This document shows positions 1 through 24,191 of a DNA stretch of 24,191 bases, piece by piece. The stretch lies in IMG/VR virus record IMGVR_UViG_2734482770_000005, positions 1 through 24,191 of that record; one strand, written 5' to 3'. A program made the translations under genes and the position numbers. How positions within the stretch are numbered: position 1 is the stretch's first letter; the number at the start of each line of letters is the position of its first letter. The notes beneath the pieces are model-generated. The model was given only the letters and a program-made list of their open reading frames with translations, had not been told where the DNA came from and did no database searches. The DNA comes from a virus (Duplodnaviria; Heunggongvirae; Uroviricota; Caudoviricetes).

Positions 1-153
1 ATGAAAAACATTGCAGCTATCAAACGTAATAACCGCAAGATTCACGCTCGTAAGTTCCTGTCTACGCCAGAAGGAAAAGCCTGGCTAGAGCGTAAACAGC
101 GAGAGAACGAAGAAAGAAAACTCCTTAGTGAGTTGAAATGGCTTAAGGATTGA
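1..153 (+). CDS. small basic hypothetical protein (50 aa), possibly the tail of a longer gene starting upstream of the window
   Basis: Open frame from ATG at 1 to TGA at 151-153, Lys/Arg-rich product (MKNIAAIKRNNRKIHARKF...). Not in the ORF track (short). No ribosome-binding site is visible because the window starts here. Confidence 0.2.
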   Translation: MKNIAAIKRNNRKIHARKFLSTPEGKAWLERKQRENEERKLLSELKWLKD

Positions 154-718
154 ACCACCAGTAGGCGCATAACACATCCAGCGATCAAAGATGTGTTTAT
201 GCACCTGATAGTGAAATTATTAAAGTCGTTTAGTTAACATCGCCATTGCTTGAGCAATAATTGCAACAGCGTCCATCTCTTCACTGGAAGCGATGCAAAT
301 GCGGTAACTAATAGCCACAACGAATACATCAATAACGAGAAAGTGAATAGTGTGAAGATGTTTTGAAAGTAAATGCATAACTTCCTCCGGTTTTACGATA
401 GGAAGATTAGAACATGCATTAAATGATGTTACAAGGGTGGTAATTTACCCTAATAGTCTACTATTCACCTCAATCTACGTCAACCAATATTTGATGTAGA
501 TTTAATTTTCTTTTAAAAACAATGTGTTGCAATTTGTTGAATTTTGGGGTTAGGTTGTTTTTTGAACGTTTTCATCAAGTGTAAAGATACGTTTAGCCTT
601 CATAGTGAGTTCAGTTACTGTCTTTTTCTCTGAAATCGGCGCAGACGTGATCAATGTTTAACGCGAAGATCAGCGGCGTCAGGTCCACGCAGCGACAATT
701 CTCAAATATCAGGAGGCA

Positions 719-1276
719 TTACGCTTCCTGCTCTTTCTTGATACGTTGCACCGTCTGTGTGCTGACACTGAAATCTTTTGCTACGCTCCGAATTGATCCA
801 CCATTCGCGAGAGCGGCAACAATTCCCGCTCGATCAATTGCTTTTCCATTACCACGTTTTGCTATACGTCCAGCGGCCTTAGCTGCGGCGATCCCCTCAC
901 GCTGCCGCTCAAGCATCATTTCACGTTCCATTTGTGCCACTGCTGCAAGCACTGTGAGCATCATATTCCCTGCGGGAGAGTTCTTCCCTGTCTTAAAGTC
1001 TTCTTTATGGAAATGCACAGACACGCCGCGCTCTGTTAATTGCTCAACCGTTGCCAGAAGGTCGGCTGTATTACGACAAAGGCGATCAATACTATGGACG
1101 TGTAACACGTCACCCTCCCGCACATAGTTCATCATTGCCTCAAACTGTGGGCGCTGAGTGTTCTTGCCTGACGCTTTATCTTCAAAGACTTTATCAAGAG
1201 TTACTCCAGCTAATTGACGGTCTGTGTTTTGTTGCACAGTCGATACCCTAATGTATCCAATATTAGCCATTTTCAT
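719..1276 (-). CDS. small serine recombinase (resolvase/DNA-invertase family), 185 aa
   Basis: N-terminus IGYIRVSTVQQNTDRQ has the catalytic-serine motif of resolvase/invertase enzymes; C-terminal HTH (GGSIRSVAKDFSVSTQTVQRIKKEQ). Size matches Hin/Gin/gamma-delta resolvase (183-193 aa). Confidence 0.85.
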   Translation of the reverse strand: MKMANIGYIRVSTVQQNTDRQLAGVTLDKVFEDKASGKNTQRPQFEAMMNYVREGDVLHVHSIDRLCRNTADLLATVEQLTERGVSVHFHKEDFKTGKNSPAGNMMLTVLAAVAQMEREMMLERQREGIAAAKAAGRIAKRGNGKAIDRAGIVAALANGGSIRSVAKDFSVSTQTVQRIKKEQEA

Positions 1277-1837
1277 TTTCCTTCTGTGTTGATTTGTGTG
1301 TAGTGATTATTGATCGTGTTGATTAGGTGTGTAAAGGACTTTTTTCACTACGAAATTCGAAGGTTTTTAGTGTGGTGATTTAGCCTGCTTTATCACTACA
1401 CGTCTTGCATGAGAATCATGTAGTTACATTTTGGTAAAATTAGCAAGCTATTAAATAGTGTGTTTATTTTGAAAAAATAATTTTTTGTTGCATTAAAGGA
1501 AACTTGTTCGACAAATAATAGATTGATTTTTAATCAACAATTTCTGATAGTGCTCTGTAAGCCGTATTACACAAGGCTTTGCGAAAGTGATGTAAAAGTG
1601 AAGAAAGCTAACATTGCACTTTTTAAGCTACTTTTCATTGGATTTTTACGTAGGAATTACACAGGGATTAATCATCAATTACATTGAATTTAAGCCTGTT
1701 TTAGATGTTTAATTTTGGTAGCAAGAAACACTTTTAGAAGATCATTGCACAGATGCTATGTGATGATTGGATGTAACGGTAGGTCACTGTGAGCTACCCC
1801 TATCAAGTCTGATACCCGATAAGTATAAATAACACCT

Positions 1838-1931
1838 GGGAAATGAGTTCCGATCTATTTAGGAAATAACCGTGGAAGTGGTTTCCTACCTACCTAGGAA
1901 ATGAGTTCCTATCACCTAGGAAATGATTTCC
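1838..1931. repeat. array of 13-bp GGAA-N5-TTCC dyad motifs (at least 4 copies), putative protein-binding sites
   Basis: ggaaatgagttcc (1838-1850), ggaagtggtttcc (1874-1886), ggaaatgagttcc (1898-1910) and the perfect palindrome ggaaatgatttcc (1919-1931); the last two are preceded by cctag. Confidence 0.5.
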
Positions 1932-2019
1932 GACAATACTATAATTAAACTACAATTAAACTATATAATATAATTCTTTTTTATCTTTATAAGAATAATT
2001 ATAGGGATACCCGTTAGGG

Positions 2020-2093
2020 AGTCTAACGACTATCCCTTAATCTATTGGCATTCGCCAGAACCTTGCACAAGTTAGAGTGTTAGTCGTTAGACT
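2020..2093. repeat. 12-bp perfect inverted repeat pair (agtctaacgact / agtcgttagact) with about 50 bp spacer
   Basis: Arms at 2020-2031 and 2082-2093 are exact reverse complements. A nested 7-bp inverted repeat agggata/tatccct lies at 2003-2009 and 2031-2037. Confidence 0.4.
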
Positions 2094-2793
2094 GCTTGTC
2101 ATAACACATAGTTTTTGTTTGTTGATGTTAGTTAGTAGATCTATGTTCGCTAATGCCGCTCACAACGAATATGTAATCTACTATGTGCAAATAGCCTACG
2201 GCTTGCGTAAGGCTAAATAGTCTTGCGCTGTGCGCTTCAATAGTTCCATTGATGAGGCTTACGCCAATCTAACGATCATCAATCTATTTAAGAGAAAATC
2301 TATTGTGCAATACTCTGACGAGTGCAATAACCTTGTGTGCTACGCGTTAGCGATGTTAGCACATAGACACAGACAACAACCAACAACAAACAAAAAAGAA
2401 AGAATGGTTTTAGTAGTTGAAGGTTAAATAAGTTTCTACCGCTTAAATCAAGCCGTAGGCGAGCTAAACGTATATAAGGCAGGGAAACCTTAGCGGTAAT
2501 AGATTAGCTCATTATAGAGCTTCTGAGGAGCTTTACAGGTATTTTATAAGGTGTCTGAAATTAGAGTTTATCTATCATCTCCTTTTCATATACCTAACAA
2601 ATACAAAATAAGCCCCTTAAATAAACCTCTGGCGAGCTAAACTGTCATTACATAAGGGAATGTATTGTTTTTATCAAAACCTCGTTAGAACGCGTTTTAG
2701 AGAATAAGGAAGAATAGCATCACACAGAAGAGCACGAATTGCTAAGCAAAATCATAACATACTGAAAAATGATCAATATTTTATGGGCGGGGG

Positions 2794-2828
2794 TTGACAA
2801 AAGCCTTTAGTTATGGTAAAGTAATATT
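2794..2828 (+). promoter_or_regulatory. candidate sigma70-like promoter for the + strand gene run
   Basis: Consensus -35 TTGACA at 2794-2799 inside gggggttgacaaaag, with AT-rich -10 candidates downstream (taaagt at 17 bp spacing, taatat further on). About 120 bp upstream of the first well-supported + strand ORF. Confidence 0.3.
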
Positions 2829-2945
2829 AGGGACAGGAAAACATTCCTATCCTCTAAATAATTAAACCAATGCACCGCACTTTGAAGCCCAAGAGGCTTG
2901 CAAGGTGTCTTTTTCTTTTAACCAAATAGAATAGGAGGTTAATTA

Positions 2946-3122
2946 GTGAAGTATTTCACTTCTCAAGATGTAGTTGAAGCCTGGAAACGTGGTGAGATCA
3001 ACCGCTTTAGGGTAAGAATGAATAGGAACACAGCGCGACGCTGTGGTTATCCAGAGCGTGAAAAATGTTTTGACGATGCACTAAAAATTATTGATGAACT
3101 GCGTAAAGCAGAGAAAGAATAA
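2946..3122 (+). CDS. hypothetical small protein (58 aa, GTG start)
   Basis: aggagg ribosome-binding site at 2932-2937, GTG at 2946, in-frame to TAA at 3120-3122; product VKYFTSQDVVEAWKRGEINRF...ELRKAEKE. Absent from the ORF track because of the GTG start. Confidence 0.4.
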   Translation: MKYFTSQDVVEAWKRGEINRFRVRMNRNTARRCGYPEREKCFDDALKIIDELRKAEKE

Positions 3123-3145
3123 TAACAGGAGAAGGAGAAAACCAA

Positions 3146-3334
3146 ATGAATATTAATTTTGATTCTGCAACTTATAACGCGTTGTTAAATCGTGCAAAGG
3201 CAGAAGGGAAATCAATTCCAAAACTTGTTAATGAATTACTAATTACAGTCCTTACAAAGGAGGAACTAAATGATCAAAAATATCAAAACAATTGCCGAAG
3301 CGAAAGCCAAATGTCTAAATCAGAAAGATGGTAA
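3146..3334 (+). CDS. small DNA-binding protein, ribbon-helix-helix (CopG/Arc-like) fold suspected
   Basis: Ribosome-binding site ggagaaggag then ATG at 3146. N-terminal MNINFDSATYNALLNRAKAEGKSIPKLVNELL fits a beta-strand plus helix pattern typical of RHH regulators. The 3' end overlaps the next gene's strong start at 3270. Confidence 0.45.
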   Translation: MNINFDSATYNALLNRAKAEGKSIPKLVNELLITVLTKEELNDQKYQNNCRSESQMSKSERW

Positions 3335-3938
3335 ACAAAAATATGTAGTCGTTGAGCAGTGGTTGAAGATGTTTAAAAAGTGGTTCTCACCGTCAGGTAA
3401 TGAATACACCGCTACACTGCCAGCCGTTGAAATCTATAGCTATATAGCTGGATTCAATGAACAAGGGCAAGAATGTTACGCCACTCAAAAAACATTATCT
3501 AATATTGGAATGGTTAGTGATCGCCAGGTTCGCAATATTATAAATATGTTTGTTGATATGGGAGTTCTTTCTGTAGAGGCTCGGGACGGGCAAACATCAC
3601 TCTATAAAGCATTACCATTCACAGATGCACATATTACTCCCCCTGGAGAGTCATCACTACCTGATCCTTCTGAGAAAGAAGACGAATCTAATGAAATATT
3701 GAATGTTTCCGAAATCATCGTTGAAGAAGAAACACAAGAGCCAGAGTTCCCTGAGCGGCCCGAAATTTTTACTTGGCTTCTTTCCCTTGATAAGAAGAAA
3801 CCACCGCACGAAGAAACAGAAGATTTTGTAAAACGAGCATTAGATTCAAAGAATATCTATCTTTGTGAAAATGATTTTGACTCTTTGATAATTGATCTCA
3901 AAAGTGAGAGCACAATATATGATTCACTACCCTTTTAA
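3270..3938 (+). CDS. hypothetical protein with N-terminal winged-helix-like DNA-binding region and acidic C-terminal tail (222 aa)
   Basis: Strong ribosome-binding site aaaggagg 6 nt upstream of ATG. The segment YATQKTLSNIGMVSDRQVRNIINMFVDMGVLSV looks like an HTH recognition helix; the C-terminus is Glu/Asp-rich. Confidence 0.55.
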   Translation: MIKNIKTIAEAKAKCLNQKDGKQKYVVVEQWLKMFKKWFSPSGNEYTATLPAVEIYSYIAGFNEQGQECYATQKTLSNIGMVSDRQVRNIINMFVDMGVLSVEARDGQTSLYKALPFTDAHITPPGESSLPDPSEKEDESNEILNVSEIIVEEETQEPEFPERPEIFTWLLSLDKKKPPHEETEDFVKRALDSKNIYLCENDFDSLIIDLKSESTIYDSLPF

Positions 3939-3947
3939 GGAGAATAA

Positions 3948-4205
3948 ATGGCTTATAACATCACTATAGGAAACAAAACTATTGAAATAACTGAAAGCGG
4001 ATACAACATTTTAAAAGCTATTTTGGACATAGAGTTCTCACCGCCGACAGTGGTTAGCTTTTGTAGTTTAGGCGGCTACAGCGCACAACACGTCAATCGT
4101 TTTACATCGTTCGGTGTGCTGGATTATGAAGGGATTAACAGCACTACATTTCGTCTTTTGAAATTAAACAAAGATTTTGAATTGTTTCTCACAAACAATC
4201 AATAA
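3948..4205 (+). CDS. hypothetical protein (85 aa)
   Basis: Ribosome-binding site aaggag immediately upstream; tightly packed after the previous gene. Confidence 0.5.
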   Translation: MAYNITIGNKTIEITESGYNILKAILDIEFSPPTVVSFCSLGGYSAQHVNRFTSFGVLDYEGINSTTFRLLKLNKDFELFLTNNQ

Positions 4206-4302
4206 CAACAGATCGGGCAATACATATGGCAAATGCATTTATGGCGATATTCATCGTAACAATGGCGTCCAGTTTTTATAATCCACATAAAAAGAGGGAA
4301 AA

Positions 4303-4686
4303 ATGGGAAGAAAGAAAAAGAACAACTTAAAACGTATTGAAAAAAACAGTAATTTCAATTCAAAAAGACAACGTCCACCGACACACACCAATAACGAAAT
4401 TCCAGGGGAAGAGATAATCTTTATTCTTGAAACAGAATCCCCTGAATTAAGTGATGAAGAATTAGAAATAATCCAATCAATGCCAGGCGTTTACTTTCGC
4501 CCAAGAACAAGAAAACAAACTATCATTTCTGATGGCACTCTGAAACGTTGGCAGCTTTTAGGGTTTAGCTCCTATCATCATTTTTTGGGATTTAACGCTT
4601 TCAATAATTGTGTAGGTGGTGCATCGGAAGTCGATCTGATGGCTCATTTAGAAGATACATTAGCTTCTAACAAACGTTCTAACTAA
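4303..4686 (+). CDS. hypothetical protein (127 aa) with very basic N-terminus
   Basis: agaggg ribosome-binding site upstream of ATG; N-terminus MGRKKKNNLKRIEK... Confidence 0.45.
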   Translation: MGRKKKNNLKRIEKNSNFNSKRQRPPTHTNNEIPGEEIIFILETESPELSDEELEIIQSMPGVYFRPRTRKQTIISDGTLKRWQLLGFSSYHHFLGFNAFNNCVGGASEVDLMAHLEDTLASNKRSN

Positions 4687-4701
4687 TAAAATGATGGGTG
4701 T

Positions 4702-4947
4702 ATGTATAAGCGCCCAATGAAAATATTCAAAAAAGGAAAAATAATGATTGGCTATATTCAAGAAACACAATTATTTCAGATGATCCTGTCTGATGCAAAA
4801 AACTATGCAGAGTTAATTCGGCTGGCAAAAGAAACAGAAGACTACGAAGCATTAGAGCGTTACCGTGATGAAGTGCTGACGCTCAAGACACCTTTTAACA
4901 TCGTATTGAATATGATTAATGATGCATTACAAGGAGAATACGCATAA
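4702..4947 (+). CDS. hypothetical protein (81 aa; alternative start at 4744, MIGYIQ...)
   Basis: ORF in track; the internal ATG at 4744 is preceded by aaaaaggaaaaa. Stop overlaps the start of the next ORF (ATAATGG). Confidence 0.4.
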   Translation: MYKRPMKIFKKGKIMIGYIQETQLFQMILSDAKNYAELIRLAKETEDYEALERYRDEVLTLKTPFNIVLNMINDALQGEYA

Positions 4948-5246
4948 TGGAAGAAGATATTAGCAATGCAATGGAACAACTTTTAGATCTGACTATCTCA
5001 CTACAAACAAGAATAAATCAAGCCTATTCAGATTTATGCGATTACACGCTCTCTCAATGCGTTATTAGCTTAATGAAGGTGAATGTAAGCCTTGACGATT
5101 TTATCTCTCTGGTGAGCGTATCAGAGGACGATGCAAAACAGTGTAATCAAATCATCACAGACATCGCCACCACGTTAAAGGTTGCAAGTGAAGAGATTCA
5201 GCAATTAGTAGATGATTTAGCAAAAAGTGCTATTTTCTCTAAATGA
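4947..5246 (+). CDS. hypothetical protein (99 aa)
   Basis: aaggag ribosome-binding site upstream; start overlaps the previous stop, suggesting an operon. Confidence 0.5.
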   Translation: MEEDISNAMEQLLDLTISLQTRINQAYSDLCDYTLSQCVISLMKVNVSLDDFISLVSVSEDDAKQCNQIITDIATTLKVASEEIQQLVDDLAKSAIFSK

Positions 5247-6188
5247 TAATGAAAATTATTTGCATTTATAATGATTTTGTTATATAATAATTTTAGGGGT
5301 AGATAAAAAGATTTTAGTTGGTGTTAATCCTTCTACTGTCATAAATCCCTGCATATGGAAGGTGATAGCCTCAAAGGTTGAGTGGCATTAACCTCTAACA
5401 AATATTACCTTCCATCTCTCAAGAAGTTTTAGAATAATCATAACTCCCTCTTTGATTGTTGATTGTTTCTACGTTGTGTTGATGAATGTTGTTAGGCATT
5501 GTGCTTAATTTTGATAAAAGCGGGTAGGTGTTATCTCCTTGCCCTTCCCGCTCTTATTTTTCATCTATGCTTATCCTAAAGCTCCTTATTTTGTCAGAAA
5601 ACATTAAAGAGCCTTACACTGATAGTTATATTTTATAACTATTTACTAACATCATTAAACTATTATTTAATGACAGAAGTTAGTAACAGAATAATCTATT
5701 AAGTTGTTGTCAAAAACAATCATCTGCATAGCGTTAGCCGCAAGCAGAGAGAGTTTAGCTAAGAATGGTGCAATAAACTTTGGAAATATTGATAGCAAAA
5801 CGGGTTTTATAGAATGCGGATCTATAAGCTTTGGTTGTAAAAACGATTTTCTGAAACGGTAGATTACTGTTGGTGTAGTTAATCATTATTAAAAATTTAA
5901 TCTGTGAGTAGATTGGAATAGTGATTCCTTAAAATCTGACTGGTGCATCCACACCATGAAAGATAGCGGTTGGCCACCGCGCCCCGAATAGATATTCCTG
6001 ATTGATTCCGCATGTTTTCCTAAGAGCATGTTTTCAGGAGTATCTATTCACCCTTTAAGCATATCATCAAGTATATTTAAAAAGTGTATTTGCTGATATG
6101 TTTAATCCTCTTATAGTTTAACTTATCAATTATGTAATTGCCCGCACGTTAAAGCCCCTTTGCTGGTCAGAATTAACCTCTTACGGCA

Positions 6189-6428
6189 TTGGGGCTTTTT
6201 ATTTGTCTGGCACTAACAGGAACATTATTTATGAAACAAGAAATGATTATCAGCAAAGACGGGGAAACGATGATTGTTAGTGATGAAAACCTCATTAAGG
6301 TTGCCGCACTGTTGGGAGTTACTCCCGAAAGTCTTCGTTCTACCACTGCTCAATTATTTAAATCGGCTGATGCGGTTAGTCTTGCTGATGCCCTTAAATC
6401 TAAAATTAAACAACTGAAAGGAAAATAA
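6189..6428 (+). CDS. hypothetical small protein (79 aa; more likely starts at 6231, MKQEMII..., 65 aa)
   Basis: ORF in track; in-frame ATG at 6231 follows aacaggaac. Confidence 0.45.
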   Translation: MGLFICLALTGTLFMKQEMIISKDGETMIVSDENLIKVAALLGVTPESLRSTTAQLFKSADAVSLADALKSKIKQLKGK

Positions 6429-6432
6429 TCTT

Positions 6433-6816
6433 ATGGCTAACCCATATGGAAAATTAAAAGCAGTGAATGCGGATAACTCCCGTTCACGCTGTAAGGTAGT
6501 AGCTTACGCTGCTGATCCAGTGCTGCAAGATCGCCTCGTCAAACTGGCTTCACCTCTCACTGACGATCTTATTGTCGGGGCTTTGCTGAAAGCCGATGGC
6601 ACCAAAGCAACAACCGCATCTGATATTGCTCACGTAGTAGTTGAACCGGCTTATGAAGGACAGGAAAGCGTAGTGGTTGCACATCCTACTTTCGTTATTC
6701 TGGCTGAAGATGGGATTGAATTTAACAGCATGGAAAAGGCAAGTGTTATTGCAAAACTGCAATCTCTCGGCTTTGTAATTGCTGGTTATGAAGAACTTGC
6801 GATCCCTACGACTTAA
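6433..6816 (+). CDS. hypothetical protein (127 aa), first gene of a structural-like block
   Basis: Ribosome-binding site aaaggaaaa; 4 bp after the previous stop; same strand and tight spacing as following genes. Confidence 0.55.
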   Translation: MANPYGKLKAVNADNSRSRCKVVAYAADPVLQDRLVKLASPLTDDLIVGALLKADGTKATTASDIAHVVVEPAYEGQESVVVAHPTFVILAEDGIEFNSMEKASVIAKLQSLGFVIAGYEELAIPTT

Positions 6817-6830
6817 CAAGGAAAATAATA

Positions 6831-7862
6831 ATGAATGATTTATCAACATATTTTGGCGTTAATACTGCGGTAGTAACTCCATTTGCTTATGAGAATGCAC
6901 TTAATACCCTGATTACTAATCTCGATCTGTTCGATGTGCAATATCATACAGAAAACAGCATTCTTCTTACCGACCTGATTGATCAGTTTGTGCAGGTAGC
7001 TGGGGAAACCTCGCCTTACGCTCAAAGCGACTGGAACGCCTCTAAACGTCAGGAATGGTCAAACAAACTTTTCCAGATGAAACACGTCGGCAGTATTAAC
7101 GCTGTTACTTCTCGTGACCTGGAACAATACAGCCGCCAATATCCAAACCGTTCTGATGCTATGCTGGTAGCGGTTAATGATTTCTCTGAGGCTCATTACC
7201 GTTCACACGCAAACCGTGTTGAAGTGGATCTGATTACCGCGCTGCTGGGCCTGAAAGTTGAATCTGAATATGCCGGACAAGGTGATCTCGACTTCCTCGA
7301 CGGTCAGGCTAAAACCACGGTACCCGCTATCGACTTTGCATCGACTACTGTTAACCCGTTCCTTGCTATTCGTAAAGCGGTGCGCTTACAGAGTGAAAAG
7401 CTGGGGTCTGGTCTTGCTGCAAAGCGAACTGGTGTAATTATCTTTGCTGCTGGCACTGCTGCTGATGGTTTGTCATCTAACCCGCTGATCAGTGACATGG
7501 TGAAATATGCAGGCGATGCGAGTGCTACGGCCCTGTTTACCCGTATGGTTGATTCTAACCCAGCCTATGACTCTTTCCAGATTGGTGGGATCACTGTTAT
7601 TGATGTGTCAATGTTTCCTGAGATTGTTGCTCACATCGGAGAGAACGGTTTCGCAATTGTTCCGGTAATGGATAAAGCGGCACAGTGTTACCAGCTTCAT
7701 AGCGGCGTTGGTGTGCGTCATGCTGAGTTAGGTCAAGATGCCGTGTTGCATCACCAATATCTAATCAAGGATGAATTCCAATTCCCATCTGTGGTTACTG
7801 AGACATCTTATCTGCCAGTAAACAACATTCCGCAAGCTATCATCTTCGGATCTGCTGCGTAA
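6831..7862 (+). CDS. hypothetical protein (343 aa), possible virion or structural component
   Basis: Ribosome-binding site aaggaaaa; long uninterrupted ORF with a different codon and GC profile from the P4 part. No catalytic motif recognised. Confidence 0.6.
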   Translation: MNDLSTYFGVNTAVVTPFAYENALNTLITNLDLFDVQYHTENSILLTDLIDQFVQVAGETSPYAQSDWNASKRQEWSNKLFQMKHVGSINAVTSRDLEQYSRQYPNRSDAMLVAVNDFSEAHYRSHANRVEVDLITALLGLKVESEYAGQGDLDFLDGQAKTTVPAIDFASTTVNPFLAIRKAVRLQSEKLGSGLAAKRTGVIIFAAGTAADGLSSNPLISDMVKYAGDASATALFTRMVDSNPAYDSFQIGGITVIDVSMFPEIVAHIGENGFAIVPVMDKAAQCYQLHSGVGVRHAELGQDAVLHHQYLIKDEFQFPSVVTETSYLPVNNIPQAIIFGSAA

Positions 7863-8013
7863 TAAAGCGTTAATAGACGATTCCCCATCGGGGCAATAAG
7901 GGTAAAGGGATTAACTAACCTGTAGGCGCAAATACAGTAACGAATCTCTTTGCCCTTTTTGTTTTTCTACTGTCTACAAACCCAAATAAAAATATATATG
8001 TGAGAGAAAACCA

Positions 8014-8211
8014 ATGAATACAGAAAACCCACAATCCTTTATTCTTAAGGCTGTAAAAGAACTGGCAGCTATTAGCGAGGAATCAGTTATAAACACATCG
8101 GCGCTTTGCCGCCTTTTAGAAATTGATGCAAATAATGTGCGCCAGCGTGTCTTTCAGACTGGGTGCAGCACTTTCGAAGCAATTCAATACTATTGCTCTA
8201 AAAAACAATAA
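8014..8211 (+). CDS. hypothetical small protein (65 aa)
   Basis: ORF in track in the gap between two larger + strand genes; weak ribosome-binding site. Confidence 0.3.
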   Translation: MNTENPQSFILKAVKELAAISEESVINTSALCRLLEIDANNVRQRVFQTGCSTFEAIQYYCSKKQ

Positions 8212-8245
8212 TAAACAACAATCATAATACAGGGAAACAATTAGC

Positions 8246-10087
8246 ATGTTAGAACTTAACGTCAGCCGCTTATCAAACGTTGTCACCTTCCAGGTTGATC
8301 GACCATCATTAGAGAAAGCAAAAGCAGAAGTAGAAAAACTTCGTAAACAAATGGCGGCGGTGAAAGATATAGAATTGCGTGTTAAGACACATAAACAATC
8401 AACTTCTAAAGCAAAAAAAGACGTAGACGATATTGCTAAAAAGCAAGCACAGGCAGATAAAGCCAATGCTAAAGCACAATTAGCCGCTCAACGTGTAGTT
8501 GCAAGAGAACAAAAAGCCCTGGCAGCACGCAAAGAGAAGGCAGACTTAAAACTGTTAGACGTTGGATCAAGCATTAGTGCATTGCACCGCCTTTCTGTAG
8601 CGGAACAATATAAAGCTATTGCACAGGCTAGAGAAATTGCCCTCCAATATGAAAGAGGAGCTATTAGTCTGGCACGTATGAATAGCCAAATGAAACGCCT
8701 ACAACAGCAACAACGTAAGATTAATGGCAATCGTAACGCTCACGCTAAAGCCTATGCACCTGTTAAGGGTAGCGGGAGTATTGGCGGCGGTGCTGCGGCT
8801 GTTATGCTGGGTGGCTTAGGCGCTGGCGCTACGTATATGGCTATGAGCAAAGCCTCTGAATTTGTTACTAACAGCTTTGCGAATGCTGAAACGCTGGGTG
8901 AATTGTATAGCCGTGCGAAGCTGGGCGGTGTAGACGTTAACCAGATGAACAATATTGAGCAATGGGCCTACAAAAACGGCGTTGATTCAATGATGGGGGA
9001 TCAAGGTAAACGTAAGTATCTCGATCAGATGAAAGATGTGCGTGAGCGTGCAACCAAAAGCTATGATGAGGCTGAATATGTAGTCGATAAAAAAACAGGC
9101 AAAGGTGAATGGAAGGGCGGCGATAGCGGCATCAATACTTTAATGAATGAAGGATTCTTAACTAAAAAGGATCTAAAAGACTTTGCTGATAATCCGGCTG
9201 GTCTGGTTAGTAAAGCAGTTCAGGGAATGGTGAAGAAAGGCTATTCAGATGCACAAATCGGTAGTCGTCTGGAAGATCTGGCTGATGATTTGATGCTCAC
9301 CTCTAAATACTGGACACGCTCCGCTAAAGAAGTGGAACAATCAGCACGAGAACAACGAGAATCAGGGCGCTGGGTAACACAGGCACAACAGGAAAGCGTT
9401 ATTAAATTCCGTGAACTGAATAATGCACTTAGTGGGCTTTCTGACTCACAAGGGATCGCCTTTGTTGATGGCTTTATGAAATCTCTTGATCCGAAAGTGA
9501 TTGAAGAGTTTAAAAAGAGCATGGTTGCAATGCTGCCAATGTTTACCAAATTAGGCGAGGCTATCGGCGGATTGGTTAACGCCGTAATGAAAACAATCAA
9601 CTGGCTGATGAAAAACGACGAGAAGACGGAAGCTATTCAGAAGAATTTAGGGGATGCACCGCCACTATCTAACGAAGGAATGAAGCAGAATCTTTCTAAT
9701 CTCACTCCTGATCAATATAAAGGCGCTGGCACCGGAACAACTAAGCCAGATAACAGCAATTCCCTGGTTAACACTATTAAAAGCTGGTTTATGCCAGAAG
9801 AAACGGTAGGTGGGGCGCAGGCTGTAAATCAATACAGTCTCGAAGGACAAAACATTGCAAATCTGAAACAGAGTGCAGCACAACAAGCTTTCAAGGCTCC
9901 TTCTTACACCTTTGCACCTGTTATTAACTTCAATCCAGAATTACAAGTAAATGCAGAAGTGCCGCTAACTATCGAATCAGACACCGGACGATTGAGCGAA
10001 TTTATCGACTTCAAATCAAAGGCATCCTCCGCTGAGTTTAGCAAGCTATTAACGCTGGGTGTTATGTCAGGCGGGTCAACCTATTAA
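8246..10087 (+). CDS. large coiled-coil protein with Gly/Ala-rich hydrophobic segment (613 aa); tape-measure-like or membrane-associated structural protein
   Basis: N-terminal 150 aa are Lys/Ala/Gln/Glu-rich heptad-like sequence (EKAKAEVEKLRKQMAAVK..., KAQLAAQRVVAREQKALAARKEKADLK); then GSGSIGGGAAAVMLGGLGAGATYMAM, a glycine-zipper-like hydrophobic stretch. Confidence 0.6.
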   Translation: MLELNVSRLSNVVTFQVDRPSLEKAKAEVEKLRKQMAAVKDIELRVKTHKQSTSKAKKDVDDIAKKQAQADKANAKAQLAAQRVVAREQKALAARKEKADLKLLDVGSSISALHRLSVAEQYKAIAQAREIALQYERGAISLARMNSQMKRLQQQQRKINGNRNAHAKAYAPVKGSGSIGGGAAAVMLGGLGAGATYMAMSKASEFVTNSFANAETLGELYSRAKLGGVDVNQMNNIEQWAYKNGVDSMMGDQGKRKYLDQMKDVRERATKSYDEAEYVVDKKTGKGEWKGGDSGINTLMNEGFLTKKDLKDFADNPAGLVSKAVQGMVKKGYSDAQIGSRLEDLADDLMLTSKYWTRSAKEVEQSAREQRESGRWVTQAQQESVIKFRELNNALSGLSDSQGIAFVDGFMKSLDPKVIEEFKKSMVAMLPMFTKLGEAIGGLVNAVMKTINWLMKNDEKTEAIQKNLGDAPPLSNEGMKQNLSNLTPDQYKGAGTGTTKPDNSNSLVNTIKSWFMPEETVGGAQAVNQYSLEGQNIANLKQSAAQQAFKAPSYTFAPVINFNPELQVNAEVPLTIESDTGRLSEFIDFKSKASSAEFSKLLTLGVMSGGSTY

Positions 10088-10134
10088 TCATCACTGTGGG
10101 GCTGTTTAGCCCCCTTAAATAAGGATTACAAATT

Positions 10135-10812
10135 ATGGCAATGGGTCCGTTAACCATTGGTCGCCCGACTGAGGCGAAAATCAACAGCACAAGCAACGAT
10201 AGCAACGGTAGAACAACCAAAGGGGGTAACGGCTTTGCGATCATTACCTCTAATCTCGGCAGTGGTGCAAATGCTGCTTACAATGACTACCAGGCATTAT
10301 CATTTGATAGCGTGGAATCGACGAAAGTTAGCAGAAATGCGGACGTTACAAGCTATGCCGTCGAATCAGGATCAGAAGTTAGTGATCATGTTCAAATACG
10401 GAATAACAAGTTCACATTACAAGGGCGTATCTCTGAAACCGTATTGAAGCTCAATCCTGATATGATTAAGAATGCTGGAATTAACGGCAATCGACGTATG
10501 CTTATGCTTGAATACCTAAATCAGTTGATGGACAGTCGCCAACCTTTCCTACTTGTCACTGAGTTAAAAAATTATGACAACGTTGTGTTAGTTGGCATGT
10601 CTTACGAAGAAGAAGCAAGCGAAAGCCTATTGTTTACTCTTGATTTTGAGCAAATCCGTCTTGTCTCTAAAGCAACTACAAGCGCAATTGCGGTAAAAAC
10701 AGCACCAAATAAATCTGTAGGAGGCCAGGTTAAAATGCAGGTAAATACAACAGAACAGAAAAATCAAAAAAGCCCAGGGCAAGACGTTGTAACGCCAGTA
10801 TTTAAACAATAG
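10135..10812 (+). CDS. hypothetical protein (225 aa)
   Basis: aagga ribosome-binding site; follows the 613 aa gene after a short hairpin-containing gap. Confidence 0.55.
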   Translation: MAMGPLTIGRPTEAKINSTSNDSNGRTTKGGNGFAIITSNLGSGANAAYNDYQALSFDSVESTKVSRNADVTSYAVESGSEVSDHVQIRNNKFTLQGRISETVLKLNPDMIKNAGINGNRRMLMLEYLNQLMDSRQPFLLVTELKNYDNVVLVGMSYEEEASESLLFTLDFEQIRLVSKATTSAIAVKTAPNKSVGGQVKMQVNTTEQKNQKSPGQDVVTPVFKQ

Positions 10813-10853
10813 CCTTAAACGCCTATGAAACGCTCTGTAACGAGATAATCATA

Positions 10854-10885
10854 AAAGAGGCATCAGTCTATATTGAAGCCTCTTT
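10854..10885. terminator. hairpin between convergent genes, candidate intrinsic terminator (best fit for the - strand integrase transcript)
   Basis: Perfect 8-bp stem aaagaggc / gcctcttt around a 16-nt loop; on the - strand the stem is followed by a U-rich run (uuuuaugauuau). Confidence 0.4.
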
Positions 10886-10892
10886 ATTACGT

Positions 10893-12257
10893 CTATAGCG
10901 TTGTTTTACGCCTTAAATTTGATTTTTTATTGATTGATAAGCCTTTCTCTATTTCAGGGTAGCGTAAAAGCTCAATATATTTTTTAAGCTCTATTGGAGA
11001 AGCTGCATTTTTGCTATATGTGCGGAATGTTTCTGTATTGCCGCGTGTATGGCCCAGGAGAAGGGCGATCCTGTCTTCTGGAATTTGATTTCGATCAAGA
11101 AGCTGTGCTACTCCGTGTCTCAGAGAATGAAACACTTTCCTTTCTGTTCCCTTTTCCCCTAAAGCCTTTCGTTTAGCTCTTGTAAATCGTTGTGTATGCC
11201 ACGTAGAGCGTTTACCGTCAGCACGTTCTGTAATGCTGGCGTGATAGAACAAAAAGCCATTGTGAGGCTTTTCACGCAGCGACAACACCAACGGAGTGAT
11301 AAGGTTATGCACAGGCACAACACGTGCCGCAGCTTTCGTCTTTCCCTGTGTGATTTCAAAACACAGCACACCTTCGATCTCTTTCACATCGTCTATTGTG
11401 AGACTTGCTATCTCATTGATCCGCATACCTGTATATAAACCGATAAGACACAAAGCCGTCATTTCTTTGTTTTCTGCTGAATTACCGGAAAATACTTGCA
11501 ACACCTGCAATAGCTCTTTGTTAGAAAATGCCTCGTAGCTCTCTCTACTTTGTGCCACATCAAGCCTATGCCCTCGCCAGGGGGAGAGCGCCCTTTCTGG
11601 CGCATCGTGGTAACGTGATGAAGCTAATTCCCATAGCTGGGCCATTGGACTGATATAATTTGCAATTGATTGTTGTGAAAGAGTTTTTTGCATGTGTTCA
11701 ATCCAGCCTGTAACAGTGGTGCGGCTTACATCTTGCAATGCAATATCAGGCTTTTTACGGTAGGAGAGAAACATCTCTACCGCTTTTCTTGCCTTAGCTA
11801 AAGTGGCTGGCTTCTTCTTCGTGCTGTTAATTGTCAGGTAGATTTCAAGAATTTTAAGCAATGACGGACACGAAGACGCTGTATCTTGCACTCTGGTAGC
11901 TGTTTTGGCGTATTTAGCCTTACTGCGTAACAGTTCCAGCGTGTTTTCTATTGTGCTGTTTACAGGGGCAACACTCTCCCGTAAGCAATGGTATTCATCT
12001 GCAATCTGATCACGCTTTCTACGTGCAACACGAAGATTACTTGTGTGTAGACTTCTGACAAACGTCCTTTTTCCTTCAAAAAAGGGCTGCATATACACAG
12101 GCAGCGTGATCCTTAAATAGTAGTTACCGTAAGAATCACAGATTAAGTATTGGTTAGGCTTGTATCTCATAAAATCTCCGGCTAAAGTGTCGGAGCGTTT
12201 GTAATGTGAAAATTGATTGTGACGCATAGAAAATGATGATTTTTCTATAAGATTCAA
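10893..12257 (-). CDS. tyrosine recombinase / phage-type integrase (454 aa)
   Basis: C-terminal catalytic region carries integrase signatures: GMRINEIASLTIDDV, HSLRHGVAQLL (H-x-x-R box) and LLGHTRGNTETFRTYSKN (tyrosine nucleophile region). Confidence 0.8.
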   Translation of the reverse strand: MNLIEKSSFSMRHNQFSHYKRSDTLAGDFMRYKPNQYLICDSYGNYYLRITLPVYMQPFFEGKRTFVRSLHTSNLRVARRKRDQIADEYHCLRESVAPVNSTIENTLELLRSKAKYAKTATRVQDTASSCPSLLKILEIYLTINSTKKKPATLAKARKAVEMFLSYRKKPDIALQDVSRTTVTGWIEHMQKTLSQQSIANYISPMAQLWELASSRYHDAPERALSPWRGHRLDVAQSRESYEAFSNKELLQVLQVFSGNSAENKEMTALCLIGLYTGMRINEIASLTIDDVKEIEGVLCFEITQGKTKAAARVVPVHNLITPLVLSLREKPHNGFLFYHASITERADGKRSTWHTQRFTRAKRKALGEKGTERKVFHSLRHGVAQLLDRNQIPEDRIALLLGHTRGNTETFRTYSKNAASPIELKKYIELLRYPEIEKGLSINKKSNLRRKTTL

Positions 12258-12314
12258 TCAATTAGTAATGGTCGTAGGTGATGGCATTAACACGAGATTA
12301 ATCGAGTGTTTTAC

Positions 12315-12332
12315 TCCTATTATCGGCACCAT
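12315..12332. repeat. candidate attL core of the P4-like element (direct repeat of 23639-23655)
   Basis: tcctattatcggcaccat here matches tcctattatcgcaccat at 23639-23655 with one 1-nt indel; both copies sit at the expected outer edges (int side and crr side). Confidence 0.4.
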
Positions 12333-12495
12333 CTCCACTTCTTCAAACATCCGTATTTATCCATAACCGCACTGTTTTATAAAAGATTTTTTGTTTTTAC
12401 TGTTCGTATTAGTCCATAACTTTCCAGTAGAATCCAGTACTAAATGTGTATAGGATTATGTATATGTTCCTGTTCGATTTTGGAATTCTATACAC

Positions 12496-13680
12496 ATGCC
12501 CCTAAATGATATGCAGATTCGCCGTGCTAAACCTGAAGCTAAAGCCTATACACTTGGGGATGGGCAAGGGTTGTCTTTACTTGTAGAGCCAAATGGAAGT
12601 AAAAGCTGGCGATTTCGTTATCGCTATGCCGGTAAACCCAAAATGATCTCGCTTGGTGTTTACCCAACGATCACTCTTGCTGATGCTCGTTCCCGTCGTG
12701 ATGAAGCTCGAAAACTTGTGGCAGAAGGAAAGAACCCTAGTGAGGTTCGAAAAGAGCAAAAGCTGGCTCTGCAAACAGAGTCAGAGAACGCCTTCGAAAA
12801 GATAGCCAGAGAGTGGCATCAACAGAAGTCTACCAAATGGTCGGCGGGATATGCATCAGACATCATGGAAGCGTTTAAGAACGACATTTTTCCTTATGTG
12901 GGAACAAGGCCAGTGGGAGAGATTAAACCGCTAGAACTGCTTAATGTGCTGCGTAAAATCGAAAAGCGCGGTGCATTAGAAAAAATGCGCAAAGTTCGGC
13001 AGCGATGCTCAGAAGTTTTCCGCTATGCCATTGCTACTGGAAGGGCTGAGTTTAACCCTGCTGCGGATCTTTCAAGCGCCCTCAATGTACACCAATCAAA
13101 TCATTTCCCGTTCTTAAAGGCTAATGAGATACCTGATTTTCTTCGCGCCTTAAACGGATATACCGGAAGTCGGCTTGTCCTGATTGCCACGAAATTGCTC
13201 ATGATTACAGGTGTTAGAACCATCGAATTACGTGCGGCATTATGGTCAGAATTTGATTTAGATAACGCTATTTGGGAAATTCCTGCTGAAAGGATGAAAA
13301 TGCGCAGATCACACCTTGTGCCTTTGTCGACTCAAGCGTTAGATTTGCTAAATGAACTCAAGATGATGACAGGGAAGTATAGTTATGTTTTTCCGGGGCG
13401 GAACGATCCGAACAAGCCTATGAGTGAGGCGAGTATTAACCAAGTTATCAAGCGTATTGGTTATGGTGGAAAACTTACTGGTCATGGATTTCGACATTCC
13501 TTATCTACTATCCTCCACGAAAAAGGATATGATTCGGCTTGGATAGAAATACAGCTTGCTCATATAGATAAGAATAATATTAGAGGTACGTATAATCATG
13601 CTCAATATATTGATAAACGCCGTGATATGATGCAGTGGTATTCAGATTATATTTTTATTAAGGAGAATGTGAATGAGTAA
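12496..13680 (+). CDS. int: P4-type tyrosine integrase (394 aa)
   Basis: N-terminal arm-binding region typical of P4/CP4-57 integrases (MQIRRAKPEAKAYTLGDGQGLSLLVEPNGSKSWRFRYRYAGK); C-terminal catalytic motifs HGFRHSLSTIL and LAHIDKNNIRGTYNHAQYIDKRRDMMQWY. Confidence 0.9.
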   Translation: MPLNDMQIRRAKPEAKAYTLGDGQGLSLLVEPNGSKSWRFRYRYAGKPKMISLGVYPTITLADARSRRDEARKLVAEGKNPSEVRKEQKLALQTESENAFEKIAREWHQQKSTKWSAGYASDIMEAFKNDIFPYVGTRPVGEIKPLELLNVLRKIEKRGALEKMRKVRQRCSEVFRYAIATGRAEFNPAADLSSALNVHQSNHFPFLKANEIPDFLRALNGYTGSRLVLIATKLLMITGVRTIELRAALWSEFDLDNAIWEIPAERMKMRRSHLVPLSTQALDLLNELKMMTGKYSYVFPGRNDPNKPMSEASINQVIKRIGYGGKLTGHGFRHSLSTILHEKGYDSAWIEIQLAHIDKNNIRGTYNHAQYIDKRRDMMQWYSDYIFIKENVNE

Positions 13681-15301
13681 CGAGTTTGATAGTAGTAAAC
13701 TAGAAAATTGCTTTGAGCTTGCATTGGAAAATATTATAAAGCACGGCGATACAGATATTTTCCCTTACCCATTTGAAAGTCGGTTATTTGAAGATGATAA
13801 GGAGAAAGTAAAAACTGCATTAATGCAAACATTTAATGACTTTGAAAATAAAAGGATCGAGATTCCACCAAACATAATTAATAGCTTTTCAAGTATTGGT
13901 TATTATGGTTACAGGTGGGCGACCCAAATTGATCCATTCTGGAATGCTTTTTTTCTTGGGTTAGTTTTAAAAATCGCTGATGATATTGAAAGGAATAGAT
14001 CTACTAAAACGCAGGTTTATTCATATCGCTTTAAACCAAACCTTGCTGATGGTTCTCTTTTTGATAAAGAGATCTCTTGGAGAAAATATCAAGAAGACAG
14101 TATCTCTGAATGTTCTAACGATGAAATAAAGTATGTACTTACATGCGATATAGCAGATTTCTATCCGCGTATTTATCACCACCGTTTAGAAAATGCGTTA
14201 GATAGAGTCGACCCCAATAAAGATTACTCTGGGAAAATCAAGAAATTACTACAGACATTTAGTGAAACAAAATCATATGGAGTACCAGTTGGATGTCCTG
14301 CCTCTAGAATATTAGCAGAACTAGCTCTAGATTCTATTGATAAATTATTGTCTATGAATAGAATCAACTATAAGCGTTATGTCGACGACTTTGTTATTTT
14401 TTGTAACTCTAGAGAGGATGCTCATAAGATTTTAACTTTGCTTAGTAAAAAACTGATGGAAAATGAAGGGCTAACTTTACAGAAACAAAAAACCAATATT
14501 GTTACTAAAGAAGAGTTCCTTTCAGTAACTAAAGCTAAGTTGCATGGTAATGATGAAGATGAAGAATCTCCTATGAAGGCTAAATTTATGAGTCTTCCTA
14601 TAAGATTCGATCCTTACTCAGCAAATGCGATAGAGGAATATGAAGAGATAAAGGAATCTTTAAAAGATTTTGACTTGTTAGCTATGCTGAGTAGTGAGTT
14701 ACAAAAATCAAAAATTAACCAATCTTTTAGCAAGCATTTGATAAAGGCATTCTCAGCAACATCAGATGAAATAATAAGTAGTGCTTTCAAAGTAATGTTT
14801 AATAACTTGCATGAGTTATATCCAATATTTACAACTATAATTCAAGTAGCTAACTCCAACTGGCAAAAATTAAGCACAGAAACCAAAGATATTATTCTTG
14901 ATAAAATAACTGCACTAATTAAACAAGATTCATATATTTTGAGTACTGAGCTCAACTTAGCCTATGTAGCCCGAATGCTCTCAAAAGAAAATTCAGAAAA
15001 ATCCACCCTAATCCTTAGTGAAATATACAATAACAATCCAGAAAGCATCTTAGTCAAGAACATAGTTACACAGTCAATGGCAAAAATTAATTCTTACGCA
15101 TGGCTTTCTGATATCAAAAAAAATTTCTCTGCAATGCATCCGTTGCAGAGAAGACTATTGATCGTTTCCAGTTACATCTTAGGTGATGAAGGACGGCACT
15201 GGAGAGAGCATAATAAGAAAACATTCAACTTTGTAGAGGTGATTTACAGGGATTGGGCAAGTAAAAGGCATACCGCAAGAAATCTTGAGGATGCGCTATG
15301 A
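13673..15301 (+). CDS. reverse transcriptase (542 aa) with helical C-terminal extension; non-retron, non-intron defence-type RT suspected
   Basis: RT motif A CDIADFYPRIYHH, motif B SYGVPVGCPASRILAELALDSID, motif C with catalytic YVDD (YKRYVDDFVIF). Start overlaps the int stop by 8 nt with aagga ribosome-binding site. GC is visibly lower than in neighbouring P4 genes. Confidence 0.85.
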   Translation: MSNEFDSSKLENCFELALENIIKHGDTDIFPYPFESRLFEDDKEKVKTALMQTFNDFENKRIEIPPNIINSFSSIGYYGYRWATQIDPFWNAFFLGLVLKIADDIERNRSTKTQVYSYRFKPNLADGSLFDKEISWRKYQEDSISECSNDEIKYVLTCDIADFYPRIYHHRLENALDRVDPNKDYSGKIKKLLQTFSETKSYGVPVGCPASRILAELALDSIDKLLSMNRINYKRYVDDFVIFCNSREDAHKILTLLSKKLMENEGLTLQKQKTNIVTKEEFLSVTKAKLHGNDEDEESPMKAKFMSLPIRFDPYSANAIEEYEEIKESLKDFDLLAMLSSELQKSKINQSFSKHLIKAFSATSDEIISSAFKVMFNNLHELYPIFTTIIQVANSNWQKLSTETKDIILDKITALIKQDSYILSTELNLAYVARMLSKENSEKSTLILSEIYNNNPESILVKNIVTQSMAKINSYAWLSDIKKNFSAMHPLQRRLLIVSSYILGDEGRHWREHNKKTFNFVEVIYRDWASKRHTARNLEDAL

Positions 15302-16038
15302 TATCTGAATTAACGTTTTCTCGAAAATTCACTTCATTTTGGAATCAATTGCTTCCAAATGCTAATAATTTCATACGCATCATTAACGGCAGTCTCATCG
15401 AGGACGTTTATCCTCCTCTAGATGACTGCGCTAATAGGTCAAATAACGTCTTTGTTAATGAGTGCGCATTTAATTTATATAGGGCAATACAGAATGATTC
15501 GTTAGACAGAAATATTCTTTCAGCACATGATATCTTCCATAATGCTGATTTTCAGGTTGTTTTTGAAAAAACAAAAGAATATCTACAGCGGTTCGCTTAC
15601 GGTTCTAACTTCAAGCTACCCTTAAGCATGGTTGAGTACAATGCCATAAGGGAAATAGCAAGAAACATTTTGTCTCGATATGGAATGGAAAACCAAATTG
15701 AAGTGTCTCCACAATTCGATGGATGCGGAGTAATAAATAATTCATATGGCGATATTTATTATTCAAATGTTCTTGTGGAAATAAAATCAGGAGATAGGAA
15801 GTTTAGTGTTTACGATCTTAGACAGGTGCTAATATATTTCACTTTAAACTTTTACTCAAAAAACAAAAGAAACATCAAGAGATTTGAGCTTTTCAATCCT
15901 CGGATGGGTATCACTTATAGTGATACCATTGTCAACCTTTGCAAAGAGTTGGCGTTTATTCAACCTGAAGAATTGTACTTTGAGATAATGAATTCTATTA
16001 CAGAAGAAAATTTCATAGTAACTGAAATGCAACGCTAG
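15298..16038 (+). CDS. RT-associated accessory protein (246 aa), putative effector; function unknown
   Basis: ATGA start/stop overlap with the RT gene (translational coupling). Soluble, no obvious transmembrane segment. Weak motifs: R-x5-H (DRNILSAHD) and D-x11-E-x-K (GDIYYSNVLVEIK). Confidence 0.6.
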   Translation: MISELTFSRKFTSFWNQLLPNANNFIRIINGSLIEDVYPPLDDCANRSNNVFVNECAFNLYRAIQNDSLDRNILSAHDIFHNADFQVVFEKTKEYLQRFAYGSNFKLPLSMVEYNAIREIARNILSRYGMENQIEVSPQFDGCGVINNSYGDIYYSNVLVEIKSGDRKFSVYDLRQVLIYFTLNFYSKNKRNIKRFELFNPRMGITYSDTIVNLCKELAFIQPEELYFEIMNSITEENFIVTEMQR

Positions 16039-16047
16039 ATATCATGC

Positions 16048-16075
16048 AGACCGCTACAATCCATTGTAGTGGTCT
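16048..16075 (+). terminator. stem-loop just after the accessory gene stop, possible terminator or RNA structure
   Basis: agaccgctacaat cc attgtagtggtct gives a 13-bp stem with one G-U pair, 10 nt after the TAG stop, followed by atttct. Confidence 0.35.
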
Positions 16076-16157
16076 ATTTCTAAACGTTCCTTCTGACGAA
16101 TAAAGCCAAAATACCAAATAGAATTAAAGAAAATTATAATATCAGCCTTAGCGCGCA

Positions 16158-16176
16158 ATGCTCCCCCCGCCACGCC
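16158..16176. other. cos: candidate cos site (P2/P4-type 19-nt cohesive end sequence)
   Basis: Minus-strand reading of 16158-16176 is GGCGTGGCGGGGGGAGCAT, which matches the P2/P4 cohesive end as I recall it (GGCGAGGCGGGGAAAGCAC) at 15 of 19 positions. It sits between the cargo and psu, where cos lies in circular P4. Confidence 0.45.
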
Positions 16177-16278
16177 CGCCCGCTTTGCGGGGCGGTTTTA
16201 ATGCAGTTGCACTGACACGCTCAGACCGCGCCGGGAATGGCGCGGTCTGCAGAAAATGAGGCAGGGAAACGCATGCAA

Positions 16279-16310
16279 AGCCATGCACCTTATCGATGCA
16301 TGGCTTTTTT
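16279..16310 (+). terminator. Rho-independent terminator (+ strand orientation) before the psu 3' end
   Basis: Perfect 9-bp stem agccatgca / tgcatggct with 9-nt loop, followed by a run of five T (16306-16310). Confidence 0.55.
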
Positions 16311-16340
16311 CAGTAAAAACGGGCGGATTTTCGGGGAATT

Positions 16341-16913
16341 TTACACAGACTGACGTGATGCCAGTTGCGCACTTTTACGCGAAAAAATCATGTTCTGCGC
16401 AGGGGTGAATTTTTCACGGCTGTCATCCACCGAAGCCGCGTCAGGCCTGAATCCGATGGTCGTTAAAATGTCGCTATCCTGTGCGGAATAATTAATTTTT
16501 TCCCCCTTCGCAAGCCAGGACAGAAGGGCTTCACGCAGGGCATCTGTGGCACGCTGTATGGCACAGTTTCGGGCAATGGCCGTCAGCTCACTGTAGCCCA
16601 TCAGCTCCGGTGCCAGTGCGGCCGCCAGTACTGTGCCGTGCTGCTGCATAAAATCATTCAGCCGGTCGCGGATGCTGATGTGCTGAACGGCTTCATGCGA
16701 ACGAATATAACGACCGGCGGCCTGATTCACCTGCCATTTTCTGACTTCGATAATATTGCGTAATTCGTCCAGGCGGCTGACGTTTCTGCCTTCTCCTGAC
16801 AGAAGCCGCAGATATTCCTGTTCGGCCGCTGCCAGCTCATTTTTGCGTTGCAGCCATGCTGCTTTGTTATTCTGACAGGTGTCAAAGGCCTGCTGTAAGG
16901 CTGTGCTTTCCAT
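16341..16913 (-). CDS. psu: P4 Psu (polarity suppression / capsid decoration protein), 190 aa
   Basis: 190 aa, the P4 Psu length; the sequence MESTALQQAFDTCQNNKAAWLQRKNELAAAEQEY... matches P4 Psu as I recall it; position immediately 5' of delta and sid on the same strand. Confidence 0.8.
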   Translation of the reverse strand: MESTALQQAFDTCQNNKAAWLQRKNELAAAEQEYLRLLSGEGRNVSRLDELRNIIEVRKWQVNQAAGRYIRSHEAVQHISIRDRLNDFMQQHGTVLAAALAPELMGYSELTAIARNCAIQRATDALREALLSWLAKGEKINYSAQDSDILTTIGFRPDAASVDDSREKFTPAQNMIFSRKSAQLASRQSV

Positions 16914-16986
16914 CGTTATCTCTTTCTCATCATGCTGAAGAATAAAAATACGGTGTGCGGCGACGGCCGGTGTTAACCGGCAGCCC

Positions 16987-17487
16987 TCATTCCAGACGCA
17001 GCGAATATGATTGTGTTTTTAAGCGTACTGGCGGCAGTTCCTGTTTTTCATGCAGGCTTTCTGCCAGTTCGTCCGGCGTGACCGGGCGGACAATGAAGCG
17101 GTTGATGGTCTGAAGCGTTTTAAACACCAGACCACAGCCCGGATCCGTGCACACATAAAAACGCTCGGTGACTTCCTGAGACAGACGCCGCGATGTTCTT
17201 GACAGTGCAAGGCCTTTACATCTCCGACAACAATATCCGGTAACAAGCATTCTTTTCGGGCGTTTCATACTGCCGGAGGCTGACGTCAGTGAATCGCGGT
17301 ATCTCTGTTTGCCTGAAATGTATTCCATTCCTGAATCTTTACAGTCAGAGAAAAAGCTTTCACTCGCTTCAAATGTCGCAGAGCAATAAATATTCCGGCA
17401 CTGTGCAATCATTATCTTGGTGCCATCGTCCATGAAATGTGCGCGACGGGTGTGAGCAACATGTCCACACGACGGGCAGTAAATCAT
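16987..17487 (-). CDS. delta: P4 Delta late-gene activator (Ogr/Delta zinc-finger family), 166 aa
   Basis: Two Cys-rich Ogr-like modules (CPSCGHVAH...CRNIYC and CCRRCKG...CTDPGC); 166 aa as in P4 Delta; overlaps the sid stop by 4 nt. Confidence 0.85.
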   Translation of the reverse strand: MIYCPSCGHVAHTRRAHFMDDGTKIMIAQCRNIYCSATFEASESFFSDCKDSGMEYISGKQRYRDSLTSASGSMKRPKRMLVTGYCCRRCKGLALSRTSRRLSQEVTERFYVCTDPGCGLVFKTLQTINRFIVRPVTPDELAESLHEKQELPPVRLKTQSYSLRLE

Positions 17488-18218
17488 GACAGCAGTCCTC
17501 TGGCCTTAAGCTCTGCTCCCTGCTGGTCTATTTTGTCCTGCCACACCTTGCGCTGTGCCGGTGTGCCTGCCACCTCATAATCCATGTGCGGGAGTGTTGC
17601 CGCTGACAGTCCGGTCAGCCGGAGAACCGGCTCGCCGGTGAGGCTGATTTGCATCTGTTTTATTTTCTGTTCCAGCGATGATTTCACCTGCTGCATGACA
17701 GCTTTATCGGGTGCGACGTAGCCCTGATGGCCGGTGGTGTTGGCGAGCGGATTTTCCTGTACCAGGATGCTCAGATGCATTGCCCGGACAAGCGCCTCAC
17801 AGGTTTCATTCAGGGCGTGTTCCAGCTCATTCTCTGCATACAGACTCAGAAGGTGATGATGTGCCTTCCGGTAGGCGGTGGCCGTGCTGTCACACGCCCC
17901 TTTCAGGCGTTCACGTTCAAAATTCAGCACCACGGCCAGATTGTCATATTCCTGTACCAGCTCCCGGCGTGCCACGCGCTCAATGTGGCGCTGTTTCAGC
18001 TCGTCGCTCAGGACACCACCGGCTGCACGAAAGGCCGTGCGCCAGTCGTCAGCGTCGTTTCCGTCGGCCTGCGCCAGCGCATTTTTTTCCTGCTCTGCCC
18101 GTTCAATGGCCGTGACGGTCTCATCCATCAGGCGGGCGTTCTCAAGATGGGCGGCTCTGGCCTTTTCCAGTTGTGCCAGCGCGGGTTGCAGATATTCAGG
18201 GATGGTGTTGTCAGACAT
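17484..18218 (-). CDS. sid: P4 Sid (capsid size determination external scaffold), 244 aa from MSDNTIPEY
   Basis: The track ORF 17484-18284 extends upstream of the likely start; the ATG at 18218 is preceded by aggagccggaaa and gives 244 aa (the P4 Sid length as I recall it). The protein is largely helical and coiled-coil-like. Confidence 0.8.
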   Translation of the reverse strand: MSDNTIPEYLQPALAQLEKARAAHLENARLMDETVTAIERAEQEKNALAQADGNDADDWRTAFRAAGGVLSDELKQRHIERVARRELVQEYDNLAVVLNFERERLKGACDSTATAYRKAHHHLLSLYAENELEHALNETCEALVRAMHLSILVQENPLANTTGHQGYVAPDKAVMQQVKSSLEQKIKQMQISLTGEPVLRLTGLSAATLPHMDYEVAGTPAQRKVWQDKIDQQGAELKARGLLS

Positions 18219-18290
18219 TTTCCGGCTCCTCGTCACTTCAGGTTGAGAAAATTGTGACGTACACCGGACAACAACACGACGCATTGCAGA

Positions 18291-18308
18291 TGTGCCAGCC
18301 CTGACACA
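18291..18308 (-). promoter_or_regulatory. candidate Delta/Ogr-responsive late promoter element (Psid) with dyad symmetry
   Basis: TGTGCCAG CC CTGACACA is an imperfect dyad of the TGT-N-ACA type about 75-90 bp upstream of the sid start, where P2/P4 late promoters carry their activator-binding dyad. Confidence 0.35.
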
Positions 18309-18387
18309 GGAGACTCATCCTCAGACCGGCAAGCCAGGAAAAGGTCGCAGGAAAAAACGGCTTACTGTTTGTTTTTTTATATTTTAC

Positions 18388-18491
18388 TGTTCACCTCTGT
18401 TCACCATAAGAAAAAAGATAAGTAATACAGTAAGTTAAAGGGTGAACAATCGCAGTAATGACTGTTCACCGTCTGTTCACCACTGTTCACC
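18388..18491. repeat. cluster of TGTTCACC octamer iterons (5 direct, 1 inverted), candidate alpha-binding replication element (ori-like)
   Basis: tgttcacc at 18388, 18398, 18463, 18474 and 18484; ggtgaaca (inverted) at 18441. The same octamer recurs in the crr-like repeats at 23219-23525. Confidence 0.6.
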
Positions 18492-18769
18492 CGTTGATGG
18501 GCTTTTTATGCTGTTTATTACTGTTTATTTTTATTAATTCACTGAAATAAATAAGAAAAAACAATTTGCATTTCACTATAAAAAATTCCAGGTCCTTCAG
18601 AACCCTTTGAGACCCTTCCAGTCCAGATGGATAAAAAACACACAGCCATTGTAAGGCTGCCGGAACAAATCCCCCCTGTTGCGTCTGCCAAAAATATTCA
18701 CAAAATAAAGCGCTACCCGAAGCCGGACGGACTTATCCGGTGCTGTATGGACATTAACGAGGTAGCCCG

Positions 18770-19036
18770 ATGCAAGCTGTTTTTTCTTCCCCGTCTCCTG
18801 CCCCTGTGACGCCACTGATGCCGCTGCCGGACATCACGCAGGAGCGTTTTTTACGTCTGCCGGAAGTGATGCACCTGTGCGGCCTGTCACGCTCGACCAT
18901 CTATGAACTCATCCGTAAGGGGGAATTTCCGCCGCAGGTGAGCCTTGGCGGTAAAAATGTGGCCTGGCTGCACTCTGAAGTCACTGCATGGATGGCCGGG
19001 CGCATTGCCGGACGCAAACGGGGGTACGACGCATGA
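18770..19036 (+). CDS. AlpA/Vis-family small transcriptional regulator (88 aa; alternative start at 18815, MPLPDITQ...)
   Basis: Typical AlpA-family sequence: [47 protein letters not shown]. Confidence 0.75.
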
Positions 19037-19130
19037 TGATGCCCGCTCTGCAAAAAGTCCCTTTTTCTGGCTTGCCTTTTTCCGGCATTTGCGGATATAG
19101 TTTTTCCGCTGCCGCAAAATCGGCAGCCGG

Positions 19131-19422
19131 GCGTGAGAACCCGGGCAATCTAACGGCGACATATGACGCGCCATGCGTCTTTTTTTGTGTCGCAATCAAC
19201 GCCACAGAGCGCCAGATTATGGTGTGGTGTGTGGTCAGTCGTGCAGATGGCACTCCGTGCATCCTGCCCGCGTCCGCTCATTATGCCGCAGAGTCAATGG
19301 TAGCTCAGGCGGGGCAGCCTCCGGGCTGGCCGGTATCCGTTAGAGCCGGTATTCTCACCCCCGTCTGGGCTATCGCCATCGAGCGTGAGAACTCCGGCGA
19401 TAGCGTAACCTGCTATCTAACG
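19131..19422 (+). ncRNA. putative P4-type immunity-RNA region (seqA / seqB / seqC-like arrangement)
   Basis: Direct repeats gcgtgagaacccgggcaatctaacgg (19131-19156) and gcgtgagaactccggcga...ctatctaacgg (19383-19422) flank ccgttagagccgg (19337-19349), which is complementary to the ccggc...tctaacgg part of both repeats. No well-supported protein ORF covers the interval. Confidence 0.3.
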
Positions 19423-19435
19423 GAGGCTGCCATCA

Positions 19436-19632
19436 TGGCTACAACCCTTACCCCCTCACACCCTGAATTTGTCTTTGTGTTTGCCGCTGTCCGTCGCGCA
19501 GACCGCCATCCCCGTATCTGTATGCTTCGCACCGTCGCCGGTGATGAACGCAGCGCCCGCCGTTCCCTTGTCCGTGACTATGTGCTCTCCCTTGCTGCCC
19601 GTCTGCCGGTTGTGGAGGTGTCCCGTGCGTAA
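19436..19632 (+). CDS. hypothetical small protein (65 aa) in the P4 left-operon region
   Basis: ATG at 19436 preceded by ggagg; in frame with track ORF 18988-19632, whose upstream part looks like a GC-rich spurious extension. Confidence 0.3.
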
Positions 19633-19912
19633 TAAAAAAGCCCCTCAGACCGTCTCAGCGCGTCATGACGCCCGTGAACACCTCAGCATTGAGGCTTACC
19701 ATAAGCTCAACCGCGCCAGCGCCGTATCCCAGTTTGTTGGGGGTGATTTGATTCACCGTGAACTCTCCGGCCTGCATCAGCTCTACATTCCGCATATTTT
19801 CAGTTACCTGAATGAAGATATTGATTTTGTGCTGAATGAACTGAAAGCCAAAGGCCTGTGCCGCGATTTTCTCGCCCAGCAGAAAGACCGGGGAGACAGG
19901 ACGCATGTTTGA
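19626..19912 (+). CDS. hypothetical small protein (95 aa, GTG start), possibly epsilon-like
   Basis: ggaggtg ribosome-binding site 5 nt before GTG at 19626; in frame with the 3' part of track ORF 19469-19912. Confidence 0.4.
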
Positions 19913-20360
19913 TTTTCCCCAGCCCGGTGAGATTTACCGTTCTGCCGGTTTTCCCGATGTGGCCGTGGTCGGCATTCTGGAAGACGGTATTCCGTGGGAA
20001 ATGCCGTACCGCTGCCCGGAAATTGTCTGGAACCCGTACCGCCGTAAATTCAGTATCCTTGTGCGTATCCTCGCCGACGGGCGCACCACAGACATCCCGC
20101 TGGGGCGTTTTCTGCGGGAATTTACCTGTGACCGTCCTGACCTGTTCAAACGCAGCCCCGTAAACCGGCATGCGGTACTGAAAGAAATGGCCGGAGACCC
20201 GGAATTACAGAAATGGCGGGAGAAATATCTGGATATTTACCCGCAGGACCCTGTTCCGGTCAGCCGGGCGGCACCGGTGGCGCGGGAATGGCGGGAAATT
20301 CCCCGCACGGAGCCTGACCCGGAAATCACCCCGGATAACAGTTACCGCAATTATCTGTAA
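19905..20360 (+). CDS. hypothetical P4-family protein (151 aa, same size as P4 orf151)
   Basis: Coherent ORF with start overlapping the previous stop; lies between the regulator region and alpha as in P4. Confidence 0.55.
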   Translation: MFDFPQPGEIYRSAGFPDVAVVGILEDGIPWEMPYRCPEIVWNPYRRKFSILVRILADGRTTDIPLGRFLREFTCDRPDLFKRSPVNRHAVLKEMAGDPELQKWREKYLDIYPQDPVPVSRAAPVAREWREIPRTEPDPEITPDNSYRNYL

Positions 20361-20495
20361 TTAAAAAACGACACCCGAAAAATTAAATGTGCGTATTCGC
20401 GCAGGGATACGCACGTCTTCAGGAGACGCAGATATGCCTTATCAGTTAATGCAACCGGCACGGAATGCAGTCATCTGTCACAGGGAGGAAAGCAA

Positions 20496-20816
20496 ATGAA
20501 AACACCCTTACCGCCCGTCTTACGCGCTGCCCTTTACCGTCGCGCTGTCGCCTGTGCCTGGCTGACCGTGTGCGAACGTCAGCACCGCTATCCGCATCTC
20601 ACCCTTGAGTCACTGGAGGCGGCCATCGCCGCTGAGCTGGAGGGCTTTTATCTGCGCCAGCACGGTGAGGAAAAAGGGCGTCAGATAGCCTGTGCCCTGC
20701 TGGAAGATTTAATGGAATCCGGCCCCCTGAAGGCCGCGCCGTCGCTGTCCTTTCTCGGGCTGGTTGTGATGGATGAACTCTGTGCCCGTCACATAAAAGC
20801 GCCGGTACTGCACTGA
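20496..20816 (+). CDS. hypothetical P4-family protein (106 aa) immediately upstream of alpha
   Basis: Ribosome-binding site gggagg 7 nt before ATG; ends 15 nt before the alpha start. Confidence 0.55.
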
Positions 20817-20830
20817 AGGAGAACAACACC

Positions 20831-23164
20831 ATGAAAATGAACGTAACCGCCACCGTCAGCCATGCGCTCGGCCACTGGCCGCGTATTCTCCCGGCGCTGG
20901 GGATTCCGGTGCTGAAAAACCGTCATCAGCCCTGTCCGGTCTGTGGCGGGAGTGACCGCTTCCGTTTTGATGACAGGGAGGGGCGCGGCACCTGGTACTG
21001 CAATCAGTGTGGTGCCGGTGACGGCCTGAAACTGGTTGAAAAGGTGTTTGGTGTTTCCCCGTCCGATGCGGCCGCAAAGGTGGCTGCCGTGACCGGCAGC
21101 CTGCCACAGGCTGACCCGGCAGTGACGGCCGCCGCCGGTGCTGAAACAGACGCTGCCCGGAAGAACGCCGCCGCACTGGCACAAACCCTGATGGCAAAAA
21201 CCCGTCCCGGAACCGGTAACGCCTACCTGACCCGCAAGGGCTTTCCCGGCCGGGAATGCCGGATGCTGACCGGCACACACAGAGCCGGTGGCGTGAGCTG
21301 GCGTGCCGGTGACCTTGTGGTGCCACTGTATGACGACAGCGGCGAACTGGTTAACCTTCAGTTAATCAGTGCTGACGGCCGTAAGCGCACCCTGAAAGGC
21401 GGACAGGTCAGGGGCACCTGTCACACCCTTGAAGGACAGAATCAGGCCGGAAAACGTCTGTGGATAGCGGAGGGATACGCGACCGCACTTACCGTGCATC
21501 ACCTGACCGGTGAAACGGTGATGGTGGCGCTTTCTTCCGTGAACCTCCTTTCTCTGGCCAGCCTTGCCCGGCAGAAGCATCCGGCCTGTCAGATTGTCCT
21601 TGCCGCAGACCGTGACCTCAGCGGTGACGGCCAGAAAAAAGCCGCCGCAGCCGCAGATGCGTGTGAGGGCGTTGTTGCCCTGCCGCCGGTCTTCGGTGAC
21701 TGGAATGATGCCTTCACGCAGTACGGCGGGGAGGCCACCCGTAAGGCCATTTACGATGCCATCCGGCCACCGGCTGAAAGCCCGTTCGACACCATGAGCG
21801 AAGCAGAGTTTTCCGCCATGAGTACCAGCGAAAAGGCCATGCGTATCTATGAGCATTACGGCGAGGCGCTCGCGGTCGATGCCAACGGCCAGCTTCTGTC
21901 CCGTTATGAAAATGGTGTCTGGAAGGTGCTGCCGCCACAGGACTTTGCCCGGGATGTGGCCGGGCTGTTTCAGCGTCTGCGCGCGCCGTTCTCCTCCGGG
22001 AAGGTGGCCTCCGTGGTGGACACCCTGAAGCTGATTATTCCGCAGCAGGAAGCCCCCTCCCGCCGCCTGATTGGCTTTCGTAACGGCGTGCTCGACACGC
22101 AGAACGGTACGTTCCACCCACACAGTCCGTCACACTGGATGCGCACCCTGTGCGATGTGGATTTCACCCCGCCGGTGGACGGTGAAACGCTGGAAACCCA
22201 CGCCCCCGCGTTCTGGCGCTGGCTTGACCGTGCCGCCGGTGGCCGTGCGGAAAAACGCGACGTGATTCTGGCCGCACTGTTTATGGTGCTGGCAAACCGC
22301 TACGACTGGCAGCTCTTTCTGGAGGTGACCGGTCCCGGCGGCAGCGGCAAAAGTATCATGGCCGAAATAGCCACCCTGCTGGCCGGGGAGGATAACGCCA
22401 CGTCGGCCACCATTGAGACGCTGGAATCCCCGCGTGAACGTGCCGCGTTAACTGGCTTCTCACTGATACGCCTGCCGGACCAGGAAAAATGGAGCGGCGA
22501 CGGTGCCGGACTCAAGGCCATCACCGGCGGCGATGCGGTGTCCGTGGACCCGAAATACCGGGATGCGTACTCCACGCATATCCCGGCGGTGATTCTGGCC
22601 GTGAACAATAACCCGATGCGCTTCACCGACCGCAGCGGCGGCGTGTCACGCCGGCGGGTGATTATTCACTTCCCGGAACAGATAGCCCCGCAGGAGCGCG
22701 ACCCGCAGCTTAAGGACAAAATCACCCGCGAGCTGGCGGTCATCGTGCGTCACCTGATGCAGAAGTTCAGCGACCCGATGCTCGCCCGGTCACTGCTTCA
22801 GTCCCAGCAGAACTCAGACGAGGCGCTGAACATCAAACGGGATGCCGACCCGACGTTTGATTTTATCGGCTATCTGGAAACCCTGCCGCAGACCAGCGGC
22901 ATGTATATGGGGAACGCCAGTATCATCCCGCGTAATTACCGTAAATACCTCTATCACGCCTATCTGGCCTACATGGAGGCAAACGGCTACCGGAACGTAC
23001 TCAGTCTGAAAATGTTCGGGCTGGGGCTACCGGTGATGCTGAAGGAATACGGACTGAATTACGAGAAGCGCCATACCAAACAGGGGATACAGACCAACCT
23101 GACGCTGAAAGAGGAAAGCTACGGCGACTGGCTGCCAAAATGTGACGACCCTGCAACAACCTGA
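20831..23164 (+). CDS. alpha: P4 alpha-type primase-helicase replication protein (777 aa)
   Basis: N-terminal zinc-binding CPVCGG...YCNQCG; central primase region; Walker A P-loop TGPGGSGKS; 777 aa as in P4 alpha; ggaga ribosome-binding site upstream. Confidence 0.9.
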   Translation: MKMNVTATVSHALGHWPRILPALGIPVLKNRHQPCPVCGGSDRFRFDDREGRGTWYCNQCGAGDGLKLVEKVFGVSPSDAAAKVAAVTGSLPQADPAVTAAAGAETDAARKNAAALAQTLMAKTRPGTGNAYLTRKGFPGRECRMLTGTHRAGGVSWRAGDLVVPLYDDSGELVNLQLISADGRKRTLKGGQVRGTCHTLEGQNQAGKRLWIAEGYATALTVHHLTGETVMVALSSVNLLSLASLARQKHPACQIVLAADRDLSGDGQKKAAAAADACEGVVALPPVFGDWNDAFTQYGGEATRKAIYDAIRPPAESPFDTMSEAEFSAMSTSEKAMRIYEHYGEALAVDANGQLLSRYENGVWKVLPPQDFARDVAGLFQRLRAPFSSGKVASVVDTLKLIIPQQEAPSRRLIGFRNGVLDTQNGTFHPHSPSHWMRTLCDVDFTPPVDGETLETHAPAFWRWLDRAAGGRAEKRDVILAALFMVLANRYDWQLFLEVTGPGGSGKSIMAEIATLLAGEDNATSATIETLESPRERAALTGFSLIRLPDQEKWSGDGAGLKAITGGDAVSVDPKYRDAYSTHIPAVILAVNNNPMRFTDRSGGVSRRRVIIHFPEQIAPQERDPQLKDKITRELAVIVRHLMQKFSDPMLARSLLQSQQNSDEALNIKRDADPTFDFIGYLETLPQTSGMYMGNASIIPRNYRKYLYHAYLAYMEANGYRNVLSLKMFGLGLPVMLKEYGLNYEKRHTKQGIQTNLTLKEESYGDWLPKCDDPATT

Positions 23165-23180
23165 CCCTCATAACTCATCT

Positions 23181-23204
23181 GACCGGCATCTGCCGGTCTT
23201 TTTT
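23181..23204 (+). terminator. Rho-independent terminator of the alpha operon
   Basis: gaccggca tc tgccggtc inverted repeat followed by tttttt (23199-23204), 17 nt after the alpha stop. Confidence 0.65.
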
Positions 23205-23218
23205 CATCCCTGAATCCC

Positions 23219-23525
23219 CCGAAGGTGAACAATCCACTGTTCACCCTTCACCGTATATTCACCCGTTATCACACTGAAATTAAAAGAGAAAAACGAAAGG
23301 TGAACAGTGTGAACAATCAAATCAAAAAAAACTTTTTTCTTCCTGAGTGATTTCAGTGCGGAGGATTAATCACCGGTATGAGTCACACCGGCAGAATGCC
23401 GGAGGTGAAGAATCGAATGTTCACCCTTCACCCATTATTCACCACCTATCACACTGAAAGAAAAGGAGAAAATCAAAGGGTGAACAGTGTGAACAGTTCT
23501 TTCGAAAAAAAACTTTTTTCTTATT
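23219..23525. repeat. crr: crr-like replication element: two about 125 bp direct repeats, each with TGTTCACC/GGTGAACA octamers
   Basis: Repeat 1 about 23219-23343 and repeat 2 about 23399-23524 (offset about 180 bp) share aggtgaa..atgttcacccttcacc..attcacc..tatcacactgaaa..ggtgaacagtgtgaaca..aaaaaaacttttttctt. Two about 120 bp direct repeats with iterons is the described P4 crr organisation. Confidence 0.65.
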
Positions 23526-23638
23526 TTTAATTGTGCGAAAAACAAGCGATGCGCGCAGTGTGTATAGATATGTGTATAGTTATATTTTTTGAATATAATA
23601 ATCTATTATAAATCAATGTCTTAACTTTTAATATTCAT

Positions 23639-23655
23639 TCCTATTATCGCACCAT
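23639..23655. repeat. candidate attR core of the P4-like element (direct repeat of 12315-12332)
   Basis: tcctattatcgcaccat; see the attL entry. Lies between crr and the chromosomal LysR gene. Confidence 0.4.
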
Positions 23656-23780
23656 TTAAATCAATAAGTTACCCCATATTTAAATACACCACGTTTCCTC
23701 CTGTGCCGTATTTGTGCCATTGTAACCCTGGCAATTCATCAAAATACTGTTCTGACATCAGGCAATGCAGGTGCAGACAT

Positions 23781-24191
23781 TTAAGCCAATTGCTGCCGCC
23801 ATTCCTTGACGTGGTCAATCAGGGCGCGGAGCTTTGGTGCAATATTGCGACGCTGTGGGAAATACAGATAGAAGCCTGGAAATTGTGGAAGAAAGTCATC
23901 AAGCAGCGATACAAGCTTACCGCTTTCAATATATGGCCTGAAAGTTTCCTGAGTGGCAATTGTTATTCCTTCACCGACAAGAGCCAGCTGCAACATCAGA
24001 CGCAGATCATTAGTCGTAATCTGCGGTTCAATCGCAAGGTCGAAAGTTCTCCCGTTTTCTTCAAATGGCCAGCGATAAGGCGCAACCTCCGGGGACTGAC
24101 GCCAGCCGATACACTTATGGGTATTTCCCCCGGAGGCGAGAAAGCGCTCTCCACGCCCGGCCGCAAGGATCAGGACGACGGGGGCAGGCAT
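23781..24191 (-). CDS. LysR-family transcriptional regulator, C-terminal substrate-binding part (gene continues beyond the window end)
   Basis: Translation reads like a LysR effector-binding domain (LILAAGRGERFLA..., LRLMLQLALVGEGITIATQETFRPYIESGKLVSLLDDF). Higher GC and no mobile-element features, so probably host flank. Confidence 0.6.
   Translation of the reverse strand: MPAPVVLILAAGRGERFLASGGNTHKCIGWRQSPEVAPYRWPFEENGRTFDLAIEPQITTNDLRLMLQLALVGEGITIATQETFRPYIESGKLVSLLDDFLPQFPGFYLYFPQRRNIAPKLRALIDHVKEWRQQLA

Follow-up and report, generated by a model that had tools for sequence, protein, structure and literature searches.

A phased dyad array as the candidate replication origin of a putative phage satellite family in Escherichia coli

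Genes and features of the locus

The window analyzed here, the whole stretch of 24,191 bp, begins with an island of ~12 kb, which extends from position 1 to about 12,300 and whose genes and non-coding features are collected in Table 1. The dyad array lies in non-coding DNA between a serine recombinase gene and an operon made up of orfA, an RHH-like gene and the gene of a winged-helix protein, while genes for a protein weakly similar to major head proteins, two tail-gene homologues and a tyrosine integrase make up the rest of the island. In locus L004, the island measures ~12.8 kb and is located between tRNA-Thr and flanking core genes, and in other genomes it adjoins tRNA-Thr or tRNA-Gly. An integrase, an attachment site and a length within ~7–20 kb were observed together with an incomplete set of virion genes. 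Profile searches of the island against Pfam and PHROG detected no helicase, loader or primase gene, and no terminase, portal or replisome genes were detected in it either. A centromere of the parC/ParR type was also considered for the array and was dropped, since the island carries no partition ATPase gene.

Of 5426 complete E. coli genomes, 734 contain the region, the O104:H4 outbreak lineage included, and 271 contain the array together with the AT-rich tract that follows it. A scan of genome contigs revealed the family only in Escherichia, save for two MAG contigs labelled Bacillota, one of which is 96% identical to the query. A true P4-like element adjoins the island at 12.4–24.2 kb.

Table 1. 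Positions of genes and sequence features in the window; roles are predicted.
Feature	Position	Strand	Remarks
Serine recombinase gene	719..1276	-	
Single "orphan" type-B dyad, GGTCACTGTGAGC	1782..1794		Same dyad amplified 2–7 times in N2 islands
Single "orphan" type-E dyad, TATCAAGTCTGATA	1801..1814		Same dyad amplified 4 times in N5 island L135
Type-A iteron array (candidate)	1834..1931		Four GGAA-N5-TTCC dyads and one half-site, 22–23 bp register
A site 1, GGAAATGAGTTCC	1839..1851		Exact scan
Half-site, TAGGAAAT	1860..1867		Direct sequence reading; in the 23-bp register between sites 1 and 2
A site 2, GGAAGTGGTTTCC	1874..1886		Exact scan; extended unit inverted
A site 3, GGAAATGAGTTCC	1897..1909		Exact scan
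A site 4, GGAAATGATTTCC	1919..1931		Exact scan; perfect 6+1+6 palindrome
AT-rich tract, candidate DNA-unwinding element	1932..2005		Directly after the array; contains a TATAAT and short direct repeats (ACTAyAATTAAAC)
Imperfect palindrome, 24-nt arms, 5-nt gap	1994..2046		Far edge of the AT-rich tract; L127 has one too
Operon promoter, TTGACA-17-TAAAGT	2794..2822	+	Upstream TG, then conserved dyad; separate from the array
orfA, 58 aa	2946..3122	+	Conserved; first gene of the operon
RHH-like gene, allele b1	3146..3334	+	Overlaps the winged-helix gene at its start; 98% identity with a gene from the lytic phage PaulScherrer
Isolated A-type dyad, GGAAATCAATTCC	3207..3219		Inside the RHH gene, 51 bp upstream of the initiator start codon
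Winged-helix protein (candidate initiator), 222 aa	3270..3938	+	N-domain type predicts array type; PHROG, Pfam, AF2 and fold matches
Protein weakly similar to major head proteins	6831..7862	+	PHROG 29, E 5.5e-5
Tail-gene homologue (613 aa), tape-measure-like	8246..10087	+	Mt1B1_P17 QNJ49308, tblastn 28% identity, E 1e-19; PHROG 16051, E 3.4e-34
Dit-like tail protein	10135..10812	+	Adjacent Mt1B1_P17 gene QNJ49307, 53% identical, tblastn E 1.5e-62; Pfam Dit_like, E 1e-27
Tyrosine integrase	10893..12257	-	Pfam Phage_integrase; far end of the island

The dyad array and the adjoining non-coding DNA

An exact-match scan of the window with GGAANNNNNTTCC revealed five sites, four of which are clustered within 93 bp (1839–1931) and one of which is isolated. 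In dinucleotide-preserving shuffles of the whole 24-kb window, 0.50 ± 0.70 matches were obtained per shuffle and five or more were reached in none of 100, so the four closely spaced dyads noted in the preliminary description, including the perfect palindrome, are borne out against a chance expectation of half a match. The 13-bp motif given there proved to be only part of the repeat: the extended unit is ACCTrGGAAATGAkTTCC, with copies that begin at 1834, 1869, 1892 and 1914, in steps of 35, 23 and 22 bp. The half-site had gone unnoticed, and with it the unit starts become 1834, 1857, 1869, 1892 and 1914. Site 2 carries its TACCTA flank on the right and not on the left, so its extended unit lies in the opposite orientation, which had likewise been missed. 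At least three repeated candidate initiator sites are in helical phase here, and relatives show perfect tandem arrays of 22–23 bp. In appearance the array agrees with what had been proposed, a group of sites that a dimeric DNA-binding protein would bind cooperatively.

No ORF of ≥40 aa crosses the array on either strand, and an Rfam search of the non-coding DNA (1277–2945) gave nothing credible. No phage match to the array itself was obtained, even with a distant-mode search, and an IMG/VR motif scan with TAGGAAATGANTTCC returned nearly all single chance matches, the sole double match being an E. coli island.

Directly after the array, the AT content reaches ~90% over about 1940–1999, and the AT-richest 60-bp window within 2.9 kb upstream of orfA begins 8 bp past the array. 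Judged by composition, the cognate array adjoins an AT-rich tract in all 37 of the related loci compared below and with all five array types, the next 80 bp being 74–91% AT, and in most of these loci the tract is the AT-richest stretch of the upstream region (up to 3.3 kb). The tract is semi-conserved across array types; its CAATACTATAATTAAA segment is invariant in four loci, and the tract of L159 holds four tandem 13-mers. No DnaA boxes (TTWTNCACA, or TTATCCACA with ≤1 mismatch) were found in 1300–2950. Many iteron plasmids have such boxes, but they do not typify lambda or PLE and do not define the phage/satellite subclass. A single IHF-core match was observed at 1516, distant from the array.

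Five array types and five N-domain types in related Escherichia loci

A total of 37 related Escherichia loci were compared, with orfA as the anchor, since the capsid-like protein of the window is only 17–19% identical to the copies of other islands. At the homologous position, each locus harbors one of five unrelated dyad arrays, namely A (GGAAAT-N-ATTTCC), B (TAGGTCAC-N-GTGACCTA), C (TAACAGAAAACTGTTA), D (GTAACG-N3-CGTTAC) and E (TATCAA-N-TTGATA), all of which repeat at ~22–23 bp or at multiples of 11 bp. The N-domain cluster of an element's own winged-helix protein predicts in every locus which array is amplified (N1 with A in 7/7, N2 with B in 12/12, N3 with C in 10/10, N4 with D in 7/7 and N5 with E in 1/1; AMI 1.00), and 2–4 A sites per array were observed in all seven N1 loci. 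The modules in between follow the array type far less closely, with an AMI of 0.04 for the 600 bp of non-coding DNA, 0.13 for orfA and 0.52 for orfB/RHH, and the C-terminal part of the winged-helix protein itself reaches only 0.19. Because the array tracks the N-domain while the modules between them are reshuffled, the comparison argues for functional coupling of the two and not for mere linkage. Since all the loci come from Escherichia and many hardly differ from one another, the effective sample amounts to roughly the 17 distinct module combinations observed. As a counter-case, a complete A array is present in three N2 islands whose locus lacks an N1 gene.

The preliminary description had set the array in the frame of the serine recombinase, for which it might provide the accessory sub-sites of a res-type recombination site. 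The distances that it gave are right, with the array in intergenic DNA 562 bp from the recombinase start and 1.2–1.3 kb upstream of the RHH and winged-helix genes, and this proximity is what speaks for a recombination site. However, the recombinase is missing from 15 of the 37 array-bearing loci within the 2.8–9.5 kb of upstream sequence per locus, the type-A loci L129 and L136 among them, and copies that are 99–100% identical stand beside arrays of types A, B, C and D, so both the presence and the type of the arrays are independent of the recombinase and a resolution site was rejected. The geometry does not fit either, as the dimer site of a resolvase spans 25–34 bp in Tn3/gamma-delta res and the 13-bp dyad is too short for it, and the protein with which the array covaries is a different one, the winged-helix protein. 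Like Tn3/gamma-delta res, the array groups inverted repeats in intergenic DNA close to the gene of a small serine recombinase, but it is not a member of that class, and the probability that we would leave to such a site is negligible.

The RHH protein had been named as another candidate binder, and this proposal could hold for one array class only. Allele b1 was found in all seven loci with N1 and the A array and in no N2–N5 locus, so type A stays compatible with it, and the 13-bp dyads suit the dimer-of-dimers binding of RHH proteins, as in CopG and Arc; b1 would then bind the dyads as a tetramer on a 13-bp pseudo-symmetric element and regulate copy number or expression. An A-type site also lies within the b1 gene itself. 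Nevertheless, b1 overlaps the coding start of N1 by 65 nt, so the linkage of the two is physical, and the alleles b2 and b3 do not track the other four array classes, b3 being seen beside arrays B, C and E, and b2 beside arrays B, C and D, while L005 (b3) and L006 (b2) have the same arrays. In addition, A arrays occur in three islands without b1, and the phage nucleases described below use N1, not RHH, as their DNA-binding module. A CopG/Arc-type operator of the RHH protein is accordingly improbable. Over the 37 loci, only seven matches to the A pattern lie downstream of orfA, equal to the number of N1 loci; we read these as the site at 3207–3219, which was confirmed in the window, L004 and L007. 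This dyad is possibly an autoregulatory site, and the phage copy of the RHH gene also holds an A-type dyad.

The idea that the array is a repressor operator was weakened by the operon promoter, a separate sigma-70 site ~860 bp downstream of the array, which is conserved in all loci whatever the array type. The array as operator of this promoter was rejected on the same grounds.

The winged-helix protein and the proposed origin

Along the winged-helix protein, a variable N-terminal winged helix (N1, ~aa 30–118) is followed by the conserved linker TDAHITPP, by an acidic, disordered stretch and by a small helical C-domain, and the chain ends in ...YDSLPF. A C-terminal [DE]..[IL]PF tail was observed in 138 of 157 relatives. 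With the Pfam family HTH_36, the window protein scores 23.3 bits, just below the cut-off of 25, while relatives pass it (32.0 bits for L135 and 43.6 bits for a phage fusion); Phage_rep_O (E 0.014) and DnaD_N are marginal matches. The window protein matches PHROG 270, 8102 and 186, which include "replication initiation protein" and "DnaD-like helicase loader", with E of 3.6e-6 to 1.7e-4, and the N-domains in general match the families "replication initiation protein", "replication initiation O-like" and "DnaD-like helicase loader", down to E 5e-17 for the phage fusions. The AF2 model is a winged helix, with a pLDDT of 72.7 overall and 84–94 in the winged helix. The best PDB matches from Foldseek include the RepA_N initiators 4pql, 4pt7 and 5kbj and DnaD-N 2v79, and these matches are weak (E 3e-3 to 6e-2), with MarR/Fur regulators scoring similarly. 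The RepA of PLE resembles 4pt7 and 2v79 as well (PMC7145576). Some relatives are named "transcriptional regulator" in RefSeq.

Taken with the comparison of loci, these matches suggest that the array is the iteron set of the origin of the ~12-kb integrative island and that it is bound by the winged-helix protein as initiator, a reading to which we assign a probability of about 65%. Among the three candidates of the preliminary description, the origin iteron set is the one that the comparative evidence favors, and the same evidence favors the winged-helix protein among the binders that it had named. Dimers of the N1 winged helix would bind the four dyads, as the covariation suggests, and since the dyads are two helical turns apart, they would do so on one face of the DNA. 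The resulting nucleoprotein complex may open the 70-bp, 90%-AT tract that follows, a step suggested by the architecture conserved in every relative. Proteins of the replisome or primosome, from the host or from an infecting phage, might then be recruited by the acidic linker and the SSB-like tail (...YDSLPF, against ...DDDIPF in E. coli SSB), a step to which the motif points; DDDIPF is the SSB-Ct motif (PMC5872125). The origin and the N-domain of the initiator would form one specificity module, of which at least five interchangeable versions are predicted.

The evidence can also be read in terms of transcription, with the dyads as operator or activator sites and the winged-helix protein as a master regulator of promoters in the AT-rich DNA, not an initiator. 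A perfect TATAAT (1940–1945, rightward), unchanged in four loci, comes right after the array, a minus-strand site at 2025–1998 with a 10/12 match to sigma-70 reads through the array, and the repeats that remain in L007 are closely preceded by a TTGACA-N18-TATAGT. Moreover, MarR and Fur proteins fit the model about as well as initiators do, the RefSeq names agree, and covariation alone indicates cognate binding and is silent on the effect of that binding. However, hexamers like the −10 box are expected by chance in 90%-AT DNA, and a sigma-70 promoter scan gave four sites against 7.2 in shuffles, which is fewer than in shuffled sequence. The operon has its own strong promoter 860 bp away, conserved with its own dyad for every array type; the N-domains match families of replication initiators and not of repressors; and the SSB-like tail and acidic linker are not features of regulators. 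Four or five phased sites beside a 70-bp, 90%-AT tract have the architecture of an origin, and a phage nuclease directed against an operator is harder to rationalize than one directed against an origin. We consider a purely regulatory role unlikely.

Packaging recognition was weighed in addition: the array would be a counterpart of the R sites in lambda cosB, and the winged-helix protein, binding it as a small-terminase-like protein, would bring satellite DNA into helper capsids. Phased winged-helix sites are known in cosB and pac regions, as for lambda gpNu1, and a satellite requires a packaging signal, while no terminase gene was identified in the island. The N-domain matches again point elsewhere, to replication-initiator and not terminase families, and so does the SSB-like tail, to the replisome, while the feature that adjoins the array is an AT-rich tract of the unwinding type and not a nicking site. 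Five interchangeable specificities would also need a matching helper terminase, yet the first 150,000 bp of the Mt1B1_P17 genome hold no A or C array. Packaging is therefore a very improbable function of the array.

Ties of the island to Stephanstirmvirinae and the predicted phage nuclease fusions

Genetic ties to a potential helper phage were observed in two forms, the tail-gene homologues of the island and the RHH and N-domains that are shared with Stephanstirmvirinae, the N-domains at 86–100% identity. In related islands, the counterpart of the head-protein-like gene bears the annotation major capsid protein. As the island has no helicase or primase of its own and carries diverged tail genes of Stephanstirmvirinae, with a capsid gene in related islands, it is best read as a satellite of these phages (the phi92/phAPEC8 group), which would replicate during infection.

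Phage matches by BLAST cover the RHH gene (3132–3298) and the N1 domain (3365–3682). It was revealed that lytic Stephanstirmvirinae encode proteins that consist of two island N-domains, 86–100% identical to those of the islands, followed by a predicted nuclease of the GIY-YIG type. In Mt1B1_P17 (QNJ49226), N3 (100% identical) is followed by N1 (86%) and the nuclease; muut_154 carries N5 (99%) and N1 (93%), and inny_184 carries N4 (92%) and N1 (93%), each again with the nuclease. The putative nuclease domain matches PHROG 681, "endonuclease", with E 1.6e-18, has homologues among genes with homing or GIY-YIG endonuclease annotations, and shows conserved LYI / KxGIT / R / E / WLPDGYTET motifs. 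It scores below the Pfam cut-offs (MUG113 21.2 against 22.3 bits; T5orf172 E 0.037), a protein search with this domain alone gave no match, and NCBIfam returned nothing useful. In the AF2 model of a phage fusion, both winged-helix domains are modelled, and the nuclease domain has a pLDDT <50. Neither an A or C array nor a strict A site is present in the first 150,000 bp of the 151,202-bp genome of Mt1B1_P17. Some of the phage fusions are accompanied by a captured RHH gene.

A precedent for the same logic is Odn of phage ICP1, which cuts the origin of the PLE satellite in Vibrio cholerae (PMC8263062). The phage fusions contain DNA-binding domains homologous to satellite N-domains (N1, N3, N4 and N5) and, with their predicted nuclease, are built like Odn, a likeness that suggests an arms race over the array. 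The chimeras of N-domains and putative nuclease may recognize the arrays and cleave them, as Odn does with the PLE origin, and we propose that the origin module keeps being swapped because they would do so. More broadly, the islands might constitute a widespread and so far undescribed satellite family in E. coli, dependent on virulent phi92/phAPEC8-like phages, whose origin modules diversified because the phages capture N-domains and stack two of them on a GIY-YIG nuclease to cut the origins, with the type-A array as one target of an arms race of the Odn/PLE type and with an initiator that recruits the replisome through a mimic of the SSB tail. This wider account is tentative, and we rate it slightly short of even odds. 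No description of the island family or of the phage nucleases was found in the literature searched, though one may exist elsewhere.

An iteron origin is an ordinary kind of element, and its importance here lies in the context. If the wider account is true, this would be a second, independent case of phages weaponizing the origin-binding domain of a satellite, so far seen only for ICP1 and PLE in V. cholerae, and a case in E. coli with readily available strains and phages (PaulScherrer/Bas60 of the BASEL collection, Mt1B1_P17, muut and inny). The five pairs of arrays and N-domains would offer natural orthogonal modules of protein–DNA recognition for studies of specificity evolution or as engineering parts, and the dual-domain nucleases suggest that phages can widen their target range by stacking captured domains. 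The C-terminus resembling the SSB tail would provide a testable route of replisome recruitment for an initiator without helicase and primase; how PLE RepA recruits the replication machinery has been stated as an open question (PMC7145576). Since about one in eight E. coli genomes carries such an island, the host range of phages that are candidates for therapy may be affected.

Comparison with known replicons and satellites

A close parallel is the PLE satellite with its RepA and the Odn nuclease of ICP1 (PMC7145576, PMC8263062). Like the island as read here, PLE is an integrative satellite of a lytic myovirus without a helicase or primase of its own, with a non-coding origin of semi-palindromic iterons and an initiator that has a winged-helix N-domain for DNA binding and an additional C-domain, and its origin and N-domain are swapped as a module among satellite variants. 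Odn, in turn, is a phage chimera of a copy of the DNA-binding domain of the initiator with a nuclease of the T5orf172/GIY-YIG type. The present case differs in its E. coli host, in the Stephanstirmvirinae phages and in having at least five specificity modules, and no sequence relationship to PLE is detectable, the candidate initiator here being matched to HTH_36 and O-like families and not to RepA_N. The phage proteins have tandem N-domains (N3, N4 or N5, then N1) with 86–100% identity, compared with 42% for Odn, and the island adds an SSB-like ...IPF tail on the initiator and homologues of helper tail genes, with a capsid homologue in related islands.

The array also resembles the origin of lambda, in which four phased dyad-symmetric initiator sites are followed by an AT-rich tract and then a palindrome, and the O-like PHROG matches agree with this. 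In the lambdoid origin and O classes, as proposed for the island, origin specificity comes from an N-terminal winged helix that differs between relatives, and the remainder of the protein can be exchanged. In contrast to lambda, the array is located in non-coding DNA 1.3 kb upstream of the initiator gene and not within it, there is no P-like helicase loader, an SSB-like tail takes the place of the P-binding domain, and the match to Phage_rep_O is marginal.

PICI, SaPI and P4 share with the ~12-kb island an integrase, a location at a tRNA gene and a putative origin of their own with a specific initiator. Their initiators carry primase and/or helicase domains (PMC7145576), whereas that of the island has neither, and no AlpA, Stl, Sid, Psu or Delta-type genes accompany it.

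Iteron plasmids (the RepA_N plasmids pSK41/pTZ2162, and pPS10, R6K and RK2) differ from the island, which is integrated, has no DnaA boxes, shows no partition or copy-control genes and has repeats each of which is itself a dyad. They resemble it in their phased repeats of ~22 bp beside an AT-rich element and in a Rep that covaries with them; the RepA_N fold matches (4pql, 4pt7 and 5kbj) and the possible single autoregulatory site before the rep start (3207–3219) are further points of likeness.

Dyad Array and Its Surroundings

The pattern GGAANNNNNTTCC was matched four times within 1839-1931 and only once elsewhere in the window, against a chance expectation of 0.5 ± 0.7 matches, and five matches were reached in none of 100 shuffles of the window. 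The dyad array that the preliminary description had reported upstream of the serine recombinase gene is thus real, and its distances to the recombinase, RHH and winged-helix genes had been given correctly. The repeat unit, ACCTrGGAAATGAkTTCC, exceeds the 13-bp dyad, the copies are spaced by 35, 23 and 22 bp, and a half-site, TAGGAAAT, occupies the vacant register of the array. No ORF of at least 40 aa was detected over the array, and no phage match to the array itself was found.

An integrative island makes up the leftmost 12.3 kb of the window; an identical copy of it adjoins tRNA-Thr in E. coli strain 503025, while tRNA-Gly is a further site of related islands. The island region was detected in 734 of 5426 complete E. 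coli genomes, O104:H4 among them. No helicase or primase gene is encoded in the island, so its replication would have to use host or helper machinery, as with the Vibrio cholerae satellite PLE. From the AT-rich tract to the operon promoter, the non-coding DNA (2006-2470; wider, 2000-2790) has a predicted RNA fold of -133 kcal/mol (z = -4.4 versus shuffles), with long-range inverted repeats at 2112-2133/2375-2396, 2194-2205/2449-2460 and 2020-2037/2076-2093. It matches no Rfam family; a structured RNA is one possibility, a DNA structure of the origin another.

Features of the window, in order of position
Feature	Position	Strand	Remark
Serine recombinase	719-1276	minus	Resolvase domain; first gene of the island
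Non-coding DNA			~1.7 kb, next after the recombinase gene; holds the array
Orphan type-B site	1782-1794		single copy just upstream of the A array
Orphan type-E site	1801-1814		single copy just upstream of the A array
Array sites	1839-1851, 1874-1886, 1897-1909, 1919-1931		type A
Half-site	1860-1867		
AT-rich tract	~1940-1999		90% AT
Imperfect palindrome	1994-2046		next after the AT-rich tract
Sigma-70 promoter	2794-2822		strong; precedes orfA
Conserved dyad	2826-2856		directly downstream of the promoter
orfA	2946-3122	plus	58 aa
RHH-like gene	3146-3334		allele b1
Further GGAANNNNNTTCC match	3207-3219		
Winged-helix gene	3270-3938	plus	tail encoded at 3917-3938; several small genes follow
Weakly capsid-like protein, 613-aa tail-protein homologue, Dit-like tail protein			after the small genes
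Tyrosine integrase			last gene of the island
P4-type integrase	12496-13680		
Reverse-transcriptase gene	13673-15301		variable hotspot
246-aa partner of the reverse transcriptase	15298-16038		same variable hotspot
Psu	16341-16913		
Delta	16987-17487		
Sid-position gene	17484-18284		
c4-a1b1	19095-19147		Rfam match
isrK	19108-19185		Rfam match
C4	19293-19380		Rfam match
alpha primase-helicase	20831-23164		

Array Types and Winged-Helix Domains in Related Loci

A total of 37 related loci, all from Escherichia and many of them near-identical, were obtained from complete E. coli genomes, one plasmid, IMG/VR and GTDB, with the conserved orfA as the anchor. At the array position each locus carries one of five unrelated dyad repeats, phased by ~22-23 bp or by multiples of 11 bp, and single orphan copies of other types are frequent just upstream of the amplified array. 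The amplified array adjoins an AT-rich tract in every locus, the next 80 bp being 74-91% AT, and in most loci this tract is the AT-richest part of the upstream region (up to 3.3 kb). Since the tract is semi-conserved across the types, it looks, by sequence comparison, like the constant part of a unit of which the array would be the specificity part.

Array types and N-domain clusters of the winged-helix protein
Array type	Repeat	N-domain cluster	Loci in agreement
A	GGAAAT-N-ATTTCC	N1	7/7
B	TAGGTCAC-N-GTGACCTA	N2	12/12
C	TAACAGAAAACTGTTA	N3	10/10
D	GTAACG-N3-CGTTAC	N4	7/7
E	TATCAA-N-TTGATA	N5	1/1

The winged-helix protein is modular: a variable N-domain is joined by a conserved linker (TDAHITPP) and a disordered, acidic stretch to a small C-domain of helices, and the protein ends in a conserved tail. 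Its N-domains form five clusters, and the cluster predicts the amplified array without exception (adjusted mutual information 1.00 over the 37 loci). The modules lying between the two assort with little constraint, the corresponding values being 0.04 for 600 bp of non-coding DNA, 0.13 for orfA and 0.52 for the orfB/RHH slot, and so does the protein's own C-terminal part (0.19), with 17 distinct module combinations among the loci. The match between array and N-domain thus outlasts recombination of the DNA between them, indicating functional coupling beyond linkage, and the N1 domain very probably has its cognate binding sites in the array of the window. The RHH protein might instead bind the dyads: the b1 gene runs over the start codon of N1 and accompanies N1 in all seven N1 loci, so by covariation alone it may be the type-A binder. 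The orfB allele does not track the array in the other four classes, and RHH sites are quite unlikely.

Three islands with N2 initiators (L005, 8040-8294; L006; L151) harbor a full A array with its own AT-rich tract, followed by the cognate B array and a second tract; in L005 a 23-nt segment is identical between the two tracts. Tandem origin-like units, a decoy or a relic are possible readings of these double arrays. In another locus, L159, four tandem 13-mers (ATACTATAATTAA) lie in the AT-rich tract after the A array, ~1250-1180 nt upstream of orfA, and are reminiscent of the 13-mer repeats of the oriC unwinding element. The island copy on the conjugative IncF plasmid pEND_Eco 19019-1 (NZ_CP126938.1) is split by several IS3 copies, one of which sits in the non-coding DNA between its D array and orfA.

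Evidence on a Proposed Origin Function

Accessory sub-sites of a recombination site had also been proposed for the dyads. This did not hold, as 15 of the 37 loci keep their arrays without the serine recombinase in the 2.8-9.5 kb of upstream sequence covered for each, and identical recombinase copies stand beside four array types; a res site was rejected and has next to no probability. The recombinase, present in 22 loci, at times as a variant of 56-58% identity, behaves like accessory cargo, judging by this patchy presence. Its region (601-1300) has ~50% GC amid 32-40% GC, and contains a long antisense ORF (654-1127). As an operator of the operon promoter the array is excluded, because that promoter is sited elsewhere and is conserved with its own dyad whatever the array type; a transcriptional operator array is unlikely, and a packaging site still more so, even less probable than RHH sites. 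The promoter's dyad (AGGGACAGGAAAACATTCCTATCCTCT and variants) holds the same position in 37/37 loci, and might be an operator at which a conserved regulator acts (orfA, RHH or a host factor, for example).

In lambda ori, four phased dyads are followed by an AT-rich tract and a palindrome. The window shares this layout, and no DnaA box is present in 1300-2950. The N-domains match the PHROG families 'replication initiation protein', 'replication initiation O-like' and 'DnaD-like helicase loader', and relatives exceed the Pfam HTH_36 cut-off, with the window protein just under it. The family assignments depend in part on sub-threshold scores. The AF2 model is a confident winged helix, whose best PDB matches include RepA_N plasmid initiators and DnaD-N, at weak scores that generic regulators equal. 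The PLE RepA structure likewise resembles RepA_N initiators (including 4pt7) and DnaD-N 2v79 (PMC7145576). The C-terminal end [DE]..[IL]PF was found in 138 of 157 relatives, even where other C-domain parts differ (...IYDSLPF in the window protein, EDFDIPF in other alleles), and in sequence it resembles the SSB motif DDDIPF, which docks replication proteins (PMC5872125). On the N-domain matches, the tail motif, the layout, the separate operon promoter and the independence from the recombinase, we propose that the array supplies the iterons of a replication origin (probability roughly 0.65), which favors the origin iterons among the candidates of the preliminary description.

Putative Phage Chimeric Nucleases and the Satellite Reading

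The early genes of several Stephanstirmvirinae phages include some for proteins in which two island-type N-domains are joined to a C-terminal putative nuclease. The chimera of Mt1B1_P17 carries N3 (100% identical over 89 aa, island linker included) and N1 (86%), that of muut N5 (99%) and N1 (93%), and that of inny N4 (92%) and N1 (93%). By BLAST, the winged-helix gene of the window is ~93% identical to its matches in Mt1B1_P17, muut, inny and BI-EHEC. The C-terminal domain has a PHROG match to 681 'endonuclease' (E 1.6e-18) and is homologous to annotated homing or GIY-YIG endonucleases of T5-like, Klebsiella and Vibrio phages, with which it shares LYI, KxGIT, R, E and WLPDGYTET motifs; it falls just below the Pfam cut-offs for MUG113 and T5orf172, and AF2 gave no confident model. 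Neither an A or C array nor a strict A site was found in the Mt1B1_P17 genome (151,202 bp, of which the first 150,000 were covered), implying that the targets of the domains lie outside the phage. The marine Vibrio phage 496E54-1 (L165, 10-1227) has the same nuclease domain fused to CapR-homology DNA-binding repeats, which suggests that this nuclease family repeatedly swaps DNA-binding modules.

RHH-slot genes of the islands also occur in lytic phages (window 3146-3334; L001 4015-4200; L163 1218-1400), the b1 gene of the window being 98% identical to a PaulScherrer gene. The b2 gene lies immediately upstream of the chimera gene in inny, and at this locus PaulScherrer has only b1. Besides the DNA-binding domains of the satellite, its regulator may also have been captured by the phages.

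Two neighboring tail genes of Mt1B1_P17 have diverged copies in the island (53% and 28% identity), and one related island has a diverged copy of a capsid-protein-size phage gene (22% identity to QNJ49318), which fits a satellite exploiting these phages. The chimeras share architecture and logic with Odn of the PLE-parasitised phage ICP1, in which an N-terminal domain homologous to PLE RepA_N is joined to a T5orf172 nuclease domain, and which cuts the PLE origin iteron-dependently and selects for exchange of the replication module (PMC8263062). We propose, as somewhat better than an even chance, that the island lives as a satellite of Stephanstirmvirinae phages, whose fusion proteins would be nucleases directed at origins. 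Iteron origins and the Odn/PLE conflict are of kinds already known; the island family, the five-way origin/initiator modularity, the SSB-like tail and the dual-domain phage nucleases had no description in the literature searched. The system is of high interest, since standard E. coli strains and phages that are publicly available suffice to test it directly.

Adjoining P4-Like Satellite

Adjoining the island, a distinct P4-like satellite fills the right half of the window (12.4-24.2 kb), and its C4, isrK and c4-a1b1 matches are its RNA immunity region.

Follow-up and report, generated by a model that had tools for sequence, protein, structure and literature searches.

The block of plus-strand genes at 2946-10812 of the window (the whole 24,191-nucleotide stretch of DNA analyzed) is the core of a 12,975 bp integrated mobile element. 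The reading that we favor, with moderate confidence, is that this element represents an undescribed family of satellites parasitizing the Stephanstirmvirinae, a group of large lytic coliphages; no description of such a satellite family was found in the literature searched. Its induction, packaging, and transfer are inferred from sequence alone, and there are no experiments or read-level data bearing on them.

Extent and boundaries of the element

The ORF listing gave 13 plus-strand ORFs in the block, encoding in order proteins of 58, 62, 222, 85, 127, 81, 99, 65, 127, 343, 65, 613, and 225 amino acids (aa); the 65 aa ORF at 6231 becomes 79 aa if a TTG start is used. The last five of these form the structural module at the 3′ end. 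Shine-Dalgarno sequences are visible in the DNA (e.g., AGGAGG before 2946 and AAGGAGG before 3270), and 12 of the 13 ORFs are called by the NCBI annotation in L001, a copy 99.7% identical to the one studied here. The element is bounded by 20 bp direct repeats of the 3′ end of the tRNA-Thr gene thrW, which lie 12,975 bp apart. Its attL occupies L001 positions 12477-12496; as window position 1 corresponds to L001 13102, attL lies 626 bp to the left of the window start. Besides the block, the element contains an IntF-like integrase, a serine recombinase, iterons that accompany the block's Rep-like winged-helix protein, and two large structured noncoding blocks. The features outside the block and at its right border are:

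1-378: left arm with two small ORFs of unknown function (1-153, plus strand; 220-378, minus strand), at the position of cargo in relatives
719-1276, minus strand: small serine recombinase, 185 aa, resolvase plus HTH (PF00239 at 1.1e-38)
10893-12257, minus strand: tyrosine integrase, IntF-like (PF00589, DUF6538, Phage_int_SAM_5; annotated in L001)
12313-12333: attR, direct repeat of the thrW 3′ end, ACTCCTATTATCGGCACCAT

The longest integrase ORF is 454 aa, and the NCBI call is 425 aa. In L003, L023, and L121 a tyrosine recombinase of 186-189 aa (PF00589) takes the position of the serine recombinase, and the left-arm cargo of relatives includes Shedu SduA_C (L121) and Imm_superinfect (L025-L028). 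The attR also serves as the left junction of an adjoining P4-like satellite, and the insertion site is the CP4-6 cryptic-prophage site of K-12, beside intF.

The initial annotation had described a tight, AT-rich block of at least 12 same-strand ORFs with good ribosome-binding sites, flanked by a serine recombinase and an integrase in a compact integrative element. All of this held (the element is 40.0% GC overall and the early genes 36.6%; the recombinases match PF00239 and PF00589 plus DUF6538; att repeats at a tRNA gene accompany the integrase), except that tightness held only in part, with noncoding gaps of 985 bp at 5247-6230 and 150 bp at 7863-8013. Its four large terminal ORFs of 127, 343, 613, and 225 aa were also confirmed, with an extra 65 aa ORF (8014-8211) between the second and third.

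The early region

1277-2945: noncoding block of 1.7 kb, candidate origin or operator region
2946-3122, plus strand: 58 aa early protein of unknown function (tblastn identity 34-79%; kept in E. coli, Klebsiella, and Raoultella members)
3146-3334, plus strand: 62 aa putative small DNA-binding regulator (98% identical to Bas60_0101 of phage PaulScherrer)
3270-3938, plus strand: 222 aa winged-helix Rep-like initiator or regulator, allele A (HTH_36 and phrog matches)
3948-4205, plus strand: 85 aa protein of unknown function (ORF listing; annotated in L001)
4303-4686, plus strand: 127 aa core protein of unknown function, conserved family-wide (tblastn identity 28-54% in most loci)
4702-5246, plus strand: two small acidic helical proteins, 81 and 99 aa, of unknown function, in E. 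coli-type members only

The 1.7 kb block contains three 22 nt iterons (1834-1855, 1892-1913, and 1914-1935) with the core TAGGAAATGAGTTCC, which has five matches over both strands, at the three iteron sites, against 0.06 expected by chance. The iteron sequence changes with the Rep allele, each allele having its own. Folding of 1801-2250 as RNA or single-stranded DNA gave z = −4.5, and the equivalent place in L003 and L018 behaved likewise. A sigma-70-like early promoter (TTGACA-17-TAAAGT) lies at 2794-2822.

The 222 aa protein matched HTH_36 at 5.5e-5, under the Pfam cut-off, as well as phrog_270, 186, and 8102 (replication initiation). The 62 aa gene shares 98.2% nucleotide identity with PaulScherrer over 167 nt, and its product might be ribbon-helix-helix-like, a possibility inferred only from its sequence. 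The 127 aa core protein carries a basic N-terminal motif, M-G/S-R/K-K-E/K-R-N, in the alignment; in 13 members it had no Pfam match except OCRE at chance level (E 0.047). No match was found for the 58 aa protein in Pfam, PADLOC, or NCBIfam, profile searches gave no family match for the 85 aa protein, and no protein of the early region from 2946 to 6428 matched any PADLOC model.

A structured leader precedes the late module

5247-6230, plus strand: structured noncoding leader, preceding the structural module

The leader comprises a sigma-70-like promoter (5259-5288), a highly structured core (about 5860-6140), and a 3′ hairpin with a T-tract resembling an intrinsic terminator (6151-6205). Its fold z scores ranged from −6.7 to −9.0, relative to −1.4 to +1.5 in coding controls, with z = −7.9 for 5860-6215. 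The architecture is shared, with compensatory changes, by L006, L025, L023, and L026, and Klebsiella L003 and Raoultella L018 have their z minima at the corresponding position. The leader had no Rfam match, and for the noncoding blocks no similarity to any phage was found.

The late structural module

6231-6428, plus strand: 65 aa protein of unknown function, first late-module gene (annotated in L001; 57-59% conserved in the second E. coli type)
6433-6816, plus strand: 127 aa capsid decoration (cement)-like protein (position, size, fold)
6831-7862, plus strand: 343 aa HK97-fold major capsid protein, lambda gpE / Phage_cap_E lineage (profile and fold)
8014-8211, plus strand: 65 aa protein, in the place of the small ORF preceding the phage tape-measure gene (synteny)
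8246-10087, plus strand: 613 aa tail tape-measure homologue (phrog_16051 at 3.4e-34)
10135-10812, plus strand: 225 aa Dit-like tail-tube initiator (PF21821 at 1.2e-27, 97 bits against a cut-off of 24.2)

In the Stephanstirmvirinae, which are virulent myoviruses of 150 kb, the structural genes have diverged homologues that keep their order. The 613 aa protein and the tape measure of Phapecoctavirus phiWec190 (651 aa) aligned over their whole lengths (E 2e-40), the Gly/Ala hydrophobic stretch of the former aligning with its equivalent in the latter; the 613 aa protein had matches in 134 phage records, of which those examined were all about 130-153 kb. The 225 aa gene, annotated as "phage baseplate protein", is 49-53% identical to the gene following the tape measure in Phapecoctavirus and Justusliebigvirus, and most Dit-like matches were also in phages of about 130-155 kb.

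For the capsid protein, phrog_29 matched at 5.5e-5, PF03864 was found in homologues of 42-48% identity, and hhalign with the PHB05 capsid gave 235 columns at E 1.4e-5. The top 18 Foldseek matches were phage capsid proteins throughout (PhiTE 1.5e-9, ICP1 3.6e-9); the model itself was of low confidence (pLDDT just 58.5), and the protein shares only about 21% identity with its phage counterpart. The decoration-like protein matches the phage head-decoration gene in position and size and has weak sequence-profile similarity to its product. With an AF2 model of pLDDT 69.7, its top eight Foldseek matches were the decoration chains of Sf14, PhiTE, and Bas63 capsids (E 0.014-0.09), the next match having E >1.4. 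The decoration assignment depends on these weak Foldseek E-values. No sequence similarity to the phage small ORF was detectable for the 65 aa ORF at 8014-8211.

Profile searches of all element ORFs found no further structural or packaging family; portal, terminase, protease, neck, sheath, tube, and baseplate were absent. The suggestions in the initial annotation of a structural module and of a tape-measure-like 613 aa protein were therefore borne out, the former by the capsid and decoration folds, the tape-measure and Dit homology, and synteny with the phage head-tail module, and the latter by phrog_16051 and the phiWec190 alignment; the 343 aa protein is an HK97-fold capsid protein. No homology to housekeeping genes, which would have spoken against that view, was found.

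Relationship to the Stephanstirmvirinae

The head-tail module of PHB05, phiWec190, and Mt1B1_P17 runs, like that of the element, from decoration and capsid genes through a small ORF to the tape measure and tube initiator, and the order of the 127, 343, 613, and 225 aa genes is the same in PHB05 and phiWec190. Relative to these phages, identity is 49-61% for the tube initiator and 26-40%, over nearly its full length, for the tape measure, which is shorter (613-633 aa vs. 651-662 aa); for the capsid protein, homology shows in both profile and fold. The element retains four to five of more than 25 Stephanstirmvirinae structural genes, and it integrates and measures 13 kb, whereas the phages measure 150 kb.

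DNA shared with the early region was found in only 8 of 50,697 phage records, representing six phages, all Stephanstirmvirinae, at 93-98% identity. Phage chimeric nucleases contain copies of the Rep DNA-binding domain (aa 30-122) with 88-91% identity. In Mt1B1_P17 gp053 the first DNA-binding domain and the Rep of L040-type elements share 98-100% identity (99.2% at the nucleotide level, over 353 nt), the second domain is 88-90% identical to the window Rep, and the C-terminal domain matched phrog_681 (endonuclease) at 2.4e-18; T5orf172 and MUG113 matches of the phage chimera were under the Pfam cut-offs. At the same phage locus, muut gp094 and inny_184 each combine the window allele with a different third allele. 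A stretch of DNA 98% identical to the gene for the 62 aa regulator is present in PaulScherrer and VEcB, in the former at the locus of the chimeras. As sequence relationships, these results show that the chimeras join an endonuclease domain to a pair of Rep DNA-binding domains derived from different element alleles; their activity is inferred. Odn of ICP1, directed against PLE, is a documented precedent for such a chimeric nuclease (PMC8263062).

Distribution of the family

The same architecture, 12.7-14.3 kb between tRNA repeats, occurs across the Enterobacteriaceae: at tRNA-Gly in Klebsiella (12.69 kb) and in a second E. coli type (14.26 kb), and at tRNA-Thr in Raoultella (12.97 kb). About 100 further loci, and many genera, carry the element, and this 13 kb gene set retains intact ORFs at 30-50% aa identity with differing tRNA sites and integrases. 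The block was present at ≥80% coverage in 140 of 5,426 complete E. coli genomes, with an integrase adjoining in the matches examined and in L001, so it is not a universal block lacking recombinases. Copies in unrelated strains are 99.7% identical. Integrase-less E. coli relatives occur as circles of 13.6-14.3 kb; L025 (13,786 bp) and L026 (13,624 bp) are whole contigs without the large integrase, and joining their ends restores an intact 615 aa tape-measure ORF. Tail cassettes have been exchanged, as shown by capsid genes 99-100% identical accompanied by a tape measure only 26% and a Dit only 53% identical. The Dit gene is missing from many members outside E. coli, and therefore its role is not universal.

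Proposed life cycle

The element resides at thrW, integrated through its IntF-like tyrosine integrase, and close relatives exist as integrase-less circles. The subsequent steps are inferred. We propose that the sigma-70-type early operon would express the small regulator and the Rep-like protein, which would recognize the allele-specific iterons in the 1.7 kb block and drive replication of the excised circle, and that the serine recombinase would, as we think likely, resolve multimers of the replicating circle. Upstream of the late module are a strong promoter, the 0.9 kb highly structured leader, and a terminator; given this arrangement, late expression during phage infection is probably controlled either by read-through or by the RNA structure. 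The module would contribute only decoration, major capsid, tape-measure, and tail-tube initiator proteins, and portal, protease or scaffold, terminase, neck, sheath, tube, baseplate, and fibers would have to come from the helper, putatively a virulent Stephanstirmvirinae myovirus of about 150 kb (Phapecoctavirus or Justusliebigvirus). The element's shell proteins would make a small capsid for about 13 kb, and its own tape measure and tail-tube initiator would start tail growth on the baseplates of the helper. The chimeric endonucleases, with DNA-binding domains copied from satellite Rep alleles, would be the phage counter-measure.

Neither a pac or cos site nor a protein that would redirect the terminase was identified in the element. 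Because the capsid protein is so diverged from that of the phage, its compatibility with the helper portal, scaffold, and protease is assumed, not shown. To our knowledge there is no precedent for a satellite with its own tape measure, and the benefit of carrying one is unexplained.

Alternative explanations

One alternative is an assembly-poisoning defense island, in which the capsid, decoration, tape-measure, and initiator homologues would be dominant-negative decoys that co-assemble with, and ruin, the heads and tails of infecting Stephanstirmvirinae, the element being kept for host protection without traveling in virions. In its favor, the homologues are specific to a single lineage of phages, members of which encode apparent counter-measures to the element, the exchange of tail cassettes looks like the tracking of targets, relatives carry Shedu or Imm_superinfect as additional cargo, and tail-assembly interference is a known defense strategy of mobile elements (PMC11364771). 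Against it, the unit length stays at 12.7-14.3 kb over genera and insertion sites, suggesting a packaging constraint; the full-length capsid and decoration proteins, at 40-50% identity over many genera with the fold intact, look like a working shell rather than a decoy; the PADLOC searches of the early region were negative; and the circular forms, together with functions for autonomous replication, suggest that the element is amplified before export. We consider this reading unlikely, and it partly overlaps the satellite reading because PLE does both.

We also doubt that the element is a satellite or defective virus of another, unsampled helper group, such as a temperate relative with similar head-tail genes, in which case the Stephanstirmvirinae would be merely distant relatives of the true helper or donor. 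The low identity to sampled phages (capsid about 21%, tape measure 26-33%) and the occurrence of the family in genera where the presence of such phages is unchecked would fit this. However, to share DNA at 93-99% nucleotide identity with the genomes of six Stephanstirmvirinae, the element must recently have resided with such phages in the same cell, the chimeric nucleases reside in Stephanstirmvirinae, and among the 50,697 records no other phage surpasses them on the tape measure, the only direct capsid matches in that set being weak ones to Aeromonas phages (E 2e-3, 25% identity).

A decayed prophage remnant without present function, suggested by the CP4-6 site beside intF and the mostly hypothetical genes, is all but excluded and was rejected because independent decay would not yield a 13 kb gene set that recurs in order and size over many genera, its ORFs intact and its integrases and tRNA sites varying; moreover, the structural-gene relatives are nonintegrating virulent phages, and near-identical copies in unrelated strains and circular forms exist. 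Of the satellite-like or phage-remnant-like origins offered in the initial annotation, then, only the former is favored.

Comparison with known satellites

Like PLE of V. cholerae, whose helper is ICP1, the element is small and integrative, and its inferred helper is also a large virulent myovirus. Both have an allele-specific initiator and iterons for replication (inferred for the element), and both face a phage chimeric nuclease with a DNA-binding domain copied from the satellite initiator (PMC8263062), with two captured domains in the chimeras described here versus one in Odn. PLE has no capsid or tail proteins and remodels the ICP1 coat with the scaffold TcaP (PMC10002752), whereas the element has its own, its capsid protein belonging structurally to the lineage that includes the ICP1 coat protein (8g1r). 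The element also differs from PLE in its Enterobacteriaceae host and tyrosine recombinase integrase; the Rep proteins had no RepA_N match in Pfam scans, and no other PLE protein was recognized in the element.

Capsid-forming PICIs (cf-PICIs) have a complete head and packaging module (portal, protease, connectors, and small terminase) and no tail genes. They and the element both encode their own HK97-fold major capsid protein and do not remodel that of the helper, but the element has only capsid and decoration, plus two tail proteins, with no portal, protease, or terminase family detected.

With P4-like satellites the element shares a size of 11-13 kb, tRNA integration, its own replication (inferred for the element), an optional plasmid state, and cargo hotspots, and it also has a capsid decoration function, which in P4 is Psu. 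P4 uses the capsid protein and complete tail of its helper P2, which, unlike the inferred helper of the element, is temperate. Profile searches of the element did not find the P4 markers alpha primase-helicase, Sid, Psu, Delta, or P4-type integrase. A true P4-like element directly adjoins it in the window.

Location and gene content of the thrW element

The window comes from the E. coli chromosome at thrW, where K-12 has the cryptic prophage CP4-6. Because the tRNA-Thr 3' end ACTCCTATTATCGGCACCAT lies 626 bp to the left of the window start and is repeated at window positions 12313-12333, the element is 12,975 bp long with its integrase at the right end. Between positions 2946 and 10812 we found 13 ORFs on the + strand, encoding proteins of 58, 62, 222, 85, 127, 81, 99, 65, 127, 343, 65, 613 and 225 aa, 12 of which were also called in the NCBI annotation of a 99.7% identical copy from E. 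coli STEC1588. The initial annotation had described this region as an AT-rich, tight, same-strand block with good ribosome-binding sites, ending in a module of four larger ORFs. The same-strand arrangement held, ribosome-binding sites were seen in the DNA, and the AT-richness was confirmed (GC of 40.0% for the entire element and 36.6% for the early genes). The tightness held only in part, as a 985 bp non-coding stretch (5247-6230) splits the block, and the end module held except for an extra 65 aa ORF between the 343 and 613 aa genes. Scans with NCBIfam gave no match apart from generic Xer-type recombinase models for the integrase, and the 127 aa early protein (4303-4686) had no real Pfam match in any member of the family scanned.

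The interval from attL to the small recombinase is a variable cargo arm, which recalls the defence hotspots of P4-like satellites.

Contents of the cargo arm
941-1954 of L121 (a relative): Shedu-type SduA_C protein
1762-1986 of L025 (an integrase-less E. coli relative): Imm_superinfect, as found in L025-L028
1-378 of the window: two small ORFs with no known function

In K-12 MG1655 (292322-297096; locus L009), CP4-6 ends with yagK, yagL (resolvase-like), yagM, yagN and intF at thrW. The thrW site and an IntF-type integrase are common to CP4-6 and the element, whereas the capsid/tail block is not shared.

Structural proteins and their phage counterparts

The 225 aa protein is a Dit-like tail protein, or tube initiator (PF21821, E 1.2e-27, 97 bits against a gathering cut-off of 24.2). 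The suggestion, made from sequence alone, that the 613 aa protein resembled a tape measure also held: it matched the tape-measure family phrog_16051 (E 3.4e-34) with near full-length collinearity to a phage tape measure, and its gene lies just upstream of the tube initiator, as in myoviruses of the Stephanstirmvirinae type. For the 343 aa protein, for which a structural check for a capsid fold had been suggested, the match to a major-head PHROG family was weak, and the window protein itself fell under Pfam detection for PF03864 (Phage_cap_E). Homologues with 42-48% identity to it carry this domain, and hhalign of the family profile to the PHB05 capsid protein gave 235 aligned columns (E 1.4e-5). 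Confidence in its AlphaFold model was low (pLDDT 58.5); in Foldseek, phage capsid proteins made up all of the best 18 PDB matches, with PhiTE, the ICP1 coat, Bas63 and Sf14 at the top. We conclude from fold and profile together, with the reservation that the model is a low-confidence one, that this is an HK97-fold major capsid protein of the Phage_cap_E family.

The 127 aa protein encoded directly upstream of the capsid gene fits a phage decoration gene in size and position. Foldseek of its model (pLDDT 69.7) gave as the best eight matches decoration chains of Sf14, PhiTE and Bas63, all weak (E 0.014-0.09, TM about 0.55), and beyond these nothing under E 1.4; at the sequence level, similarity to the phage decoration protein was also weak (hhalign probability 7.5%). 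The decoration identity is thus a model-based prediction, supported at the fold level only and by weak E-values. Pfam, PHROG and NCBIfam scans detected no portal, terminase, protease, connector, sheath, tube or baseplate family anywhere in the element. These gene identities, with the decoration gene as qualified, and the absence of the other virion genes are direct results of the scans and comparisons.

Tape-measure matches shown for the phage collection were to phages of about 130-153 kb, mostly Stephanstirmvirinae (virulent myoviruses of about 150 kb), and most of the Dit-like matches lay in similar large myoviruses. In PHB05, phiWec190 and Mt1B1_P17 the module opens with decoration and capsid, continues with about 10 genes for neck, sheath, tube and chaperone proteins, and closes with a small ORF, the tape measure and the tube initiator; the element retains the first two and the last three genes of this module in unchanged order. 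No similarity was seen between the 65 aa ORF that precedes the tape measure and its positional equivalent in the phages. Identity to the phage homologues climbs along the module from capsid to tube initiator.

Identity of element proteins to phage homologues
Capsid: about 21%
Tape measure: 26-33%, nearly full length
Tube initiator: 49-53%

The tape measure of the Klebsiella relative is nearer to the phage proteins (33-40% identity). At the DNA level no similarity to the phages was found for either of the two non-coding blocks, and therefore a pac, cos or promoter sequence common to element and phages could not be demonstrated; the iteron of the window was also absent from the first 50 kb of Mt1B1_P17.

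Several smaller observations concern the same phages. An identical 18 nt string, GGGGCTTTTTATTTGTCT, occurs at window positions 6191-6208, in the terminator before the capsid genes, and at about 10210-10230 of PHB05 (L002), in the terminator after the tape-measure gene. The motif CACTAACA lies 3' of the same terminator in the element and is also found after the terminator behind the phage capsid gene. The sharing of these two sequences may be chance or may possibly reflect a common regulatory signal. The tRNA cluster of Mt1B1_P17 (L118, 44212-46131) includes tRNA-Thr and tRNA-Gly; host genes for these two tRNAs are attachment sites of the element family, an overlap that may be coincidence.

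Distribution, circular relatives and tail cassettes

A search with the capsid gene found about 100 loci in Enterobacteriaceae, in E. coli, Klebsiella, Citrobacter, Enterobacter, Kluyvera, Raoultella, Kosakonia, Phytobacter, Buttiauxella, Scandinavium, Pluralibacter and E. albertii. The conserved core comprises a Rep-like gene, the 127 aa early protein (4303-4686), decoration, capsid and tape measure. An integrase, of a type that varies by lineage, was present in nearly all chromosomal copies with enough flank, and the Dit gene in the E. coli types and some other members. Repeats of tRNA 3' ends bound every member checked, at spacings of 12.69, 12.97, 12.97 and 14.26 kb. We conclude from these comparative data that the block belongs to a family of elements and is not a remnant.

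The 8 kb block was matched at 80% or more in 140 of 5,426 complete E. coli genomes and in some part in 698, while a relative of the circular type matched 642; about 2.6% of complete E. coli genomes carry this exact type and about 12% some relative. Three E. coli assemblies contain relatives that are whole contigs of 13.6-14.3 kb lacking a large integrase.

Whole-contig relatives in E. coli
L025: 13,786 bp
L026: 13,624 bp
L023: contig of 14,263 bp

For L025 and L026, joining of the contig ends inside the tape-measure gene is in frame and restores an intact 615 aa ORF, so that the DNA is circular or concatemeric. The circular relatives and the mobility features of the element are shown by the data rather than inferred. 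It is likely that L025, L026 and L023 are plasmid-like or replicative forms. Where other members have the small winged-helix Rep, all three have a DEAD/DEAH-helicase-like protein of 492-495 aa with an HTH at its C-terminus. PLSDB held no small plasmid of the element type; full-length capsid-gene matches there were to two Klebsiella plasmids of 120 kb, one E. coli plasmid of 166 kb and one record of 4.9 Mb. No virion-derived evidence was found in IMG/VR, where every match was a prophage call from an isolate genome except one that was metagenomic, and metagenomic and Logan contigs of 11-18 kb had no terminal overlaps and did not support circularity.

Among E. coli elements with 99-100% identical capsid and decoration genes, the tape measure was either 97-100% or only 26-27% identical to that of the window, and the paired Dit was 99% or 53% identical, following the tape-measure type. 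The alternative cassette (633 and 218 aa) is likewise just about 30% and 60% identical to phage proteins.

Alternative tape-measure and Dit cassette
11071-13702 of L040 (an element with another Rep allele); same region of L032, L034, L041, L042 and L044-L048 (further family members)

The presence of two tail cassettes behind near-identical capsid genes indicates that head and tail modules recombine independently. Such exchange fits the tracking of different helpers, or escape from them.

Rep alleles, iterons and chimeric phage genes

A winged-helix domain (HTH_36) was recognised in the 222 aa protein (Rep), together with similarity to replication-initiator families of phages. Three iterons lie in the 1.7 kb non-coding block to the left of its gene and, with other Rep alleles, different iterons occupy the equivalent place; each allele is thus paired in sequence with its own iterons.

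DNA in common with the early region of the element was found in only 8 of 50,697 phage records, representing six phages, all Stephanstirmvirinae, and the shared segments had 93-99% nucleotide identity. In four of the six the shared DNA lies inside one gene, at the same early locus in the three examined. PaulScherrer, which from its locus tags we take to be Bas60, and VEcB share DNA 98% identical to the gene for the 62 aa regulator of the element.

Phage genes related to the early region
2225-3211 of L007 (Mt1B1_P17): gp053, 328 aa; first DNA-binding domain (DBD1) 98-100% identical to the L040-type Rep, second (DBD2) 88-90% to the window Rep
1130-2128 of L119 (muut): gp094; DBD1 66-74% identical to a third allele (family members L095, L012, L096), DBD2 91% to the window Rep
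1019-2122 of L120 (inny): inny_184; DBD1 about 87% identical to a fourth allele (L029, L035, L039, L043), DBD2 91% to the window Rep
2515-2700 of L008 (PaulScherrer): Bas60_0101, copy of the 62 aa satellite regulator, at the locus of the chimeras

The DNA-binding domains of the chimeras thus resemble four Rep alleles with 66-100% identity. The C-terminal domain of gp053 matched phrog_681 (endonuclease, E 2.4e-18); in Pfam its matches to MUG113 (21.2 bits, cut-off 22.3) and T5orf172 (E 0.037) were both under threshold. We note that one early locus of Stephanstirmvirinae is variable and is occupied either by a chimeric gene, which has DNA-binding domains of two different Rep alleles and a predicted endonuclease domain, or by a copy of the 62 aa regulator. 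The design, initiator DNA-binding domain plus predicted nuclease, resembles ICP1 Odn, a fusion of a PLE RepA-like DNA-binding domain with a T5orf172 nuclease, which cleaves the origin of PLE (PMC8263062). We infer, without binding or cleavage data, that these phages meet the elements in cells and have been selected to disable them; the anti-satellite role of the chimeras is accordingly a putative one.

A leader of predicted structure upstream of the capsid genes

The two non-coding blocks make up 20% of the element, and the second contains a long leader before the late genes.

Features of the leader region
5259-5288: sigma-70-like promoter, consensus TTGACT-17-TATAAT in relatives
about 0.9 kb within 5247-6230: ORF-free leader
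6151-6205: hairpin and T-tract directly before the first late gene
8526-9402 of L006, 8855-9395 of L003 (Klebsiella) and 8850-9450 of L018 (Raoultella): leader in relatives

Scanning for promoters and terminators gave no enrichment relative to shuffled sequence, and the sites named rest on position and on conservation in relatives. As RNA, the leader gave z scores of -6.7 to -9.0 relative to shuffled sequence, in contrast to -1.4 to +1.5 for coding controls of the same length, with -7.9 for its core (5860-6215). The leader of the second E. coli type has little primary-sequence likeness to that of the window, yet it forms the same series of hairpins with compensatory changes, for example GCGGU/ACCGC in the window and GCGAU/AUCGC in the second type. 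A stem of 16-17 bp differs wholly in its interior between the E. coli types with pairing kept, and in the L025 leader an A-to-C change is offset by U-to-G in the opposite arm. The Klebsiella and Raoultella relatives have z minima at the same two places, the origin block and the leader, and keep the order promoter, leader, terminator. Since the sequences effectively form only two groups, the covariation is suggestive and carries no statistical weight. Neither non-coding block matched Rfam at gathering or E-value thresholds. The leader (0.4-0.9 kb, before the capsid genes) is put forward as a candidate for a new large structured RNA, predicted by folding models, and we infer that the late genes may be gated there by read-through or RNA structure. 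An anti-Shine-Dalgarno-like motif, CCUCCUAAG, is present in the L003 and L006 leaders, and the window has part of it (CCUAAGAGC).

Mechanism and ALTERNATIVES

We favour, with moderate confidence, the reading that the element is a satellite of Stephanstirmvirinae with its own origin, shell and tail seeding and with the rest borrowed. The element would replicate from its own origin, a small shell would be built of its own capsid and decoration proteins, and tails would be seeded by its own tape measure and initiator; the helper would supply portal, protease or scaffold, terminase, neck, sheath, tube and baseplate. Helper dependence, the small capsid, the use of the tail proteins and late control are all inferred. 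The general criterion for a satellite is met, in that the element has att sites, an integrase, a Rep-like protein and iterons, and its virion and packaging set is incomplete. Helper-dependent induction, packaging and transfer are inferred from indirect evidence alone, namely the recent exchange of DNA with six Stephanstirmvirinae phages and the Odn-like chimeras carried by these phages.

Three alternatives were considered. The first, a defence island of decoy subunits, is compatible with the satellite reading and appears unlikely; PADLOC matched no known defence system with any protein of 2946-6428. The second, a satellite of an unsampled phage group, is also unlikely; lineage-specific homology to and recent DNA exchange with Stephanstirmvirinae have been shown. 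The third, a dead prophage remnant, is very unlikely in view of the comparative data.

The satellite reading has a bolder form, which taken jointly we regard as slightly less likely than not to hold. In it, the element would represent the first known satellite family with its own shell (capsid and decoration) plus its own tail-length and tube-initiation proteins, the rest coming from a virulent 150 kb myovirus of Enterobacteriaceae; tail cassettes and Rep/iteron pairs would be exchanged in an arms race, the phages would stack several captured Rep DNA-binding domains on a nuclease, and gating of the late genes would fall to a leader RNA of new structured type (about 0.4-0.9 kb).

Comparison with known satellites

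The element falls outside the P4-like, PICI, cf-PICI and PLE families because their defining genes were sought and not found. It is like P4 in size, tRNA integration and optional plasmid state, but none of the P4 markers (alpha primase-helicase, Sid, Psu, Delta/Ogr, P4-type integrase) occurs in window 1-12333. The cf-PICIs have a complete capsid and packaging module (capsid, portal, protease, connectors, small terminase) and no tail genes; the element, in contrast, has a capsid protein without portal, protease, connector or terminase, and has a tape measure and Dit. PLE with ICP1 is the closest in working: the helper, inferred for the element, is a virulent myovirus, the initiator is accompanied by iterons, and the phage carries a gene for a nuclease, predicted in the case of the element, that is built on the DNA-binding domain of the initiator. 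The resemblance is functional only: PLE markers are the RepA_N initiator, a large serine integrase, TcaP, NixI and other PLE-specific genes, neither RepA_N nor any PLE-specific protein was recognised by Pfam and PHROG, and the integrase of the element is a tyrosine recombinase.

To our knowledge, no satellite family combines capsid, tape-measure and tube-initiator genes while lacking portal and terminase, none is known in E. coli or Klebsiella beyond P4-like, PICI and cf-PICI, and no satellite described in these hosts is known to exploit large virulent phages. No prior description of the element was found in the literature searched, which was limited to open-access coverage. We therefore lean towards a new satellite family, a judgement that follows from the favoured reading and is no firmer than it.

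Satellites shape phage resistance and gene transfer, and Phapecoctavirus and Justusliebigvirus phages are therapy candidates and laboratory models. If the satellite reading is true, a resident element hijacking or blocking such phages would alter host range and treatment outcome, and its tape measure and tube initiator would show that a parasite can customise tails and not heads alone. The multi-domain chimeric nucleases would likewise extend the ICP1 Odn principle to coliphages and offer a ready bioinformatic marker of satellite-helper pairs. The hypothesis is directly testable, since carrier strains are sequenced, the phages are isolated and lytic, and E. coli genetics is routine.

The neighbouring P4-like island

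At the attR copy of thrW there is a tandem insertion of a second, separate island, a P4-like satellite that extends from 12334 to about 23655.

Features of the P4-like island
12496-13680: P4-type integrase
16341-16913, minus strand: Psu
16987-17487, minus strand: Delta
17484-18284, minus strand: 266 aa ORF in the position of Sid, no family match
19095-19380: C4/isrK RNAs
20831-23164: alpha primase-helicase, 777 aa
about 23636-23654: degenerate third att copy, marking the island end, with the yagP flank beyond

The hotspot of this island (13673-16038) holds a DRT8 defence system, in which PADLOC matched the reverse transcriptase to Drt8 (4.9e-166) and its 246 aa partner to RTasPDDEXK (5.5e-69).

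Follow-up and report, generated by a model that had tools for sequence, protein, structure and literature searches.

The window, a stretch of 24,191 nucleotides from an IMG/VR virus record (IMGVR_UViG_2734482770_000005), maps to the proA-thrW / yagP-paoD locus of Escherichia coli. It is best explained, with high confidence, as a tandem array of two elements, A and B, which integrated independently at the 3' end of thrW. Element B, a P4-like satellite, is complete; its helpers are P2-type phages, and it carries the DRT8 defence system as cargo. For element A, the most likely identity is that of a satellite of virulent Stephanstirmvirinae myoviruses, or of a parasite directed against these phages. 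The two integrase genes stand head to head, which is a textbook sign that elements have integrated in tandem at a tRNA hot spot, and the main use of the array is as a fully resolved example with four site states, both orders and exact junctions. Of greater weight than this signature is element A itself. The features of the window are listed in Table 1.

Table 1. Features of the window, with positions counted from its first base.
Feature	Position	Strand	Evidence and remarks
Element A, part within the window	1..12332		Whole element 12,926 bp between att cores; left end ~606 bp left of base 1
Non-coding stretch of ~80 bp	633..715		81% identical to Phapecoctavirus intergenic DNA (ESCO5 nt 24-104)
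Hin/Gin-type serine invertase	719..1276	-	Pfam Resolvase 1e-38; PHROG DNA invertase
Three 22-nt direct repeats, iteron-like	1834..1935		Within A's long non-coding stretch
HTH_36 protein, replication-initiator-like	3270..3938	+	Weak PHROG matches
127-aa protein in head-decoration position	6433..6816	+	Assigned by gene order alone
HK97-fold major capsid protein	6831..7862	+	PF03864 in homologues; Foldseek
Tape-measure-like protein, 613 aa	8246..10087	+	PHROG 16051 3e-34
Dit-like tail/baseplate protein	10135..10812	+	Pfam Dit_like 1e-27
IntA, element A tyrosine integrase, DUF6538-type	10893..12170	-	425 aa; maximal ORF to 12257
Int-proximal arm of A att site	12171..12312		Palindrome 12289-12310; identical arm at attR of A-only strains
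Hybrid att site, thrW 3'-end copy: attR of A and attL of B	12313..12332	+	Arms, repeats
Int-proximal arm of B att site	12334..12495		Same arm immediately follows thrW where B is alone
IntB, element B tyrosine integrase, P4/CP4-type	12496..13680	+	Pfam, PHROG, closest solved domains
DRT8 defence system: reverse transcriptase and PD-(D/E)XK partner	13673..16038	+	PADLOC; between int and psu
P4 capsid-hijacking genes psu, delta, sid	16341..18284	-	Pfam Psu, Ogr_Delta; PHROG 6165
AlpA/Vis-like regulator and Ash/epsilon	18770..19632	+
P4 immunity RNAs isrK and C4	19095..19380
P4 alpha primase-helicase	20831..23164	+	Pfam, PHROG
Two 121-nt direct repeats	23217..23519		Rich in GGTGAACA/TGTTCACC motifs
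attR of B, array end: distal decayed thrW 3'-end copy	23639..23655	+	TCCTATTATCG-CACCAT, one G missing

The integrase pair and the region between them

The initial annotation described two tyrosine integrases of different families that diverge from a short AT-rich gap. Both genes are intact, both are tyrosine recombinases by Pfam, and their products, IntA and IntB, have no significant similarity to each other (BLASTP E = 0.71). The IntA reading frame encodes DUF6538, Phage_int_SAM_5 and Phage_integrase domains, and in an alignment with the XerC-like 4a8e its GMR, HSLRH, LLGH and RTY motifs fall on the catalytic residues. It thus has the DUF6538 N-terminus, the SAM-like domain and the catalytic R, H-x-x-R, H and Y of a DUF6538-type integrase, and 876 homologues were found. 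IntB is made up of Arm-DNA-bind_3, Phage_int_M and Phage_integrase domains, and its nearest solved domains belong to CPS-53 and CP4-like integrases; this domain set, a tRNA 3' end as target and an int gene beside the tRNA assign it to the P4/CP4 type.

The left integrase had been given as a product of 454 aa encoded at 10893-12257 on the minus strand. That reading frame exists, as the maximal one opening at TTG 12257, and only its start has to be revised. The gene most likely starts at ATG 12170, which is the RefSeq start and has GGAG upstream, and the TTG start is disfavoured; the resulting protein has 425 aa, and homologues are 405-425 aa long. With this start the gap is not 238 bp long, as first reported, and extends over 325 bp (12171-12495). 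The candidate attL that had been placed in the gap, and the terminus of the left element that had been predicted there, were found at a single place. The 20-21 nt of ACTCCTATTATCGGCACCATC at 12313-12333 reproduce the thrW 3' end exactly (0 chance matches expected from 100 shuffles), and this copy doubles as the right end of element A.

Attachment sites and junctions at thrW

In strain EC12, the tRNA-Thr(CGU) gene thrW sits 606 bp to the left of window base 1. The gene lies outside the window and its position is taken from near-identical genomes, EC12 being 99.5% identical over window positions 1-12400. The thrW 3' end is present in three direct copies, which are the tRNA gene itself (in EC12), the copy between the integrase genes and the decayed copy at the array end, beyond which the chromosomal flank is identical to the empty site. 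The att-core repeats of element A are found at 9390 and 22316 of the EC12 locus (L001), and A is about 12.7-12.9 kb long in both copies measured between att repeats.

At the middle copy the right arm of A, the common thrW core and the left arm of B are joined exactly, and the A|B junction sequences are precisely what recombination between the arms present in single-element strains would give. The arm of B contains 16-nt direct repeats at 12352-12367 and 12405-12420. The G missing from the distal core of B might impair excision of this element. For the excised forms, the expected junction sequences are ...GTTTTACTCCTATTATCGGCACCATCAAGAAAATC... at attP of A and ...ATATTCATTCCTATTATCGGCACCATCTCCACTTC... 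at attP of B.

Independent occurrence of the two elements

A comparison across strains, as proposed in the initial annotation, was carried out with 5,426 complete E. coli genomes. The IntA gene with its att arm was found in 416 of these (~8%) and the IntB gene with its arm in 476. The left integrase is absent from K-12 and BL21 and, with this distribution, is not part of a conserved core genome. The thrW site is empty in BL21, is occupied by A alone in strains M23314 and O104:H4, and by B alone in strain ZH49, in which thrW is followed directly by int. The A|B junction was present in 29 genomes, many of them in clonal sets, and the reverse B|A junction in two, as confirmed by the annotation of strain A7. 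Element A is present or absent as a unit. One truncated form of B occurs alone (ZH49), beside the window-type A (EC12) and beside a diverged A in O39:H21, the tape-measure protein of which is 63% identical to that of window-type A; the combinations also vary in A allele and in the cargo of B. Element A is located in addition at tRNA-Gly(CCC) in Klebsiella, between 21-bp repeats, and, as a secondary site, within the sopC repeats on a plasmid of the IncF group (13/18 match). The sopC insertion is a natural secondary-site event that maps the crossover, placing it within the common TATT.

The array reads from left to right as thrW, element A (12.9 kb), a core copy, element B (11.3 kb), a decayed core copy and yagP-paoD. 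Each element contributes its own tyrosine integrase adjoining its own attachment site, and the copy of the tRNA 3' end that each carries rebuilds the tRNA gene upon integration, with the unrelated IntA and IntB using one common core of 18-20 bp. The int gene of A occupies the end far from the tRNA and that of B the tRNA-near end, both reading inward. Because the placement is opposite in the two elements, back-to-back int genes arise only where A is next to the tRNA.

The two options offered for the origin of this arrangement, insertion of one element beside the attachment site of the other and an island built by successive integrations, both fit these findings. We infer that in this lineage B arrived first, and that its insertion left a restored tRNA gene which A used as its target later. 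This order is not proven, since integration of B into the distal site of A gives an identical map, and IntA tolerates the partial match at sopC, so that target stringency cannot decide the matter. A reverse history, in which A came first and the P4-like element then entered the distal thrW fragment at the right end of A, would also be in keeping with the perfect core at the distal site of the A-only strain M23314 and with the large number of A carriers. It appears rather unlikely, however, because the same truncated B is found alone and with two highly different A alleles, which fits B as the older resident. In the B|A order, moreover, B adjoins the tRNA and so uses the intact gene, and to the left of the core the distal site of A reads GAGTGTTTTAC and not GTAGGTTCGAC as in the T-arm. 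That A and B form one composite 24-kb mobile element with two integrases is scarcely credible and largely refuted already: the A|B junction is common to 29 genomes, above a naive expectation of ~8.5 (arithmetic from the genome counts, with IntB copies of at least 95% identity only), but clonal sets make up many of these, either element can be found by itself at this site, bounded by clean junctions, the reverse order exists, A alleles and B cargo are combined differently, and A alone has moved to tRNA-Gly and a plasmid.

Element B

The P4-like core set of SatelliteFinder is complete in element B, with 7/7 components between 12496 and 23164: integrase, Psu, Delta, Sid, an AlpA-type regulator, Ash/epsilon and the alpha primase. 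The PADLOC scores for the defence cargo are about 5e-166 for Drt8 and 5.5e-69 for the adjacent RTasPDDEXK. The pair of 121-nt repeats that follows the primase gene resembles the crr region of P4.

Element A: gene content and relatives

Element A belongs to a family whose gene order is conserved over at least 12 Enterobacteriaceae genera. A compact series of genes, o127a - 127-aa ORF - capsid - o65 - tape measure - (Dit) - integrase, recurs at similar size in E. coli, Klebsiella, Citrobacter, Buttiauxella, Phytobacter, Kluyvera, Scandinavium and Raoultella, and diverged A alleles retain the same architecture. The serine invertase is an accessory gene that is absent from the A copy of M23314, and no inversion of a segment was seen among the four A copies compared. 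The three iteron-like repeats are a candidate replication origin. A Klebsiella relative of A has an analogous set of five repeats, and the matches of the HTH_36 protein to PHROG replication initiators are weak (3.6e-06). The ~80-bp non-coding stretch at 633-715 is also kept in a diverged allele of A, although the DNA on either side of it does not align there. Folding z-scores of +0.6 and +0.9 for its two strands gave no indication of a structured RNA, and Rfam had no match within A.

Element A shares patches of 93-98% identical DNA with the virulent Stephanstirmvirinae phages of about 150 kb. Within the HTH_36 gene, for example, nt 3365-3682 are 93.6% identical to gp053 of phage Mt1B1_P17. When all A proteins were compared with the whole ESCO5 genome, the tape-measure and Dit proteins were the only matches. 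The A tape measure is 25% identical to that of ESCO5 over 535 columns, with 15/22 of the first residues identical, and the A Dit is 53% identical to the product of the Phapecoctavirus gene that directly follows the tape-measure gene. The 3' ends of the ESCO5 tRNA-Thr and tRNA-Gly, considered as att mimics, did not match the att cores, and comparison of the 127-aa ORF with the ESCO5 decoration protein was not significant.

The capsid protein of A is weakly similar to its ESCO5 counterpart, the major head protein. All best Foldseek PDB matches of its AlphaFold model are capsid proteins, the model being of low confidence (pLDDT 57.6) and serving for fold class only. The window-allele capsid had no tblastn match among phage records, and the diverged-allele capsid matched only distant Pseudomonas myovirus capsid proteins (25%), so the A capsid gene is no recent copy of a known helper gene. 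IMG/VR matches to the capsid gene are limited to prophages called in isolates and a single metagenome contig of 46 kb, and therefore have no bearing on packaging. Pfam and PHROG detected no terminase, portal, sheath, tube, protease, connectors, alpA or primase in A, and PADLOC recognised nothing in it.

The nature of element A

Element A is integrative, has a partial virion gene set and has helper-specific genetic links, as satellites in general do; among the markers of cf-PICIs the capsid protein was the sole one detected. Our tentative reading is that A represents an undescribed satellite family of ~13 kb that may exploit virulent ~150-kb Stephanstirmvirinae (Phapecoctavirus, Justusliebigvirus). 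Its own HK97 capsid, tape-measure and Dit proteins would serve in building or modifying virions, its replication would proceed from the iteron origin, and DUF6538-type integration would direct it to tRNA-Thr and tRNA-Gly. Searches of the literature on satellites with Phapecoctavirus, Stephanstirmvirinae, rV5, phAPEC8 and RefSeq protein accessions returned no paper describing A.

A second reading, which we regard as unlikely, is that A is a mobile anti-phage island that is not itself packaged and whose capsid, tape-measure and Dit proteins act as dominant-negative decoys against Stephanstirmvirinae assembly. By homology, the structural genes of A correspond to individual components of the helper and not to a full set, and there are known satellites and islands that disturb the assembly of capsids or tails, Tai (PMC11364771) being an example. 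The PADLOC result speaks against such an island, however, and the kept size, own integrase and replication-like module have the look of transmissible satellites. Phage interference and transfer of A are not mutually exclusive. It is less probable still that A is a decaying prophage remnant that is kept only by chance, is not a satellite and does not function as a mobile element. Its virion-type genes are few, with terminase, portal, sheath and tube missing, some copies contain IS insertions, and the excised circle (attP, with the A right arm, core and A left arm) had no match in viral and metagenome contigs. Chance retention is nevertheless hard to reconcile with a compact gene order kept over eight named genera at similar size and by diverged alleles, with dN/dS values of 0.16 (tape measure) and 0.14 (IntA), with insertion at a secondary site on a plasmid, or with DNA patches nearly identical to those of circulating phages.

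If A is a satellite, as we tentatively favour, the window would hold two satellites of two different helpers at one tRNA gene. A would be the first satellite reported for Stephanstirmvirinae and the first type known with its own tape-measure and distal-tail genes. It would bear on phage host range, resistance and gene transfer in the ~8% of complete E. coli genomes that are IntA-positive. Stephanstirmvirinae are common virulent coliphages and are present in collections assembled with therapy in view.

Comparison with known systems

P4 integrates at leuX, whereas element B is at thrW, has DRT8 as cargo and has a distal att core lacking one G. In its int, psu, delta, sid, alpA/vis, ash/epsilon and alpha genes B is like the P4-like satellites described by Moura de Sousa & Rocha (PMC8628076, PMC10085698), as it is in its C4 immunity RNA, crr-like repeats, length of 11.3 kb and the placement of a defence system between int and psu.

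Genomic islands arrayed in tandem at a tRNA gene form an established class (Islander; Hudson, Lau & Williams 2015, PMC4383910). Like those arrays, the one described here has an intact tRNA gene at one end (strain EC12), an integrase for each island (IntA and IntB) and a displaced 3' tDNA fragment for each in direct orientation, both window copies lying on the tRNA strand. Its members occur independently, an empty site exists, and the crossover is of the T-stem region class. It is unlike them in that integrases of unrelated families use the same core, both orders exist in nature and both members appear to be satellites of different helpers. The cryptic prophage CP4-6 of K-12 resembles element A in its thrW target and in a minus-strand int gene at the far end, beside yagP. 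Its integrase IntF was rejected as a homologue of IntA, however, being 24% identical over the catalytic region only, and its repeat is longer, beginning at the anticodon loop, with unrelated cargo.

Among satellites, A differs from cf-PICIs in having no portal, protease, head-tail connector or terminase, and from PICIs in having no alpA/pri-rep module. Current satellite finders miss it: they model four families, and tape-measure and Dit homologues are among none of the SatelliteFinder markers for these. A is nevertheless like cf-PICIs and PLE/PICMI in that it integrates, measures ~13 kb, brings an HK97-fold capsid gene of its own and a replication-like module, and is linked to a specific phage group, and it is like PLE and PICMI in that its candidate helpers are virulent phages.

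Tandem elements at thrW

The window lies in the E. coli chromosome between proA-thrW and yagP-paoD, with a tRNA-Thr(CGU) gene about 606 bp to its left. None of the genomes in the collection matches it over its whole length, the best reaching 91% coverage at 97.3% identity. The last 20-21 nt of the tRNA gene are repeated exactly in the gap between the two integrase genes, where chance would place no copy, and the tRNA 3' end recurs again, minus one G, further right. These core copies define the layout as thrW, element A (12,926 bp between cores), core copy, element B, decayed copy and chromosome. The gap reads far-end arm of A, core, tRNA-side arm of B, so that the candidate attL suspected there proves to be an exact tRNA 3'-end copy and the predicted end of the left element is indeed present. 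When the sites are aligned, the junctions prove to be exact recombinants.

Sequences flanking the junctions at thrW
Site	Left of junction	Right of junction
Empty site, BL21	...GTTCGACTCCTATTATCGGCACCAT	ttaaatcaag...
A-only strain, tRNA side	tRNA	caagaaaatc...
A-only strain, far end	...cgagtgttttACTCCTATTATCGGCACCAT	taaaatcaaag
B-only strain, tRNA side	tRNA	ctccacttcttc...
B-only strain, far end	...aatattcaTTCCTATTA(T/A)CG-CACCAT	taaaatc

Distal core copies have lost one G and in some strains also carry a T-to-A change, a decay that is expected because selection acts only on the tRNA copy. The A-only strain O104:H4 also has a G-less distal copy, which would fit a past B that was later excised, and would equally fit independent decay or recombination in the flanks.

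Coordinates of features (in the window unless another locus is named)
Feature	Position	Strand	Remarks
Non-coding stretch, 80-bp	633-715		81% identity to intergenic DNA in many Phapecoctavirus genomes
Hin-type serine invertase	719-1276		missing from some A copies
Phage-like patch	3132-3298		DNA 98% identical to small gene of PaulScherrer (Bas60)
Phage-like patch	3365-3682		DNA 93.6% identical to part of gp053, phage Mt1B1_P17
IntA, maximal ORF	10893-12257	minus	454 aa, tyrosine recombinase
Core copy in gap	12313-12333		exact
IntB	12496-13680	plus	394 aa, tyrosine recombinase
DRT8 defence system	13673-16038		reverse transcriptase + PD-(D/E)XK partner; in B, flanked by int and psu
P4 immunity RNAs (C4 antisense RNA, a1/b1 targets, isrK)	19095-19380		Rfam; overlap Ash-domain ORF
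Two 121-nt direct repeats	23217-23519		rich in GGTGAACA/TGTTCACC motifs; just inside B right end
Decayed distal thrW fragment	23639-23655
Decayed distal thrW fragment	L002 10619-10636
Decayed distal thrW fragment	L007 18421-18439
186-aa tyrosine recombinase	L009 3835-4395		same position in Klebsiella relatives
Capsid gene, diverged A allele	L008 12098-13126		no BLASTP alignment with window capsid protein
Full A copy on plasmid	L037 = NZ_CP126938.1 2596-20186		three IS3 insertions; IncF conjugative plasmid
IntF, K-12 CP4-6	L005 34197-35756

Two unrelated integrases

The initial annotation described two different tyrosine integrases diverging from a 238-bp gap. Both genes are present and their products share no detectable relatedness (E = 0.71). 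IntA combines DUF6538, a SAM-like domain and a catalytic domain. IntB, with Arm-DNA-bind_3, Phage_int_M and a catalytic domain, shows the typical P4/CP4 architecture, and its closest solved domains are those of CPS-53 and CP4-like integrases. The size of the gap needs revision. For IntA, the ATG at 12170 is a likelier start than the head of the longer ORF and yields a protein of 425 aa; the RefSeq annotation begins at this ATG, GGAG lies five bases 5' of it and IntA homologues are 405-425 aa long. The gap is then 325 bp. The integrase gene occupies the tRNA-distal end of A and the tRNA-proximal end of B and reads inward in both, and the head-to-head geometry arises simply because A lies nearest the tRNA.

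Independent occurrence and order of arrival

Of 5,426 complete E. coli genomes, 416 carry the IntA gene together with its att arm and 476 carry the IntB gene with its own arm; about 111 of the latter are at least 95% identical, and the remainder, O157:H7 included, carry an 80-90% relative. The A-B junction occurs in 29 genomes. A reverse query, built as B right arm, core and A left arm, matched at full length in two, and strain A7 reads thrW, P4-like element, A-like element, yagP. Sites that are empty, or occupied by A or B alone, are confirmed by annotation. It follows that the two elements are independent and that each can adjoin the tRNA gene, which, with the recombinant junctions, supports the proposal of successive insertions at one attachment region. 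The original observation is correct and its interpretation supported; the phenomenon itself is ordinary.

The same truncated B, lacking sid and part of delta, was found alone in strain ZH49, beside the window-type A allele in EC12 and, in an O39:H21 strain, beside a markedly different A allele, whose tape-measure and Dit proteins are 63% and 59% identical to those of the window and whose capsid protein could not be aligned with the window's by BLASTP. Most simply, B would have been in place already when A integrated into the rebuilt tRNA gene, on two or more occasions. The reverse sequence of events, with A resident before B, is less likely in view of these three settings.

Element B

At 11.3 kb, B is a complete P4-like satellite, encoding int, psu, delta, sid, an AlpA/Vis-like regulator, Ash/epsilon, DUF5375 and the alpha primase, together with the C4 immunity RNA and its targets. 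Its direct repeats resemble the P4 crr region. In strain A7 the int-psu slot holds an annotated ATP-dependent nuclease and a UvrD-family helicase, possibly a Gabija-like pair.

Element A

Besides IntA, A encodes a Hin-type invertase, an HTH_36 protein similar to replication initiators, a tape-measure-like protein of 613 aa, a Dit-like protein and several small ORFs. A capsid protein gene of the HK97 fold follows a 127-aa ORF, and iteron-like repeats lie in a long non-coding region. In Phapecoctavirus ESCO5, two neighbouring genes are homologues of the tape-measure gene (25% identity, N-terminus conserved) and the Dit gene (53%), and the major head protein of this phage is distantly related to the capsid protein of A. 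The two patches of near-identical DNA imply recent recombination between A and the virulent phages that they match, PaulScherrer (Bas60) and Mt1B1_P17/muut/inny. Purifying selection is evident in the tape-measure (dN/dS 0.16) and IntA (0.14) genes.

The conserved non-coding stretch corresponds to ESCO5 nt 24-104, lies near record ends in several phages and is also kept in a diverged A allele in which the flanking sequence cannot be aligned. No RNA structure was found in it, and it could be a packaging site, an origin or a promoter mimic. The 157-aa ORF antisense to the invertase (654-1127, plus strand) is low-complexity and Arg/Ser/Ala-rich, and almost certainly not a gene. The invertase is dispensable, since A-only strain M23314 lacks one. 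The recombinase at its position in Klebsiella relatives suggests that an invertible switch may exist here; a comparison of four A copies showed no inverted segment. The capsid of the diverged allele has its nearest phage relatives in Pseudomonas myoviruses of 92-99 kb (25% identity), while its tape-measure and Dit proteins remain 59-63% identical to the window's, so the capsid module appears to have been swapped independently.

The compact gene order of A recurs in Klebsiella, Citrobacter, Buttiauxella, Phytobacter, Kluyvera, Scandinavium and Raoultella, and its capsid gene in Kosakonia, Cronobacter, Enterobacter and Pluralibacter. In Klebsiella A sits at tRNA-Gly(CCC) between 21-bp repeats 12,689 bp apart. 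The plasmid copy lies within a 43-bp tandem array downstream of sopB, the sopC centromere of F, and splits this partition site, leaving 9.7 repeats to one side of the element and 2.6 to the other. Its junctions, ...ACTCATATT joined to ATCGGCACCAT... and ...ACTCCTATT joined to GTTAGTCTG..., map the IntA crossover to the TATT that they share, where the T-stem meets the acceptor stem, and show that IntA accepts a target with no more than a resemblance to the tRNA. A moves on its own.

Comparison with known systems

Tandem arrays at tRNA genes form an established class, of which Islander lists 125 among 3,919 islands (PMC4383910), and P4-like satellites are already well described (PMC8628076, PMC10085698). 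thrW is an already known hot spot. CP4-6 of K-12 uses a third, unrelated integrase there, IntF, and its repeat of about 48 nt is longer and begins at the anticodon loop; thrW is thus a target for three or more integrase families, with two different crossover positions. Our literature search found no paper tying satellites to Stephanstirmvirinae or mentioning the RefSeq proteins of A, and A falls outside the four families that SatelliteFinder models. The unexpected part of the finding is the nature of what had been called an unrelated AT-rich element: A appears to represent a family not described before, which bears the hallmarks of phage satellites and would be tied to large virulent coliphages, a candidate reading that is well motivated by sequence.

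Follow-up and report, generated by a model that had tools for sequence, protein, structure and literature searches.

A P4-like satellite prophage with a DRT8 cargo at the 3' end of thrW, and a control region that seems tuned to WPhi

The locus and its boundaries

The stretch of DNA analysed here (the window, 24,191 nucleotides) contains between positions 12313 and 23654 an integrase gene, a two-gene cargo, a cos-like site and a set of genes and repeats in the order of the P4 map (Table 1). The element lies second in tandem at the thrW gene of E. coli, behind another island, and there is no helper phage in the window.

Table 1. Features of the element (window coordinates; identities are to phage P4 proteins)
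Feature	Coordinates	Strand	Description
attL	12313..12331	+	19-nt copy of the thrW tRNA-Thr 3' end, ACTCCTATTATCGGCACCA
int	12496..13680	+	Tyrosine integrase, P4-type architecture, thrW-specific; 394 aa
Variable "hotspot" segment	13644..16152	.	33% G+C vs 56% in P4 backbone
DRT8 reverse transcriptase (UG7 group)	13673..15301	+	542 aa; start codon overlaps int stop by 8 nt
DRT8 effector	15298..16038	+	PD-(D/E)xK nuclease (RecB/Cas4-like); 246 aa
cos cohesive-end 19-mer	16158..16176	-	GGCGTGGCGGGGGGAGCAT on minus strand; beside psu
psu	16341..16913	-	Capsid decoration / Rho antagonist; 190 aa; 98.9%, full length
delta	16987..17487	-	Activates late genes of the helper; 166 aa; 97.6%, full length
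sid	17484..18218	-	External scaffold setting small capsid size; 244 aa; 98.8%, full length
ori	18388..18491	.	Six type-1 iterons TGTTCACC; number, spacing and orientation as in P4 ori
Cassette upstream of PLL	18577..18627	-	51 bp; replaces three P2 Cox boxes of P4 ("ori type 2 repeats"); class B, WPhi-like
vis / orf88	18770..19036	+	AlpA-family excisionase and regulator; 88 aa; 98.9% to ORF88
Immunity region	19095..19380	+	c4-a1b1 targets 19095-19147; isrK 19108-19185; CI RNA = Rfam C4 19293-19380
epsilon	19625..19912	+	Helper derepression; 95 aa; 98.9%
orf151	19905..20360	+	98.0%; intact
orf106	20496..20816	+	DUF5375; 100%
alpha	20831..23164	+	Primase-helicase, ori/crr-binding replication protein; 777 aa; 99.1% over 776/777 residues
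crr	23219..23518	.	Pair of 120-bp direct repeats separated by 60 bp, five type-1 iterons each; P4 homology stops at 23518
Candidate integrase arm-type sites	23562..23585	+	Tandem 12-mers GTATAGATATGT and GTATAGTTATAT
attR	23637..23654	+	18-nt imperfect thrW 3' copy, ATTCCTATTATCG-CACCA; one mismatch, one G missing

The element is a discrete unit. Its attL has the same sequence as the thrW 3' end of relatives L001 and L123 and of BL21-AI, and in relatives L123 and L125 it forms the actual terminus of the intact tRNA gene. The thrW site of BL21-AI is empty with the same downstream flank, the DNA directly after thrW being that found to the right of attR, and about 4,000 genomes show chromosomal homology that begins at attR. 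The element stands alone, directly after an intact thrW, in strains 10035210-2 and 2013C-4974. The att repeats delimit 11,342 bp, against 11,624 bp for P4, and a previous sequence-only reading had placed the limits on these very repeats, at 12315 and 23655. Small capsids of the P4 type are compatible with genomes of about 10-12 kb, a range that includes this element.

The integrase has the arm-binding, central and catalytic domains (Pfam Arm-DNA-bind_3, Phage_int_M and Phage_integrase) and is identical to WP_001130497.1. The sequence-only reading was right that int comes first, as in the P4 map, but this is not the integrase of P4, to which it is only 39% identical over 409 columns, with R241, H330-x-x-R333, H356 and Y366 aligned. 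The tandem 12-mers close to attR may act as arm sites for this enzyme, given that their layout parallels the annotated arm repeats of P4 attP; a third copy lies inside int (13377-13388), and these three are all the matches in the window with at most one mismatch.

A P4 backbone with a defence cargo

Between cos and the last base of crr (16177-23518), the DNA is 97.6% identical to P4 (NC_001609 / X51522), an alignment over 7.3 kb that the sequence-only reading had proposed as a check. Psu, Delta, Sid, Vis, Epsilon, orf151, orf106 and Alpha align over their full length without gaps at 97.6-100% identity, and nine P4 reading frames in total are full length at 95.7-100%. All seven members of the core set of P4-like elements, Int, Psu, Delta, Sid, AlpA/Vis, ash (cI region) and Alpha (PMC13586616), are full length, six of them at 95.7-99.1% identity to P4 and Int at 39%. 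The P4-like identity is independently backed by Rfam, which finds C4 (the P4 immunity RNA, 74.5 bits) and isrK (72.1 bits), along with c4-a1b1 (49.3 bits), in the immunity region, all at gathering threshold. Two traits of P4 in the strict sense are absent, namely the P2-type Cox boxes and the P4 integrase with its leuX site. In the copy of strain 10035210-2, orf151 is frameshifted.

These results bear out most of what had been read from the sequence. The gene order was correct, every item lying where it had been placed or a few bases away, as were the lengths of Psu, Delta, Sid and alpha, that of Sid being counted from the P4 start codon (the program-made frame, from an upstream ATG, has 266 aa). 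Neither the low identity to P4 proteins nor the decay of essential genes that would have spoken against a P4-family prophage was found: the proteins align ungapped over their full length and the core genes are undisrupted. The P4 family thus stands, whereas "near-complete" undersells an element that is complete for P4 core functions. The octamer reported in two clusters flanking alpha is also real: the window holds 11 copies of TGTTCACC where 0.71 are expected, and none of 100 shuffles reached 11, with six exact copies in ori and five in crr (10 in crr when one mismatch is allowed). The count, order, orientation and sequence variants of the iterons in ori and crr are the same as in P4.

The site next to psu is a candidate P2-family cos packaging site. 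A P4-type 19-mer is indeed present where a cos-like site had been noted, but it is not the P4 sequence itself: GGCGTGGCGGGGGGAGCAT matches the left end of P4, GGCGAGGCGGGGAAAGCAC, at 15 of 19 positions, with an identical flank on the psu side, and it is also four positions away from the 19-mers of P2 and WPhi. This variant is rare, with a single occurrence in IMG/VR, and is present in all five relatives examined (98.2-100% identity). The AG form, one step away from it, is the commonest among the P4-like satellites sampled (17/32) and was seen in no helper, which indicates that satellites often differ from helpers in the cos 19-mer.

The cargo, noted previously but left unnamed, is DRT8. It occupies a segment whose limits we drew from a P4-like element at thrW with different cargo (L129), where homology covers 12313-13643 at 84% and resumes from 16153 at 98%; in about 1,200 other genomes backbone homology starts at around 16150-16152. 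The reverse transcriptase (identical to WP_000064054) contains Pfam RVT_1 with YVDD at residues 236-239, and matches the PADLOC Drt8 profile at positions 4-492 of 493 (E=4.9e-166, 552 bits), the next-best group scoring 128 bits. The adjacent gene product (identical to WP_000622599) matches RTasPDDEXK (E=5.5e-69), has the catalytic motifs and shows a nuclease fold. The pair thus has the composition that defines DRT8, a UG7-group reverse transcriptase beside a PD-(D/E)xK nuclease (cluster 17 of PMC9226505). Among solved structures, none was closer to the reverse transcriptase than the RT core of DRT4. A UG7 system was shown to protect against T5, with both active sites required, and UG7 was already noted in the variable regions of P2 and P4 (PMC9226505); the mechanism of DRT8 is still undescribed (PMC13213688). 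Both cargo proteins are identical to those of "system #2" of Rousset et al. 2022 (RVT_1 and hypothetical; UG7), which has 294 occurrences in the P4 hotspot across a set of over 20,000 E. coli genomes (PMC9122126, Table S1B). Hence the element is already known, both as a member of the well-known P4 satellites and as a catalogued reverse-transcriptase defence system. The arrangement int-DRT8-cos-psu occurs in 105 of 5,426 complete genomes, 41 of which keep at least 80% of the element; many relatives are deletion derivatives, and the lineage does decay where it sits.

The cassette upstream of PLL and competing explanations

The sole unusual feature seems to be the 51-bp control region upstream of PLL, whose minus strand reads ...GGACTGGAAGGGTCTCAAAGGGTTCTGAAGGACCTGGAA... 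and which appears tuned to WPhi rather than P2 as helper. It occurs as three discrete alleles of equal length (A, B and C), and class B, that of the window, is also found in 277 of 5,426 E. coli genomes. The P2 Cox box has the consensus TTAAA(G/C)NC(A/C) (PMC3936717), and with at most one mismatch there is none in 18505-18656, against three in P4. The best local match of class B falls on the Cox-site position of WPhi attP (z=6.2, 0 of 300 shuffles), where P2 attP has its annotated Cox site, the site in WPhi being assigned by this position; the same test gave no match of class B to P2 or 186. As a control, class A matched P2 at the known Cox operator at Pc (z=4.6). An IMG/VR motif scan used a pattern built from the alignment and is therefore partly circular.

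All three alleles occur in a single lineage of >98% identity with the same int, DRT8 and cos, which implies that the cassette would be swapped by recombination. Members of this lineage with classes A, B and C have identical Vis, and those with B and C also share one Delta sequence, suggesting that the factor reading the cassette is not encoded by the satellite. On balance we lean towards the view that P4-like satellites carry an exchangeable "helper-sensing" cassette that copies the Cox site of a given helper, A corresponding to the P2 operator, B to the Cox region of WPhi attP and C to another helper, and that is swapped by recombination. We found no earlier description of such a cassette in the literature searched. 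If this view is correct, cassette exchange retargets which helper wakes the prophage. It might instead be that the cassette does not sense helpers, and that it drifts neutrally or varies with the replication origin or with the satellite's own Vis. The P4 record labels the three 10-mers as origin repeats, an independent 11-mer from the Pe-Pc direct repeat of WPhi was not enriched, and class C matches none of P2, WPhi and 186. We nevertheless find this explanation doubtful, because the cassette is the sharpest peak of divergence in a backbone otherwise 98-99% identical and falls into same-length discrete alleles, the classes share near-identical or identical Alpha and Vis, class A matches P2 and class B matches WPhi in a reciprocal and specific manner, and the same position in P4 holds three boxes of the published Cox consensus (PMC3936717).

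We are highly confident that the locus holds a complete P4-like satellite prophage with DRT8 cargo, inserted at the thrW 3' end with another island ahead of it in tandem. Might it be a fixed, immobile remnant, a domesticated defence island whose reading frames persist because it arrived recently or because DRT8 benefits the host? The imperfect attR (against attL it lacks 1 nt and has one mismatch), the rarity of the four-mismatch cos, the internal deletions spanning delta to orf106 that relatives (EC12 and L003, for example) frequently show, the orf151 frameshift in the 100%-identical copy of 10035210-2 and the invariable locus in the E. coli genomes seen would all fit. Yet the core genes and cis sites are all intact in the window copy, and the cos variant is conserved among its close relatives and neighbours the form that was commonest in the satellites sampled and was seen in no helper. 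A crossover within GCACCAT, the left part coming from attP, is consistent with how attR differs. Moreover, the element is found alone at thrW as well as with another island in front of it, and unoccupied sites occur too, which indicates independent insertion events. We thus regard a remnant as improbable. The suggestion of a retron or group II intron as cargo can be practically dismissed: the P4-like retronphage phiR73 has a retron in the same hotspot (cited in PMC9122126) and NCBIfam returns weak matches to group II (78 bits) and retron St85 (56 bits) reverse transcriptases, but both are far under their cut-offs, the other RT groups stay far below the Drt8 score, the partner gene is the DRT8-specific nuclease, Rfam finds neither retron msr/msd RNA nor intron RNA over the window, and the published catalogue places this exact protein in UG7.

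Proposed life cycle and relation to known systems

All known cis and trans requirements for mobilisation are represented in the sequence, though cos, attR and the Cox boxes deviate, and we infer that the element is still active and can be mobilised by a P2-like helper. By homology with P4 at near-identity, CI RNA would hold the prophage silent. In the presence of a P2-family helper, Epsilon would derepress the latter, Delta would turn on its late genes and the satellite's own Psid and PLL promoters, and Alpha would replicate the satellite from ori together with crr. Sid would then steer the helper capsid protein into small capsids, of a size for about 11 kb, Psu would decorate them, and the helper terminase would cut the satellite cos. 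Excision and re-integration would result from recombination by Int and Vis between the 19-nt and 18-nt thrW repeats. DRT8, placed in the int-to-cos defence hotspot, would shield the host, and hence the satellite, from other phages. The variant cos, the imperfect attR and the absence of P2 Cox boxes suggest that the waking helper is probably not P2 itself. Our hypothesis is that a WPhi-type Cox protein, acting through the WPhi-like cassette, would provide the wake signal instead of P2 Cox.

P4 is the closest of the known systems, with 97.6% identical cos-to-crr DNA, the same genes and gene order, ori and crr iterons and CI RNA region, and a similar size (11.3 vs 11.6 kb). The element differs from it by a 9-bp insertion 3' of the alpha stop codon, an integrase with 39% identity, thrW rather than leuX as target, the att arms, four changes in the cos 19-mer, a WPhi-like cassette instead of three P2 Cox boxes, and DRT8 in place of gop-beta-cII. 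This latter module of P4 is non-essential. The phage phiR73 is set apart by its retron, Ec73, and by its different tRNA gene. It and other P4-like cryptic prophages share with the element a P4 backbone, a reverse transcriptase cargo beside cos and integration at a tRNA 3' end (PMC9122126). The cargo shares its two-gene layout and both catalytic motifs with the DRT8 of Mestre et al. 2022 (PMC9226505). "System #2" has the same proteins in the same place between int and cos, so that the window holds one such locus; the Cox-box cassette and the cos variant are undescribed in that work (PMC9122126). WPhi Cox reportedly fails to activate P4 itself (PMC3936717, PMC5009727). Relative to the circuit linking P2 Cox to P4 PLL described in the same studies, the cassette has the same place upstream of PLL and a similar box spacing of about 10 bp, whereas the element lacks P2-type boxes and has boxes that resemble WPhi attP.

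A complete P4-like satellite with a DRT8 cargo

A mechanical ORF list recovered, in order, ORFs of 394, 542, 246, 190, 166, 266 (244 from the P4 start codon), 88, 151, 106 and 777 aa, which reproduces the full gene content, order and orientation described in the sequence-only reading and confirms that observation far above chance. Megablast against deposited phages matched P4 (NC_001609 / X51522) at 97.7% identity over 7.3 kb, and direct blastn aligns the segment from the P4 right cohesive end to the last crr base, where 165 mismatches and two indel events leave the identity at 97.6%. The comparison with P4 proteins that the same reading had proposed was made by tblastn against the window, and every core match was full length and ungapped, at 95.7-100% identity: the cI reading frame (95.7%), Delta (97.6%), ORF151 (98.0%), Sid (98.8%), Psu, ORF88/Vis and Epsilon (98.9% each), Alpha (99.1%) and ORF106 (100%). 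The octamer clusters thought to mark ori and crr were also borne out. The iteron TGTTCACC occurs 11 times in the window against 0.71 expected, and with at most one mismatch there are 6 copies at ori and 10 at crr, whose order, orientation and sequence variants are those of P4. The P4 immunity RNA (family C4), isrK and the c4-a1b1 targets were all found by Rfam above the gathering score. The interpretation as a P4-family satellite is thus supported, the copy in the window being complete and near-identical to P4. Relative to P4, 9 bp (CTCATAACT) are inserted after the alpha stop codon and before the alpha terminator hairpin.

The cos 19-mer, GGCGTGGCGGGGGGAGCAT, is a variant of the sequence shared by P4, P2 and WPhi, GGCGAGGCGGGGAAAGCAC. 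All five relatives examined have the variant, which was found once in IMG/VR. We compared 120 P2/P4-family cos sites among the matches listed (loci L004-L122, from other genomes and phages). There, the one-step neighbour GGCGTGGCGGGGAGAGCAT was present at no fewer than 17 loci, with 17 of 17 in P4-like satellites and none in a helper; helpers carried P2-type cos at 55 or more loci and 186-type at 30 or more. Since satellites often differ from helpers in this 19-mer, the variant is weak evidence against function, and satellites seem to maintain distinct cos 19-mers.

Two genes between int and cos form the cargo, matching the PADLOC Drt8 profile (4.9e-166) and the DRT-associated PD-(D/E)xK profile (5.5e-69). 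The reverse transcriptase (RT) has its YVDD motif at residues 236-239, and in the nuclease D152, E161 and K163 do not vary among 34 homologues, with identities as low as 33%. The two protein sequences match WP_000064054 and WP_000622599 exactly, and the cargo ranks second in frequency in the published P4 hotspot catalogue (Rousset et al., PMC9122126). UG7, named 'DRT type 8' by Mestre et al. 2022 (PMC9226505), was noted there in P2/P4 variable regions and shown to protect against T5 in a manner needing both active sites; in a 2026 review (PMC13213688), DRT8 is still among the systems without an established mechanism. A retron or a group II intron was rejected as the identity of the RT on the PADLOC and Rfam results. 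NCBIfam has no DRT8 model and returned sub-threshold matches of the RT to other RT families, and no close solved structure was found for the DRT8 proteins. The effector has a RecB/Cas4/MGME1-like fold, which suggests a nuclease of DNA ends or single-stranded DNA whose substrate may be the RT product or phage DNA. The variable segment has 33% G+C against 56% in the backbone, and the thrW P4-like element of another strain carries an ORC/CDC6-type ATPase in place of DRT8. A scan of 12200-16400 for promoter and terminator consensus gave counts at chance (13 against 12.6 and 3 against 2.5), and we therefore make no promoter claim for DRT8. Just 3' of the nuclease gene lies an imperfect 13-bp inverted repeat, AGACCGCTACAAT / ATTGTAGTGGTCT, followed by ATTTCT, which was not called by the consensus scan and may be the terminator of the DRT8 operon.

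Coordinates of features in the satellite, the neighbouring island and their flanks
Feature	Window positions	Strand	Remarks
First island	1-12312 plus ~600 bp upstream		directly after thrW; compare locus L001 (another genome), 3395-16301
DNA invertase	719-1276	-	
ORF-poor segments	1277-3145 and 5247-6188		1.9 kb and 0.9 kb; ~35% G+C
Segments matching virulent phages	3132-3298 and 3365-3682		
HTH_36 / replication-initiator-like gene	3270-3938		
Lambda-gpE-family major capsid protein	6831-7862		45-49% identical to PF03864 proteins
Tape-measure-like protein	8246-10087		phrog_16051, E=3e-34
Dit-like tail protein	10135-10812		
DUF6538 tyrosine integrase	10893-12257	-	
Island junction	12269-12312		
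P4-like satellite	12313-23654		
attL thrW 3'-end copy	12313-12331		19 nt, ACTCCTATTATCGGCACCA
Variable segment	13644-16152		
Inverted repeat and ATTTCT	16046-16073		
cos 19-mer	16158-16176		
Segment aligned to P4	16177-23518		
Diverged cassette stretch	18540-18632		
Immunity RNA, isrK, c4-a1b1 targets	19095-19380		
Region of differences from relatives	19100-19499		
9-bp insertion	23167-23175		
Tandem 12-mers	23562-23585		
attR imperfect thrW 3'-end copy	23637-23654		18 nt, ATTCCTATTATCG-CACCA
Truncated LysR-family gene	23781-24191	-	

Two islands in tandem at thrW

Two units stand in tandem at thrW: an island of 12.9 kb comes first, and the satellite follows it. A tRNA scan found no gene in the window, because thrW lies about 600 bp upstream and only fragments of 18-19 nt lie inside. 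In strains 10035210-2, whose element is 100.0% identical, and 2013C-4974, the element is the sole insert and its left copy is the end of an intact thrW. In BL21-AI, proA-thrW is followed directly by the sequence found right of attR in the window, which is the empty site, and homology of the right flank begins exactly at the attR core in ~4,000 E. coli genomes. The differences between attL and attR would be consistent with strand exchange inside GCACCAT and an attP origin for the left part of attR, and the junction of the excised circle is predicted to read ...TATTCATTCCTATTATCGCACCATCTCC.... The motif of the tandem 12-mers has one further copy, inside int, and no other match in the window at one mismatch or fewer; the copies parallel the annotated arm repeats of P4. 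The integration site is bordered by a truncated LysR-family gene, a yagP-like pseudogene without its N-terminus; since BL21-AI has this fragment after thrW at its empty site, the truncation is older than both islands.

The first island also has many small genes to which no function was assigned. We recognised no gene in it for a portal, a terminase or a tail tube, PADLOC gave no match there, and we found no description of it in the literature searched. Of 5,426 E. coli genomes, 134 carry 80% or more of the island, O104:H4 2011C-3493 among them, and variants of ~86% identity retain its layout. The island could be a satellite or a defence island not yet characterised. Its two ORF-poor segments have almost no ORF of 60 aa or more, and Rfam gave no match in either at the gathering score. 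Two other segments, adjacent to each other, are near-identical to genes without assigned function in hypothetical-gene regions of large virulent Stephanstirmvirinae phages (98% for PaulScherrer (Justusliebigvirus, bas60_0101) and VEcB; 93.6% for Mt1B1_P17 (Phapecoctavirus), muut, inny and BI-EHEC), which suggests that the island and these phages have recently exchanged DNA. At the island junction, GGTCGTAGGT, identical to the thrW T-arm, is followed by 33 unrelated bases and then by the 19-nt thrW core; an additional, interrupted stretch of tRNA homology thus lies in the right arm of the first island.

A possible Cox-box cassette for the choice of helper

Only one backbone stretch is strongly diverged from P4. 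In P4 it is annotated as 'ori type 2 repeats', and its opposite strand reads TTAAAGTCA, TTAAAGCCA and TTAAAGCAA, each of which matches the P2 Cox-box consensus TTAAA(G/C)NC(A/C) (consensus from PMC3936717). Binding of P2 Cox at the P4 boxes activates the satellite promoter PLL and wakes the P4 prophage, whereas WPhi Cox neither binds these boxes nor activates P4 (PMC3936717, PMC5009727). The window stretch has no P2-type Cox box and carries instead boxes of the form CTSRAAGG, spaced by 10, 11 and 9 bp. The cassette spans 51 bp between fixed anchors and comes in three classes among P4-like loci: A (P4), B (window) and C (L124, a 98% relative). The thrW/DRT8 lineage contains all three, with Vis identical in A, B and C, and Delta identical in B and C. 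Apart from the cassette, differences between the window and its 98% relatives L124 and L125 concentrate in the CI RNA immunity region, which suggests heteroimmune variants inside a single lineage.

We aligned each class locally with the 3.5-kb regulatory regions of the helpers P2, WPhi and 186 (from ogr or B, across int and the repressor, to cox or apl), using 300 shuffles per comparison. Class A matched P2 (z of 4.6, against 1.0 for WPhi and -0.1 for 186), class B matched WPhi (6.2, against 0.2 for P2 and -0.7 for 186), and class C had no partner among the three (0.0 for P2, 0.8 for WPhi, 0.6 for 186). The class A match falls on the Pc promoter of P2, the known Cox operator. The class B match falls between the attP core and the P' arm sites of WPhi, the position of the annotated Cox site in the attP of P2. 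On these alignments, we lean slightly towards class B being a WPhi-type Cox site. Its cassette is found in 277 of 5,426 E. coli genomes, and WPhi-type Pe-Pc/cox in 260; among the matches listed for these two, E. coli strain 504237 has both. A motif scan of IMG/VR, with a pattern drawn from the alignment itself, returned 16 class B satellites, 8 WPhi-type phages and 2 unrelated coding matches; the 16 and 8 contigs share no genome id. An independent definition of the Cox box, the WPhi Pe-Pc 11-mer CTAGAARGGAC, was not enriched (5 matches against 7.75 expected), and BLAST of the 66-nt cassette against the phage collection gave only noise. If class B is indeed such a site, satellites would match heteroimmune helpers by swapping a short cis site and not a gene, which is a simple and testable account.

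Proposed behaviour and relation to known elements

Established P4 biology, together with near-identity to P4, allows a life cycle to be proposed. CI RNA would keep the prophage immune, Epsilon would derepress the helper, and Delta would activate helper late genes together with Psid and PLL of the satellite. Alpha would replicate the satellite from ori and crr, Sid would direct small capsids that Psu stabilises, and helper terminase would package from the satellite cos. Int and Vis would recombine the thrW repeats, and DRT8 would serve as accessory defence.

Among 5,426 complete E. coli genomes, 41 carry 80% or more of the 11.3-kb element and 105 carry the int-DRT8-cos-psu segment, the gap being due to internal-deletion derivatives, such as EC12 with delta joined to orf106. 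This prevalence in public genomes implies that the element is already known, annotated piecemeal in RefSeq. A P4-like satellite with DRT8 cargo adds nothing new; the proposed helper-matching cassette is the modestly new point of the analysis. The locus illustrates tandem accretion of two islands at one tRNA gene, and offers a clean intact example in which DRT8 could be studied in its native mobile context. Overall, our results support an ordinary, already catalogued P4-like satellite, complete in the window copy. It differs from P4 in having no tblastn match to gop, beta or cII, and in an Int only 39% identical to that of P4, with which it nevertheless shares the three-domain P4-type architecture and aligned catalytic residues.

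Follow-up and report, generated by a model that had tools for sequence, protein, structure and literature searches.

Several described systems lie close to the locus studied here. The P4-like satellite phiR73 reportedly has selC as its target, and an island in thrW is said to have been described by Parreira and Gyles in 2003. Integrase subfamilies are also said to prefer particular tRNA sublocations, the classes of which reportedly go back to Williams in 2002. P4 itself (NC_001609) has an attP core of 20 bp that ends in CCA, which we take to be the 3' end of the tRNA-Leu gene leuX (after Pierson and Kahn 1987). The integration of phiR73 into a tRNA gene is documented, tandem P4-like elements have been noted (PMC8628076), and the empty-interval logic that is used below has served to delimit att sites in thousands of P4-like elements (PMC13586616). 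In E. coli, thrW is among the most used tDNA hotspots (PMC7545054), and the CP4-6 element of K-12 integrates in this gene and reconstitutes it (PMC3105296). P22 also attaches in thrW, and the gene is dispensable in Salmonella (bioRxiv 10.1101/2024.04.04.588050).

We analyzed a stretch of viral DNA of 24,191 nucleotides (the window), which maps to the proA-thrW-yagP region of E. coli. A first-pass annotation had reported an imperfect direct repeat at the outer edges of a P4-like element within it, and both copies were found exactly where and as it gave them, with tcctattatcggcaccat at 12315-12332 and tcctattatcgcaccat at 23639-23655, the right copy being the left copy minus one G of a GG pair. 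The sequence TCCTATTATCGGCACCA is identical to the last 17 nucleotides (positions 60-76) of the E. coli tRNA-Thr(CGU) gene thrW, a segment that spans the last T-loop base, the 3' strands of the T stem and the acceptor stem, the discriminator base, and CCA. The left copy matched thrW at 17/17 positions, and at 18/18 when the next base (T) was included, and the right copy matched the 3' end of the gene at 16/17 positions with one deletion. In strain EC12 (L001), the 3' end of thrW reads ...GGTTCGAC-TCCTATTATCGGCACCA-T, an 18/18 match to 12315-12332. Judged by these matches and by the genome comparisons that follow, the two copies are almost certainly the attachment-site cores of site-specific integration into the 3' end of thrW.

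The annotation had also found no tRNA at the junction. This held for the window itself: ARAGORN found no tRNA or tmRNA in the 24 kb, and a search against Rfam at gathering thresholds returned no tRNA either, the only Rfam matches in the window being P4 immunity RNAs (Table 1). It did not hold for the repeat, which is the 3' end of a tRNA gene. The gene was placed upstream of the window by synteny with genomes identical to it at the window start (L001, L005, and L013). Window position 1 corresponds to position 8213 of L001, where the annotated tRNA-Thr occupies 7531-7606, and thrW ends 606 nt before window position 1 in L001, in L005 (which carries element A alone), and in L013, which has the largest share of the window (91% at 97.3% identity). 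ARAGORN predicted an intact tRNA-Thr(cgt) of 76 nt at the proximal end in L001, L004, L005, and L012. In L001, the exact 17-mer occurred twice compared with 0.08 occurrences expected, and none of 100 shuffles held two. No match to the whole window was present in the genome collection; the best matches covered 91% at 97.3% and 87% at 99.4% identity. Att cores mapped beyond the window had been named by the annotation as the outcome that would speak against its reading, and for the tRNA this is what was found, with thrW about 606 bp to the left of the window.

Table 1. Coordinates of the features of the window, with strand where assigned
Feature	Position(s)	Strand	Remarks
Element A (~12.9 kb)	1-12314		Left 606 bp and thrW attL lie outside the window; same 17-bp core
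Element A DNA invertase	719-1276	-	
Element A HTH replication-initiator-like protein	3270-3938		
Element A 343-aa protein	6831-7862		Homologues at 42-49% identity, annotated major capsid protein E / PF03864
Element A tape-measure-like protein	8246-10087		
Element A Dit-like protein	10135-10812		
Element A tyrosine integrase	10893-12170	-	DUF6538, SAM-like, and catalytic domains; right end of the element
Middle att core	12315-12332	+	Perfect copy of thrW nt 60-76 (TCCTATTATCGGCACCA) plus T
P4-like satellite body (11.3 kb)	12333-23638		int, DRT8, cos, psu, delta, sid, vis, CI/C4 RNA, eps, alpha, crr
Direct repeat CGTATTnnTCCATAAC	12352-12367 and 12405-12420	+	Between the core and the int/P' arm repeats
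Arm-type repeat ATGTGTATAG, P' arm	12444-12453	+	Followed by a degenerate tandem partner, ATTATGTATATG
Inverted arm-type repeat	12488-12497	-	Overlaps the int start codon, as in P4
P4-family tyrosine integrase (394 aa)	12496-13680	+	Arm-DNA-bind_3, Phage_int_M, and Phage_integrase domains
DRT8 defence cargo	13673-16038		
cos-like 19-mer	16158-16176	-	GGCGTGGCGGGGGGAGCAT
vis	18770-19036		
c4-a1b1	19095-19147		Rfam
isrK	19108-19185		Rfam
CI/C4 RNA (C4 antisense RNA)	19293-19380		Rfam
alpha	20831-23164		
crr	23219-23518	+	Two 120-bp direct repeats, 180 bp start to start
Two tandem arm-type repeats, GTGTGTATAG and ATGTGTATAG, P arm	23558-23579	+	
Satellite attR core	23639-23655	+	Displaced thrW 3' end without one G, then native flank
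Native chromosomal flank (B')	23656-24191		From empty-site comparison
Truncated LysR-family pseudogene yagP	23781-24191	-	

The comparison with related genomes that the annotation had suggested as its check was made by synthetic-junction searches of 5,426 complete E. coli genomes. An empty site, with thrW joined directly to the sequence right of 23655, was found in 948 of them (L002 is an example), and its boundaries agree with those of the repeat. The satellite int region directly after an intact thrW was present at 100% identity in 120 genomes, and the right end of element A was joined to the native flank in 277. The junction of element A with the P4-like satellite as it stands in the window occurred in 29 genomes, and the reverse order (thrW, P4-like satellite, core, element A) occurred in at least one (strain SC467). 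Each element was also found alone between thrW and yagP', the satellite in strain H3 (L004) and element A in strain EC195 (L005). In every configuration that we aligned, the boundaries fell on the same 17-18-bp block, and genomes with a single element or an empty site gave exactly the boundaries that had been claimed for the P4-like element. Thus, the two elements appear to be independently mobile with a common core, although the empty sites, solo elements, and arrays in both orders would speak for past mobility only. In exact searches of viral contigs, the predicted excised attP junction was found for neither element, and the attP junction of the satellite was found in no metagenome contig and no species-representative genome. 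The locus combines several features of a tDNA att duplication, namely, flanking repeats identical to a tRNA gene, an intact proximal tRNA gene in syntenic genomes (L001, L004, L005, and L012), empty sites with the same flanks, and an integrase that adjoins att inside the element.

In the model that we propose for these arrangements, each tyrosine integrase would have recombined its own attP, carrying the 17-18-bp block TCCTATTATCGGCACCA(T), at nucleotides 60-76 of thrW. Integration would duplicate the block, such that the copy on the tRNA side keeps thrW intact and the distal copy becomes a redundant fragment. The resulting array would run from proA through intact thrW, element A, the core at 12315-12332, the satellite, and the core at 23639-23655 to yagP'-paoDCBA. 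Since both elements use the same block, the middle copy would be a hybrid that acts as attR for element A and as attL for the satellite, which accordingly has no tRNA body beside it. The displaced thrW fragment that forms the right copy is nonfunctional. Excision of the satellite would leave its junctions inside TCCTATTATCGGCACCAT. In this model, we infer which element integrated first and where precisely the crossover took place.

The annotation had regarded a 17-mer match of this kind as unlikely to arise by chance, and this argument proved weak. We generated 200 dinucleotide-preserving shuffles of the window and counted as a pair any direct repeat with at least 17 matched nucleotides and one 1-nt indel; 44% of the shuffled windows contained at least one such pair (mean of 0.575 pairs per shuffle). 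The repeat alone is therefore not significant, and this frequency of pairs of equal quality somewhere in a shuffled window is what could be cited for a coincidental repeat in an element whose true ends lie elsewhere. Against such a coincidence, more than 1,300 genomes with empty, solo, or tandem sites place the boundaries at exactly the same positions. The core also has the sequence of a tRNA 3' end, and the attP is laid out colinearly with that of P4. It is because of its location and of what it matches, not its length, that the repeat is meaningful, and on the comparative data a chance origin may be taken as already refuted, with practically no probability left to it. The use of a non-tRNA target by the P4-like integrase, with the repeat as a target duplication unrelated to any tRNA, had been suggested by the lack of a detectable tRNA in the 24-kb window. 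This proposal is refuted by the 120 genomes in which the same int directly follows intact thrW; the repeat also equals nucleotides 60-76 of that gene, and thrW lies 606 bp left of the window in the syntenic genomes, so that we consider it vanishingly improbable. A tRNA-independent P4-type integrase was accordingly rejected as a candidate, its appearance being an artefact of the window edge and the tandem neighbour. The chief value of the analysis is the correction of this apparent non-tRNA target.

Another arrangement that would account for part of the data is a single composite island of about 24 kb occupying 1-23655 and reaching from thrW to the core at 23639, in which the copy at 12315 would be a relic inside the island and no functional junction between two independently mobile elements. 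Composite excision is conceivable, given that the three cores are compatible with one another, and the same junction between element A and the satellite is shared by 29 genomes. However, each element is found alone at thrW with the same boundaries, the opposite order also occurs, and each element has a separate integrase. Pairwise similarity between these two integrases was not significant (E = 0.57). A composite island is thus very unlikely, and two elements that share an att core are the reading that we carry forward.

The one base that distinguishes the two copies corresponds to G70 or G71 of the acceptor stem of the tRNA. In short exact-junction counts, the P4-type P arm was followed by the core with the deletion in 83 genomes and by the GG core in 2. 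No 100% match was obtained for the GG version of the right junction. Both GG cases (L011 and L012) belong to another satellite lineage, with nuclease and UvrD cargo, and a remnant with a 94%-identical P arm also carries the deletion. The same deletion, together with the same native flank, was found at the right end of a gtr prophage (L009), whose identity block with thrW starts from the anticodon loop, and a tRNA-like left context accompanies the deletion in 116 genomes. Additionally, the deletion was present in empty sites where thrW itself is 75 nt long, in strain SW070919 (L010 8957-9031) and also in H176. These 75-nt genes look like the footprint of excision from a site with a decayed displaced fragment, and since thrW is dispensable in Salmonella, a damaged thrW would plausibly be tolerated.

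The simplest reading of this distribution is that the missing G is a polymorphism of the redundant displaced thrW fragment, which would have arisen in that unselected copy and would travel with the right flank. If the deletion travels with the right flank, the crossover lies to the left of it, within TCCTATTATC. It is also conceivable, and we give this a minor but substantial share of the probability, that the deletion belongs to the satellite attP and that the strands are exchanged in GCACCAT, on its right and at the extreme 3' end of the tRNA gene. The ratio of 83 to 2 genomes at the P-arm junction, the deletion beside the 94%-identical P-arm variant, and the origin of both GG cases from a different satellite lineage would all agree with an attP-borne deletion. 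Furthermore, the cores of P4 and thrW share only their right end, TCGGCACCAT, and the adjoining P' arm is conserved. In contrast, a deletion that moves together with the right flank of the chromosome would be the simplest way to account for the same deletion and flank beside an unrelated gtr prophage and for the empty 75-nt thrW genes, and the 116 genomes in which the left context is tRNA-like also speak against an attP-borne deletion. For the integrase of element A, an exchange to the right of the G fits the pattern in L003, where the deletion is on the left junction of the element and GG on the right. The one-base deletion is a natural marker and could be used to map the crossover of this P4-family integrase.

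Between cos and crr, the satellite is a close relative of P4. Window positions 16177-23518 aligned with P4 positions 4291-11624 at 97.6% nucleotide identity in the order cos end, psu, delta, sid, vis, cI, eps, alpha, crr, and the Psu, Delta, Sid, Vis, Eps, and Alpha proteins were 96-100% identical to those of P4. Vis was 99% identical to P4 Vis, and the genes for both Int and Vis are intact. The core set of P4-like satellites is complete, with psu, delta, sid, alpha, epsilon, an integrase, cos, crr, and the CI RNA. Homology to P4 stops exactly at the outer edge of crr, which is the last P4-homologous segment before the att core, and just past cos on the other side. The cos-like 19-mer of the satellite differs from the cos of P4 (GGCGAGGCGGGGAAAGCAC) at four positions. 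The DRT type 8 system between int and cos consists of a Drt8 reverse transcriptase of 542 aa (E = 4.9e-166) and an associated PD-(D/E)XK nuclease of 246 aa (E = 5.5e-69), and its location is the psu-int defence hotspot known from P4-like satellites (PMC9122126). In place of DRT8, a sister lineage that uses this att site has an ATP-dependent nuclease and UvrD helicase pair. Overall, the satellite is essentially phage P4 with the segment from cos to attP swapped for another int/att module and DRT8. A P4 backbone is thus able to accept, besides DRT8 cargo, an exchanged int/att module that is specific for thrW.

The integrase of the satellite has the P4-type domain architecture and is 39% identical to P4 Int. 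Its gene starts 163 bp from the core, and the distance between each core copy and int or crr, 120-165 bp, agrees with P4. We reconstructed attP by joining the right end of the satellite to its left end and aligned it with the annotated attP of P4. The two were colinear, with tandem arm repeats on both arms and an inverted repeat at the int ATG; the cores fell in the same columns, both ending in TCGGCACCAT, and were followed by a conserved ACTTC...ATCCG. The P-arm repeats stand at the same distance from the core as the GGGGGCA repeats of P4. All five matches to ATGTGTATAG in the 24-kb window, with up to one mismatch allowed, were located within about 225 bp of a core copy, and we infer from the positional analogy with P4 that Int would bind these arm repeats. 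The direct repeat CGTATTnnTCCATAAC is a possible accessory-factor site, perhaps for Vis or IHF.

Exact boundaries can now be given for both elements (Table 1), and element A is conserved in hundreds of E. coli genomes, either by itself or as part of an array. Neither a portal nor a terminase was recognised in element A, which is not obviously a full prophage and corresponds to no satellite type described so far. Two patches of it (3132-3298 and 3365-3682) showed 93-98% DNA identity to small early-region open reading frames of large virulent Stephanstirmvirinae (PaulScherrer, VEcB, Mt1B1_P17, muut, inny, and BI-EHEC), and the rest of the element had no match in the phage collection. The only PDB match of the putative capsid protein was a weak one to Phi92_gp124 (E = 0.014). 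These matches suggest that element A and phi92-like lytic phages recently exchanged DNA; any link between them as satellite or through defence is speculative.

The ends of element A showed further features. The arm at 12272-12314 (GTAATG...GGTCGTAGGT) is about 50% similar to thrW nucleotides 28-59 and may be a diverged tRNA-like portion of the attP of element A. The 10-nt GGTCGTAGGT at 12272-12281 was also considered as a relic of a longer thrW-like core and was rejected, similarity upstream of the core being only about 50%. The left end of the element, which lies outside the window, resembles the native sequence downstream of thrW (AAAATCAATAAnTTA). In strain ESBLEC_HM50 (L003 3440-3600), element A is preceded only by a 48-nt 3' fragment of thrW, which carries the same G deletion and lies beside dhaR. 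There, a third island stands after element A and carries a 646-aa integrase, RADAR, AAA-ATPase/UvrD, and toxin-antitoxin genes, a layout that suggests a rearrangement or a longer array.

A broader interpretation of the locus is that two integrases without detectable pairwise similarity converged on one 17-18-bp thrW core and that their elements stack in either order. Element A would then represent a satellite-like element of a kind not yet described, with a capsid gene of its own and with DNA exchange between it and virulent phages of the Stephanstirmvirinae (phi92-like). Taken as a whole, we consider this interpretation unlikely. If it were true, the cores would be interchangeable, and either integrase could in principle excise its neighbour or the 24-kb composite, which would fit a P2-sized capsid. 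Element A could then be comobilised by the P4-like satellite, or compete with it, via the shared att site.

Compared with P4, the satellite has the same backbone from cos to crr and the same attP layout, which runs from crr through two tandem arm repeats, a core ending in ...TCGGCACCA-T, and two further tandem repeats to the inverted repeat at the int ATG. It differs from P4 in the core, which is GAGTCCGGCCTTCGGCACCA in P4 and TCCTATTATCGGCACCA (thrW) here, in the arm repeats (GGGGGCA in P4 and ATGTGTATAG here), and in the gop-beta-cII region, the place of which is taken by DRT8. With a different core, different arm repeats, and an Int of only 39% identity, it does not belong with the leuX-specific P4 int/att module; its int/att region works like the P4 module and is of a different specificity class. 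Like phiR73 and other P4-like satellites, it is integrated in a tRNA gene and carries defence cargo between psu/cos and int, whereas it differs from phiR73 in the tRNA target and in the cargo, a retron in phiR73 and DRT8 here.

CP4-6 shares the host gene thrW and the right flank yagP-paoD with this locus. However, its core consists of the 3' 48-49 nt of thrW from the anticodon stem, compared with 17-18 nt here, and its integrase, IntF, is at the distal end, whereas the satellite Int is proximal. IntF is 23-24% identical to either integrase of the window (23% to the satellite Int), and the satellite is thus not integrated in the CP4-6/IntF manner. CP4-6 as a case of a P4-type integrase adjoining thrW was likewise rejected, IntF being distal, with a 48-49-nt core, and unrelated to either integrase. 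The P22/Shigella-type gtr prophages also use thrW as attB, and a gtr prophage leaves a displaced thrW fragment beside the same flank; they differ in an identity block of about 44 nt from the anticodon loop and thus in the tRNA sublocation. These comparisons indicate that different sublocations of a single nonessential tRNA gene serve at least three integrase lineages. As in other tandem arrays at tRNA genes, the elements here have a common att core, lie head to tail, and leave the tRNA gene intact only at the proximal end, whereas the neighbours in this array have unrelated integrases and yet an identical 17-bp core, in both orders. Overall, the P4-like element belongs with the classical cases in which a P4-family integrase inserts its element into a tRNA gene, and the tandem array stands at a hotspot that was already known.

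Follow-up and report, generated by a model that had tools for sequence, protein, structure and literature searches.

The two-gene cassette at positions 13673-16038 of the window (the whole stretch of 24,191 nucleotides that was analysed) is almost certainly a defence module, namely a DRT type 8 (DRT8) system that a P4-like satellite, integrated in the chromosome of E. coli, carries in its int-cos hotspot. Its identity as DRT8, i.e., a UG7 reverse transcriptase (RT) paired with a PD-(D/E)XK nuclease, is assigned with very high confidence. The pair of UG7 and 'cluster 17' PD-(D/E)XK proteins was named DRT type 8 by Mestre et al. 2022 (PMC9226505); the family protects E. coli K-12 against T5 when supplied from a plasmid, without P4 or P2, and this defence is lost if the active site of either the RT or the nuclease is mutated (PMC9226505). 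The system is thus already known: it has been named and experimentally validated as a family, PADLOC models exist for it, and its location in P4 has been published. Since DRT8 was already named and validated, the find is an ordinary one, and the first-pass annotation, which presented the pair as a candidate undescribed RT system, was mistaken on that point, as both proteins match named PADLOC models. The same annotation had left membership of a named family undecided, and the PADLOC assignment places the RT in one, UG7/DRT8. Its view that the pair serves in defence and occupies the int-cos hotspot of P4 was borne out by the PADLOC Drt8 and RTasPDDEXK matches, the P4 context and the published description of the hotspot (PMC9122126). 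Taken as a whole, the explanation developed here, comprising DRT8 in a P4-like satellite together with the mechanism proposed below, is considered likely.

Satellite context and organization of the cassette

Positions 16177-23400 of the window are 97.7% identical to phage P4 (X51522, 4409-11624), and this match stops at the end of the P4 record, which is the cos end (window 16177), leaving the cassette and int outside it. Because the P4 match ends at cos, the RT/partner pair sits between int and cos, where it had been placed earlier, and the order of the element is int, cassette, cos (~16177), psu, delta, sid, and alpha primase (Table 1). The interval from int to cos/psu is a defence hotspot of P4-like elements (Rousset et al. 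2022, PMC9122126), and the cassette was found to be variable cargo of this very interval; moreover, UG7 is among the RTs known from P2/P4 variable regions (PMC9226505). The cassette was detected in 105 of the 5,426 complete E. coli genomes (~2%), and the DRT8 module is carried by P4-like satellites, a lambdoid prophage, and a relaxase/MobC element.

Table 1. Coordinates of the cassette, its functional motifs and the surrounding P4-like genes in the window.
Feature	Position	Strand	Evidence
Tyrosine integrase (int) of P4-like satellite, 394 aa	12496..13680	+	Pfam Arm-DNA-bind_3, Phage_int_M, Phage_integrase
drt8 RT gene, UG7-group Class 1 UG/Abi reverse transcriptase, 542 aa, ATG start	13673..15301	+	ORF list, PADLOC, Pfam, AF2, Foldseek
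Codons of catalytic YVDD (RT motif C; aa 236-239; YVDDF = 236-240)	14378..14389	+	Homolog alignment
Codons of DPYS (aa 313-316) in the disordered RT-to-αRep linker	14609..14620	+	Homolog alignment, AF2
ATGA overlap, 4 nt: RT stop and partner start (translational coupling)	15298..15301	+	
Partner gene, DRT8 RT-associated PD-(D/E)XK nuclease, RecB/Cas4-like branch, 246 aa, ATG start	15298..16038	+	
Codons of nuclease active-site motifs: D152, E161-x-K163, Q176-xxx-Y180	15751..15837	+	Homolog alignment
Hairpin directly 3' of partner stop: 11-bp stem including one G-T pair, 6-nt loop, then ATTTCT	16048..16075	+	Read from sequence
P4 homology from cos end; psu 16341-16913, delta 16987-17487, sid 17484-18284	16177..18284	-	P4 match, ORFs, RefSeq annotation of identical locus
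alpha primase	20831-23164		

The two open reading frames and their ATGA coupling were confirmed as first annotated, and both are far above chance because of their profile E-values (4.9e-166 for the RT and 5.5e-69 for the partner). The ATGA junction is kept in all seven loci compared, which originate from alpha-, beta-, and gamma-proteobacteria. The start of the RT gene overlaps the 3' end of the integrase gene by 8 nt and is preceded by a Shine-Dalgarno sequence (AAGGAG) at a distance of 7 nt. The GC content is 0.31-0.37 across 13501-16000 (~33%) versus 0.44-0.46 in int and 0.47-0.57 in psu, delta, and sid, in agreement with the earlier remark that the cassette is richer in AT than its P4 flanks. 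No sigma-70-like promoter was found on the plus strand immediately 5' of the RT gene, and the number of hits in the promoter scan equalled the shuffle expectation; the cassette may be expressed by read-through from int or by a weak internal promoter. The hairpin that follows the partner gene may mark where transcripts of the cassette end; it was missed by the terminator scan because its T-run is weak, and it is not conserved in the other DRT8 loci in the flank comparison of seven loci.

Assignment and architecture of the two proteins

The RT matches the PADLOC Drt8 model with an E-value of 4.9e-166 (552 bits), aligning aa 11-532 to profile positions 4-492 of 493, with RT_UG21 as the second-best PADLOC model (1.2e-37), and it matches Pfam RVT_1 at 1.2e-18; judged by its sequence, it is a member of the UG7 group. 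The RT motifs quoted in the first-pass annotation are all present, i.e., motif A (CDIADFYPRI, aa 158-167), motif B (GVPVGCPASRILAELAL, aa 203-219), and motif C, in which V237, D238, and D239 are invariant among 38 RT homologs and of which YVDD aligns with YIDD of DRT4/UG15.

In the AF2 model (pLDDT 88) the fingers and palm (approximately aa 1-291) are followed by a flexible linker (~292-318) and an αRep domain (~319-541) that is entirely helical; the helical nature of the C-terminal region was thus predicted correctly, and its length is ~223 aa rather than the claimed 240 or so. This succession of fingers/palm and C-terminal αRep, as seen by AF2 and Foldseek, is the Class 1 architecture, and UG7 is discussed under this class. 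In Foldseek, the RT is matched best over its full length by UG15/DRT4, DRT6, Abi-P2, AbiA, and AbiK (E ~1e-11 for DRT4 and DRT6; TM 0.61/0.66 for DRT6), with DRT9 and retron RTs as lower-ranked matches.

Within the linker, D313, P314, Y315, and S316 are invariant in the RT homologs, and the DPYS motif was found in all seven loci compared. The pLDDT of the RT model falls below 50 at aa 293-298 and 314-316 only. In AbiA, a tyrosine of the equivalent RT-to-αRep linker primes synthesis (PMC12783706). From conservation and disorder only, we infer that Y315 is a candidate protein-priming residue; Y118, in an invariant SYR motif, is an alternative candidate. The priming residue of DRT4, Y125, could not be mapped onto the RT by sequence, as the phmmer and profile alignments span motifs A-E alone (aa 149-277).

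The partner matches the PADLOC model for RT-associated PD-(D/E)XK proteins (RTasPDDEXK) at 5.5e-69. Its residues D152, E161, K163, Q176, and Y180 are all invariant among 40 partner homologs, the ExK and QxxxY motifs are found in each of the seven loci, and the N-terminus (MISE...TSFWN..LPN) is invariant as well. The predicted fold is RecB/Cas4/MGME1-like, the nearest folds being MGME1, Dna2, AdnAB, Cas4, ACE1, and RecE, and these relatives are enzymes acting on ssDNA or DNA ends. They were recognised by fold comparison only, the sequence search having returned no credible PDB matches. This adjacent 'cluster 17' PD-(D/E)XK gene with intact active-site motifs places the cassette, on the basis of its sequence, in the nuclease variant of DRT8. 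The expectation that the RT needs a soluble partner is supported by the requirement for the PD-(D/E)XK active site in the DRT8 family (PMC9226505). Approximately half of the UG7 RTs have no associated nuclease (PMC9226505), so its role could be an accessory one in part of the lineages. Protection against T5 by the allele described here is presumed from the DRT8 family data; a search of literature full text for WP_000064054, made to find the locus tested as DRT8 in 2022, gave zero matches.

Template RNA, other retroelements and the proposed mechanism

For seven loci, the 250 nt preceding and the 300 nt following the cassette were compared by blastn-short, which gave short matches only and no conserved non-coding flank across the seven; the best matches were between two P4-like loci, in common int and cos-proximal sequence. 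The gaps around the cassette range from -8 to 164 nt upstream and from 62 to 369 nt downstream, the window and locus L007 leaving no space upstream and locus L008 just 62 nt downstream. An Rfam search over 12300-16400 returned nothing relevant, whether run at the gathering threshold or relaxed to E<=1.

Accordingly with the first-pass view that the RT is neither a retron, nor a group II intron, nor an RT-nitrilase, no retron, group II intron, or diversity-generating retroelement with its cognate RNA was found nearby. The retron model retron_St85_RT scores 56.5 bits versus a cut-off of 235 (NCBIfam), there is no Rfam match, and the RT start overlaps int. The group II intron model TIGR04416 reaches 78 bits versus a cut-off of 300, on the RT core only, Rfam gave no intron RNA, and the C-terminus of the RT is an αRep and not a maturase. 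For a diversity-generating retroelement with TR/VR, the region 12000-17000 contains zero direct repeats of at least 25 nt, and the RT is assigned to UG7. The remaining candidates were also rejected: DRT4 (UG15), with NCBIfam Drt4 at 76.3 bits versus a cut-off of 450, and with two genes and a conserved partner in the cassette; Abi-P2, with PADLOC AbiP2 at 7e-24 versus 4.9e-166 for Drt8; and DRT3 and DRT5, with scores far below that of Drt8 or under curated cut-offs. The NCBIfam Drt2 score is far under its cut-off.

According to a May 2026 review the mechanism of DRT8 is not yet established, making it one of the few DRT types without a published one. Since none has been published for DRT8, we infer a mechanism that combines protein-primed, untemplated ssDNA synthesis with a nuclease effector, to which, as a whole, slightly less than an even chance is given. 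The RT would copy no RNA and, like all Class 1 UG/Abi enzymes characterised so far, would start DNA synthesis on one of its own tyrosines, the best candidate being Y315 of the invariant linker motif DPYS; from there it would make a single DNA strand in untemplated fashion. The effector role would fall to the RecB/Cas4-like nuclease, which the complex of RT and ssDNA would restrain or keep occupied as long as the cell is uninfected. The trigger would be a change made to the ssDNA by a phage factor, e.g., a protein that binds ssDNA or DNA ends, as in DRT4; DNA degradation would thereby be released or activated and the infection aborted. The mechanism is supported by the structural neighbours of the RT, which are protein-primed and template-independent wherever their product chemistry has been resolved; that of DRT6 is less resolved than that of the other Class 1 neighbours. 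In some DRT8 loci a PNP ATP-nucleosidase takes the place of the nuclease (bioRxiv 2023.01.24.525353), pointing to a toxic output module that can be exchanged. It is a doubtful suggestion that the mechanism is new among DRTs, with Y315-primed untemplated ssDNA directly gating a RecB/Cas4-like nuclease via its invariant N-terminus, and with the DNA serving as a regulatory ligand or tether, not as a toxic product.

Three other explanations were weighed. The nuclease could be a processing factor that trims, releases, or shapes the ssDNA made by the RT, for example through its detachment from the priming tyrosine or the creation of defined ends, and the DNA product itself would then be antiviral, as a sponge or a toxic ssDNA of the kind suggested for DRT4 and DRT9. 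The nearest folds of the partner do process ssDNA or DNA ends, RT and partner are strictly coupled in translation and inherited together, and the toxic species in DRT4 is the DNA product, the level of which is set by exonucleases; however, the ATP nucleosidase found in place of the nuclease is hard to reconcile with a processing role, the lack of a nuclease beside about half of the UG7 RTs also speaks against it, and this explanation is considered rather unlikely. An RNA-templated RT, like those of DRT2, DRT9, DRT3a, and the retrons, would have to take its ncRNA from within coding sequence or from the 138 nt that separate the end of the partner gene from cos. That some UG/Abi systems need an ncRNA, and that a hairpin follows the partner gene, speak for it, but the narrow and unconserved flanks, the empty Rfam search, and the retron and Drt2 scores far under their cut-offs all argue the other way, as does the structural proximity to template-independent Class 1 enzymes, with DRT9 and retron RTs ranking lower; RNA templating therefore appears very improbable.

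The pair could also serve something other than host defence, as a weapon of P4 against helper or competing elements or as a selfish addiction module. Its slot is that of gop-beta-cII in P4, a likely toxin-antitoxin pair, and many mobile elements carry the module. Such carriage is typical for defence systems, however, and the robust T5 protection that the DRT8 family confers on E. coli K-12 does not depend on P4 or P2 (PMC9226505), which leaves a primary role outside defence highly implausible. For the preferred mechanism of untemplated synthesis and a nuclease effector, the allele described here, a compact native E. coli version of DRT8, offers testable handles in the Y315/DPYS loop, D152/E161/K163, the invariant N-terminus of the partner, and the absence of an ncRNA.

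Comparison with known systems

The closest known system is DRT8 itself (PMC9226505), of which the family PADLOC models are matched nearly end to end by both proteins. The two share the two-gene layout, YVDD, D...ExK, and a location in the P4/P2 variable region, and no difference between them was found. The gop-beta-cII genes occupy the same int-cos slot in reference P4 and are unrelated to the cassette.

DRT4 (UG15) and DRT6 (UG12) have the RT plus αRep architecture in common with the cassette RT and are its best structural matches, and DRT4 and UG7 both protect against T5; ORF55 of T5 is the trigger of DRT4 and DRT6. DRT4 and DRT6 act alone, whereas DRT8 requires a separate nuclease, and the priming residue Y125 of DRT4 lies in the palm, while the best candidate of the cassette RT lies in the linker.

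The Class 1 proteins AbiA, AbiK, and Abi-P2 (from Lactococcus and P2-phage) resemble the cassette RT in fold and make ssDNA from a protein primer without a template, and the priming tyrosine of AbiA, in the RT-to-αRep linker, has the position of DPYS in the cassette RT. Abi-P2 is, moreover, carried in a P2-family hotspot. The sequence likeness of these three is limited to the RT core (2e-7 for AbiK), and, unlike the cassette, all of them lack a PD-(D/E)XK partner.

Finally, retrons with nuclease effectors occur in the same P4 hotspot and, like the cassette, combine an RT with a separate effector, their effectors being swapped among loci; they differ in their msr/msd RNA, for which the cassette has neither the sequence nor the upstream space.

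Assignment of the cassette to DRT type 8

The cassette at positions 13673-16038 comprises a reverse transcriptase (RT) gene and a partner gene, in which the RT stop and the partner start share an ATGA overlap, the last 8 nt of the integrase gene (int) overlap the RT start, and an AAGGAG ribosome-binding site is located 5' of that start. This two-gene arrangement, reported in the first-pass annotation, was borne out, as were the RT motifs quoted there (CDIADFYPRI, aa 158-167; GVPVGCPASRILAELAL, aa 203-219; YVDDF, aa 236-240), the helical C-terminal part (about 223 aa in the predicted structure), and the AT-richness of the cassette (GC content 0.31-0.37, versus 0.44-0.46 for int and 0.47-0.57 for the genes downstream).

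Coordinates of annotated features in the window
Feature	Position	Strand	Details
Serine recombinase/resolvase	719-1276	-	PF00239, 1e-38
HTH_36 protein	3270-3938		within AT-rich stretch 1501-6500
ORFs of 127, 343, and 613 aa	within 6433-12257		no match in Pfam and PADLOC
Stand-alone Dit-like phage tail/baseplate protein	10135-10812		PF21821, 1.2e-27
Second tyrosine integrase	10893-12257	-	
Tyrosine integrase (int)	12496..13680		394 aa; Pfam Arm-DNA-bind_3, Phage_int_M, Phage_integrase
RT	13673..15301	+	542 aa
Partner	15298..16038	+	246 aa
psu	16341-16913		downstream of cassette
delta	16987-17487		downstream of cassette
sid	17484-18284		downstream of cassette
P4 immunity RNAs (c4-a1b1 targets, isrK, C4 antisense RNA)	19095-19380		Rfam, above gathering thresholds
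alpha primase	20831-23164		downstream of cassette

The same annotation proposed an undescribed RT-based anti-phage system and called for a profile search of both proteins, which provided a name for the system. The RT matched the PADLOC model Drt8 (E 4.9e-166, 552 bits; aa 11-532 aligned to positions 4-492 of the 493-position profile), with RT_UG21 as second-best model (E 1.2e-37), and the partner matched RTasPDDEXK over its full length (E 5.5e-69). In Pfam, the RT matched RVT_1 alone, and no domain match was obtained for the partner. UG7 RTs occur in two variants, one of which is accompanied by 'cluster 17', a remote PD-(D/E)XK homolog; UG7 reconstituted in E. coli K-12 gave robust protection against T5, defence was lost on mutation of the RT catalytic site and likewise of the PD-(D/E)XK active site, the system was named DRT type 8 (DRT8), and UG7 RTs were found in the P2/P4 variable regions that Rousset et al. 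had delimited (Mestre et al. 2022, PMC9226505). Since both proteins correspond to the UG7 RT and PD-(D/E)XK nuclease of that study, the claim of an undescribed system is refuted and, judged by these profile matches, the cassette is the already known DRT8, in a type of location that was reported before.

None of the NCBIfam models reached its cut-off, including group II RT/maturase (78 versus 300), Drt4 (76 versus 450), and retron St85 (56 versus 235). The C-terminal domain of the RT consists of an α-helical repeat (αRep) instead of a maturase, upstream space for msr/msd is absent, and an Rfam scan of positions 12300-16400, at the gathering threshold and at E<=1, detected no family, a single sub-threshold chance match to a plant miRNA family aside. 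These results agree with the earlier exclusion of a retron and a group II intron. A DGR does not fit either, since a search for a TR/VR pair returned no direct repeats of at least 25 nt.

P4 setting and neighbouring regions

Positions 16177-23400 of the window, read on the opposite strand, are 97.7% identical to positions 4409-11624 of phage P4 (X51522 / NC_001609). This match stops where the P4 record ends, i.e., at the cos end, and P4 genes lie downstream of the cassette, which therefore fills the int-cos slot where reference P4 has gop-beta-cII. An intact P4-type immunity region was confirmed by the Rfam matches to its RNAs. The int-cos slot is a hotspot of anti-phage systems (Rousset et al. 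2022, PMC9122126), and the initial reading of the cassette as a defence module in this hotspot was correct in view of the Drt8 match and the P4 context.

A separate block (6433-12257), located upstream of the P4-like element, was found over at least 80% of its length in 139 of 5,426 E. coli genomes and could represent an integrative island whose cargo is uncharacterised. Its Dit-like protein, a solitary tail-protein homolog, recalls tail-assembly-interference defences. Positions 1501-6500 form a long AT-rich stretch (GC 0.32-0.40) with few ORFs of at least 100 aa. An identical DRT8 cassette is present in E. coli ECCRA-119 (NZ_CP029242.1), where the P4-like int is preceded by a different island. 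Among the proteins encoded there are a recombinase, a DUF4062 protein, and another 'reverse transcriptase domain-containing protein' (568 aa; locus L001, 7862-9568) that is unrelated to the DRT8 RT. The sequence beside this P4 insertion site is therefore variable among strains and rich in defence-like genes.

Distribution of the DRT8 module

Of 5,426 complete E. coli genomes, 105 carry the cassette (2,366 nt), always on the chromosome and in 104 cases at >=99% identity; the window itself comes from an E. coli chromosome. RefSeq names the two genes merely 'RNA-directed DNA polymerase' and 'hypothetical protein'. In E. coli EN-1077 (NZ_CP159209.1, 902976-906602) the match is split into two pieces that span 3,627 nt and enclose an annotated IS3-family transposase, representing a DRT8 copy broken by an insertion sequence.

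The partner family is compact, with 96 cluster representatives, nearly all of 243-249 aa, whereas a search with the RT gave 1,615 matches at E<=1e-10, indicating a larger family. An RT of 542-551 aa immediately 5' of the partner, the two genes again overlapping by ATGA, was encountered in six further loci, in widely differing contexts: in Pseudoalteromonas near a KAP NTPase, in Thalassospira amid metabolic genes, in Snodgrassella adjoining relaxase and MobC genes, in Brenneria near smpB, within an integrase island that has a ParE/Phd pair in its vicinity, in Yersinia in another P4-like satellite, the cassette start again lying 3 nt past int, and in Providencia between DnaB and the Q region of a lambdoid prophage. 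Pairwise divergences of the RT are correlated with those of the partner (Pearson 0.93, Spearman 0.47; 21 pairs from the seven loci). The two genes therefore move together, carried by mobile elements of many kinds. All seven cassettes, including that of Thalassospira, have a GC content of 27-34%, suggesting either that they have long been transferred horizontally as a unit or that the composition of the module is constrained. A conserved non-coding flank was not found across the seven loci, and the gaps vary from -8 to 164 nt upstream of the RT and from 62 to 369 nt downstream of the partner, which makes an ncRNA at a fixed flanking position unlikely.

The metagenomic protein P0180 (896 aa) combines a DRT8-type RT, 56% identical to the query RT across 99% of its length, with a protein kinase domain (PF07714/PF00069) in one fusion. 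It adds another variant of effector or sensor to the nuclease and to the PNP swap already published.

Candidate residues and proposed mechanism

DRT8 lacks an established dedicated mechanism according to a May 2026 review (PMC13213688), and literature and PDB searches returned neither a DRT8 mechanism paper nor a PDB entry. On the mechanism, this analysis adds candidate residues and the argument against an ncRNA. In the AF2 model of the RT (pLDDT 88, pTM 0.88), fingers and palm extend to about residue 291 and are followed by a linker and then by helices at 319-541. Among PDB structures, those that Foldseek matched best over the full length were UG15/DRT4 (E 7e-12), DRT6 (TM 0.61/0.66), Abi-P2, AbiA, and AbiK; group II intron RTs aligned over the core alone, and DRT9 and retron RTs ranked lower. 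The top matches with resolved chemistry, and DRT7, are protein-primed, template-independent ssDNA polymerases (PMC12783706; bioRxiv 2026.02.16.706125), the product chemistry of DRT6 being less resolved (PMC13213688). Their priming tyrosines reside in mobile elements: the fingers in AbiK (Y44) and Abi-P2 (Y61), the palm in DRT4 (Y125), the RT-to-αRep linker in AbiA (Y298/Y303), and a mobile two-helix module in DRT7 (Y682) (PMC12783706; bioRxiv 2026.02.16.706125). In the DRT8 RT, pLDDT falls below 50 solely at aa 293-298 and 314-316, both in the linker corresponding to that of AbiA, and D313, P314, Y315, and S316 are invariant among 38 homologs, down to 44% identity, this DPYS motif being kept in 7/7 loci. 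Y315 is therefore the leading candidate for the priming residue, as far as conservation and the predicted model indicate, with Y118 in the invariant SYR motif as alternative candidate.

The partner belongs to the RecB/Cas4 branch of PD-(D/E)XK nucleases, members of which act on ssDNA or DNA ends; its fold relatives include RecE, AddA, RecB, Cas4, and lambda exonuclease. Among 40 homologs, ~40% identical overall, D152, E161, K163, Q176, and Y180 are invariant, in a D...ExK...QxxxY pattern that we take to be the RecB/Cas4-type signature. Cas4, AddB, and Dna2 have a four-cysteine cluster, which is not conserved in the DRT8 partner, as C143 alone is a near-invariant cysteine. Conservation equal to that of the active site was observed at the N-terminus (M-I-S-E, TSFWN..LPN; aa 1-21, window 15298-15360), where M1, I2, S3, E4, T12, S13, F14, W15, N16, L19, P20, and N21 are invariant or nearly so. 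The 4-nt overlap fails to explain this conservation, which suggests a functional surface; contact with the RT or DNA gating would be speculative roles.

DRT8 membership, intact catalytic motifs, and a coupled two-gene unit were demonstrated. The RT would, like its Class 1 relatives, produce protein-linked, untemplated ssDNA, with the nuclease as putative output module. The main rival explanation, that the nuclease processes the RT product instead of killing the cell, suits the ssDNA-end-processing fold relatives of the partner but clashes with the exchange of the nuclease for another effector, as a PNP ATP-nucleosidase (Cap17-type) stands in for it in some DRT8 loci (bioRxiv 2023.01.24.525353). 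A trigger similar to that of DRT4, where a T5 DNA-binding protein stabilises the RT-made ssDNA (PMC12783706), would be plausible by analogy because DRT8 also acts on T5. The PNP replacement and the P0180 kinase fusion suggest that effectors are interchangeable under control of the RT, much like the swapped effectors of retrons.

What the first reader, a model, noticed from the sequence alone, without database searches (positions are those of the whole stretch)
13666..13680. Cargo RT is translationally fused into the integrase transcript (8-nt int/RT overlap)
Seen: the RT ATG (13673) lies inside the last codons of int (stop 13678-13680) with aagga just upstream, and no promoter-like gap or terminator separates int from the cassette. 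This implies the cassette was acquired precisely at the int 3' boundary and may be co-expressed with int, for example on induction of the satellite. It also means the int C-terminus may have been remodelled by the exchange.
Basis: seen in the sequence. Interest (0 to 1): 0.45.

Follow-up and report, generated by a model that had tools for sequence, protein, structure and literature searches.

The report
Integrase–defence gene overlap in P4 satellite
The 8-base overlap is real, but it is the ordinary operon-style joint between the integrase of an E. coli P4-like phage satellite and an already catalogued anti-phage cassette (DRT8), and other cassettes sitting in the same orientation at this site show the same tight joint.

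Summary
AAGGAG lies at 13660-13665, the RT ATG at 13673 and the int TAA at 13678-13680. No promoter-like or terminator-like site on the + strand separates the genes.

The locus is a P4-like satellite of E. coli. Its known int-psu defence hotspot holds DRT8 (UG7 reverse transcriptase plus PD-(D/E)xK nuclease), and these exact proteins are listed in Rousset 2022.

The overlap is not specific to the RT. In 21 co-directional junctions of this integrase clade (20 distinct, about 14 cargo types), the first cargo gene starts 8-24 nt after the last conserved int codon, which is -29 to +11 nt from the int stop.

The Shine-Dalgarno sequence and start codon travel with the cassette, because a non-P4 Brenneria DRT8 has the same AAGGAGA...GTGAGTAAC. 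The int stop is formed by RT codons 2-3.

The latest swap did not break at the int boundary. It broke inside int near 13440 and again near cos (16140-16340), so the last ~80 int codons travel with the cargo.

"Translationally fused" is wrong, because the frames differ. Co-transcription with int is likely but was not tested. Induction-linked expression is doubtful, because P4 Pint is repressed by Int and Vis.

This is an ordinary, known system. The junction rule is a modest new detail.

The parts
12313..12331 (+). attL core: last 19 nt of tRNA-Thr (thrW), ACTCCTATTATCGGCACCA. There is no complete tRNA in the window.
   Evidence: The sequence is identical to the 3' end of tRNA-Thr in L002. Homology to thrW-adjacent loci starts at 12313. 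ARAGORN finds no tRNA.
12496..13680 (+). int, a P4-type tyrosine integrase of 394 aa. It appears intact.
   Evidence: Pfam Arm-DNA-bind_3, Phage_int_M and Phage_integrase. It is 39% identical to P4 Int through ...RR.MMQW..DY. The catalytic residues are invariant in alignment A1.
13440..13656 (+). Cargo-linked 3' segment of int. It is still homologous int coding sequence but comes from a different lineage than the 5' 940 nt. It includes the catalytic Tyr366 codon at 13591-13593.
   Evidence: Identity to the nearest backbone (L002) is 100% up to about 13440 and then 67-87%. The Citrobacter DRT8 element shows the opposite pattern, 93-96% here and 78-91% (two 60-nt windows 96-100%) upstream. In 5,426 E. 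coli genomes the segment is found in 105, of which 104 carry DRT8. GC falls from 0.45 to 0.33.
13657..13680 (+). Junction. The int tail codons IKENVNE-stop are read from cassette DNA and contain the RT's Shine-Dalgarno AAGGAG (13660-13665).
   Evidence: Int tails after the conserved ...WYSDxI(F/L) are unrelated between cargos. The non-P4 Brenneria DRT8 shares AAGGAGA(N6)GTGAGTAACG and no sequence further upstream.
13673..13680 (+). 8-nt int/RT overlap ATGAGTAA. The int stop TAA is made of RT codons 2-3 (AGT AAC).
   Evidence: TAACG is invariant in four DRT8 loci.
13673..15301 (+). DRT8 reverse transcriptase (UG7, Class 1 UG/Abi), 542 aa, WP_000064054.
   Evidence: PADLOC Drt8, E = 4.9e-166. 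Pfam RVT_1. RefSeq accession. Listed as a P4 hotspot locus in Rousset 2022 Table S1.
15298..16038 (+). RT-associated PD-(D/E)xK nuclease, 246 aa, WP_000622599. It overlaps the RT stop by 4 nt (ATGA).
   Evidence: PADLOC RTasPDDEXK, E = 5.5e-69. ORFs. Mestre 2022 describes UG7 with the cluster-17 nuclease.
16126..16340 (.). Right edge of the swapped module. Conserved P4 DNA resumes here and includes a cos-like GCTCCCCCCGCCACGCC at about 16160-16176.
   Evidence: Matches in about 1,000 genomes with other cargo begin at 16126-16152. Identity to L002 is 0.15, then 0.79, 0.94 and 0.99 across 16040-16440. The sequence matches the cos-proximal P4 sequence in Rousset's cloned inserts.
16176..16195 (+). 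First intrinsic-terminator-like hairpin on the + strand downstream of int (CCGCCCGCTTTGCGGGGCGG followed by TTTT). It is the likely end of an int-RT-nuclease transcript.
16341..16913 (-). psu, the other flank of the hotspot. delta (16987-17487) and sid (17484-18284) follow.
   Evidence: Pfam Psu and Ogr_Delta. Sid is 99% identical to P4 Sid.

Best explanation
The window holds an E. coli P4-like satellite integrated at thrW. Its known int-psu defence hotspot carries a DRT8 cassette (UG7 reverse transcriptase plus PD-(D/E)xK nuclease).

The cassette brings only its own ribosome-binding site and start codon. These are butted directly onto the end of the conserved integrase core. int therefore reads on through the cassette's RBS and stops at the first in-frame stop, a TAA formed by RT codons 2-3. 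This gives the 8-nt overlap as a geometric by-product.

int, RT and nuclease (overlaps of -8 and -4) form one operon-like unit. The first + strand terminator lies at 16176-16195, beside cos. I infer that the cassette has no promoter of its own and is transcribed by read-through from the int promoter. The RT would be translated mainly from its own strong SD (AAGGAG, 7-nt spacing), possibly helped by ribosomes terminating 5 nt downstream.

Cassettes are swapped between satellites by homologous recombination. One crossover lies inside int (here near 13440) and the other lies in the cos/psu flank, so the 3' third of int hitch-hikes with the cargo.

Shown here: gene identities, the junction anatomy, the generality of the junction, and the breakpoints. 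Inferred: co-transcription, the promoterless state of the cassette, and how translation starts.
For: Identity of the element. P4 core genes are present, as are the C4 and isrK RNAs. PADLOC gives Drt8 at 4.9e-166 and RTasPDDEXK at 5.5e-69. The same protein accessions appear in Rousset 2022 Table S1. UG7 was named DRT type 8 and protects against T5 (PMC9226505).

Junction. Searches show the overlap. Brenneria DRT8, which sits behind an unrelated integrase with a 185-nt spacer, shares only AAGGAGA...GTGAGTAAC with the window.

Generality. In 21 co-directional junctions (about 14 cargo types), the cargo start lies 8-24 nt (median 15.5 over the 20 that were computed) after the int core. That is -29 to +11 nt from the int stop. 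The three opposite-strand cargos lie 28-130 nt away, and one of them has what looks like a terminator hairpin directly after int. DRT8 behind a 41%-identical int allele in C. portucalensis again starts 2 nt after the stop.

Operon signals. No + strand terminator-like site is found before 16176, and no + strand promoter-like site lies in or after int until 13878. Distances of this size are the strongest single predictor of same-operon pairs in E. coli (established knowledge: Salgado et al. 2000).

Swap by recombination. The backbone of strain STEC409 is 98-100% identical at 12330-13440 and from about 16340 onward, but it carries AAA+HNH cargo. int is a mosaic. The int 3' segment is linked to DRT8 in 104 of 105 genomes.
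Against: No transcript data were available, so co-transcription is not demonstrated. The promoter scan is insensitive. It does not detect int's own promoter in the window either, although it does find a Pint-like site in P4. The cargo-linked, AT-rich int 3' segment could hide a cassette-specific promoter. A perfect TATAAT sits on the Tyr-Asn codons at 13591-13596. Mestre 2022 reports DRT8 activity with 'native promoter' constructs, but I could not see which upstream DNA was included. Integrases are usually expressed weakly and P4 Pint is autorepressed, which might be too little for a defence system. Start codons in the IMG/VR loci are my own calls, not curated annotation.
Confidence: 0.6

Rival explanations
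1. A dedicated promoter is embedded in the 3' coding part of int, within the segment that travels with the cargo. In that case the cassette is expressed independently of int and the tight joint only reflects compaction.
For: The last ~240 nt of int are AT-rich (GC 0.33-0.38) and co-segregate with the cargo. A perfect -10 hexamer TATAAT lies at 13591-13596. Published screens obtained defence from some int-co-directional P4 systems cloned from a primer placed on the RGTYNH codons.
Against: No site on the + strand passes the consensus scan anywhere in int. The best -35 partner for that TATAAT is ATAAGA, 3 of 6 (my reading). Among 25 unique alleles the hexamer is TATAAT in 14, TATAAC in 8, TACAAT in 2 and TACAAC in 1, and third codon positions upstream vary freely, so no shared embedded promoter is conserved. 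The active Rousset constructs of that orientation have their own spacers of about 60 to 130 nt. The one tight-junction construct I could identify (NOD-2, +3 nt) showed no activity, though this is only a single case.
Confidence: 0.3
2. Translational coupling is obligatory. Under this view RT synthesis requires ribosomes that have translated int and reinitiate at the overlapping AUG, so the RT level is set by int translation.
For: The 8-nt overlap places the int stop 5 nt downstream of the RT AUG. Overlaps or gaps of 11 nt or less are the rule for co-directional cargo.
Against: The RT has a near-consensus SD at optimal spacing. That SD is kept in the free-standing Brenneria copy, where no upstream ORF overlaps it. 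The RNA around the junction shows no significant structure that would sequester the SD or AUG (z = -1.27). The position of the int stop relative to the cargo start varies from -29 to +11, which argues that the stop position is not under tight selection.
Confidence: 0.15
3. The overlap is an annotation artefact and the RT really starts further downstream.
For: ORF callers default to the longest ORF.
Against: TGA at 13670-13672 closes the frame immediately upstream. The residues MSNEFDSSKL align from the first codon with the Citrobacter, C. portucalensis and Brenneria homologues. The Drt8 profile aligns from residue 11. The next in-frame ATG is about 50 codons in. PGAP calls the same start.
Confidence: 0.03
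4. int and the RT are made as a fusion protein by programmed frameshifting.
Against: The RT frame is closed by TGA 1 nt before its ATG, so any shift would have to occur within the 8 overlapping bases. I saw no slippery run there. Other cargos sit in all three relative frames and are often separated from int by a gap.
Confidence: 0.01

Closest known systems
P4-like satellite int-psu defence hotspot (Rousset et al. 2022, PMC9122126)
   Same: The position between int and psu next to cos is the same. The cargo varies on near-identical backbones. The exact RT and nuclease proteins of this window are in their Table S1, where the RT family has 294 occurrences.
   Different: Nothing differs about the element itself. 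In the text I could search, that paper and its 2026 follow-up (PMC13586616) do not describe the int/cargo junction, gene orientation or transcription. They cloned co-directional systems from about 90 nt inside int as the 'native promoter'.
DRT type 8 (UG7 RT plus PD-(D/E)xK nuclease; Mestre et al. 2022, PMC9226505)
   Same: Full-length hits to the PADLOC Drt8 and RTasPDDEXK profiles, the two-gene layout, and the noted presence in P4 hotspots.
   Different: The defence phenotype was not tested here. The mechanism of DRT8 is still unknown according to a 2026 review.
Canonical P4 int-cII arrangement (NC_001609)
   Same: A non-essential gene lies co-directionally downstream of int and is followed by a terminator. 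The scan finds no promoter-like site in the gap between them.
   Different: P4 has a 66-nt gap, a different int clade (39% identity, leuX site) and gop-beta-cII cargo.
Overlapping, translationally coupled gene pairs in bacterial operons (ATGA, TAATG and ATGnnTAA types)
   Same: Co-directional genes, the start codon inside the last codons of the upstream gene, and an SD inside the upstream coding sequence.
   Different: Here the upstream gene is a core recombinase and the downstream gene is horizontally swapped cargo. The overlap length is not conserved between cargos.
Integron gene cassettes
   Same: By analogy only: apparently promoterless cargo docked at a fixed point beside an integrase gene and dependent on a platform promoter.
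   Different: There is no attI/attC and no site-specific capture. The cargo is co-directional and downstream of int, and exchange is by homologous recombination with variable crossover points.

Membership tests
P4-like phage satellite | Core gene set: int, psu, delta, sid, alpA/vis-type HTH, epsilon/ash region and alpha primase-helicase. | tested here: met
   Pfam Psu, Ogr_Delta and the primase domains. Sid is 99% identical to P4 Sid. RefSeq annotation of the identical locus lists the HTH, Icd-like, DUF5375 and primase genes.
P4-like phage satellite | P4 immunity RNA region (CI/C4 RNA and its targets). | tested here: met
   Rfam C4 (74.5 bits), isrK (72.1 bits) and c4-a1b1 (49.3 bits) at 19095-19380.
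P4-like phage satellite | A cos site adjacent to psu and integration into a tRNA gene. | tested here: met
   A cos-like sequence lies at about 16160-16176, matching the P4 cos-proximal sequence. The thrW 3' core lies at 12313-12331.
P4 int-psu defence hotspot cargo | A variable segment between int and psu on otherwise near-identical backbones. | tested here: met
   The STEC409 backbone is 98-100% identical on both sides but carries different cargo. About 14 cargo types are seen in this int clade.
DRT type 8 (UG7) | An RT that matches the UG7/Drt8 profile over its full length. | tested here: met
   PADLOC Drt8, E = 4.9e-166, residues 11-532 against profile positions 4-492 of 493. Pfam RVT_1.
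DRT type 8 (UG7) | An adjacent PD-(D/E)xK nuclease partner (cluster 17). | tested here: met
   PADLOC RTasPDDEXK, E = 5.5e-69, profile positions 1-224 of 226. The gene overlaps the RT stop by 4 nt.
DRT type 8 (UG7) | Anti-phage activity that depends on the RT and nuclease active sites. | not testable with these tools
   Reported for a UG7 system against T5 by Mestre 2022. It was not tested for this copy.
Single operon / translational coupling with int | Same strand, with an intergenic distance under about 20 nt or an overlap. | tested here: met
   The overlaps are -8 (int/RT) and -4 (RT/nuclease).
Single operon / translational coupling with int | No terminator or promoter between the genes. 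| tested here: inconclusive
   The consensus scan finds none on the + strand. The scan also misses int's own promoter, so its sensitivity is low.
Single operon / translational coupling with int | One transcript spanning int and the RT. | not testable with these tools
   This needs RNA-seq, RT-PCR or 5' RACE.
Translational (protein) fusion of int and RT | A shared reading frame without an intervening stop, or a frameshift signal. | tested here: not met
   The RT is in the +1 frame. TGA at 13670-13672 closes the RT frame upstream, and I saw no slippery run in the overlap.

The most novel reading that the evidence does not exclude
In the thrW clade of P4-like satellites, the integrase gene serves as the expression platform for promoterless defence cassettes. 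Each co-directional cassette is docked one RBS-length (8-24 nt) after the int core and is transcribed from the Int/Vis-autoregulated int promoter. The 3' third of int, including the catalytic His, Arg and Tyr codons, is part of the module that is swapped. If so, published screens that cloned such cassettes from about 90 nt inside int as the 'native promoter' would have under-expressed them and produced false negatives.
Probability: 0.4. Interest if true: 0.5.

Novelty: already known. Interest (0 to 1): 0.25.

Why it matters
The element and its cargo are already catalogued, so the finding adds no new system.

The useful points are practical.

(1) Defence cassettes in this hotspot seem to arrive with only a ribosome-binding site. 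Their expression probably depends on the integrase transcript. This matters for how such systems are cloned and scored. Constructs that start a few dozen bases inside int may lack the real promoter.

(2) The recombination that swaps the cargo crosses over inside int. The integrase is therefore a mosaic whose catalytic end hitch-hikes with the cargo. This may help explain why integrases are poor phylogenetic markers for these satellites.

(3) If defence expression is tied to an autorepressed int promoter, that would give low, buffered expression of toxic effectors.

Tried and rejected
RNA structure at the junction. Folding 13620-13720 gave -18.7 kcal/mol and z = -1.27, which is not significant. 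I therefore dropped the idea of a hairpin that masks the SD and is opened by int translation.

Conserved embedded promoter. The TATAAT on the Tyr-Asn codons varies synonymously between alleles and has no conserved -35 partner. It is rejected as a shared promoter, but an allele-specific one is not excluded.

Antisense promoter. An 11/12 match on the - strand (13673 to 13646) is not conserved in the Citrobacter copy by my reading. The number of promoter-like hits in the region equals the shuffle expectation (14 against 13.5). I treat it as chance.

ncRNA in or before the cassette. Rfam at gathering threshold gives nothing between 12000 and 16400. I found no report of an ncRNA partner for UG7 in the papers searched.

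Alternative RT start and frameshift fusion. Both were rejected (see the rival explanations).

Mestre 2022 supplements. I looked for the upstream DNA of the tested UG7 construct, but no supplementary text is held.

Literature on the junction. Text searches of Rousset 2022, the 2026 NAR follow-up and Hochhauser 2023 found nothing on junction, orientation or co-transcription.

The ~65% integrase clade from IMG/VR (L051-L097). It has a conserved tail and 57-142 nt gaps. I did not determine what element type it belongs to, so it serves only as a loose contrast.

Full report
OBSERVATION

The sequence reads ...ATT AAG GAG AAT GTG AAT GAG TAA in the int frame. AAGGAG is at 13660-13665, the RT ATG at 13673, and the int TAA at 13678-13680. 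The int ORF is 12496-13680 (394 aa) and the RT ORF is 13673-15301 (542 aa), so 8 nt are shared and the frames differ. A third ORF, 15298-16038, overlaps the RT stop by 4 nt.

A TGA at 13670-13672 closes the RT frame just upstream. ATG 13673 is therefore the only start compatible with the profile match, which begins at residue 11. RefSeq annotates the identical locus in the same way.

The consensus scan finds no sigma-70-like site on the + strand from 12200 to 13877. The first + strand terminator-like hairpin is at 16176-16195.

WHAT THE LOCUS IS

int has the three domains of P4-type integrases. The RT hits PADLOC Drt8 at E = 4.9e-166, and the next gene hits the RT-associated PD-(D/E)xK model at 5.5e-69.

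Downstream, on the other strand, lie psu, delta and a Sid that is 99% identical to P4 Sid. These are followed by the P4 immunity RNAs (C4, isrK) and the alpha primase. This is an E. coli P4-like satellite integrated at thrW. The last 19 nt of tRNA-Thr are at 12313-12331.

The int-to-psu stretch (window 12300-16400) is 100% identical in about 105 of 5,426 complete E. coli genomes.

The int-psu interval is the defence hotspot described by Rousset et al. 2022. Their Table S1 lists exactly WP_000064054 + WP_000622599, and the RT is their protein family 2 with 294 occurrences. UG7 plus the PD-(D/E)xK nuclease was named DRT type 8 and shown to protect against T5. Its presence in P4 hotspots was also noted (PMC9226505). 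The element and the cargo are therefore already known.

THE JOINT IS GENERAL, NOT RT-SPECIFIC

I collected relatives of this integrase that carry other cargo. They came from complete E. coli genomes with PGAP annotation and from IMG/VR.

For 21 co-directional junctions (20 distinct), the distance from the int stop to the first cargo start is -29, -13, -11, -11, -8, -8, -4, -4, 0, 0, +1, +1, +1, +2, +3, +3, +3, +3, +7, +11 and +11. The two -8 values are DRT8 in E. coli and in Citrobacter. The cargos include AAA+HNH, Hachiman, ABC-3C, SIR2, Gabija, HEPN, DRT3, an ORC/CDC6-like ATPase, ParA-like and OLD-like proteins.

A better invariant is measured from the last conserved int residue (...MMQWYSDxI-phi). 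The cargo start lies 8-24 nt further on, with a median of 15.5 over the 20 junctions computed, which is just room for an SD.

The int tails beyond that point are unrelated and 1-14 residues long. Cargos on the opposite strand lie 28-130 nt away, and one has what looks like a terminator hairpin directly after int.

DRT8 behind a 41%-identical int allele in Citrobacter portucalensis starts 2 nt after the int stop. Canonical P4 has a 66-nt gap between int and cII.

WHERE THE CASSETTE BEGINS

A Brenneria genome carries DRT8 (RT 85% identical) behind an unrelated Integrase_1-family gene, with a 185-nt spacer. Its similarity to the window starts only about 17 nt before the start codon: AAGGAGAtagagGTGAGTAACG against AAGGAGAatgtgaATGAGTAACG.

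So the SD and the start codon belong to the cassette. The int tail IKENVNE is translated from the cassette's RBS region, and the int stop is made from RT codons 2-3 (AGT AAC). The 8-nt overlap is therefore a by-product of int reading into the cassette until the first stop.

WHERE THE EXCHANGE BROKE

The nearest backbone relative is strain STEC409, whose cargo is AAA ATPase + HNH. It is 97-100% identical to the window from 12330 to about 13440. Identity then drops to 67-87% through 13620 and to noise after about 13650.

On the other side, identity is 0.15 at 16040-16139, 0.79 at 16140-16239 and 0.94 at 16240-16339, then mostly 0.93-1.00 as far as about 20040, apart from a dip to 0.67 at 18540-18638 and 0.89 at 19339-19438. 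The last swap was therefore a homologous exchange with one crossover inside int, about 240 nt before its stop, and the other in the cos/psu flank.

Three further results agree with this.
- The Citrobacter DRT8 element is 93-96% identical to the window in 13456-13636 but mostly 78-91% in the rest of int.
- The segment 13441-13672 occurs in 105 E. coli genomes. Of these, 104 carry DRT8, and one has a reverse-strand SIR2 cargo at 93.8% identity.
- GC falls from about 0.45 to 0.33 at the same place.

int as a whole is a patchwork of 95-100% and 75-85% blocks between alleles.

HOW IT MOST LIKELY WORKS

The distances (-8 and -4), the lack of any recognisable terminator before 16176, and the loss of the spacer seen in the free-standing Brenneria copy all point one way. 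The cassette appears to be promoterless and read through from int, ending at the hairpin beside cos. The RT has a strong SD at ideal spacing, so it probably initiates on its own. Coupling to terminating int ribosomes is possible but not required. There is no significant local RNA structure (z = -1.27).

This part is inference. The promoter scan is insensitive, because it also misses int's own promoter here, although it does find a Pint-like site in P4.

I looked for a shared promoter embedded in int. The Tyr-Asn codons read TATAAT in the window, but they are TATAAC, TACAAT or TACAAC in 11 of 25 unique alleles. The upstream third codon positions vary freely. An allele-specific promoter in the cargo-linked segment cannot be excluded. 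I give that rival a probability of about 0.3.

P4's int promoter is repressed by Int and by Vis (PMC7286903). If the cassette depends on it, I would expect low buffered expression in the lysogen rather than a burst on induction.

LITERATURE CHECK

Rousset 2022 cloned int-co-directional systems from a primer on the RGTYNH codons, about 90 nt before the int stop, and called that the native promoter. The insert was oriented against the vector's pTet. The active constructs of that orientation carry their own spacers of about 60 to 130 nt. The one tight-junction construct I recognised (NOD-2, +3 nt) is among the inactive ones. That is a single case and proves nothing.

Text searches of Rousset 2022, the 2026 follow-up and Hochhauser 2023 found no mention of the junction, gene orientation or co-transcription.

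VERDICT

It is wrong in three respects. The genes are not fused, the joint is not RT-specific, and the breakpoint is not at the gene boundary. The suggested link to satellite induction is also doubtful, given how P4 Pint is regulated.

The system is already known. The RBS-length docking rule and the cargo-linked 3' end of int are modest new details with practical consequences for cloning and for integrase phylogeny.

Noticed in passing
window 8246-12257: A second mobile element lies directly upstream of the satellite. It has phage tail/baseplate genes (a Dit-like protein at 10135-10812 and a 613-aa ORF at 8246-10087) and a second tyrosine integrase on the - strand (10893-12257, DUF6538 + Phage_integrase). 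The tRNA-like fragment ggtcgtaggt at 12270-12279 suggests tandem occupancy of thrW by a prophage and the satellite.
   Followed up: partly
window 13646-13673, - strand: A near-consensus promoter-like site (TTCACA, 16-nt spacer, TATAAT; 11/12) points antisense into the int 3' end, exactly over the junction. It is not conserved in the Citrobacter copy, and the number of hits in the region equals the shuffle expectation, so it is probably chance.
   Followed up: partly
window 12496-13680, compared with L002-L046: The integrase gene is a strong mosaic. Blocks of 95-100% identity alternate with 75-85% blocks between alleles, and the most divergent block is always the last ~200 nt.
   Followed up: yes
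window 19095-19380: Rfam finds C4 antisense RNA, isrK and the c4-a1b1 target element. This is the P4 immunity region, and it overlaps ORFs listed mechanically in that stretch.
   Followed up: no
E. coli genomes NZ_CP159209 (H1), NZ_CM160080 and NZ_CM142791 (H22, H23): Some copies of this element carry an IS3 insertion within the DRT8 cassette region or an IS1 insertion within int. These are natural polar insertions that could be used to test whether RT expression depends on int.
   Followed up: no
L013 4626-5216 (Brenneria): The nuclease ORF next to the free-standing DRT8 is only 196 aa, against 246 aa here, so it may be truncated. The RT there starts with GTG.
   Followed up: no
L051-L097 (IMG/VR): A 402-aa integrase clade, 64-66% identical to this int, has a conserved C-terminal tail and a conserved ~30-nt sequence after the stop. 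The next gene follows after 57-142 nt, so the tight-junction rule does not apply there. The element type was not determined.
   Followed up: no
window 17484-18284 versus 12496-13680: Sid is 99% identical to P4 Sid, while Int is only 39% identical to P4 Int. The morphogenesis module is nearly P4 itself, but the integration module belongs to a different clade (thrW rather than leuX).
   Followed up: partly

Follow-up and report, generated by a model that had tools for sequence, protein, structure and literature searches.

The stretch between the last cargo gene and psu (16048–16310) in this viral DNA poses the question of what it is for: whether it is a packaging site, a pair of operon ends, or part of an RNA gene accompanying the reverse transcriptase (RT) encoded next to it. 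The earlier note, made from the sequence of the whole 24,191-nt stretch of DNA analyzed here (the window), had treated it as a single structured, GC-rich spacer with a cos-like 19-mer and three strong hairpins, and had raised the option that the hairpins belong to a small RNA of the RT system. Our analysis separates the stretch into two parts. Positions 16151–16310 are, with high probability, the cos site of a P4-like satellite prophage of ~11.3 kb, and positions 16039–16150 the 3′ untranslated tail of the DRT8 cargo that this prophage carries. A P4-type cos beside defense-gene cargo is already known biology; in this sense, the site is real but ordinary.

A P4-like satellite prophage with a DRT8 cargo

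A homology search of the window places a P4-type integrase gene (int) at 12496–13680 on the plus strand. It is followed on the same strand by the DRT8 RT gene (UG7-type reverse transcriptase, 13673–15301; PADLOC Drt8, E = 4.9e-166) and by the gene for its PD-(D/E)XK nuclease partner, which is the last gene of the cargo (15298–16038; PADLOC RTasPDDEXK, E = 5.5e-69). On the other side of cos, the minus strand encodes psu (16341–16913; Pfam Psu, E = 4e-88), which comes last in the late operon sid-delta-psu, together with delta (16987–17487) and the sid ORF (17484–18284). The P4 immunity RNAs C4, isrK, and c4-a1b1 lie at 19095–19380; all three are intact and exceed the Rfam gathering scores (74.5, 72.1, and 49.3 bits, respectively), and the Rfam families for CI/C4 RNA and isrK (RF01695, RF01394, and RF03163), which match at 19095–19380, have no match in 16048–16310. 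With the alpha primase-helicase gene at 20831–23164, the gene order is that of a satellite: int, cargo, cos, psu, delta, sid, C4/isrK RNAs, and alpha. A candidate att pair, consisting of a 16-nt imperfect direct repeat with 2 mismatches (12310–12325 and 23634–23649), delimits an element of ~11.3 kb, which is the size of P4. No tRNA gene was found in the window.

P4 satellites carry variable defense cargo between int and cos, right beside cos (Rousset et al. 2022, PMC9122126), and the DRT8 genes occupy this hotspot here. The RT start codon (13673) overlaps the int stop codon (13680), and the same tight junction is found at another DRT8 locus (L088). Therefore, the left boundary of the hotspot lies at the int stop, and the DRT8 system may be co-transcribed with int. 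Since the cargo sits between int and cos inside the ~11.3-kb element, it would be packaged with the satellite, which agrees with what had been proposed from the sequence earlier.

Several further observations concern the surroundings of the element. Two 120-nt direct repeats, 180 nt apart, at 23219–23518 are the counterpart of the P4 crr replication region. In Escherichia coli ECCRA-119, a truncated LysR-family gene beside paoD directly borders the element. Directly upstream of the satellite in the window (8246–12257), the minus strand encodes a second integrase (10893–12257), and an ORF of 613 aa is also present there. The same satellite adjoins a different neighbor in ECCRA-119 (L212, 1–4888), with a DUF4062 protein and a further protein that has an RT domain. 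These differing neighbors suggest that a variable island lies in tandem with the satellite.

The two ends of P4 DNA meet at 16176/16177

In a distant BLAST search against phage records, 16177–16420 was 98.8% identical over 244 nt to P4 positions 11624–11381, and the alignment ended exactly where the linear P4 record ends (NC_001609, junction 11624/1). P4 position 11624 thus corresponds to window position 16177, and P4 position 1 corresponds to 16176. From there on, P4 1–26 (GGCGAGGCGGGGAAAGCACCGCGCGC) is identical at 21 of 26 positions to the minus strand of 16176–16151 (GGCGTGGCGGGGGGAGCATTGCGCGC). Since the two ends of the P4 record abut at 16176/16177, both ends of mature P4 DNA meet there. 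The earlier note had taken the minus-strand 19-mer at 16158–16176 for a cos-like site and had named alignment with P4 cos as one way to check it. The coordinates were correct, P4 cos aligned at this very place, and the 19-mer is borne out as the cohesive end of a P4-like satellite.

As we delimit it, the cos site (16151–16310) has a left arm of 7 nt, a cohesive end of 19 nt, and a right arm of about 135 nt. The 5′-protruding cohesive end, GGCGTGGCGGGGGGAGCAT, read on the minus strand from 16176 to 16158, has the 19-nt G+C-rich form GGCG(A/T)GGCGGGGnnAGCA(C/T), and, taken with its 7-nt extension, it fits the family pattern GGCGWGGCGGGGNNAGCAYYGCGCGC, which matches nowhere else in the window and for which chance would give 0 matches. 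The 55-bp cos core (16151–16205, minus strand), which combines the left arm (7 nt, TGCGCGC in minus-strand reading), the 19 nt, and 29 nt of right arm, fits a consensus that is near-invariant in 67 non-redundant helper phages among the matches listed and in satellites. In addition, the site has the collinear place expected of a P4 cos, between psu and the non-essential region on the int side. The psu stop lies 164 nt from the nick here and 164–179 nt from it in almost all satellites, and the 19-mer begins 167 nt past the end of the psu coding match (74 IMG/VR satellite loci fetched via Psu). Based on collinearity with P4, the nicks would fall at 16177/16176 on the minus strand and at 16158/16157 on the plus strand.

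These results agree with the published picture, in which P2 and P4 share the core cos signal and the P4 hotspot directly adjoins cos (PMC9122126); P4-like satellites have also been described by Moura de Sousa and Rocha 2021 (PMC8628076). PMC5694545 and PMC3931495 cite a 55-bp P2-family core (Ziermann and Calendar 1990), and the latter reports this core as needed for packaging.

Inside the core, a terminator scan picked out a nick-adjacent inverted repeat, CCGCCC-N8-GGGCGG, at 16176–16195 (CCGCCCGCTTTGCGGGGCGG followed by TTTT). We rejected it as a terminator: its fold is no better than that of shuffled sequences (z = −0.5), and its conservation in helpers, where the sequence is kept as CCGaCCCAT.AAGCGGGC, is explained by the cos core.

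The hotspot ends at 16150/16151

The 74 satellite loci can be aligned through TGCGCGC and diverge completely 7 nt beyond the 19-mer. A similar break appears among 5,426 complete E. coli genomes, 1,081 of which match the psu-side part and only 96 of which also match the cargo side, with most alignments starting at ~16126–16152. Therefore, the sequence from 16151 onward is satellite backbone and 16039–16150 is cargo, which sets the hotspot boundary, at base resolution, at 16150/16151.

Immediately on the cargo side of this boundary lies an AT-rich spacer that travels with the cargo (16076–16150). It is 22–30% GC and folds no better than shuffled sequences (z = +1.65). The sequence at about 16150–16275 is 62–74% GC. 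The description of the whole stretch as a GC-rich spacer consequently holds for the latter part and fails for the former.

We also observed a (G/T)TGAT-like motif 8–14 nt past TGCGCGC in many satellites with unrelated cargo (for example, L010, L015, L019, L021, L027, L028, and L082), with its equivalent in the window at 16130–16150. The motif resembles the left arm of helpers (GGTGGTGCTGAT), and it may have been left over from a once longer left arm or reflect variable recombination breakpoints.

The whole right arm is homologous to that of helper phages

Using the core pattern, we collected at least 120 cos-containing IMG/VR stretches. Among the matches listed, 76 with the portal gene Q beside cos count as helpers and 14 with psu as satellites; 30 are unclassified. 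Conservation in helpers was read in a fixed register from the nick over the 67 non-redundant helpers among the matches listed. In this set, positions −36 to −1 form a near-invariant block, and the motif gcCAg..ctgg...Gg.T is moderately conserved at −65 to −48. TGCAT boxes recur in these listed helpers at −29 (64/67), −101/−100 (50/67), −111/−110 (51/67), and −124 to −120 (48/67). The window has its boxes, on the minus strand, at exactly matching positions: three within 16273–16301, at −101, −111, and −124 from the nick, and a fourth at 16201–16205, at −29.

To compare the outer arm separately from the core, we used a profile HMM built from helpers only, covering −140 to −40 with the core excluded. 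This profile matches 16314–16218 end to end (E = 2.1e-11) and has no other match in the 24-kb window. Therefore, the hairpins at 16224–16247 and 16279–16310 belong by homology to the right arm of the P2-family cos. As such, the three hairpins do not make up one structured spacer, as had been thought; two belong to a helper-type cos right arm and the third belongs to the cargo operon. The right end of phage 186 can likewise be aligned across the whole psu-cos spacer. Their position and periodicity suggest that the TGCAT boxes may be bound by the terminase small subunit, and the outer elements of the right arm may in part be described already (Ziermann and Calendar 1990).

The surroundings of cos are arranged differently in the two kinds of element. 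Among the matches listed, gene Q lies on the left-arm side in 76/76 helpers, at a distance of 160–190 nt in 60/75. The accessory genes of the helpers that we inspected (old in P2, cdt in KC618326) lie on the right-arm side, which holds psu in satellites, and the satellite hotspot lies on the left-arm side; the variable regions thus flank cos oppositely in satellites and helpers. This opposite geometry might bear on the lack of cargo exchange reported between P2 and P4 (PMC13586616).

The inverted repeat at 16222–16249 fits a DNA motif better than an RNA helix

The second hairpin, which had been noted as a perfect stem at 16224–16247 without a T-tract, was confirmed, and its pairing reaches 16222–16249 (CAGACCGCGCC-N6-GGCGCGGTCTG, centered 59.5 nt from the nick). 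It is stable on both strands (11–12 pairs; −25.8 kcal/mol on plus and −24.4 kcal/mol on minus; z about −5), and neither strand provides the U-tract of a terminator. The repeat is the satellite form of the helper motif GCGCCAG-N3-CTGGCGCGG, and it has the same center as the helper consensus. Its 3′ arm, GGCGCGGcCTGAG, is at least 90% conserved; its 5′ arm is variable, with frequent breaks in the outer pairs. Across 31 distinct satellite versions, covariation was not above that of shuffles (74.5% of cells paired; 41 of 500 shuffles reached the observed score), and we therefore rejected a conserved RNA helix at 16224–16247. Because a near-invariant 3′ arm is combined with a variable 5′ arm and with no covariation, the repeat appears closer to a motif conserved as DNA sequence than to an RNA structure, and it is likely to be a protein-recognition element of cos.

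A few satellites (L019, L057, L072, and L079) rebuild the repeat in other sequence or in another register, as in ACGCCGCG-CCCGA-CGCGGCGT (L072) and CAGGCC-N11-GGCCTG (L019). These cases hint at some selection for dyad symmetry, although they are anecdotal beside the negative covariation test.

Predicted terminators of the psu and cargo transcripts

The hairpin at 16279–16310, found where the earlier note had placed it, pairs two inverted TGCAT boxes and lies between an A-run and a T-run. It has 11–13 pairs and fold energies of −16.0 kcal/mol on the plus strand and −21.5 kcal/mol on the minus strand (z = −3.9 and −5.9, respectively). TTTTTT follows it on the plus strand, and on the minus strand, which is the psu strand, the tail after 16279 is UUUG. 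The same hairpin is predicted in 20/20 distinct versions from 67 unique satellite arms. In helpers, a perfect stem of at least 6 bp occurs at this place in 19/67 among the matches listed, and the flanking A-run is absent. The terminator scan gave no other candidate between the psu stop and cos, and in phage 186 an annotated terminator, t95b, lies upstream of the homologous region. We propose that 16279–16310 is probably a two-way intrinsic terminator that satellites have strengthened from the TGCAT-box region. It would probably end the psu late transcript and prevent transcription from the cargo and cos from running on into antisense psu.

The remaining hairpin (16048–16075, plus strand) was also present as reported, 9 nt past the nuclease stop, and it resembles an intrinsic terminator of the int-DRT8 operon. 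Its 12-pair stem, which includes one G-U pair, has a fold energy of −17.3 kcal/mol (z = −6.3), with 0/200 shuffles as good, and is followed by the tail ATTTCT (AUUUCU in the transcript); the pattern scan made no call on it. The simple terminator scan called neither this hairpin nor 16279–16310, probably because A/T pairs join the stem and shorten the T-tail that is counted.

The hairpin at 16048–16075 is linked to the cargo. At a Citrobacter locus whose nuclease is 93% identical (L086), it is kept with two one-sided, pair-preserving changes and has a TTTTT tail (UUUUUCU). Two more distant DRT8 loci (L087 and L088; 75% and 69% protein identity, respectively) have unrelated stable post-stop hairpins at the same place. 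The search for DRT8 outside the P4 context gave three loci, two of which were again P4-like, and the test of co-conservation thus rests on few sequences. We interpret the hairpin as the putative terminator of the cargo operon itself.

Alternative explanations

The strong local folds could also be read as RNA genes or RNA signals. A small noncoding RNA (ncRNA) working with the DRT8 RT, encoded by the hairpins or by 16040–16320 as a whole, would have precedents in DRT2, DRT3, and DRT9, which depend on ncRNAs according to PMC13213688 and PMC12596737, and the 2026 overview (PMC13213688) gives the DRT8 mechanism as still undescribed. However, 16151–16310 is present in about 1,000 E. coli satellites with unrelated cargo, and in P4, and therefore cannot be DRT8-specific. 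The sole cargo-linked structure is the post-stop hairpin, which is swapped for unrelated hairpins at 75% and 69% identity; the remaining 75 nt of the cargo tail are unstructured, and no intergenic space exists upstream, where the RT start overlaps the int stop. A structured region beside the RT gene and conserved with it across contexts, as would be expected of a DRT ncRNA, was not found here, as the downstream sequences of L087 and L088 are unrelated. Rfam searches, at gathering thresholds and, on 15900–16450, at E up to 10, gave no known RNA family here and chance-level matches only (best E = 2.4, for a snoRNA and for the terminator portion of Thr_leader), and a sigma-70 promoter scan found no promoter-like site in 15838–16463 on either strand, which makes an independently transcribed small RNA unlikely. 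The small-RNA option of the earlier note thus gained nothing from Rfam, promoter prediction, co-conservation with DRT8, or covariation in the 16224–16247 helix, and we consider it extremely improbable. It is also unlikely that the roles of 16224–16247 and 16279–16310 are confined to RNA, as a terminator and a 3′-end stabilizer of the sid-delta-psu late mRNA with no share in packaging, and that cos is the 55-bp core alone. This reading would account for the location of both hairpins in the psu 3′ untranslated region and for the far greater strength and uniformity of the 16279–16310 hairpin in satellites compared with helpers; since 186 has a separate t95b, satellites may have needed to build a terminator here, and the literature found (PMC5694545 and PMC3931495) describes only the 55-bp core. 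It does not account for the significant homology of the segment in helpers, which have no psu there, or for TGCAT boxes at fixed distances from the nick in 48–51 of 67 diverse helpers among the matches listed. Moreover, at 16224–16247, what is conserved is probably sequence and not structure, as judged from the missing covariation, the near-invariant 3′ arm, and the variable 5′ arm.

Another alternative concerns the cohesive end. The 19-mer is identical to that of P4/P2 at 15/19 positions, differing at positions 5, 13, 14, and 19 (the 7-nt left arm has one further substitution relative to P4), and to the 186 type at 17/19, differing at positions 13 and 14. The exact 19-mer occurs once in 2.9 million IMG/VR contigs, on a contig of the same element, and in no helper. 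Of the E. coli matches, which reach the cargo side in 96 genomes, the four listed at 100% identity occupy comparable places in the chromosome. Such rarity would be expected if cos were a decayed relic, in which the AA-to-GG change disabled cleavage and left the element as an immobilized, vertically inherited defense island. We consider this very unlikely, given that all differences fall on positions (5, 13, 14, and 19) that vary naturally among intact phages and satellites, with AA, AT, TA, and AG all occurring at positions 13–14. GG is a single transition away from AG, which is common in satellites (12/74) and is carried by close DRT8 relatives in Citrobacter. Furthermore, the satellite genes and the remaining elements of cos are intact, with a right arm that has kept its near-identity to P4 (98.8%). 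We thus favor a working cos, in which the GG variant of the cohesive end is probably functional.

The distribution of these variants shows a pattern of its own. Among the matches listed, G at position 14 was found in satellites only, in 12/74 loci of the Psu set (10 + 2, plus the GG here) and in 8/14 of the pattern set; it was found in 0/76 helper and 0/30 unclassified loci among the matches listed, which use AA, AT, or TA. AT at positions 13–14 was found only in helpers and unclassified loci, in limited samples and among the matches listed.

Discussion

Our reading of the locus implies the following course of events. After activation by a helper of the P2/186 type, the excised circular satellite DNA would be recognized by the helper terminase via the right arm, that is, via the TGCAT boxes at −124/−111/−101/−29, the GGCGCGG-containing repeat centered at −59.5, and the 36-nt near-invariant block by the nick, with the assignment of proteins to individual boxes being provisional. 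The terminase would then nick the two strands 19 nt apart, at 16176/16177 and at 16157/16158. In the resulting linear genome, the left cohesive end would be followed immediately by the DRT8 cargo and the right one by psu. The left arm would be retained as 7 nt only, with the interchangeable defense hotspot beyond. At the level of transcription, the hairpin at 16048–16075 would terminate the int-RT-nuclease transcript, and the TGCAT-box region at 16279–16310, strengthened in satellites to a two-way terminator, would end psu and insulate it from cargo read-through.

A broader proposal is more doubtful, and we offer it tentatively. The functional cos might span ~155 bp, with the phased TGCAT boxes and GGCGCGG as a shared terminase-recognition arm, two boxes of which satellites have reshaped into a bidirectional terminator; the AG and GG cohesive ends may, in turn, limit end-joining or recombination between satellite and helper.

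As a discovery, the site carries little weight, since P4 cos and its place beside the defense hotspot are textbook knowledge and have recently been reviewed. What is added is small: a boundary at the base level, an extended right-arm homology with its TGCAT boxes, a probable dual-use terminator, a rare cohesive end, and the lack of a DRT8 accessory RNA. For annotation, it follows that conspicuous hairpins beside psu are parts of cos and not new RNA genes, and that the DRT8 cargo brings its own putative terminator alone. The similarity of the right arm between helpers and satellites, together with the satellite-only cohesive-end variants, could guide the construction of minimal cos cassettes and studies of helper specificity.

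Compared with P2-like helpers, especially those of the 186 type, the site shares the 55-bp core, the TGCAT boxes at −124/−111/−101/−29, and the GCGCC...GGCGCGG repeat centered at −59.5; canonical P2 has the boxes but lacks the inverted repeat at −59.5. On the left arm, helpers keep about 14 more conserved bases, whereas satellites have the hotspot there. The predicted terminator at 16279–16310 shares with bidirectional intrinsic terminators between convergent operons a GC-containing stem bordered by an A-run and, opposite, a T-run, and, like them, it is set between convergent units, here DRT8 and psu; it differs from them in that its stem is made of conserved cos boxes and its minus-strand U-tract is short. 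P4 cos itself (NC_001609) has the same position, 164 nt past psu, with the same TGCAT-box hairpin, the same inverted repeat, and a 19-nt end that follows the family pattern, and its hotspot likewise begins 7 nt beyond. Relative to P4, the inverted repeat in the window is 3 pairs longer, and the cargo is DRT8 in place of gop-beta-cII. The arrangement is that of the P4 defense hotspot of Rousset et al., from which it shows no essential difference; here, its boundary is placed at the base level, and its cargo is DRT8.

Follow-up and report, generated by a model that had tools for sequence, protein, structure and literature searches.

A P4-type immunity region with its own b-box allele in a P4-like satellite prophage

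Between positions 19131 and 19422 of the window (the whole 24,191-nucleotide stretch that was analysed), two direct repeats enclose a short segment that is complementary to the core they share, and this arrangement raises the question of what kind of element the interval encodes. The preliminary description, made from the letters alone, had read it as a P4-type immunity RNA in an interval lacking a convincing protein gene. Here we find that the region is, with high probability, the immunity region of a P4-like satellite prophage, working as it does in phage P4, and that a long open reading frame nevertheless runs through it.

Identity of the region and of the prophage

The assignment to P4 is borne out by sequence identity, gene order and RNA family models. 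When the interval was aligned base by base with the P4 cI / seqA-seqB-seqC region, as the preliminary description had proposed, window 18990-19650 proved 98% identical to P4 (X51522) over 661 bases, gapless. The top BLAST match among phage genomes is phage P4 (96.3% over 1076 bases), and the homology to P4 spans window 16177-23519 at 97.7%. Three Rfam families (C4, in clan CL00128, isrK and c4-a1b1) score above their curated gathering thresholds, all on the plus strand: the C4 antisense RNA (RF01695, 19293-19380, 74.5 bits, full length, gathering 45), isrK (RF01394, 19108-19185, 72.1 bits, full length including the terminator, gathering 50) and c4-a1b1 (RF03163, 19095-19147, 49.3 bits, gathering 46.7). 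C4 is the database name for the CI RNA of P4, and isrK and c4-a1b1 are homologues of seqA (PMC3632133; PMC4825925).

The genes follow the order known from P4, with psu, delta and sid (minus strand) followed by vis/orf88, eta/kil, epsilon, orf151, orf106 and alpha, all of them intact. The immunity region sits between vis and its neighbouring promoter PLE on one side and kil-epsilon-orf151-alpha on the other, and sid-delta-psu is divergent. The vis gene (orf88, 18770..19036, plus strand) is an 88-aa ORF that aligns with P4 ORF88 and encodes a regulator annotated as AlpA family in E. coli. Every testable feature of the P4 immunity family was found here. The kind of system is already known and can be detected with Rfam; the sole particular feature at this locus is the b-box allele described below. 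Of 5426 complete E. coli genomes, 1053 have the immunity region, in roughly 1250 copies altogether and with 2-4 copies in some of them.

Taken as a whole, the prophage carries int, a DRT8 defence cassette, psu, delta, sid, vis, eta/kil, epsilon, orf151 and alpha. In E. coli strain 10035210-2, a prophage adjoining tRNA-Thr has the gene order of P4 and matches window 12313-24191 at 99.975% identity. The homology to that strain begins at 12313, with the last 19 nt of tRNA-Thr (12313-12331), and ARAGORN detects no tRNA in the window. To the left of 12313 lies a separate island that encodes an integrase (10896-12257, minus strand, Phage_integrase and DUF6538) of its own and a Dit-like tail protein (10135-10809), and two integrative elements are therefore apparently arranged in tandem at tRNA-Thr. 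The hotspot between int and psu (13673-16035) is occupied by a DRT8-type defence cassette comprising a 542-aa reverse transcriptase (PADLOC Drt8 551.9 bits; Pfam RVT_1) and a 246-aa RT-associated PD-(D/E)XK nuclease (230.3 bits). The mechanical ORF of sid (17484-18284, minus strand) has 266 aa and the protein in P4 and in the RefSeq annotation 244 aa, a difference that probably reflects the choice of start codon.

The Rfam names C4 and c4-a1b1 recall a different family of elements, and one alternative is that a different kind of element has borrowed an immI module of P1/P7 type, with its c4 RNA control of icd-ant, and that the module is not of P4 type. The P1-like phages D6, RCS47 and JL22 do match window 19289-19474 at 72-74%, and kil is Icd-like. 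This origin is nonetheless highly improbable, as identity to P4 is 98% versus about 73% to the P1-like phages, and P4 has the same downstream genes, epsilon, orf151, orf106 and alpha. Membership of the P1/P7 immI operon itself, whose c4 RNA acts on icd and the antirepressor gene ant, was rejected: the Icd-like kil is present and ant is absent.

Repeats, leader RNA and pairing

Both direct repeats of the preliminary description are real, with the end of the second lying one base further on than the 19422 given there. Repeat 1 is GCGTGAGAACCCGGGCAATCTAACGG (19131-19156) and repeat 2 is GCGTGAGAACTCCGGCGATAGCGTAACCTGCTATCTAACGG (19383-19423); in each of them, GCGTGAGAAC and TCTAACGG stand at opposite ends. 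The intervening segment CCGTTAGAGCCGG (19337-19349) had been described as complementary to the repeat core, and the repeat search and the pairing tests agree. In the repeat search the direct repeats fall into family D1 (19128-19149 / 19380-19401, 82%) and family D4 (19145-19156 / 19412-19423, 92%). The complementarity appears as inverted repeats I9, between TCTAACGG (19149-19156) and CCGTTAGA (19337-19344; 100%, 8/8), and I6, between TCCGTTAGA (19336-19344) and TCTAACGGA (19416-19424; 100%, 9/9). A second recognition box had been overlooked: GTGAGAA, present at 19133-19139 and 19385-19391, pairs with TTCTCAC (19352-19358) in the CI RNA (inverted repeats I1 and I2). We thus distinguish box a, which is GTGAGAA in seqA and seqC with TTCTCAC as its partner in CI, from box b, which is TCTAACGG with CCGTTAGA as its partner in a CI loop, and each target pairs with CI through both boxes, by 7 and by 8-9 bp. 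The duplex between the exposed CI segment and seqC reaches -31.1 kcal/mol versus -14.4 +/- 2.9 for shuffled targets (0/1000 as good), and that with seqA reaches -26.6 versus -13.6 +/- 2.9 (1/1000 as good). The pattern of repeats and complementarity exceeds chance.

Upstream of the repeats, a single sigma-70-like site was predicted in 18500-19800 (19072..19101, plus strand; TTGCCT, 18-nt spacer, TATAGT). Its sequence is identical to that in P4, and the site therefore corresponds to PLE, a promoter of constitutive type. The transcript is predicted to start near 19108, which is also where the match to the Rfam isrK model begins. The seqA region (19108..19186, plus strand), delimited by isrK, c4-a1b1 and the terminator scan, opens with hairpin 1 (19108-19127), followed by hairpin 2 (19128-19143), whose loop displays the a1 box GTGAGAA (19133-19139), the b1 box TCTAACGG (19149-19156) and a terminator-like hairpin (19165-19179) with a run of seven T (19180-19186). 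Among 49 homologues, pairing in the hairpins of the seqA region stands at 98-100%, and both hairpin 2 and the terminator show compensatory pairs.

A variable spacer separates the terminator-like hairpin region from the cI gene (19293..19380, plus strand), whose product, the CI RNA carrying seqB, fits the Rfam C4 model over its full length. The predicted fold (MFE -48.1 kcal/mol, z = -4.76) consists of a basal stem P1 of 17 bp (19298-19314 / 19359-19375), a 5-bp stem P2 (19315-19319 / 19324-19328) and a 5-bp stem P3 (19329-19333 / 19346-19350). P3 has a 12-nt loop, which holds the b' box CCGTTAGA (19337-19344); the a' box TTCTCAC (19352-19358) is found in a single-stranded junction, and a CCA tail (19376-19378) follows the acceptor-like basal stem. 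The stable CI RNA of P4 is reportedly 79 nt long (Forti et al. 1995). By analogy, about 79 nt would be expected here, corresponding to the stem 19298-19375 with a short tail, and not the roughly 70 nt of the preliminary description. The seqC target (19383..19434, plus strand) contains the a2 box GTGAGAA (19385-19391), a segment X' GGCGATAGC (19396-19404) and the b2 box TCTAACGGA (19416-19424). The Shine-Dalgarno sequence of kil, GGAGG (19422-19426), shares bases with b2, and the kil ATG is at 19435.

The pairing was examined in an alignment of the window, P4, nine E. coli variants and 39 loci of other Enterobacterales located via their Vis protein, with 49 distinct homologues entering the pairing tests. 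For the CI stems and seqA:seqB together, 100% of 2058 cells are paired, versus 32-52% when the partner is slid by one to three columns, and the covariation score is 0.437 (0.190 when shuffled), with 19 pairs altered on both sides. All 27 of the 27 CI stem pairs are 100% paired in the 49 homologues, and seven of these are altered on both sides. The seqB:seqC pairing is formed in 98.6% of cells (36-44% with the partner slid by one to three columns; covariation 0.806 versus 0.241 shuffled), and all unpaired cells trace to a single allele that is displaced by one column in the alignment.

The terminator-like hairpin with its seven T (19165-19186), directly after seqA, is near-invariant in the 49 homologues and shows one compensatory change from G-C to C-G; it is not explained by the classical P4 model. 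As CI lies downstream of it, the terminator must be leaky. A short transcript of about 79 nt ending at the T-run corresponds to the IsrK of Salmonella, and the isrK model fits the region over its full length, terminator included. The seqA transcript (19108-19186) might accordingly be a trans-acting sRNA like the IsrK of Gifsy-1, activating and not repressing translation of the downstream ORFs on the read-through transcript besides, or instead of, serving as the CI target. In Gifsy-1, short IsrK activates translation from the long isoform (PMC4825925), and TraDIS of S. Typhi found IsrK-like elements in P4-like prophages to be required (PMC3632133). Against such a role, a1 and b1 covary perfectly with CI, as predicted for a CI target, and apart from pairing by way of CI the seqA RNA showed no match to the kil leader. 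We regard it as unlikely, and take seqA as a target of the CI RNA in what follows.

Two further complementarities were noted in the leader. The segment GCTATCGCC (19369-19377), made up of the 3' strand of the CI basal stem and the CC of the CCA, is perfectly complementary to X', GGCGATAGC (19396-19404), between a2 and b2. This X:X' helix (19369-19377 / 19396-19404) is 99.3% paired in the 49 homologues, with three pairs altered on both sides, and the lower CI stem takes up the same changes by G-U wobble. The helix would show a2 in an 18-nt loop, and the transcript may adopt it as an alternative fold before processing. The first hairpin of CI, GGCAGCCTCCG (19313-19323), has perfect 11-nt complementarity to the kil Shine-Dalgarno region, CGGAGGCTGCC (19421-19431), and the MFE fold of the whole leader uses this pairing, the sequence being kept in most homologues. 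It is kept here as a putative interaction, since it is uncompensated in the two homologues (L033 and L034) in which P2 has changed. A local hairpin (19399-19404 / 19412-19417) was also not adopted, as 82% of its cells are paired, barely above the controls.

RNA and reading frame in one interval

The preliminary description had set a conserved protein ORF covering the interval against the RNA reading, and such an ORF exists. The eta ORF (19033..19632, plus strand) has 199 aa from a start coupled to vis, the vis stop and the eta start overlapping as ATGA (19033-19036); RefSeq gives the same coordinates, and the mechanical ORF begins at 18988 (214 aa). It covers seqA, cI and seqC, and its last 65 codons are kil (19435..19632, plus strand), a 65-aa Icd-like protein (NCBIfam phage_ICD_like 76.1 bits). 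Of 50 homologues, 49 have the eta frame open and none has either of the other two open. Pfam Phage_ASH matches residues 37-161 of the 214-aa form with 93.3 bits, equivalent to 19096-19470.

These observations could mean that an eta protein alone, of the Ash family or Icd-like, explains the conservation, with the repeats as internal repeats of the protein and no regulatory RNA. The frame spans the interval, the Phage_ASH match falls across exactly seqA, CI and seqC, and the RefSeq and P4 records annotate protein only. The substitutions, however, speak otherwise. In kil, the entropy at codon positions 1, 2 and 3 is 0.22, 0.21 and 0.81, a periodicity of protein type, whereas the values are 0.47, 0.42 and 0.44 in the seqA part of eta, 0.52, 0.56 and 0.56 in the CI part and 0.84, 0.87 and 0.73 in the seqC part; in the homologue alignment, codon periodicity is thus absent from these three parts of eta upstream of kil. 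The changes in the boxes are radical for the amino acids (VR versus CE), yet Watson-Crick pairing is always kept at the three sites. The Rfam covariance models match, and the immunity factor of P4 was found by experiment to be RNA (PMC4825925, PMC5499578). A purely protein-based explanation is accordingly scarcely credible.

The claim that no convincing protein gene is present is thus right in part: eta spans the interval, and codon signal is lacking upstream of kil. The RNA model stands beside the ORF: eta and RNA immunity coexist in P4, and eta upstream of kil carries no codon-position signal. Judging from its substitution pattern, the eta frame appears to be kept open while the sequence upstream of kil is constrained as RNA. 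The kil start lies in a C-rich, G-poor stretch (C/G 1.5-1.7 over 19380-19540). PMC10111431 states, citing Forti et al. 1999, that translation of P4 eta takes place solely on transcripts of the upstream late promoter and prevents termination, and that on transcripts from PLE kil comes first among the translated genes; the coexistence of ORF and RNA immunity in P4 is also given there. In public records, X51522, NC_001609 and the RefSeq E. coli genomes, the equivalent of 19033-19632 bears proteins only ("cI gene product (AA 1-137)", "transcriptional repressor", "host cell division inhibitor Icd-like protein"), and the RNA gene is unannotated although the immunity factor is RNA.

By analogy with P4, the region would work as follows. 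Transcription from the constitutive promoter PLE (19072-19101) would yield a leader from near 19108 that carries, in this order, seqA (a1, b1), the CI RNA gene and seqC (a2, b2), the last immediately 5' of kil. The CI RNA would be excised from the leader transcript, by RNase P at its 5' end and by trimming at its 3' end, and would then accumulate. Its exposed segments, b' in the hairpin loop and a' in the junction, would pair with a1/b1 and a2/b2 on new transcripts, and pairing at b2 would mask the ribosome-binding site of kil. The untranslated RNA would be subject to Rho termination, by which epsilon, orf151 and alpha (helper derepression and replication) would be kept off. Rho dependence of termination in P4 is described in older P4 papers. 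Incoming satellites of the same specificity would be repressed in the same way, giving superinfection immunity. The upstream late promoter would yield RNA on which eta, coupled to vis, is translated across the region, and this RNA would escape control. Pairing of CI with seqA and seqC, with premature termination as its consequence, is the scheme summarised for P4 (PMC4825925, PMC10111431, PMC3632133, PMC5499578). Processing of CI is known for P4 (PMC5499578), and cleavage by RNase P with 3' trimming would be expected here from the P4 literature (PMC4825925, PMC10111431, PMC5499578).

Box alleles and immunity specificity

We compared the locus with the P4 immunity region (PLE - seqA - cI/seqB - seqC - kil/eta, X51522 about 8150-8810). 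The promoter, the hairpins, the CI fold, the a box, kil, the eta frame and the flanking genes are the same in both. The b boxes differ, being TTCACAGG / CCTGTGAA in P4 and TCTAACGG / CCGTTAGA here, with 4 of 8 positions changed in all three boxes; a small linked patch (19407-19410) is also unlike P4. Twelve of the 27 differences from P4 in the 661 bases fall in the three 8-nt b boxes, four per box and all compensatory, where 0.98 would be expected (binomial P = 5e-11), and the a boxes have none. The cognate b duplexes are predicted at -11.3 (b1) and -13.5 (b2) kcal/mol, and on P4 targets at -3.3 and -4.9, and P4 CI shows the reverse. With the P3 stem opened, the full-length duplex with P4 seqC is predicted at -27.8 kcal/mol versus -31.1 for the cognate one, about 3 kcal/mol weaker.

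These calculations suggest, with moderate confidence, that the prophage is a b-box specificity variant of P4 whose immunity specificity differs from that of P4. The prediction is held at this level because the a box is shared with P4 and the full duplexes lie only about 3 kcal/mol apart if P3 opens; through the shared a box, partial cross-immunity with P4 may occur. The allele is common in E. coli: its 46-nt seqB segment is found exactly in 99 of 5426 complete genomes, and the P4 version in 206.

The 50 loci have six alleles of the a box and 12 of the b box, which occur in 24 combinations; within every locus the three sites carry matching boxes. When b loops were set against b2 targets in a cross-matrix, no loop allele had a partner better than its cognate target by more than 0.3 kcal/mol, and the near-ties concern alleles with the same core sequence in their b2 targets. 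As the boxes are interleaved (a1 b1 ... b' a' ... a2 b2), a single crossover cannot make a new combination. The pattern would imply strong diversifying selection together with some mechanism of concerted change, for which templated correction between the direct and inverted repeats is one candidate. We therefore put forward, as an idea we hold at slightly less than even confidence, that P4-like satellites carry a modular two-box RNA "immunity code" under diversifying selection for new immunity groups, with concerted change of the boxes.

Four genomes carry two P4-like immunity regions each (L005/L010, L025/L033, L034/L037 and L012/L018), and the copies differ in both boxes. A difference in both boxes is also expected in about 66% of random pairs, so that four cases are not significant; the observation is consistent with a need of co-resident copies for different immunity types.

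For this window, the result is the rediscovery, in a P4-like prophage, of an RNA repressor system known from textbooks. It corrects genome annotation in which the locus appears only as "Icd-like protein" or as a protein "repressor", and it assigns the prophage to a b-box immunity type other than that of P4. The allele table offers a simple typing of immunity groups in P4-like satellites, which are carriers of many anti-phage defence systems (here DRT8). In the large surveys of P4-like elements that we examined the CI RNA is unmentioned, and a systematic account of the box code seems to be absent from them; nor did our literature search find a description of an eta frame that is open yet constrained as RNA, or of the covarying X:X' helix. 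The wider pattern (combinatorial a/b alleles, an open ORF without protein-type constraint and the X:X' helix) may thus not have been systematically described, and it still elaborates a known principle.

Comparison with known systems

In Gifsy-1, with IsrK / STnc1160, the likeness lies in the seqA region, which here fits the isrK model over its full length, and the processed stable RNA lies downstream (PMC4825925). The short RNA of Gifsy-1 activates translation of orf45-anrP, whereas such a role in P4-like elements is only putative.

The c4 RNA of P1/P7 (immI) has the same fold, with a' and b' exposed, and its a1/b1 and a2/b2 targets likewise lie on both sides of the RNA gene. Its downstream target overlaps the start of an icd-like gene, as here, and c4 RNA is a substrate of RNase P. 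In P1/P7, however, icd-ant (antirepressor) is controlled in a plasmid prophage, and here the controlled genes would be kil-epsilon-orf151-alpha of a satellite; the DNA is about 73% identical.

The immunity region of the P4-like retronphage phiR73 is reportedly heteroimmune to P4 (Sabbattini et al. 1996). phiR73 is a natural P4-like element with a reverse-transcriptase cargo and, reportedly, altered seqA/B/C specificity. The cargo of phiR73 is retron Ec73 and its site selC, whereas the prophage described here carries a DRT8-type reverse transcriptase with a PD-(D/E)XK nuclease and lies at tRNA-Thr.
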